Source of the DNA: Wallemia ichthyophaga EXF-994
Taxonomy: Eukaryota; Fungi; Basidiomycota
DNA: 32,000 nt
Direction: 5' to 3'
Assembly: GCF_000400465.1 (NCBI RefSeq)
Contig: NW_008806280.1
Coordinates: forward strand, 390,001 to 422,000
Made by a program: the position numbers and the translations under genes. Below the pieces are notes generated by a model that was not told the origin of the DNA, made no database searches, and saw nothing but the letters and a program-made list of their open reading frames with translations. This document shows, piece after piece, positions 1 through 32,000 of the stretch (its first letter is position 1; each line of letters opens with the position of its first letter).

Positions 1-134
1 CCACTTATCACCGCAAGGATTGTTACAAGCACGTTGTGGACATTACACGGACGTTGTGGAGGTGCTTCAGATATGCGGAGACTTTTAATATCTTTAGAGG
101 CTTAAAGTTATATAAAATGTTGTCACCGCGGTTG

Positions 135-149
135 TTATCAGATTGATAA
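135..149. promoter_or_regulatory. Inverted pair of GATAA sites including an ATCTGATAA match, upstream of the kinase
   Basis: ttatca-gat-tgataa palindrome. The reverse complement of 135-143 is ATCTGATAA. Function not demonstrated. Confidence 0.3.
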
Positions 150-322
150 TCTTGGTGAATAAAATTCAAGTTTGAGCAAGGAGGCATTAAATTCGATTAG
201 GCAATCAGTCTTCTCCAGATATCCTCCGCAGCATACACGCATCACTCACCGTCAAATTGTCATGTGTTGAAGCTATATTTCTAGTTCAGCTGGTCATCCC
301 CGCTCCATCATCACAAATTTAG

Positions 323-1555
323 ATGTCCAGTGAGTCGTGGGCTTTTATGTGCCTAAATCACTAACACGCATCCTCAGATGCCGCTTCTTCAATCAGCCCC
401 GCCTTGGAGTTTTTAAGCGGCTTCTCCTACACCAGCAACTCCCCTCCATCGCGGGTCAACGAAGGCGACAACGTTGACGATTTCGTCATTGGCTCTGTTT
501 TATCTTCAGGCTCATCAGCTCTGGTCAGAAATGCCAAACATTTGCCTTCTGCGACCGCTGTCGCCGTCCGTATCGTCTACCAATCCAACAACTCTCAAAT
601 TCGCTCTGAAATTGACCGCTGGCTCAGTCTCAATCATAATAACATTCTTCCCTTACTTCACTTCTCAGAACTTTCAGATTTTCTTCTCACTTTTTCCCCT
701 ATTTGCAGCACCACTTTACTCAGTTATATCAACAAATACCACAGCACCGGTATGTCGCTACGCAAGACCCACAATATCTTCAATCAACTTGCTTTAGGTG
801 TGAGATATCTCCACCAGCAATGCTCTTTAGTCCATCGTGATCTTAAGCTGGAAAACATACTTCTCGACAGCGCGGGTAATTGGGTTATCAGTGATTTTGG
901 TCTTTCTCAATCTCTCGAAGAGACAGAGTCGTTAGGTGATATGGGTAGCTTGCCATATGCTTCACCCGAGCTTATTAAACCCCCACCTGAACAACTAACC
1001 ACGGTTGAGTGGTTCGATTTACTCAAAAAAGCTGATGTTTGGGCTTTGGGCTGCATTTTGTACGCTCTTCTCTCGGGCAAATTACCATTCGCCGATGCTT
1101 TCGTCCCGCGTCTACAGATGAAAATCCTCGGTGGTAACTATAAGCGCCTAAACTCAATTTCACGATCGAGGGAGCGAAGCAACACACGCTCTCGCAGTCG
1201 CTCAAGGGTAAGGGGGACAGACGAAGCTGCCGAATTAGCTGCTATGGGCGTACTAGAAATGTGCTTGACTCCAGTTGCTGATTTACGCCCGTTCATTCAA
1301 GACGTCCTTGACACTGAGTGGGTGGCTAGCGGATATGCCACACGCGCTCTTGATCCACCGGCACGCAGAATGCGGTCCAGATCCTCTTCGCGCAACAGAT
1401 CGAGTAGATCAAGATCACGCTCACGGGCTAGAAACCCTATGGTTGCAACTCCTATGAGCAACCTCAGTCCAGTAAACGAGCAAGTCAATGGTGACGGTGC
1501 AGACGAAGAGCGCGAAAGAGGCAGACCTACCATCAAAAGGGCTTTAGCAAAGTAA
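323..1555 (+). CDS. CAMK-group-like Ser/Thr protein kinase fold, probably a pseudokinase, with RS-rich segments (394 aa)
   Basis: ATG 323. Intron 330-377 (GTGAGT, branch CACTAAC, CAG) joins in frame to ORF 404-1555. HRDLKLEN, DFG and GSLPYASPE are present. The beta3 motif reads VAVR instead of VAxK and the G-loop is degenerate (LSSGSSALV). Confidence 0.9.
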
Positions 1556-1626
1556 TACTACTTATTTTGATAAAAGGACAGTCGTTACGTTTTGATAATG
1601 TTGTAAAAAATGATATGTACTATAAA

Positions 1627-3076
1627 CTATCCGTCTATTTGCTGAGGTTGGGGTGTGCGGTATTCGTATTCGTCAGTCAAAGCATTTCTATGTCGCTCTA
1701 CGCTGCAAAATGCTTGACCGAGTATAAGCAGGGCTTTGGCCCGTCTATGTAGCGTGACTGTGTCGGCATCATCAAGTAACTTATCACAGACCTATTCTTC
1801 GTCAGACACATTTGCGCGCAAAAAAAAAAAAAACCTCTTACCTCGCGCACTACGGACTGAATTTCCAGTGAAGTGCCTTTAAAGAGTGCTTTGAGACCCT
1901 GTACATTGTTAGTCAAGTGAAATATACAAAAGAAGTACTTTGACCTTGTCTGCTGCATCATCCTCCAACACTCTACGCTCATCTATACCAACGCCATCTT
2001 TTTCAGCGTTTGCTAGGGCATCGAACGACTTCTTCAACTCAATAGCAGCGTTGAGTGTCGATATCGACTCACTAAACACCGCATACTGACCCTTGGCATT
2101 TTGCATCCAGCCACCCAGCCCCCATCCAGATCTCCAGTCAGGGTTGTGCGACGACAGCCATGCTCTGCTCTTATTAACATAGACTGCACCCAACGTCTGT
2201 ACCATCTCCCAACCAAATGACTCGCTTGAAAGTGTTGTAGCTTCTATTTCACTGAGTGCGCGGTAAGATGCGTCAACATGAACCGATTCCAGTGCCTCTG
2301 TGTGGATTGAGAGCTGAGCGTGTGTGATATGAGTGGTGATTAGGCGGTTATATAAAGTAGCAAACACACTTTCATAATCAGATTATGTAGCAGTGTATTT
2401 ACACGTTTTTCACGTTCTAGAGCTGCCTGTATGCAAATATTAACATCAAGACTTTAATGTCTCACTCTTCTTCACACTCACCACCTGCGCTTTAGCTATT
2501 TTAGTCTGCGACAAGCGTGTTTTCTCGCGCGTCTTATCCTCCACTGTAAAACTCTTGCTAGCCTCAATCTCAGCATGTTCGCGCAACGCCTCACGCATCT
2601 CTGCACCGATGGAAATTTCACCAACCAAATCTTTAAACCTGCCACCACCAAAGAAAGTCGAGAAGAGTGTTTCTGGGTCGGTAAATGATTGATTCCCGCT
2701 GATTTCTACGATGTTATAACCATTATTGTCGTATCTTTTACGAGTATCGGGATTGCTTAGAATTTGGTATGCTTCGGAAAGTGTTTTGAACTACAGCAGT
2801 AGTGTGAGATGTACTCACTCATCACTGATGTGGTCCCATTTCTCACCTTCTCTTCTGCTTGTGGATCGCCCATATTCTTATCGGGATGCGAGGTGAGTGC
2901 GTGCTTGCCTGGTGTCCCTGTGAGCATACACCACACATCACACCGACTACACCCCACTTACGATAAGCTTTCTTGATTTCGGCATCTGTTGCATCCACGT
3001 GGATATCGAGAAGTTGATAGCTGAGTAGATGGCTTAGCTGATACTACATATTAGCACCATTTACAGACAAATTCAT
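1627..3076 (-). CDS. Djp1/Caj1-type J-domain (DnaJ) co-chaperone with DnaJ-X domain (363 aa, 8 exons)
   Basis: Spliced model gives MNFYQLLDI..EIKKAYRKHALTSHPDK..FKTLSEAYQILSNPDTRKRYD (J domain with HPD), then FGGGRFKDLVGEISIG and GLKALFKGTSLEIQSVVREVCDKLL. Introns: 3021-3068, 2909-2961, 2791-2846, 2427-2481, 2314-2369, 1899-1938, 1792-1841. Confidence 0.88.
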
Positions 3077-3123
3077 TCATAAAATTTGGGATCTTGGCTG
3101 TTCACTCTAAACGCCTAACAGTC

Positions 3124-6100
3124 ATGGACGATTTGACAAATAGGCCGCACAATTTGAAGCACGAAGACGACGACGACGTGCAGATTAGATCAGATATAAA
3201 TCTCAAGAGGAAAGAGAGAGAGAATGACGACGACGAAGTACAAGTCGTTAGTGAGCCAGATGTATGTGAAGATACGCGAACGAAATGTGATTTTAACGCG
3301 TGACTTATAGCCAATGATGGAATCACTCAAAAAGCTGCTATCTAAATCAACCCTGTATTCCAAAATTCTCCAGAAAAAGATGTCTGATCCCTCTCAGCCG
3401 CCACCACCCAAAGAGAAAGAAGAAGTCAACGAGTCGGATACAAAGCCAGATCCGAAGCCACAGTCGAGGGCTGTTAGAGTCGACGATAAATCCATCGCTC
3501 CCCCAGCTGCTCCCTCAGTTCCCTCCCCCGAAAAGAGGAAGTCATCGCGCCCTAATGCCGGTATCAATGCTCAAATGGAGAAGAACAAAAGAGAGGCTGA
3601 AATGCGTAGAGAAGCTATCGAGGCACGCAATAAAAGGAGTCTTCGTTCACAGAGAAAGAAAGATGAGTTGGACAAAAAAACTCGTGGCACAGCACGCAAA
3701 GCTAAAGACAAACCGAGAATTGAGTTCTCAGACTCTGAGGAGGAGCAGAGCAAAGATAAAAACAATAAGAAGGAAGAAATTCTTTATAGAGACGACCTCG
3801 AGTCTGATAACGCACAATCTGATTATGATCAACAAGAAAGGGAAGACAGTGAAGACGACGAGTATGACGATAAGCCGAAGCACTCCAAGGTTGTCGTCAG
3901 TTCATCAGAGGAAGAGGAAGATGAAGAAGATAACGACCAAGATCTTCCCCATTATCCCGGTCAACCTGCTCTAGTATCTGGCACAGAGCTACGTGACTTC
4001 CAGAAAAACGGTGTCGAGTGGCTTTCTACCCTTGACTCTAACGGCTTCTCTGGTATTTTGGCCGATGAGATGGGTCTCGGTAAAACACTCCAGACTATCA
4101 CTTTCTTAGCTAAACTCATGGAAGATGGCAGCAAAGGTCCCTTCCTTATCATCTGTCCTCTTAGTGTTGTCAAGAACTGGATAAACGAGTTCGCCAAGTT
4201 CACTCCAAAGTTACAACCGGTTATGTATCACGGTGACGCCAAGAAGCGCGCCGCAATCCGTCAAGAAATGAAAACGCGTGGATTCTTTAACCCTAAACTG
4301 AAGAATAAGTGGGCATTACAGCCTAGGATTATATGTACGACTTACGAGATGGCTATTCGCGATGCACGTACATTCAGGAGAATTGAATGGCGGTATATTG
4401 TCGTAGATGAGGGACACAGGCTGCGCAATATCGAGACGAAGCTTCTCAAAGAGCTAAAGACTTTTGTCAGTGCAAACAGACTGATAATCACTGGTACACC
4501 GCTTCAAAACAACCTCAAGGAACTATGGAGTCTACTCAACTTCTGCTTGCCTCAGTTGTTCGATGACTTGGAATCATTCAATACCCTCTTTGACTTCAAT
4601 AGAGTGAACAGTGACGAGAATGGCAATTCCGAAGAAAGGCAAAATGAGACTGTACAGTTGATGTCTACGCTGCATGAAATCCTACAGCCATTTCTCCTGC
4701 GTCGTCTCAAGTCAGATGTAGCTAAAGGCCTTCCGCCCAAGAAGGAATATGTGCTTTATGCACCACTCACCCAGAAACAAAAGTCCGTATACGACGCCAT
4801 TCTTAATCGTCAAATTAGATCAGCTATTTCTGATCTCAAGACTCACGGTGATATTGATGGCGAAGGAATGAGAAAAGAAGAAAAGGGCGACGAAGTTCTT
4901 GCCCCACGTGCATCCAAATACCGCAAGAAGCATGCGAACAATGATGACATGAAAATTGATGACTCGAAATCAGATTCAGAAAACCTAAGTCCCACTAACA
5001 ACGCGAGTGACGGAAACAACAAGTCAATCTCAGCGTATTTCACTAAACCTAAATCCCAAGCTAAGACCAATGACGATGACAAAAGCAAGATTATAGTTAT
5101 AGAAGACAGTGATGATGACGACATAAAATCCCAGTCAGCTAAAAAAAAGGAAAAAAACGCAGATGATACGATTAAGACTGTCGAAAATGGCAAGGATGAT
5201 AAAATGGAGGATGATGATTTCGAAGCAATGTTGATAAAAGAAGCTGAAGATCATCGCCTTCGTGAGGAAGTTGCTAATGGCAAACGCAAATCTTTACAAG
5301 CAGCTCGCGACGCTGCGAAGAAGGAGATGGGTAATATGAAATTCGAGAATCTTGTCATGCAGGCGCGCAAGATATGCGCACATCCCTATATTTTCCATTG
5401 GGATGTCAATGAGGAGAATGAGAAGACTGTGGGGAGAGATCTAGTCAATGCGTCTGGTAAAATGATGCTTTGTATGCGTTTATTGGAGGAGTTGAAGTCT
5501 AGAGGACACAAGACACTTATATTCTCTCAATTTGTCACTTTGCTAGATATTCTTGAAGGTGAGTTAAAAAGCTTTAATTGAACATCGCTTCTCACTCTCC
5601 GCAGACTACCTCGTCGATGGACTCGGCTGGAACATTTGTAGATTAGACGGTAGCACATCACAAGAGGAGCGCGAGTTGCAAATTGATCTCTTTAACAATC
5701 AAAGTGACTATGATCCAGACGCACCAAAGGTCTTTTTACTGTCAACAAGAGCTGGTGGGCTAGGTATTAACCTTGTCGGTGCGGACTCGATCATTTTCTA
5801 CGACAGCGACTGGAATCCTCAAGTAGACATCCAGGCTATGGACAGAGTACACAGGATAGGGCAAACAAAACCAGTTCTGATTTTCAGATTAGTGACTAAG
5901 AATTCTGTCGAACAGAAGATGATGACGACTGCCAAAGGGAAACGCAAACTTGAGTCGATGGTCATCTCACAAGGTCATTATAAGCAAGACAATAGTGGAA
6001 AGAAGGTCAATACAACGCACGAACGCTTAACTAAAGCCTTGGACGAGCTTGATATTACTAATGTTAGGACAGCTACTGATGACGAGAAGCTTATCAGTGA

Positions 6101-6350
6101 TGAAGAGATGAATCAGCTACTGGATAGGTCTGATGAAGCTATGAAGAGAGAACAGGGATGGACGCACGGTAAAGGTGCCAGTGATATTGCTCAAGTTATG
6201 GGCTTAGCGAATGAATCAAATGGCGATGACAACATTAAGATGAATGACTTGGATGATCAGTCAGCGCAAGAAAGCTCAAACTTACCATCCAATGTGGCTT
6301 CAGCTGAGCCATCGAGAGCTGTCTCAGAAAACACAGAATCCCATAAATAA
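3124..6350 (+). CDS. IRC5: Snf2-family ATPase, Lsh/HELLS/Irc5/DDM1 subfamily (1043 aa)
   Basis: Motifs GILADEMGLGKT, VVDEGHRL, TGTPLQNNLKELWSLLNF, FLLSTRAGGLGINL and SDWNPQVDIQAMDRVHRIGQ. N-terminal LKKLLSKSTLYSKIL helix is typical of Lsh. Introns 3262-3310 and 5559-5604 join ORFs 3094, 3314 and 5676. Confidence 0.88.
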
Positions 6351-6392
6351 TATTAATTTATTGCTTTATAATACATTATTATCTGTACAAAA

Positions 6393-9300
6393 TCACTGTC
6401 TCTTAAATTGATTGAGTCTTCCCCTCAAGTCGCTGATTTGAGTATTTTGAGAGTTCTGCTGTCGTTGTGAAGACCTGCGCGAGTTAGGATCTCTACTATC
6501 CGTAGTACCAGACGCTGATCCTGATTGATGGCTTTGAGATTGAGGTTGAGAATGAGGCTGTGAAGCGTGTCTCCTAGGAGTAAACGCTTTGTTTTTACTC
6601 AAAAGGCTCGGTTGTCTCTTTTGTGGTGTACCCGATATTGGCTCGGACTTTTTGCGACTTCTGGTCGCTGGTGACGCCTCTGCTTGACTTGGATTTGGGT
6701 TTTTACGAGGCTGATGCTCTTCATCATCATCGTCTCTAAGTCTCTTCTTAGCGTTGGCACGTGGCGATGCACTACCTTTAGAGGCTTCGCTTGATTTCTT
6801 TTGAGTCATTTGTGTAGTATACGTGCTCTGAGTGCTTTGTGTTGCATGTCTCGTTCTAGATACTATTTCAGAAGACGTTGAAACCTTGGCATCGTCATCT
6901 TTCTTCGAAGAGCCAGATTGGGAACCTGGTTTTGGATGCTCCTTGATAGCAGCTTTGAGACGGTCGACCTGGCTATTGAGTCTCTTAACTGTCTTCTCAA
7001 GCTCAAGACACTTATCTTCAGCTTCTTCCGTCATCTGCTGAGCTGACTCCAAGCCTGACTCTAGCTGCTGTATGCGTTCGCGAGCCTCTTCAAGTTCTTC
7101 ACTGTTTGAGCTGTCAGAGGATATTTAGAACGTCGTGAAATAGTACTCACGCATCAGCTGTCGCTGATCCTGATCCCCCATTTTGGACCTTATTTAGCAG
7201 CTCCTCCTTTTCTGATTCCAAGGTAGCTAAACCATTACTTGCCACAACCAACTCTTCTTCCTTGCTTGAAATAATAACCTTGTACTCATCAACCTTTGCA
7301 TTACTAGCTGACACGGAAGTGATAGCTTCATCACGCTGTTGTGTTAGTGCTCCGATTTCAGCTTCCAATTTGCCAATATCCTCAATAGCAGCTGATTGTG
7401 TGGACAGTGCGTCATTAAGGGTGAAAATTTCAGCTTCCCTTTCTGTGACAAGATTAACATTCTCGTTGAGTTGCTTTTCAACTTGCTTCAGTTGCTCAAT
7501 CACCTCGCTGTAGCGACTGCTAGTCTCCTCAGCTTCACGAAGTAACGTCTGATCAGTCTCAACCTTTGCTAAGAGTTCATCAAGTTTAAGACGCTTTGAT
7601 TCCATTTCATCTTCTTTCGATTTGATGACTTGTTCAAGCTGTGTCCTCAGCTGACTATCTTCCTCGAGTTTCACGTTGAGGGTTGTGATTTGTTCATTCA
7701 ACATACTTCTCTCATTTTTCGCACTTTTGAGGAGTGTGTCGTATTCAACTGAAATTGCGATTAGTAAATTGCAAATAGCAAAGCCAGACACAACAAACTC
7801 ACCTCTGCTCTCCTCAATCAACTTTGTCGAGCTATCAAGCTGCTGAGTAAACTGTTCACGCTCCTCTTGCAACGCCTTGAGCTCCTCACTAATCACCTTA
7901 TGCTCCTCTCTGAGTTCTTCGTAGGCTTCGCTATCAACCTCATTGCGTCCTTCTTCAACACTCCTCAACTTTTTCTCTAAGTCCTCAACTGATCTCGTCA
8001 ACTTACTTGACTGTTCATGAGAAGAAAGTAGTAATTGCTTTTGATGCTCCACTTCACCATCATGTGTGTCGATCAATCGGTTAAGTTCCTCCTGCTTATG
8101 TTCGTACTCGCGTGTAATCTTCTCTAGCAAAGTAGTAATCTCTTCGAGTTTGATATTATCACTAATACGATCTTGACGGAGAACTTCCAACTCGGTTTCG
8201 ATGTTAGCTGCAACTCGCTTCTCATTTTCCGTTTCAGAGTCTTTTTGAGATTTATAGCCGTCAAATTCATGTGATAGTGTGGCGTGGTCGTTCTTTGCAA
8301 TAGTGAGTTGCTGCTGGAGTTCAGCGATGCGTTCGGAGTGGTCGTGGGTAATAGTAGACAACTCAGCTTCGACTTCCTTGACACGCTCGGAGCGAGTGTC
8401 TGTCATCGAATCGAGTTGCTGGTGGAGTTGAGCGATATTTTCATCGTAAGTGTGCTTTGCAGCAGCCAGCTCAGTTTCTACTTCCCTGACACGATCGGTT
8501 TCATTAGAGTGAGTGTCCGCCACAGAAGCGAGTTGCAGCTCAAGACCAGCAACACGCACAGCATGTTCCTCAGCCATCTCCTCAGCCTTGTTTTGCAGAT
8601 CAGTTATAAGTTCAGAAGCCACTCTGTGCTCCTTCTTAGTGGCGAAAATGACCTGCGCCATAGCGTGCAATTTAGATTCGTGCATCTCGTGGGTAATGTA
8701 CTCGGCCTGCAGTGCGTGGAGCTGCTTCTCCTGCTTCTCCTCATTCTCCTGATCAGCTTTTTTGAATTCTTCGTAGAGTATGCGGATACGCTTCTCGCTT
8801 TCATTCACAGCTTCATTTAGTTTCTCGTCACGTTCAGCTATGGCTTCACGTAGCTGGCGCTCTAGCTGCATAATACGACCACGTAGCTCGTCATGCGTTG
8901 GTTGACGCTCAGCGAATAGCTGAGCGATAGTCGCGTCCGTTGAATGATCAGCGATACTGCCATCACGATGGTTTTCACTCCGATTGAGAACTTCATCTGC
9001 CATTACAGATTCATCGAAATAGCCTCGGCTCTCATTCGACATGCTTCCTTCTGCGGCCTGGCCCATGCTCAATCCGATTCCAGTAGCGAATAGGGAATTG
9101 TTGATAGTGTTGTTGGATGTCGGCTCATCTTCACTGCTACTGCCAATATCAACCACTTCTCCACTGAAGCTTTGCGACGGTTGCTGGTTGCGTTGCTCTA
9201 TACCCTCTCTAAAGAGATTGTTGAGTGTGTCATTGCCACCAACTGAAGATCTCATGCTTTGTTCCCTAGTTTGGTTTGCACTCTGCTCAAACAAGTTTCT

Positions 9301-11871
9301 GAGGGTTGAATTGCCGAGAGTCGAATTACCAAGAGTCGTGTCACCACCAGCTGACATGTTTTGGAGGTGTGCCACATTCTCCAAACTCTCGTTCAGCTTG
9401 GTTTCAAGATGGTGTACTTTCTCATCCGCCTTGTGGACTTGATCGACAAGCTCTCGTATACGCTCCTCATACTGTATCTCCATGGTGTGATACTCCTCTT
9501 TGTTCTTAGCGTCATCGACCATCACTTCACCTAAACTTTCATCATCGAGGTTCTTTTTCTGCATTTGGATCAATTTCTCGTCAAATTTCTTGCACGTCTC
9601 ATCGAGTTGGCGCTGCTTCTCTGAGTTGAGTTTCTCTATATCCGCAGCGTGTTGAGCTTTGAGTTCCAAAAGTACCTGCTCTTTTCCAGCCAAATGCTCA
9701 ACAAATTCATTCTTCTCGCTGCCAAGCCTCCTAACATTGGCTTTGAGGTCGGAGATAATACCATCGTGATGATCTTCATGGATTTGTATCGCAGCCTCCA
9801 CTTGACGATTGCGATCTTGGCTGCTATCTTGATGAGATTGCTTAACTTTGGACAATTCGATAGCATGCTCATTGCGCAAATTCTTTATCTCCTCTGAATG
9901 TTTCAGGCGGGTTTGGTTGAAGTTTTCTCTGATCGTATTGGACATGTCGGTCAGCTGTGACAATCTACTATCTGTGAATTTCGCTCTTTCATGTTCGCTT
10001 TCGAGAGCAGCGTTGAATTTACTATCAATCTCATCTATTCTAGCCTCATATGCCATGCGATCCTTATCAAACTCAACTGTAATTGACTGAACGCGATCTT
10101 GTGCAATACCATAGTTTACTTCAGCACTTTGCAATTTCTCGCGAAAATCATTTAGACGATCCTGCAATTTCTCAACAATCCCAACTGCTCCCTCCTGTAA
10201 TGTGAGATGATGCTCTTCCCAATCTTGCAAATCCTCTTTAAATTCCTGTGCTTCTTCTTGGGATGTTTTCAGAGCAGTCTCTAACTCTACAATTCTCTCT
10301 CGATGTCCGGAATATGAATCTTGAAGTGCTTTGTATTGAGCAGTAGCAGCATCAATCTTGATAAGATTTTGCGTATCAGTCTGCTCCATGTCCGTTATTT
10401 GTACCTTGGCTTGACTGAGAGATCTCTCGAGTGATTTCGTGGTCTCATTCGACTCATGTCTTGTTTGCTCAAGTTGGACGGCGATTTTCTTCATTTGTTC
10501 TTCGTACTCGTGGCACGTGATTCTGGAGTTTTTCAGTTCCTCAGTCAACTCGTTTCGCGTGTGTACCAAACTAGAAAGCTCTGTTTCATGCTTGTCCAAG
10601 TCCTTTTGATGAACTTGTTGTGAGAACTTTAATTCAGTCTCTGAAAAATGTGCTCTACCGAGGTTTTCATCGCGATCAGCTCTCAATCTGTGAATCATAG
10701 CCATCAGACGAGAAATTTCGGCGAGAAGTTTAGAATTTGAAGACATATTAAGGGCAGATTTAGACACTGGGGTGGACAAAGCATCTTCCAACTCGGATAT
10801 AGACATTTCGTCGTCTTTATTTTGTTGATGAGATGCGTTACTTTGGCTAGTTCTTGACTGCTCTTGAATAAGTTGGAGTTGCAACTGCCTTACCTCATTT
10901 TGTGCGCTCTCCAAAGCGACTGTCTTTTTATCTAACTCACCTTGAATGCTATCCGATTGAGCAAGGAGAGATTCAAGATTCTTTTGCGCCTCATGACCAT
11001 CCTGAGCTTCTTCTCGCAACTGCTCAATTTCGCGCTTAGAGGAGCGTGTTAAGGCCATAAGCTGATTCTGAGCCATATTCAAGTCTTGTTGAGATTTAGA
11101 TAGTTTCTCATTAAGACTTTCTATTTGAGAATTGAGAATTTCCTTGATTGATACCGAATCGCGTCTGTTAGATGAGGTGTTTTGATGTGAGGATAATTGC
11201 ATAACGTTGTCGTCAATCTCCTCGCGTAGTTTCTTGTTAAGAGATTCTGAAGCCATTAGCTGGTTTTGAATCTCAATCATCTTCTCAGATAACCGCGTCT
11301 GTTATGTTGATTAGTGAGGTGGTTGTAGAATAAGCGAGAGTAGCTACCTTGTCTGTTGTGGCGTCTTTGAGATTGGAATTTGCACTATCCAAGCGAGACT
11401 CTAGTAATTTAATAGCGTCATGATTAGAATGAGACGAATTGAGACGTTTCTCAAGGCTGCTCTCTGAAGACTGGAGGCCTCTGAGTTTAGCGTCTGAAGA
11501 TTCCATGGTAGTTTGACAGTTAGCCAGCTGTAATTTGAGTTTCTTTATTTCATCTGTGTGCTTGATGGAGTCATTCTCGAGTTTGTTAGCGCGTTCAGAT
11601 TCTCTAGAGGACTGTGGTGGGTGAGTGGATAGGAAACGCCTCAAGATAACAACCCACGCGATAAAGGGCGTCCTTGTAGTTGATTGACAGGTCGTTGTAG
11701 TCGTTATTAGCCATGAACAGCTTGTTCTCGTAAGAGCGTATATCATCGTCTGGAGATGGATAAAGATGGATATAAGATTACATCAACAACAGCATCACCA
11801 AACCCACCTTTACTAGTAAGCTGCCGTTGTAGCTTCTGGGTCTTGTCGTCGTCGTGTTGTGCAGACGACAT
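6393..11871 (-). CDS. Very long coiled-coil protein of unknown function, with a disordered basic/NLS-like C-terminus (1743 aa)
   Basis: ORFs 11285-11746, 7147-11280 and 6393-7052 join via introns 11750-11807, 11612-11657, 11299-11347, 7749-7802 and 7111-7150. The sequence is E/Q/K/L heptad-rich throughout with KKRLR near the C-terminus. No catalytic motif recognised. Confidence 0.85.
8305..8488 (-). repeat. Degenerate 108-bp (36-aa) tandem duplication inside the coiled-coil gene
   Basis: gagttgctgctggagttcagcgat at 8305 recurs as gagttgctggtggagttgagcgat at 8413. ctcagcttcgacttccttgacacg at 8362 recurs as ctcagtttctacttccctgacacg at 8470. Confidence 0.8.
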
Positions 11872-11947
11872 GGAGTTGATGGTGGTATCGGATCAACGGA
11901 AGACTTTTATAGATTTTTGGTTATAATTTAATAATTTAGTCTCTAGA

Positions 11948-12580
11948 ATGCAAACATCCATCATCCTACAAATATCGATAGCGATATCCGTGATCCTGGG
12001 TGTGTGTGCGGTGTTTAGATGGAACTTAATTGAAGTAATTTAAACAGCCACTGTAATCTACTTCATATCCTCTACAAGTAAAAAACAAAGAGTTTTACTC
12101 GTTGGTCCAACTGCCAGTGGTAAAACGTCGATTGGATTGAATAAATTATCAAAAACCAAGAATTCGGTTAGAACTTCGGCTGCAATTAACTTTATAAGCC
12201 TTGAGACGACAGTGTTGGTTGATATCCCTGGACACGAGCGTGTTTGTTTTGATTACTTGAGACAGCAGCTTACTCAGGGCTGTGATAGAGTGTTATACTG
12301 TATAGATCATAAGCAAATACAGCACTCTGTCTCTCACTTCAATTCATTCCTTGGTGTACTCGAACAATACAAGAAACCAGTAGAATACATCATCCTACTA
12401 ACCAAGGTTGACAAGGTCGACAAGGCAGAATCACTCACAATCCAGCGCGCAAAGAATGCCCTCGAGTTTGAGCTCAACAAGATGCGCAAATCAAGTGTAG
12501 ACAGCGCAAAAACCACATCACTAGCCAACGTAACCATTCTCACTTCGAATCATCACAACTTATCACGCTACATAGAATAA
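11948..12580 (+). CDS. SRP102: Signal recognition particle receptor beta subunit-like GTPase (about 185 aa)
   Basis: N-terminal hydrophobic anchor (IILQISIAISVILG), then KKQRVLLVGPTASGKT (P-loop), LVDIPGHER (SR-beta-type G3) and TKVD (G4). The 5' intron is uncertain; the in-frame solution is 12004-12078. Confidence 0.72.
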
Positions 12581-12618
12581 ATGTGTCGGTTCTATAGTAA
12601 TTGCATTGTTTCTGACTT

Positions 12619-15305
12619 TTATATCCTCTCGTAAACTAAAACATAAACATTCTGGTCATCATTTTTGAAGCTGTACTGGTGTTAATTCGGTTAGATCACC
12701 TTCAGCAACTACTCACCTCTCTTGTAAGAACTCCTCTTCCGTTTTCTCCCGTATTGTCTCATCACTAGCCCAATACCACTGCAGGTCATCACGATTACCT
12801 TCCTCATCTGTGTTTTCATCCTTATCCACATCTCTTCTCTCTCTACTCGCGAATGAAGTATAATGACCACTAATCATAGTGCGACCACAGTGATTAACAG
12901 TCGAGCGCAGTCTATACCTAGTCGAGTTAACCGGGTAAGCAAGTTCAGCGAGTCGTTTGAAGTCTTCTGTGGTGGTAGGATCGATGTCGTCGGGGAGGTT
13001 TGACTGTGATTGTGATTGTGACTGAGACTGGCTTGTCTGTTTTGGCCTTTCTGGTGCAATGTAGGCGCCGATATCGAGGAGAGTAGGAAAAGTGATATTA
13101 TCGAAGATCTTACTCAGAGCGAAACCACCCACACTACCAAAGCGCTTCAAATGCAATACCAGCACTGGTGGAGCGATGGCGATGAGTGATCTACGCAATG
13201 CTTTCGTACCAACCACTTGCTTTTGGCGGGGGATATAAGCGACTGTGTCACCGTAGAAAGCTCGCCAATCCTTTTCGTCGATTTCTTCCTCGTCCTCGTC
13301 GTCAGCGTCGACGTCGTTATCTTCATTTTCCGCCTCGCTTTCTTCAACTCTCTCTTTGTCACTCTCACTCTCATTCTCATTCTTATACTCCTTTTCTTGG
13401 TCATCCAGCCTCTCGCCTTCGTGTAGAGGCGCCATTCCGAGAGCAGCCGGTCTGCCCTTGTCTGGGGAAGCCGATAAGCTAGCGCTGCCATTCCTTCCGT
13501 TCCTGCTCCTGCTCCTGCTACCACTTCTGCCGATTCCCCCACTCCTACTCCTACTTTTCGAATCCTTGTACCGTCTAATCATCTCGACATGCACCTCATT
13601 TTGCATCTTCCAGCACCCGTGGCAATGAAATTCATTCTCATTTTGGAGTGTTTCGATACCTGCATATCTCTCAAAGGCCTCTTCAATGCCGCTCTTTGGT
13701 GTGGCGGATGAGCTATGTGAGGTGGTAGAGGTGGTAGTGCCATTTGTAGGGCCATTTGACATGGGTTCACTCTCACTCTCGCCATTGACAGTAGCATTGG
13801 CATTCCCACTGCCATCTTTGGTAGTATCACTACTGGGTTTTGGGGGCGCTTGGCGTAGCGCTGCCAGCACCCCGTTCTGCGCATTCGATCCATTCACCGT
13901 TGGGCCATCTTTGAAGCCGCTATTTTTACTGCTATTGTTACTTTTATCTTTGTCGCTCGGCGACGCGTTTGCATTCCCATTCGCACCCGCACCCCCACTC
14001 GCCATCTCGCTCCCCAATTCGGTCATACTGAGACTGTGCGGTGTGGGGGTAGAGCTGGGAGTGGAGAGGTCACCGAAGAGTTTCTGGGTGTAAATTTTAT
14101 CCTCAATGGTGCGCCTGCTCCTGCGTGTCGTATCTTCCTCACTAGCACCAGCATTAGCGGCAGTAGGAGAAGACTGAAAGGCTTCTTCACCCCCACTACC
14201 ACCTCTGCTAATCCTCTTGCTGACTCGCCGACCGAGGCTACTACTGCTGCTGCTGGGAGGTGGAGCGAGTTGAGAGGGCGACGAGCCCATCTGCGGACTG
14301 CTGGATGGGGAAGGGGGCGGGAAGGGAGCTAGTCCAGATGCCCTTCTGATGCTGCTCTTGGGTGTGCTGCTACTGCCCAGAGAGAAACTGTTCCTGAAGG
14401 AGAAACGCTTCGATTTGGTTGGTTGTGGTTGTGACTGTGTGTTTGTTTGCTCTCGCTCACTTTCACCCCCCTCCTCATTATCATTCTCCTCCGTATCACT
14501 CAACACTACATCTTCCACAGTCAGCTCATCCTTACGCGCATTAACGCCCTCTTTGTTACTGCCGAGCAAGTTTTCGCGTATAGACTGCCTAAATCCTCTC
14601 CTTTTGGGAGCCTTCTCATGCTGATCCTGCAAAGCGAGAGAGATGTCCAGAAAAGGTTCGTAGACGTGATAGATTTGCTTGCAACTTGCACATATAATCA
14701 CATTCACAACCATACCCTCGCACAGGCGATCGACAAAGGTGGTAGGGGTGAGTGATTGATAGTGGTGAGGTTGCAATTTCTTCTGCTTGCGGTTCAAAAC
14801 CTGTTTGAGGTGGGGGTTGAGGGAGTAAATCAGGTCGAGCTCTTCCATGCGCATAGCATCAAACAGCTGGCGAAGGAATTCATGGGAGTCTTGCTGGCCG
14901 TAGTCGTTGTATTGGGAGTACTTAGATGCCATTGCTTTGAGCATTTCTATTGGGATTATTGGGGATTTGGTGGATTTCCAAGCATCCCTTAGTGTATTTA
15001 GAAAGTGGCAAGTTAGTTTGAGTTGCTCGTTGTAGCCTTCCTCTAGCCAGACTCGGAGTGCGGGGGAGTCAAGTAGATCAAAACCCGATGACGCCGGTAC
15101 CTCCGATAGAGCGATATCTCTCAATAAATTCAACGAATAGATAGATTGCAGGAGTGAATTAATGAAGCAGCTAGATAGAGTGGCTGTGAGAAGTGTGTCC
15201 AATTACAAATCCAAACCCACGTATTAGTCCTGTGTGTTGTTAGAGAAACTAGATATTAATTAAACAGCCCACTCACAAATTACGCATTCCAATTGGTTTA
15301 TCCAT
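12619..15305 (-). CDS. Ubiquitin-specific protease (peptidase C19, USP) with a large disordered insertion (847 aa)
   Basis: Cys box GMRNLTNTCFINSLLQS is assembled across introns 15230-15276 and 15171-15220. Also QQDSHEFLRQL, CASC/CHGC zinc pair, LVLHLKRF, His box NHCG..SGHY, and terminal VYVLVYER after intron 12671-12716. Confidence 0.92.
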
Positions 15306-15395
15306 TTTTTATTTTATTTTTAAATTCCACGTTGGTCGTCCGTCTTATAGGTCATCATTATCACCTCATCATTCAACCCCTGGTGTTCCTAGATA

Positions 15396-15951
15396 ATGCA
15401 GTTAAATCTAATTTTTATTTTTTTATTTTTTGGTTTTATAGGGGCGACTGGGAGTAGTACAGAGAACACCACAGAAAGTACCACAGAGAACACCATAGAA
15501 AGTACCACAGATACCATCCACTGGTCGTGCACTCAACGTAACTCGTAAGCTATCCACTCCAATCCAGTTGCACGTTCCCCTCACTTCCTACAGCTGCGAA
15601 CCATGTCCACCAGATAACATTAACGACGCTGTATGCCAACCATTTGGTAATAGACAGCTACTGCGATGTAAAGATGTCAATGATATGGAGCACCCCGATA
15701 ACCACCTTCTTACTTGGCACGCGTGTGGTAGAATTAAACACACTGAAAAGATTGGCTTCTTACACTTTATTTCGCTCAACCTAGCTCTCACCGTCACCGC
15801 AACCGTTTTCGTCATTATTCGCAGTAATCATCTTGCCAACGCGCAATACAACACTCTAGCTAAAACTATTGGTCTCCCTGACTCCAACCTCAAAAGCCCT
15901 GATGGTCCAATCGCTGCTGCAGGCCGTTTACTTAAATTCTTAAGAACTTGA
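15396..15951 (+). CDS. JTB (jumping translocation breakpoint)-like single-pass membrane protein with signal peptide, S/T-rich repeat and 6-Cys ectodomain (168 aa)
   Basis: Hydrophobic N-terminus MQLNLIFIFLFFGFIGA. Intron 15545-15593. C-x5-C-x2-C-x9-C-x10-C-x18-C, then GRIKHTEKIGFLHF, a TM helix and VIIRSNHL. Similarity to JTB is from recalled sequence. Confidence 0.75.
15459..15515 (+). repeat. 24-bp tandem repeat (about 2.4 copies) encoding TENTTEST/TENTIEST
   Basis: acagagaacaccacagaaagtacc, acagagaacaccatagaaagtacc, acagatacc. Confidence 0.9.
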
Positions 15952-15959
15952 TGCATTAT

Positions 15960-16928
15960 TCACATTCCTAATCTTTCAGCCAGTGTTTTTGTATGTACAG
16001 TTTGACCTGGTTGCTTTGATTGAACTGCCTTTCTTCGAGCACTCTGTGTACTTTGATTACTCTGTGTACCCTGTGTGCTCAATCCACCCCCTACACTCAT
16101 CCTATCTAGTAGAGATTGACCCGATTGACCCGATTGAACACCCGTGTTTTCCTTCTTTTTCGCCTTTGGTTGCATCTGCGTCCGTTCTAGGATCGATAAA
16201 ACAGGTTTAGCTGGTGGGTTCTCCTTCCTCTGCCTAGGTTTAGACTGTTTGGATTGAATCTTTGGGTTGGTATCTTTGGATTTACGTGGTGATGGTGTTG
16301 GTGCGATACTATCAGCGTACATTTTTCTATCTGAAAACAACGAGTGGACATCCTCCAACGCCGTCTTTTCCACAAGGTTCACAACAAGCACCTTTCCATC
16401 TGCGTGCAATCCATCGAAAGCTTTAAGAGCACTTTGAGCATCTACCAGCCTCTCGAAAAATATATTCATTGCCAAGCTATCATCGGAGCTGTTGACTGGG
16501 TTTGGTGAGGTGTGAAGTATGTTACCATAAGGTGATAATGCCACTTTTACATCCTCTTGAGACGTTCCCGGTGCAAGATTGTTGATAATTATTTGAGTTG
16601 GTTGGTGAGAAGAGCCACGAATGTTGATTGACTGTTGTTTCTTCTCATTCTTCTTCTGGCGTGTTGCTAAACCAGAAATTCTAGAACCCAGTGGAGTATG
16701 TGTTGTGTCTGTTGTATTCCCCGCCTGTTTATTAAACAAACTCGGATTTAACATCCTAGCGCCTAGTTCACCACCAATAGATTTAATATAGAGATCATTT
16801 CCCCATTTACCACTATCGCTCGGGTTTAGTGGACGCTGCCTTGTATTGTAAGGTTTAGCAGATAATCTTTTATTCTTTGTTGATTTATCTGGACGCGTTA
16901 GAAGTGAGTCGATGGATTCAGAGGACAT
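15960..16928 (-). CDS. Single-RRM RNA-binding protein, ALYREF/POLDIP3-like architecture (322 aa)
   Basis: RRM from QIIINNLAPGTSQEDVK to FDGLHADGKVLVV. KWGNDLY precedes the RRM. Likely start is ATG 16928 in a CACCACC context. The ORF-track start at 16967 overlaps the TAF10 stop. Confidence 0.75.
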   Translation of the reverse strand: MSSESIDSLLTRPDKSTKNKRLSAKPYNTRQRPLNPSDSGKWGNDLYIKSIGGELGARMLNPSLFNKQAGNTTDTTHTPLGSRISGLATRQKKNEKKQQSINIRGSSHQPTQIIINNLAPGTSQEDVKVALSPYGNILHTSPNPVNSSDDSLAMNIFFERLVDAQSALKAFDGLHADGKVLVVNLVEKTALEDVHSLFSDRKMYADSIAPTPSPRKSKDTNPKIQSKQSKPRQRKENPPAKPVLSILERTQMQPKAKKKENTGVQSGQSGQSLLDRMSVGGGLSTQGTQSNQSTQSARRKAVQSKQPGQTVHTKTLAERLGM

Positions 16929-16963
16929 GGTGGTGGTGATAAATAAAAGAATACAACTTAAGT

Positions 16964-17347
16964 TCAAATATAATAATCAGGTTTACGCGCATTAATCCCA
17001 TAATCACTCAAAGCTGCCGTGAGATCATCTGCTGTCAACACAGTCTTTGATTTTGATGTCCCCGTCGGTCTACCTCTTCCACCCGGTCCTGCACTTGTAC
17101 GAATTCTTGCATACTGATACGCGTCATTAGAGATATCGCTTATAAACTTCTGCGATGCCAGACTGAATAACCTCTTTAATCTCTCATCGTTACACTCGAA
17201 TCCCGCCTTATTGAGGTAATGGTCAACCACTTGATCTGGTATTAAAGGCTCATTTGCACCTAATAAATTCATAAATTCCGTCATTTTTTTATCATGCGCT
17301 GTTTGTGCTTCTGTTTTTTTATTTTCTAAGTTATTGCTTGAGCTCAT
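16964..17347 (-). CDS. TAF10: TFIID/SAGA subunit TAF10 (127 aa)
   Basis: PLIPDQVVDHYLNKAGFECND.RLKRL.SLASQKFISDI.NDAYQY.RIR and VLT.DDL..AL.DYGIN.RKPDYY. Intronless ORF. Confidence 0.96.
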   Translation of the reverse strand: MSSSNNLENKKTEAQTAHDKKMTEFMNLLGANEPLIPDQVVDHYLNKAGFECNDERLKRLFSLASQKFISDISNDAYQYARIRTSAGPGGRGRPTGTSKSKTVLTADDLTAALSDYGINARKPDYYI

Positions 17348-17516
17348 GACGGTTGTGATTAAAGAGGGGTTTCGGTGTGATCGACGAGATGCGAGGGATA
17401 TTGAAGAGATGAATGGTACAGCCTAGGTTAGAGCTACTCAATTACACTATAAATGCTTTAAAATTTGATTTTGACATTCACACTGGGCTATCGACGTCTC
17501 AGGTTAGGTCTAGACC

Positions 17517-17525
17517 ATCAGATAA
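17517..17525 (+). promoter_or_regulatory. ATCAGATAA (ATCWGATAA-type GATA site) in the TAF10/PRM10 divergent promoter
   Basis: Exact 9-mer about 100 bp upstream of the PRM10 ATG. Function not demonstrated. Confidence 0.3.
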
Positions 17526-17626
17526 CACGCCCCTTTGTTGACAACGTCCATCTTCTCAACAATAACAACAGCTTTTTCGTCTTTCTTTTTAACTCCCATC
17601 TTCTTAAAATAAAATCATTTTAATGG

Positions 17627-20428
17627 ATGGATGAAATTACACGCCCGAGGAAAGTACAATTCTCTCAATCAACCGATGGCGGTGATAGCAATCAAGGATC
17701 TTACAGTTTAGATCCTAGATTTGACGATTACCATTTGGATTCAGATTCGCAAGGTTTACAGATACAGCTCATCAAAAACTCGTTGAACAGGTCTCACTCA
17801 CGGCCTTCAAGTGTTTCATCTGCAGATACTTCCAACTCGCACGAAACTAAATTTCTGCCTCATGAATCCACTTCGGCAACCACAGAAACTCCAGCGTCTT
17901 CTAATCCTTCAACCCCCACTCAGGAATACGCAGTGCCGATCCCTTTCGGTGAAATTGATGGTCTTCCACAACCCCCGTCTTCTAAGAAAGGCTCCTTCGA
18001 CTACTATACAAAGAAAGCTAGAAAATTAGTCGGGAAAAAGTCAGAAAGCAGTCATAACAAGAAAGACAAAAAATTCATCACAAACAAACATGATCCTGAA
18101 TCTGGCGACATTTCTCACTCCCATGATGACCCTTTCAGCTTAGACTACAAGCCATCCAAATCTAGAGGTGTTCTCTCCACCCTACTCACCCTCCAAGAAC
18201 AAAGAGAACATCATAAGGCTAAAAAGAAGGCTAAAAAGCAAGCAAAGAAGGATCGACGCGCTAGAAGTGTCTCTACGTCTTCTTCTTCTTCTGCAGGTAC
18301 TGTCTTGAGTAACTCAGGTGCTGCAGATCAACTCCCTGAAAAACCACCTCCTACTTCAAAACCTCAATTGCCAAGAAGCCATTCTGAAACAAATCTCGCT
18401 GATGTTGCTAATGGTGGTCTCTCTTCCGCTCAGGAAGAGGATAAAACTTACAGACAATACAAACCTTCTGCTTTCCGCATCCCTGATCAATTAAGATTGC
18501 GTCCTGAGAAATACAGACCCAAAACTGCTAGATCTTCCGCAGGTGTTTTTGGTGCGCTTGTCAGCTCAGGTCAGAATTTATCTGGCTTCGTCAGCCCCCA
18601 TTCTACAGCGATTACGCCGAATCTCAAACACAAAGGGTATAGACTGCAGCGATACTCGCTCGACCCCACATTAGACATCAAGGAGTTCACCAAGGATAAT
18701 CAGGAGGCTGAAAAGGCTGAGTCGTTAGATATGAAGCACTCACGCTCGTCGTCGACTGATTTGGAATCACTCGCTCCATCGTCCCCACCGCTGCACACCG
18801 CTCAGAAGAAGAGCACGCCCAAGTCGATGCTCAAAGATCAATTTAACAATATGGCAAGTGGATTCAAGAACCCGAAGTCACCTGCGACAACACCCGACGA
18901 GAAGATGTCCCAGAGTTCATCCATCGACTACTTCAGCCTGCCACTCAAGGAGCGAGAGAAGGAGAAGGAGAAGAGTGAGGAGCGGGAGCTTAAAGAGCGC
19001 AAGAAGAACCTCGCTAAGCGTAAGAAGGAAGAGCTATACATTACTATGCATGTCGCTACAGTCCTCCATCGACAAGAATTCCTACTCAAGCTCAGTCGCG
19101 CGCTAATGATGTTCGGTGCTCCATCCCATCGTCTCGAGGCGCAAATACAAGCTACAGCGCGCGTACTCGACATACCCCTCCAAGTCGTCTATCTGCCTGG
19201 ACTTATGTTGTTCAGTTTCGGTGATGTAGAATCACACACATCGGAAACCAAATTCTTGAAACAGTCAGCTACACTTGACCTGCGCAAGTTGCTCGTCACC
19301 CACCAGCTCTATTGGCGCGTAACGCATGACGAAATGTCGGTCAGCGATGCGTCTAAAGAGTTAGATGTGTTGATGACACAGAAGGACAATTTCAACGCAC
19401 TGTCTAATATAGTCATCGCAGGTTTCTGCTCAGCTTTCATCACTCCATTTGCCTTCCACGGCTCTCTCATCGACGCTTGTCTCGCTGCTCCACTCGGCAT
19501 GCTTCTCGTAGCTGTTCAGCAGATAGCAGTAAAGAACGATCTGTTCACTAACATATTCGAGATCTCAATGGCAGCTGTAAACTCTTTCCTTGCTGCGTCG
19601 TTAGCAGAGACTAACAAAGCATGCTACTCAGCTGTAGCTTCCGGATCGGTTGTGTTGATCTTGCCTGGATATATTATTCTCTGCGGCGCGCTGGAGATGT
19701 CAGCGCGGAACATTATAGCAGGCAGTGTGAGAATGTTCTACGCTATCATCTTTTCGTCTTTCCTCGGCGTCGGCATGTCGATTGGATATCAGTTTTTCAG
19801 ACTAGTGACAAACCAGTGGGACAACGATGACAACAGCGCAGGTAGCGATTACCGCTGTGCATCTGTACATACGCCGGATGCCCCCTTTTACCAGAAAAGC
19901 ATAGATCCTTATTGGTACATTCTCTGCGTACCTATTTACGCCATTTTCATCAGTTTGCGCAATAAGGCTAGCATCAAGAGCAGGGAGCTACCTCTGATGG
20001 TAATAATTGCAATTTGTGGCTTCACTGTTAATTACTTTGTCAGACAGCGTATCTCACGCATTGATCTGTCTAGCGCTGTCGGCAGTTTCACTGTCGGATT
20101 GATTGGTAATCTTTGGGGCAAATTCACTACTTCCAGACCGGCATTTACTATGACTGCCAGCGGTATCATGTTACTCCTCCCAACTGGTTTATCTGATGGC
20201 GGTATTTTGTCAGTTGCTACGACTTCTACTTCTAACAAGTGGGTTAACTGGCTTTTAATCGCTCACTCACTCACTCACACTTTTTTTTTCAGCTCTCTTG
20301 GACTCGGAACTAGTAGCAGCCTCATTCAAGCTGCTATCGGCCTCACTGTCGGCCTTTTCGCAGCCGCCGTTGTTGCTCATCCTTTTGGTGGTACACGTAG
20401 GAGACGTGCTGCCATCTTTTCCTTCTAG
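17627..20428 (+). CDS. PRM10: Prm10-like ThrE/DUF1212-family multi-pass membrane protein (915 aa)
   Basis: Long disordered N-terminus, then RQEFLLKLSRALMMFGAPSHRLE, about 10 hydrophobic segments and ILPGY. An in-frame intron at 20239-20292 is read through by the ORF track. Confidence 0.85.
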   Translation: MDEITRPRKVQFSQSTDGGDSNQGSYSLDPRFDDYHLDSDSQGLQIQLIKNSLNRSHSRPSSVSSADTSNSHETKFLPHESTSATTETPASSNPSTPTQEYAVPIPFGEIDGLPQPPSSKKGSFDYYTKKARKLVGKKSESSHNKKDKKFITNKHDPESGDISHSHDDPFSLDYKPSKSRGVLSTLLTLQEQREHHKAKKKAKKQAKKDRRARSVSTSSSSSAGTVLSNSGAADQLPEKPPPTSKPQLPRSHSETNLADVANGGLSSAQEEDKTYRQYKPSAFRIPDQLRLRPEKYRPKTARSSAGVFGALVSSGQNLSGFVSPHSTAITPNLKHKGYRLQRYSLDPTLDIKEFTKDNQEAEKAESLDMKHSRSSSTDLESLAPSSPPLHTAQKKSTPKSMLKDQFNNMASGFKNPKSPATTPDEKMSQSSSIDYFSLPLKEREKEKEKSEERELKERKKNLAKRKKEELYITMHVATVLHRQEFLLKLSRALMMFGAPSHRLEAQIQATARVLDIPLQVVYLPGLMLFSFGDVESHTSETKFLKQSATLDLRKLLVTHQLYWRVTHDEMSVSDASKELDVLMTQKDNFNALSNIVIAGFCSAFITPFAFHGSLIDACLAAPLGMLLVAVQQIAVKNDLFTNIFEISMAAVNSFLAASLAETNKACYSAVASGSVVLILPGYIILCGALEMSARNIIAGSVRMFYAIIFSSFLGVGMSIGYQFFRLVTNQWDNDDNSAGSDYRCASVHTPDAPFYQKSIDPYWYILCVPIYAIFISLRNKASIKSRELPLMVIIAICGFTVNYFVRQRISRIDLSSAVGSFTVGLIGNLWGKFTTSRPAFTMTASGIMLLLPTGLSDGGILSVATTSTSNKWVNWLLIAHSLTHTFFFSSLGLGTSSSLIQAAIGLTVGLFAAAVVAHPFGGTRRRRAAIFSF

Positions 20429-20489
20429 GATATTTTACGGAAAGTGTCATACGAAGGACTCAAAAGTCTCACTTTTCGATGTCGCTCAC

Positions 20490-20513
20490 TTTGTGCTACA
20501 GGATTAGCACAAA
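20490..20513. other. Perfect 9-bp inverted repeat with 6-nt loop in the PRM10/CFD1 convergent gap
   Basis: tttgtgcta (20490-20498), caggat, tagcacaaa (20505-20513). Confidence 0.7.
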
Positions 20514-20737
20514 TTATGTATTTTCTTCTGGCCTTCTCACGTTTACTCACATCACTTGACGTTTTTTTACTGGATCACGACTTTAAGCTTCTCGCTCGCA
20601 CGACAAACATATTACAATTATTGACTTGTACTTATTCATCAACATTACGGAATTTTTTATGAAAAGAGATAGTAATAGATAGTGTGTATGGTCTAGTGAA
20701 CAGATAGCAATAGATAACTCCCCCAAACGACTCTGGG

Positions 20738-21634
20738 CTAGTGAACAGCTTCGAGTATTCGCCGAGCTATACTCTCAAACACCTTGTATGTCGGTATACT
20801 TTGGTAGCGCTCTATGAGAGTTGTAGAGATAGCTTCCTGATCCTGCACAGAGAGTGTAATGCCGCCCTGCTTGGCCTGCTCCTCCTTCTTCATCTGCAAA
20901 ATTTTGATATCATCGAGCAGCTTAACGAGGAGGGGATCTATGGGAACTTTACCGAGGAATAGGATATGTTCTCTCTTCGCGAGTGATTCTCCGCCGCCCG
21001 TAGAAAAGACGTTAGTGCAATCAGCGCAATGGGGACAAGCGTAGCCAGACATGTTCTCTATGAGACCGAGGATGGGTATGCCGACAGTCCTTGCAAAAGT
21101 AATTTCCTTCTGGACGTCGCTCAACGCTACCGCTTGGGGGGTTGTGACGATGACGGCATGTATCCTATCGGCGAGAGGAGCGAGATGTTCAGTGAGGGCT
21201 ATATGTTCATCGGATGTGCCTGGAGGAGTATCGATGATGAGAGTGTCGCAATCCCACTTGACATCAGCGAGGAACTGGCGAATCATTGCGCTCTTCTTTG
21301 GCCCACGCCACACAACGGCATCGTTCTTGCTCTTGAGGAGGAAAGCTATTGACATTACAGACAGCTTTCCAGCGCGGTCGGCATGTACAGGCACCCAACC
21401 CTGACCGTGGAGACCCATGTGGACAGAGTGACCATCGAGACCGAGCATCCGCGGGAGAGAAGGTCCCGTGAGATCGACATCTAGCAATCCCACTTTTGCA
21501 TTGGTTGAAGTCGTCGCTGATAACGCCAACTGGGTGGCTACCGATGATTTACCCACCCCGCCTTTACCACTAAGGACGAGTATTATAGACTTAACATTCT
21601 GGAGACGCTTAACCACTGGACTGTCTAGATCCAT
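20738..21634 (-). CDS. CFD1: Cytosolic Fe-S cluster assembly P-loop NTPase Cfd1/NUBP2 (298 aa)
   Basis: [44 protein letters not shown] and CPHC. No N-terminal 4-Cys ferredoxin motif, which would mark Nbp35. Confidence 0.93.
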
Positions 21635-21692
21635 TATAATTTATTTGTCGGTCGATGTCGCTGCGAACGTTATCAACAAACGATCGAATAAA

Positions 21693-22632
21693 ATGGAATT
21701 GAAGAAAATCTCAAATGGTCGGTGGTAGACACAAAGCAGACGCAGCACACACTTACCAACCTCACTACTCCAGGCAGAACGATGCCTTCTATTGGTTTCG
21801 GGCTGTATCAGCTATCGCGGGAGGCGACACAGCGAGTGACGACGCGGGCTGTGGAGCGCGGCTGGAGACACTTCGATGGAGCGCGCGTGTATAGAAATGA
21901 GCGAGAGCTAGGCGAGACTATTGCGAACCTCCCCCACAATCACCGTCGCGAAGACCTCTTCCTTACTTCGAAGCTGGACAAAGCAGGTACATCGACCTCG
22001 GCGCTGGCTGACGTGCGCAAGAGCATCCGATATCACAAGACAACGTATCTTGACCTGATGCTGATCCACTCTGCCACTCCAGGCTACCTCAACCGCATCG
22101 AGGCGTGGAAACAGCTCTGCGAAGCGTACAACACGGGTCTGTGCAGAAGTATAGGCGTGTCTAATTACGGCATTAAGCATTTGGAGGAACTAAGAAAACT
22201 GTGCGAGGAAAATGAAGGCGTGGTCATGCCCCACGTCAATCAGATTCAACTTCATCCTTGGCTTCAGAACAGGGATATCGTCGCTTACTGCAAATCTCAC
22301 GGAATCGTAGTTCAGGCTTTCTCCCCGCTCGCGCGTGCCTCGCGTTGGCAGGACCCGACTATCGACAGTTTGGCTAAGAAACATGGCGTCACAGCTGCAC
22401 AGGTGTTGATAAAGTGGGTCATTATTTTCACCACGCGCATCTTTAACGTCACTCAAGATGGTCGCTGACCCATGGTTTCGTTCCCCTCGTCAAGACTGAG
22501 AATGAGGATAGGCTGTCGGAAAATCTTCTCTCAAACGTCCATTTCAACTTGGATCAAGAGGATATGGCCGCTATTGACGCTCTCGATGACCCCAACGGTG
22601 CGTGTACTTGGAACCCCGTCAACTGCGACTAG
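21693..22632 (+). CDS. Aldo-keto reductase (279 aa)
   Basis: Introns 21718-21773 and 22414-22457 give ISNGRTMPSIGFG, GWRHFDGARVYRNE, TSKL, LIHS, SIGVSNY, NQIQLHP, AFSPL and IKWSLTHGFVPLVK. The catalytic D/Y/K/H tetrad is present. Confidence 0.93.
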
Positions 22633-22766
22633 TTGGCGAGTGTATCTATTGTGGCAATTGGCGATTACATTGGTCAAAGTATGTTATCCATTTCTGCAAT
22701 TCGTCAGTCGAGGGATGGAAAACTCACTCCACCCACCTATTAATACAATCTGTTGCAATGATCCAG

Positions 22767-23734
22767 CTATGATAAGGATGCGCGTATTATGTATCTGCGA
22801 GTATTTGTAAGCATGTTTGGGAGAAATACCAGACGCACCCTTTATCAGCAACTACTGCTCTGCCGTGTGCAACAACAGTGTACTTGAGTACCCAATCTAT
22901 CCCCACGCTCTTTTCATCTAGCTGGTGTGATTGGTTTCTGTTGAAAGCAGCAGCAAGCTCTGCGGGCGAGAGTATATCTAAGCGCAAGTCAGCAGATAAT
23001 TTAAGGCTCCCACACCAACTCACCGTGGATATCTGGATGGGCTGTCAATTCTACGTCGTGCTGCTTGGCTGTTTTGACGAGCTCGCTGGGTGGCTCGCAG
23101 CAGTCAGACAAGCTAATCTGCGTAGTCTGCGGTTGCCTAGCGGTGTCTTTGATCTTGGCGATGAGCTTGTCCAGCTCGATCGGACCGAAATCGGCAACAC
23201 CGAGTTGAGTGTGCGGGAATTCGGGAGTAAGTGACTGATTTGAGGAAATGAGGGGTAGTGAGCGATAGAATGACATGACGTACCTTCCAAATACGTGCAG
23301 CAGCATCCAGTCTATCGCTGCTATCACTTGTATCATCACATAGCCCGTTGAAGCTGAAAATGAGAGAATCGACGGATCCGAGCGAGGTAGTGCGATGCAA
23401 GCATTCAAAGGCATCGTTCAGCGTCTTTTCATTCCACTTGCTGTAGTCAGGATCCGTGACAAACAACTTCGCCGTGACTTCGTAGTTGGTCCTGTGCTCA
23501 GACAGAGAAGGCTCGCGACGGGGATGGCTGGGTATGTTGAGCTGCCTCTCTGAATCTGCGACGTCCGTGCTGTCGAGCGTGTCATAGAGTGCATCGAGCA
23601 GCTCGAGATTGTTGGCTGATGTAATTAAAACTTTAGCTTTCTCTGCGGGAAAAAGAAGGCCTAAACGCACATTCCTGGGTTACGGAAATTGGATTGAGAT
23701 TAACGTTATCGCAGTTGATGTAAACTGTTTTCAT
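22767..23734 (-). CDS. GCLM: Glutamate-cysteine ligase modifier (regulatory) subunit, GCLM-like (257 aa)
   Basis: Introns 23616-23670, 23235-23283, 22978-23023 and 22795-22838 give YEVTAKLF, VDSLIFSF, LGVADF, QISLSDCCEPPSELVKTAKQHDVELTAHPD and WVLKYTVVAHGRAVVADKGY. These match GCLM blocks (VSAKLF, QVNLASCCVMPPDL, WLLRYSVIVKSRGIIKSKGY) as recalled. Confidence 0.85.
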
Positions 23735-23786
23735 CCTATCTGTCCTCACCGTCCCTATTCAAGGAGCTTCTTATCGAATTTCAGTG

Positions 23787-24850
23787 ATGGCGCAATCACA
23801 GCCAGCGCAGAAATACGGACCAGATTTATCTGTGAAATTGGTAAATATGTGTATTTTGCAGTAAATTTATTATTGAAACTTTAATTCCCTTAGATTTGTC
23901 CTGAATGCCAGATACCCAATCCAAACGTCGTTGAGGAATTCAGCTCTGGTGATCTAGTATGCGGTGATTGTGGTTTAGTTCTTGGAGATAAGGTCGTCGA
24001 TACGCGCTCTGAGTGGCGTACATTCGCCAACGACGAGGGTGACGATCCCTCGCGTGTCGGTGCAGCCAGCAATCCACTTCTCGACGGCGTCGATGAATTT
24101 GAGACGATGATCTCTTCTAGAGACGGCAACTCGGGTATTTCTAAGGAACTGCAAAGAGCTGCTGCGAAATCATCTCATGGTCGAAGCGAGCGCAGCTTGA
24201 TGAACGCGTTCCGCGATATTTCCTCAATGGCTGATCAGATATCCCTTCCACGTTCCATCGCTGATATCGCTAAACAACTCTATAAACGTGTCGACGAAGA
24301 AAGACTGCTTCGTGGTAAATCCACCGACGCTATCATCGCTGCTTGCATTTTTATAGCTTGCAGACAGGCTGGCGTGCCTCGTACTTTCAAAGAAGTCTGG
24401 GGTCTTACACGCGTGCCTAAAAAAGTCATCGGTCAGTGCTTCAAAGTACTTGAAAGAGCTTTCGGTAGCAACTCTCCATCTATGACGCCAGGTGTTGACA
24501 CTCCAACTCTCAACAATGTACAAAGTGGTCCAGAAGATCTTATGGCGAGATACTGCAACCACCTCAGTCTTCCCGTGTGGCTCCAGAGTGGTGCTGTCGA
24601 TGTCGCTATTGCTGCTCGTGAACACGGTGTTTTGGCTGGTAGATCCCCTATTACTGTCGCTGCTACGTGTATTTACTTTTCCTCTGCTCTCTTTGGCTAT
24701 CCAAAGTCTGCTTCGGAAATTGGTAACATCGCAGGCGTCGGCGATTCAACCATCAAATCAGCATACAAGATATTGTTCAACGAAAAACAACCCGTACTAG
24801 CATCTATACACGACAAAAGAGCAAACGTAAGGAATTTACCTGACCCATAA
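23787..24850 (+). CDS. SUA7: Transcription initiation factor TFIIB (336 aa)
   Basis: Zn ribbon CPEC..GDLVCGDCG, B-reader DTRSEWRTF, cyclin repeats (AACIFIACRQAGVPRTFKE; GRSPITVAA). Intron 23841-23893. Confidence 0.96.
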
Positions 24851-24970
24851 CCGCATGTCACAACACATCCTAGGATTATTAAATATGTACAATAATTTAA
24901 CTCTATGCATTATTTCTATTTAGATACTCATTGGACAAACAATTTCGAGTAGCCATATCTATGCATCGAC

Positions 24971-27505
24971 CTACTCACTCAAGCTCATTCCGAGCTTGAG
25001 GGCATCGTTTGATGACATAACGCACCAATCAACGATATCCAACTCCCTCTTAGTAAGGTCTCCTAGGTCCATATGACTGAGGAACCACTTTAATCCATTC
25101 GCCAAGTTGGAGATTGGAGCTGCTTTCATCATGATACCGTCGATCACACTCTTGTCACCCCTCTTGCTGTCCAAGTTGAGAGTTGGTGATGATGACTGTA
25201 TCGATAGGAAGAGATAGACAAAGAATTTGTTGAAGAACTCTCTAGCCTTTGGGGTGAGCGTGGGGAATATGACTGGTTTGAAGATAGACAGTGGTACTGA
25301 CGACTTAGCAACCCACCAGGCTAAAGATTTAGCGAGATTGTCTATACGACTGGTGCGCACGGTCGATCCATCTCCACCAGTCGCTCCGTTTTTCAATATC
25401 TCCGATCCACCCACGCCTGCTTCACCGAGCTCTCTTAGGAAATCCCACATGACATACTGCAAAGTGATTCGAGTTGAATGCGACTGACTGAGCAAATGCG
25501 AGGCAACCATTGTGTAATAAGGATTGTAGCGTTTTTCCTTATATTCTGGTTAGCGTTGTATTGTCAGAATAATAATAAAAAAACCCACATTACCAGCACA
25601 GTGGACAATGACTCTGACAATCTCACGTTGCTGCACCTCAGATAATCCCAAGCCACCTAATCTATCACAAGCATCAATGTAATCCTCACTGCTCATGAGA
25701 ATAATGAAAATACTCCGTCTCACATCAGTATTCATGCCCTGTTTCTTAGCCAGCTTGACGAGGGCATCATCGCCACCTTTATTTTTAGCAAAGTCCTCCT
25801 TTTTATCGACAAGCGGGTTACCACTCCAGGCACTACCGACAAGCCACCATTTTCCTTTCGAGTCAGCTTGTCGCAGGTCTATGAGGCTGACAGTGAGGGC
25901 TTCTGTGGTCGACACGCCCGGTCTTTTGTCGATGTTTTTTATGTATCGCTTTATTCTATCTCGGGATTCACTACCACCTTGAGCACCTGGAAGGTTTTTT
26001 ATCTTGTTGTTTTTCAGGTTGTTGAGACACTCAAGCATGAATTTGAACCGTGAGCCGAGCTCTTCCTTGTTTATACTATCAACTTTATTCTGCACAGCAA
26101 GGACAATTTCCTTGAGTGATCCAGGATCATCGTGGCGCAACTGCTGACCGGCACTCCTAACTATGCGCAATACAGCATCGATCTGCGCCTCATTCAATCT
26201 GTCGGTCGATATGAGTGCGCGTATTAGATCGTATATGAGGGCATTGGAGAGACTGCCGAGATTGTAAAGCTCGGAAAGCATGCTGATGAGATTGAGATTT
26301 TGTCTAGCCCCACCTTCCGTTGAGTGGGACAATGGATTCGCGTCGAGTTTTGTAATAGTGGTTTGAGTGAGATGGGCTATAAACTCCACACCAACTAGTC
26401 GATGCAAAGCTGATATAAAACCGGCGTAGAGGATAACAAAGCTGTCGAGCATGTTATCACGTGATCCTATTGTAGAGAGCACTAGATCTACTATAGAACT
26501 TGTCACGTCATGTCTGGGTTTGGTGCGGTATAGGTCGAGGAGTTGTTGGAGGATAGATTCAATGTTTGCTTCTGAAAGTCTGTTCAACGATCCCTTGACA
26601 ATTTTGTTTATCTTTTGTAGCTCTTCTGATTTTTGCACATTGACGCTTTGTGATTCTTGCAGCTTACGCTCACGGGCTGCTCTGACAGCTGGAGGGATGT
26701 ATTTAGCTGGTTGGGAGGAGGGTTCGTGAGTTTGCGTCTGAGTTTGTGTGTTTGTATCGTTGATAGCTTCATCCATAGTTTCATCCAAAGCTGTGTCACC
26801 TTCTTCATCCTTGCTGCTGCCAGCATCTTCATCATCTTCCTCGCTTTCTTCACTTTCCTCACTTGCTTCACTTTCACTGGGGTCACCCTGGTTCAGATTA
26901 TCATCGATCATCATCTCCTCATCATCGACTTGCTCATTATGCTCCTGCTGATCATCGAACAGACGACCCTCAATGCCATTGACATCATCGAGAAGATCGT
27001 CTAGATCATCCTTAATATCGTCAGACTTCTTATTCTTCAGTTGATATTCGAGCCAAGCGATTTCATCGTCTTCGGGGTTAGATTTAGTTTTCTTTGATTT
27101 TTTAGAAGGATCAACGAGTTGCTCAATAGCCTTTGATTTGTCTGTGTCCTTCTTACTGCTGTCGCTCTTACTGCTGTCTGCCTCCTTTATCGGCTGCTGA
27201 TAAGCCTTCTCTCTTCCCTGGGTACGGGCATCATTGGGATCTAGCTGCTTCTTAACGACTGGAGGTGCGCCTTTATGTGACTGTTTCTTATTCGACCTTA
27301 TTTCCTTACGAGTCTCCTTCCTTGTTCTTAATTTACGAGACGGTGTCTTCGTACCGTCTGCCGAGCGTTAGACAATCTATCAACACTAAAACCACGCAGA
27401 CTGACACTTATCGTCGATCTCCGCAACGAGATTCTGCGGTAATTGAGTAGTTTTGTTTGCAAATTTACCCGATTTCGCAGATTTCCCAGATTTCGTAATG
27501 GCCAT
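24971..27505 (-). CDS. SGD1: Sgd1/NOM1 nucleolar MIF4G+MA3 protein (811 aa)
   Basis: KYIPPAVR, LNRLSEANIESI, GKWWLVGSAW, MNTDVRRSIF..LMSSEDYIDA and EKRYNPYY. Introns 27358-27405 and 25538-25588. Confidence 0.9.
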
Positions 27506-27520
27506 ATTGGTTGAAGAGTG

Positions 27521-27957
27521 ATGCTCAGGACACTCGGACTGTACAAGCAAGCACACACTCCGCGCACAGCACACAGAGTACCATCGCAGCCAGCCATGCC
27601 AGGACCAGTACACACAGCTATACAGGATAAGCTGCGCGGTGAGCTCCACCCGCAGAAACTGGAAGTGAGGAACGATAGCAGCCTCCACGCTCACCACCAC
27701 GCTATGGTCGTTCAAGGCGGTGGCAATGGCGAGACTCGTACGTTAGATTGAATCAGATTGCAACTAAGCACATCTAACAAAACACGCTAGACTTCGCAGT
27801 GACCGCTATAAGCGAGCGCTTTAATGGAATGTTGCAGATACAAAGACATAGACTAGTCAACAGACTCCTGACTGAGGAATTTGAGAAAATGGGTCTACAC
27901 GCACTCAGTCTGCGTCTATATACACAACAAGAAGCTGAGAGGATGCAGAAACAGTAA
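27521..27957 (+). CDS. BolA-family protein (BOLA1/Bol1-like) with a possible mitochondrial presequence (127 aa)
   Basis: GPV..AIQDKL..EL.P..LEVRNDS..HAHH..M...GETHF (across intron 27738-27790), then ISERF.G...QRHRLVN.LL.EEF..GLHALSL. An alternative start exists at ATG 27596. Confidence 0.88.
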
Positions 27958-28332
27958 TTGTAATATAAATTATACACATGCATACATATGTACACTGCTT
28001 ATATGTTCCTTTGATCCTACAGTGCGCGATCAAGGCTCATCGAAGCAGTATTCTCTGTCAATCTAAGACTGAGTACGATGAGTATCAGGAGCATTGTCCA
28101 CACCTTACAGCCACGTCTCGTCTATACCATCCTCCCCACACCTACCCTACACCTAGACTTAAGAGACATCTATGGAAAGGTATAACAAAGAAAATTAATA
28201 TCGTCCGTCAGACGCAACTATTTTAAGTAGATTCAGTTGTTTGTAAGTTGTTGATAATATTGAATGAATATAAGTCATCATCATTATGAAATTTTGCTTG
28301 GTATTGAGACTGACTGTGATGATTGATCAATT

Positions 28333-31080
28333 TTAAGCTGTAGCGCGTTTGATCATCTATAAGGCATAAGTTAGTAAATTGAACAAACCATAAAAATCCA
28401 CTCTCAACTCACCTCTCTTGCCCATTTCGCTGTTCTTCTAATAGATTCAGTCCCGCCTCTAGTTCTGCTCGACTTAAGCATATCAGCCACCCAAGGCTGC
28501 AGGAATAATTCCTTGGCCTCTCCTCTTGGATATGCGTCTGCAAGATCACCGAGCAATCCGACAGCTGAGCCGAGTGCTGCCTGTGTATGCTCCTGATCAG
28601 TAGCGCAGATTTGTACAAAGTTGAAAATAGATGGCAAGTATGGTAGCAGAAGATTACTCTTATCTGCAATCTTCAATCCACTCACTATACCCACATATGC
28701 CTCAAGAATGCTTTCGCGCAGCGTGGCAACATAATCGATGAGATCATAGTTGTTTGGATCCGGCATCATACTTCCAGCTTGTTGAAGTACTTGCAGTGTC
28801 ACTGGAAGGTATGGCTCAAATTGTCCTCCTATCGCCATACCGATATCACCAAACGCGGAAAGGATTGGTGGCTTCACTGATCTGTGAAGTTGTGATGCTG
28901 CGAGATTCTCCAATAAAACATTCATAAAGTTGTTGCAGTATGGACTAGACGCTTCGCCTAAGGCACGGCAGATATCACCAATCAAACCAACACTAATCGA
29001 ACACAGCTGGTACTCTTCATGTGATTTGAGCGCTTGGTAGAGGAATGGCATGAATGCCTCCAAGTATGGAGAGAAGTCGGTCTCTAACGCCGTAGTAATC
29101 GCACCGATCGCGAGGAAAGCATCTTCAAGTACAGTGGAGTGTTTACCTGATGATGAAATCAAACTCAACAAGATAGTCATAATCCTGTCAGCCAATGGTT
29201 TAATCTCCTTGCCGAGTCTACGAATGACTGCCGTGATTGCTGAGCAGAGATTCGATTGTAACTCATTCCAATTAGCTCTATCATCAGTACCGAGGAGTTG
29301 GTTTTGCATTGCGAGAAGTTGTTCCATACGCTCAAGTAAAGCGACAGTGACTTGACTAATAGTCTGTAAAGAATCTTGTGGAGCTTGAGCAATGAGTGTT
29401 GAGATGGCTTCGTAAGATGATGTACGTGAATTGTTATCGTTAGTAGGTCTATCACTGACTTGCATGAGTGTAGATAAAATACCATCATAGTAAGGAGAAA
29501 GAGGGGATGACTGAATGTTACCATCAGCGTCTTCAATTCCTTGTAACTGATCGGCAAGGTTCATCAACGACCAGCAACAGTTACCAATAATACGAGGGTT
29601 GTCCTGTAAACCGGCGACCAAGGCCAAAACTAATTCGTGAAGGTGAATATCAAGCTTGATGCAATCGATGAGAACATCTGAAATACGACCAAGTGTCCAT
29701 GCAGTAGTATCCTTGACATGGATAGAAGGATCTCTGATCATCTCAATAAGGGTTGGAAGAGCTTGTGAGACAAGTGGAGCGAGAAGTGCTGGGCTTGGAC
29801 CATCCAAGATAGAACCAAAGGCCATGACGGCAGCCTCTCTACCTTGCCAATCTGTCGAACGAATGTTGGATTCGACGAATGGGACGATATACTGAACAAT
29901 ATCGTCGGTGACAGTCTGAGCGAGAAGGCTGACACAGGTACCGGCAGCCATTGAGACATTCCACTCATCGTCGGTAGCATCTTCATCCTGTTGAGTGAGG
30001 AGTTTGAGAAGAACGGGAATAATTTCCGGTAAAGCGCCCTTTGCGAAATTTTTCGATTCTCTTTCGACAGGTTCATCAAATTCGGCAGCCTCGTTGGCTT
30101 CCAAAGCCAATTCGATCTCCTCATCGCAGACAGTAGACCAGAATTCGATAGCCTGGAGAGCGACGCCTTCTTCTGGGTTTTGCATTCCGAGGACTGTCAA
30201 GCCAAAGAGAGCTCTCTCCATGTAGAAGCCCATTTTGGAGTAGTAAATGTTCATAATCTTAACGAGACACTTGAAGGCGCCGATCTGAACGTCTGTGGAA
30301 GAGGACTGAGTAGCCTCGCAGACGACCTGCATAATGTAATTCCTCTCGCCCTCGCGCTCGAAGTTGTCTCTAACAAAGTCGAGTGAGTTGTTGAGGGCGT
30401 TGATAGCAGCATTTTGAACGTCAGTGGAGGGTTCCTCTTTGCGAGCGCCCTGGACAACAGCTGTAAGGATTTCATTTGAGCGAGCAGCGAGAGTGTCAGC
30501 AGGCTGAAGTGGAAGCGTAGTTAGCACATGTCATCACGTTCCAAAGACAAAACTCACAACCGACTCGCAGACAAAACCAATAGCAACGAGCGTAGTCATA
30601 CGCTTAGCTTCATCGGAGGCGTCAGTGACATTGTTGAGCAGCGTCGGCACGAGCTCTGGCCACTGGTCGTGAGGCAGTTCAATCGCGGCGACAGCGCTGA
30701 TGACTTGGGCAGCGGCAGCACCGATAGCTTTGGTGGAGAGAGCAGCGAGTACAATCTGCTTGATCTGGGCGCGGTGGGTGGAGTCGAGTGCGAGCCACCT
30801 CTGCGACTGATGCAGGGCTCTCGACTGATCCCGCGCGACAAGCGAATTCTTAATAGCCAAACCAGAGGCCTGGCGGATAAACGGCTGCTGGGACTCGTTG
30901 GCCAATTCATTCGAGAGCGTGTAGATGTACGAAGGGTAATCCTGGCTGGCTGCTTGTTCGAGCTGTTCCGAGGCTGTAGCCCGGGCTTGTTGCTCTAAAT
31001 AATATTTATTAGTCTGTTGCCCAGCCTATTTTCAACCCACCTGGCGAGAGAGATGCAGATAACAAAGATGCTACGTCCAT
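28333..31080 (-). CDS. KAP95: Importin beta-1 (karyopherin beta 1) (863 aa)
   Basis: IBN_N motif RQASGLAIKNSL; HEAT-repeat motifs ERNYIMQVVCEATQ, QAIEFWSTVCDEE, DDEWNVSMAAGTC, WQGREAAVMAFGSILDGP and VKPPILSAFGDI. Introns 30995-31040, 30504-30557 and 28357-28412. Confidence 0.96.
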
Positions 31081-31376
31081 GCTTCGTTTCGTGGTCGTCG
31101 CTGTGAGAAGATCAAATTCGCGCGTTTTTTGGTGTGTGGCTGGGTAAAATTATCTTTGGATATAAATCACAGCGTGTGCTAATCGTAATATATTTGTGCT
31201 CCCTCCCATCCCGCTCACCGCTCAAATGTCAAAACTTGTGCTGAGTTTATATCTCTTTCGTGGAGACCGTCCGTAGAAAGAGATGAATGTGATATTCGTA
31301 TTCCCCGTTGTACGTTTCCCCTGGATCTCTAGTCTCTGCTTCTTCACCGCCGACTGCCATCTCCACCGCCATCTCT

Positions 31377-32000
31377 ATGTCGAAAGCCGTGCCCATACGC
31401 CCGCCAGACGCTGCGCCGTCACCAAGCACACCCACAACCCCCAAATCCCAAACCGCTGTCCCCATAAAAGCATCGACGCCAGCGTTTGTACCCTCAGCCG
31501 CGGCACTCGCAGCGACGCACACGACGCACACGACGCAATCCCCCACCAAGACAGCCAGTCCGTCGGGGTTTGCGGCTACAGCGCCAGTATTTATTCCCAA
31601 GACGAGTTCGCCGTACGACGAGCAAGGCGATGAGGAAGCGACAGCGCCAACAGGAGCGCAATGGGAATGGAGTGGCATGGACAGCGAGCTGAGCGGGATA
31701 TACGACAATTCTACCAGCTACCCACGCCACCCACTCCAGTACCATCTCTACGTCCCTCCACCGCCATACAAGCTAATCCACAATGTAAATCTCTCCCAAT
31801 TCTTCCTCCATCAGGACACACACAAGGCTATAACTGAAGCGCACGAGTCACAGCTACGTGCACCTCCACCTGGGCTGCGTCTGCCCGAGCGACTGCACGT
31901 CTACCGCGACCTCTATCCGCTAGACGAGGGTATCGGGCCAGGTGTAGGATTGGCGAGTTATCCGACGTACGTCTACCGCGCAACATCGGAGAGAGACGGT
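31377..32000 (+). CDS. PAN3: Pan3 subunit of the PAN2-PAN3 deadenylase, 5' part (runs off the window)
   Basis: Open frame from ATG 31377 to the window end, not in the ORF track. It contains MSKAVPIRPP, PAM2-like FAATAPVFIPK, PLQYHLY, LPERLHVYRDLYPL and YVYRATSERDG (start of the pseudokinase domain). Confidence 0.82.
   Translation, partial: MSKAVPIRPPDAAPSPSTPTTPKSQTAVPIKASTPAFVPSAAALAATHTTHTTQSPTKTASPSGFAATAPVFIPKTSSPYDEQGDEEATAPTGAQWEWSGMDSELSGIYDNSTSYPRHPLQYHLYVPPPPYKLIHNVNLSQFFLHQDTHKAITEAHESQLRAPPPGLRLPERLHVYRDLYPLDEGIGPGVGLASYPTYVYRATSERDG

Follow-up and report, generated by a model that had tools for sequence, protein, structure and literature searches.

The human protein JTB (jumping translocation breakpoint protein, PAR; O76095) is small and highly conserved, but what has been written about it, on cancer translocations, mitochondria and mitosis, is confusing, and a defined role in cell biology, in the SYS1-ARFRP1 Golgi module, was assigned to it only recently. 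The human protein is reported to be at the Golgi, where SYS1 and ARFRP1 co-purify with it in IP-MS, and it is predicted to pair with SYS1 via the transmembrane (TM) helices, with the cytoplasmic extensions of both proteins forming an ARFRP1-ARL1 docking site (bioRxiv 10.1101/2025.09.09.675133). This human SYS1-JTB-ARFRP1 complex is described in one preprint, on the strength of IP-MS and structure prediction. An initial annotation of the DNA studied here had called the molecular function of JTB unclear, a statement that the 2025 preprint, with its Golgi complex found by IP-MS, leaves partly out of date. Cells in which JTB has been knocked out resist the SubAB cytotoxin with glycans and surface binding unchanged (PMC6526310), and JTB was enriched in ricin-resistance screens (PMC13223377); resistance of this kind, without a change in glycans or binding, indicates a defect in retrograde transport. 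SYS1-ARFRP1 acts upstream of ARL1 and ARL5 (PMC6829661, PMC11585589), and hence upstream of the golgins and GARP. In NatC (NAA35) screens, negative genetic interactions were common to JTB, ARL1 and ARFRP1. The human JTB ectodomain, for its part, has been described as distantly midkine-like (PMC12292960).

We examined a fungal gene that resembles JTB, located in a window of 32,000 nucleotides (the whole stretch of DNA that was analysed, from Wallemia ichthyophaga EXF-994, contig NW_008806280.1, positions 390,001 to 422,000), and coordinates below are those of the window. The locus is an intact two-exon gene on the plus strand. Exon 1 (15396..15544, 149 nt) covers the predicted signal peptide, then a stalk rich in Ser/Thr, and also C45, the first of the cysteines; a GT donor follows at 15545. 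The intron (15545..15593, 49 nt, phase 2) begins with GTAAGC, continues through a pyrimidine-rich stretch and ends with CCTACAG, giving canonical GT..AG borders, and exon 2 (15594..15951) encodes the remaining Cys-rich ectodomain, the TM helix and the cytoplasmic tail before a TGA stop. Translation is read from the ATG at 15396, the first in-frame ATG downstream of a TAG stop that lies two codons 5', and the spliced product of 15396-15544 and 15594-15951 is 168 aa. The mechanical ORF list breaks this gene into plus-strand ORFs of 50 aa and 127 aa, listed apart. The initial annotation was right to say that the ORF track misses the first exon. The splice junction, HWSCTQRNS/CEPC in the window (the slash marks the junction), is matched by DWSCTIRDS/CRPC in Wallemia mellicola, where a phase-2 intron occupies the identical position. 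Three Logan assemblies match the window at 99% identity along 1.7-3.2 kb, and within the CDS they differ from it by two substitutions, both of them synonymous. GC content was 45.8%; this value and a best match in Wallemia suggest a species of that genus other than W. mellicola.

Upstream of the start codon, an intergenic region of 193 bp (15203..15395) is shared with a divergent ubiquitin C-terminal hydrolase (UCH) gene, the minus-strand ORF of which ends at 15202, and we presume that this region serves as a bidirectional promoter and 5' UTR. The divergent UCH/JTB arrangement is also present at the W. mellicola locus (L004). In searches of a collection of 5.8 billion proteins, no full-length product from this genome was found, and the sole copy of the window protein was a fragment of 88 aa with an internal Met as its start (P0064); this fragment is also the only form in which the gene was called in the 99%-identical Logan assemblies. 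The JTB gene was missed or truncated in the annotation of this genome. Many basidiomycete entries of the family likewise have wrong starts or retained introns.

The product is predicted, from its sequence and from an AF2 model, to be a small type I membrane protein with a cleaved signal peptide and one TM helix. The putative signal peptide (MQLNLIFIFLFFGFIGATG, 15396..15452, plus strand) corresponds to a Kyte-Doolittle peak of 1.77 over residues 1-21 and to an AF2 helix over residues 3-15, with the cleavage site judged by eye. It is followed by the stalk, which is encoded by a 24-nt tandem repeat in 2.2 copies (15459..15511, plus strand; TRF score 99, 96% matches) that gives rise to TENTTES/TENTIES; residues 19-41 are 57% Ser/Thr and hold one N-x-T sequon, at N24. 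This short stalk, predicted to be O/N-glycosylatable, is missing from the W. mellicola orthologue. The Cys-rich lumenal or extracellular JTB domain, from C45 to C94 (15528..15726, plus strand, interrupted by the intron), contains the motifs CEPCP and CQPFGNR. Its cysteines fall at residues 45, 51, 54, 64, 75 and 94, and when recomputed from the spliced 168 aa their spacing, C-x5-C-x2-C-x9-C(QPFG-x6)C-x18-C, came out exactly as in the initial annotation. We expect this six-Cys ectodomain of ~55 residues to face the lumen.

The TM helix, residues 105-125 (FLHFISLNLALTVTATVFVII, 15757..15819, plus strand), contains the top hydropathy window (1.95) and is part of a continuous AF2 helix spanning residues 98-142; the conserved juxtamembrane motif E101-x3-F-x2-F108 precedes it. 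The predicted type I topology is based on the hydropathy peaks at residues 1-21 and 105-125, the AF2 helix 98-142 and the arginine, R126, that comes directly after the TM helix. Beyond the membrane there are 43 residues, which begin with a conserved helix of ~18 residues, predicted to be cytoplasmic (RSNHLANAQYNTLAKTIG, 15820..15873, plus strand; R126, L130, L138, I142), and end with a Wallemia-specific C-terminal extension (LPDSNLKSPDGPIAAAGRLLKFLRT, followed by the stop, 15874..15951, plus strand). The extension is modelled as an AF2 helix over residues 155-167, at lower confidence, and in the joint alignment it was found solely in the window protein and in its W. mellicola counterpart (P0001). 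All features that had been listed for this protein at the outset (signal peptide, S/T-rich stalk, six cysteines, one TM helix, short tail) are therefore present.

The AF2 model was computed with a 59-sequence alignment and has a mean pLDDT of 81.9, with values of 90-96 over residues 41-140; a single-sequence model was poor (pLDDT 56) and was not used. In the former, three main strands (residues 43-47, 69-77 and 87-93) precede the continuous helix 98-142, which runs from the juxtamembrane segment through the membrane and into the tail. The modelled ectodomain agrees qualitatively with the three-stranded antiparallel beta-meander, held by three disulfides in 2KJX, that has been described for the human JTB ectodomain (PMC12292960). 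When the model was compared with the PDB by Foldseek, nothing was returned at E ≤ 0.001 and 2KJX, the structure of the human JTB ectodomain, was not among the top 50 matches listed, probably because Foldseek copes poorly with so long a TM helix and so small an NMR target. PDB sequence searches with the single protein, with a 4-sequence profile and with a 59-sequence profile did not retrieve 2KJX either. Weak PDB matches (E about 0.04) to the TM6 region of a sphingosine-1-phosphate receptor and to mS38 were rejected as hydrophobic or basic-helix noise.

As for the identity of the protein, the locus almost certainly encodes a fungal orthologue of animal JTB (PF05439), as the initial annotation had claimed. 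That annotation had also proposed a profile comparison of the spliced 168 aa with PF05439, and this comparison gave a significant match, with 25.3 bits against a gathering cut-off of 22.1, an E-value of 1.7e-5 and alignment to model positions 22-109 of 110. PF05439 was the sole Pfam family to exceed its curated cut-off for the window protein. The margin is small (~3 bits), and when the protein was split, the TM helix plus tail gave 14.4 of the 25.3 bits while the ectodomain alone gave no reported match; since neither half is significant on its own, the PF05439 call depends on the two halves jointly. Because of this small margin we ran a shuffle control and independent profiles. None of ten shuffled versions of the window protein matched JTB at E ≤ 10, including the five in which the signal peptide was kept, the cysteines stayed in place and each segment retained its composition. 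Among the 59 fungal family members, 47 match PF05439 individually, the best of them at 4e-16. When a profile of four sequences was used for an exhaustive HMM search, 287 clusters (50% identity) came up at E ≤ 1e-3, with 191 of these at E ≤ 1e-10.

The independent profiles were built from 39 basidiomycete sequences (with the window protein first), seven Mucoromycota sequences and eleven vertebrate JTBs including the human one, and were compared by hhalign. The basidiomycete profile matched the Mucoromycota JTB profile at 99.7% (E 1.6e-26, 110 columns), and the Mucoromycota profile in turn matched the vertebrate JTB profile at 96.3% (E 2e-9), over 90 columns that extend across ectodomain, TM helix and tail; compared directly, the basidiomycete and vertebrate profiles gave 81% (E 1.2e-5). 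The six cysteines are invariant among the 59 fungal members, and each shares an alignment column with one of the six cysteines of vertebrate JTB. E101 and R126 are also invariant in the fungal family, and for F108, L138 and I142 conservation is 90% or higher. A word-indexed homologue search with a Mucoromycota profile found no animal sequences. As human reference we used the database entry P0234 (human/chimp JTB), which agrees with PDB 2kjx_A; it has C48, C60, C63, C74, C85 and C96, together with GPTG, EQRLFWKF and VIIRQRQL, and the human pattern that had been given in the initial annotation is thus correct. Residues E101, F108, R126, L130, L138 and I142 of the window protein align with human E102, F109, R127, L131, V139 and I143, and in the joint alignment the six cysteines, E101, F108, R126, L130, L/V138 and I142 share columns in the window protein, the Mucoromycota sequences and the vertebrate ones. 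No other Cys-rich family gave a better match: in a Pfam scan of the spliced protein and of exon 2, PSI (PF01437), midkine/pleiotrophin and other Cys-rich families were absent even at E ≤ 10, and membership of the PSI or midkine families was accordingly rejected.

Named members of the family span all Basidiomycota subphyla and Mucoromycota. They include Agaricomycetes (Hebeloma, Flagelloscypha, Hydnum, Clavulina, Cantharellus, Marasmius), Tremellomycetes (Saitozyma and a Tremellales species), Pucciniomycotina (Melampsora, a microbotryomycete, Cyphobasidiales) and Ustilaginomycotina (Tilletiaria, Sympodiomycopsis, Pseudozyma, Violaceomyces, Malassezia), in addition to Wallemia and to many Mucoromycota and Glomeromycotina. 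Among the about 50 named fungal entries in the matches listed, there was no ascomycete. With Basidiomycota, Mucoromycota and vertebrates sampled, it is plausible that JTB is an ancient opisthokont membrane protein. Fungal JTBs were said at the outset to be usually annotated as hypothetical, and this holds for the basidiomycete entries, which are named 'hypothetical' or 'uncharacterized', but not for several Mucoromycota entries, which UniProt names 'Protein JTB'. These UniProt names, and a PF05439 match already recorded for the W. mellicola orthologue, mean that the recognition of JTB in fungi is not new. In the literature, our search found no paper that mentions JTB together with fungi and none for PF05439, and a 2025 review gives the range of JTB as 'from nematodes to humans' (PMC12292960). 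The window gene is therefore best described as a new, unannotated member of a family whose presence in fungi is already recorded in databases and on which, in its fungal form, the literature is silent.

What might such a protein do in a fungus? The juxtamembrane helix, the TM helix and the one-sided stripe of the tail are conserved, and these are the regions to which the human model assigns contact with SYS1 and the GTPase; for this reason we propose a Sys1/Arl3 role. By homology with the human system, Wallemia JTB would be a type I protein that resides in the late Golgi, with its TM helix packed alongside Sys1, a multi-pass protein. The tail-helix stripe formed by R126, L130, L138 and I142 would then help to build the platform at which the N-acetylated Arf-like GTPase Arl3/ARFRP1 docks on the cytoplasmic side, and Arl3/ARFRP1 would in turn recruit Arl1 (in animals ARL5, too), GRIP golgins and GARP for endosome-to-TGN retrograde traffic. 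We advance this docking mechanism tentatively, as one that may well apply to the fungal protein but to which we would give slightly less than an even chance. The combined reading, in which the protein is a JTB orthologue and acts through the Golgi Sys1/Arl3 mechanism, is the best explanation taken whole, and we consider it rather probable.

The Sys1-Arl3 module was defined in Saccharomyces cerevisiae, where it is not known to have a JTB-like subunit. A yeast module defined without JTB, and the lack of ascomycetes among the matches listed, together indicate that some fungi can at least run the module without JTB. A broader version of the proposal would make fungal JTB the conserved third subunit of the Sys1-Arl3(ARFRP1) receptor, with which the recruitment cascade of Arl1/GRIP golgins and GARP at the late Golgi begins; JTB would date back to the ancestor of fungi and have persisted in Basidiomycota and Mucoromycota but not in Ascomycota, which would have lost it. 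This we regard as a possibility that is more doubtful than the docking mechanism itself. Also counted against the combined reading were the older literature that gives JTB mitochondrial and mitotic roles (PMC12292960) and the Foldseek comparison, which made no link from the AF2 model to 2KJX among the top 50 matches listed. In addition, docking through the TM helix and tail alone gives no reason for the strong conservation of the Cys-rich domain in the lumen.

Another reading of the protein is that of an orphan receptor at the cell surface or a secreted one, with a Cys-rich ectodomain that binds an extracellular ligand or a component of the wall or matrix and with a TM helix and tail that act as an anchor only. 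The human ectodomain, whose NMR structure shows a midkine-like fold, gave rise to the proposal of such a role (summarised in PMC12292960), and this role would account for the signal peptide, the glycosylatable Ser/Thr stalk and the Cys-rich ectodomain, which are typical of surface proteins, as well as for the fact that the six cysteines and CQPFGNR are the most invariant part of the protein within fungi; the UniProt record of the Melampsora member carries the label 'Secreted protein'. A passive anchor, however, would not need the tail and juxtamembrane motifs that are kept from fungi to vertebrates, and the stalk is lineage-specific, being missing in W. mellicola. Human JTB, moreover, is found at the Golgi (bioRxiv 10.1101/2025.09.09.675133), and its loss affects intracellular transport and not surface binding (PMC6526310). 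We thus think it unlikely that the protein is a receptor. Far less likely still is a mitochondrial or mitotic role, be it in membrane potential, apoptosis or an Aurora-kinase/chromosomal-passenger function. The points in its favour are confined to the human JTB/PAR reports summarised in PMC12292960, and one mitochondrial paper has been retracted (PMC3352868), while the cleavable N-terminal signal peptide and the disulfide-rich ectodomain point to the secretory pathway, genetic and proteomic data group human JTB with Golgi factors, and nothing in the fungal sequence suggests kinase binding.

One could also imagine that the locus has no function at all, either because two ORFs lie side by side by chance or because the gene is a pseudogene in decay, and that Cys spacing plus a hydrophobic stretch produced the Pfam match. 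A score just 3 bits over threshold, to which neither half of the protein contributes significantly alone, would fit with this, as would a protein collection in which no full-length protein of this genome was found. A decaying or chance sequence would, however, not be expected to have an orthologue with 63% identity, the same intron position and the same UCH neighbour, nor an intact reading frame with canonical splice sites. Indeed, with 191 clusters at E ≤ 1e-10 in the profile search, shuffles that match nothing even when Cys positions and segment composition are kept, and polymorphism that is synonymous only, we consider this explanation effectively refuted. The reading that we prefer remains that of a JTB orthologue acting with Sys1 and Arl3 at the Golgi. 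The clear orthologues across Basidiomycota and Mucoromycota offer genetically tractable, non-animal systems for testing JTB's role, and the residues they point to for mutation are R126, L130, L138 and I142. If JTB was truly lost in Ascomycota, this would explain why yeast genetics never found it, and the non-ascomycete fungi would become microbial models for JTB.

With regard to known proteins, the PSI domain and midkine/pleiotrophin are small disulfide-rich beta modules like the JTB ectodomain and have no Pfam match in the window protein; two members of the JTB family are labelled 'PSI domain-containing protein' in UniRef. The nearest relative in the protein collection is the W. mellicola orthologue (E3Q24_01850, P0001), with 63% identity, for which the PF05439 match is precomputed. 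The two Wallemia genes share the position of the first intron, the divergent UCH neighbour and the C-terminal extension ...SPDGP.AAAGRLLKFLRT. They differ in the Ser/Thr stalk, which W. mellicola lacks, in two further introns of the W. mellicola gene, located after KFV and after NRQ and missing in the window gene, and in the downstream neighbour. The annotated start of the W. mellicola gene is probably 8 codons short, as an in-frame upstream ATG at position 2978 of L004 restores the signal peptide.

The 'Protein JTB' entries of Mucoromycota in UniProt (Mucor lusitanicus A0A168PTS8, Choanephora, Phycomyces, Syncephalastrum and Phascolomyces) belong to the same family as the window protein. The tail motif QY..LA.RIG is common to these JTBs and the basidiomycete profile in the hhalign comparison, and ..FGNKEPI.C.. 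in Mucoromycota corresponds to ..FGNRQLL.C.. in the window protein. The Mucoromycota proteins resemble the animal consensus more closely, and their Pfam scores are 44-60 bits as opposed to 25 for the window protein. Identity to vertebrate JTB (PF05439; 2KJX) is only about 24% over the aligned core. The spacing after the first cysteine is x5 in the window protein and x11 in human JTB, and the last loop is x18 rather than x10; QPFGNR takes the place of vertebrate GPTG[YF], the tail ends in ..TIG where the vertebrate one ends in ..QIESI, and the window protein has the Ser/Thr repeat stalk and the 25-residue C-terminal extension in addition. The overall architecture is nevertheless alike, in that both proteins have a signal peptide, a six-Cys ectodomain with a CxxC motif, the juxtamembrane E-x3-F-x2-F, one TM helix and a helical tail of the form R-x3-L-x7-[LV]-x3-I.

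Across the window, the ORFs surrounding the JTB gene are those of ordinary housekeeping genes. On the plus strand these encode a protein kinase (404-1555), an SNF2 ATPase (3314-5581), a ThrE-domain membrane protein (17627-20428) and TFIIB (24107-24850), and on the minus strand a UCH deubiquitinase (12713-15202), a NUBPL/ParA-type P-loop NTPase (20738-21634), a MIF4G/MA3 protein (25550-26914) and importin beta (28404-30527). An uninterrupted minus-strand ORF of 1377 aa (7147-11280) gave no domain in a Pfam search at E ≤ 1e-5. Immediately downstream of the JTB gene, and convergent to it, lies a 335-aa ORF (15960-16967, minus strand), likewise without a Pfam match at E ≤ 1e-5; between this ORF and the ThrE gene, the gene calls on the L001 locus place a TAF10-like gene. 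The stop end of the 335-aa ORF is only 8 bp from the JTB stop codon (15951), and the 3' UTRs of the two genes must therefore overlap.

Many of the JTB-family entries matched in our database searches appear to have mis-predicted gene models (P0004, P0007, P0033, P0061, P0072, P0079, P0101, P0104 and P0114, among others). Errors in the family include an intron retained between CEPCP and EPFCQ, read-through after EFV (..EFVVS..), by which the TM helix is lost, and fusion to adjoining genes, as in P0056 (778 aa) and P0118 (408 aa). An intron after EFV seems to be common across basidiomycetes. Two members, P0136 and P0207, carry the UniRef label 'PSI domain-containing protein', which is an inconsistent automatic label inside one family; the Pfam PSI model did not match the window protein. 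Another entry, P0212 (UniRef A0A1D1ZJS2, 'Protein JTB'), is a transcriptome protein labelled as coming from the plant Anthurium amnicola. It is 45% identical to the Calcarisporiella JTB and ranks amid Mucoromycota sequences; instead of attesting to a plant JTB, it may stem from fungal contamination. The Malassezia-type members (P0110/P0172, and P0142 from M. restricta) are very short, at 121-128 aa, and P0110 scores 13.5 bits, under the Pfam JTB threshold. P0172, from the P0110 cluster, occurs on 173 metagenome contigs, the source of which was presumably skin.

The W. mellicola orthologue, E3Q24_01850, is annotated as a protein of 138 aa that begins MAIIATIKA and lacks a proper signal peptide. 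The deposited start is probably wrong, because an in-frame ATG eight codons upstream (2978-3001 of the genomic locus L004, SPRA01000016.1) gives MRIFLICIMAIIATIKA. Of the two species, only W. mellicola has introns after ..KFV and ..NRQ (L004 3285-3445); both are missing from the window gene (15745-15835), which means that two of the three introns have disappeared in the lineage of the window. The two species also differ downstream of the gene, where W. mellicola has a dCMP/cytidine deaminase gene in place of the 335-aa ORF. Lastly, a 24-nt tandem repeat (15459-15511) codes for the Ser/Thr stalk of the window protein (TENTTES/TENTIES). The W. mellicola orthologue is without this repeat. In all three Logan assemblies that are 99% identical to the window the repeat is the same, and thus not length-polymorphic among them.
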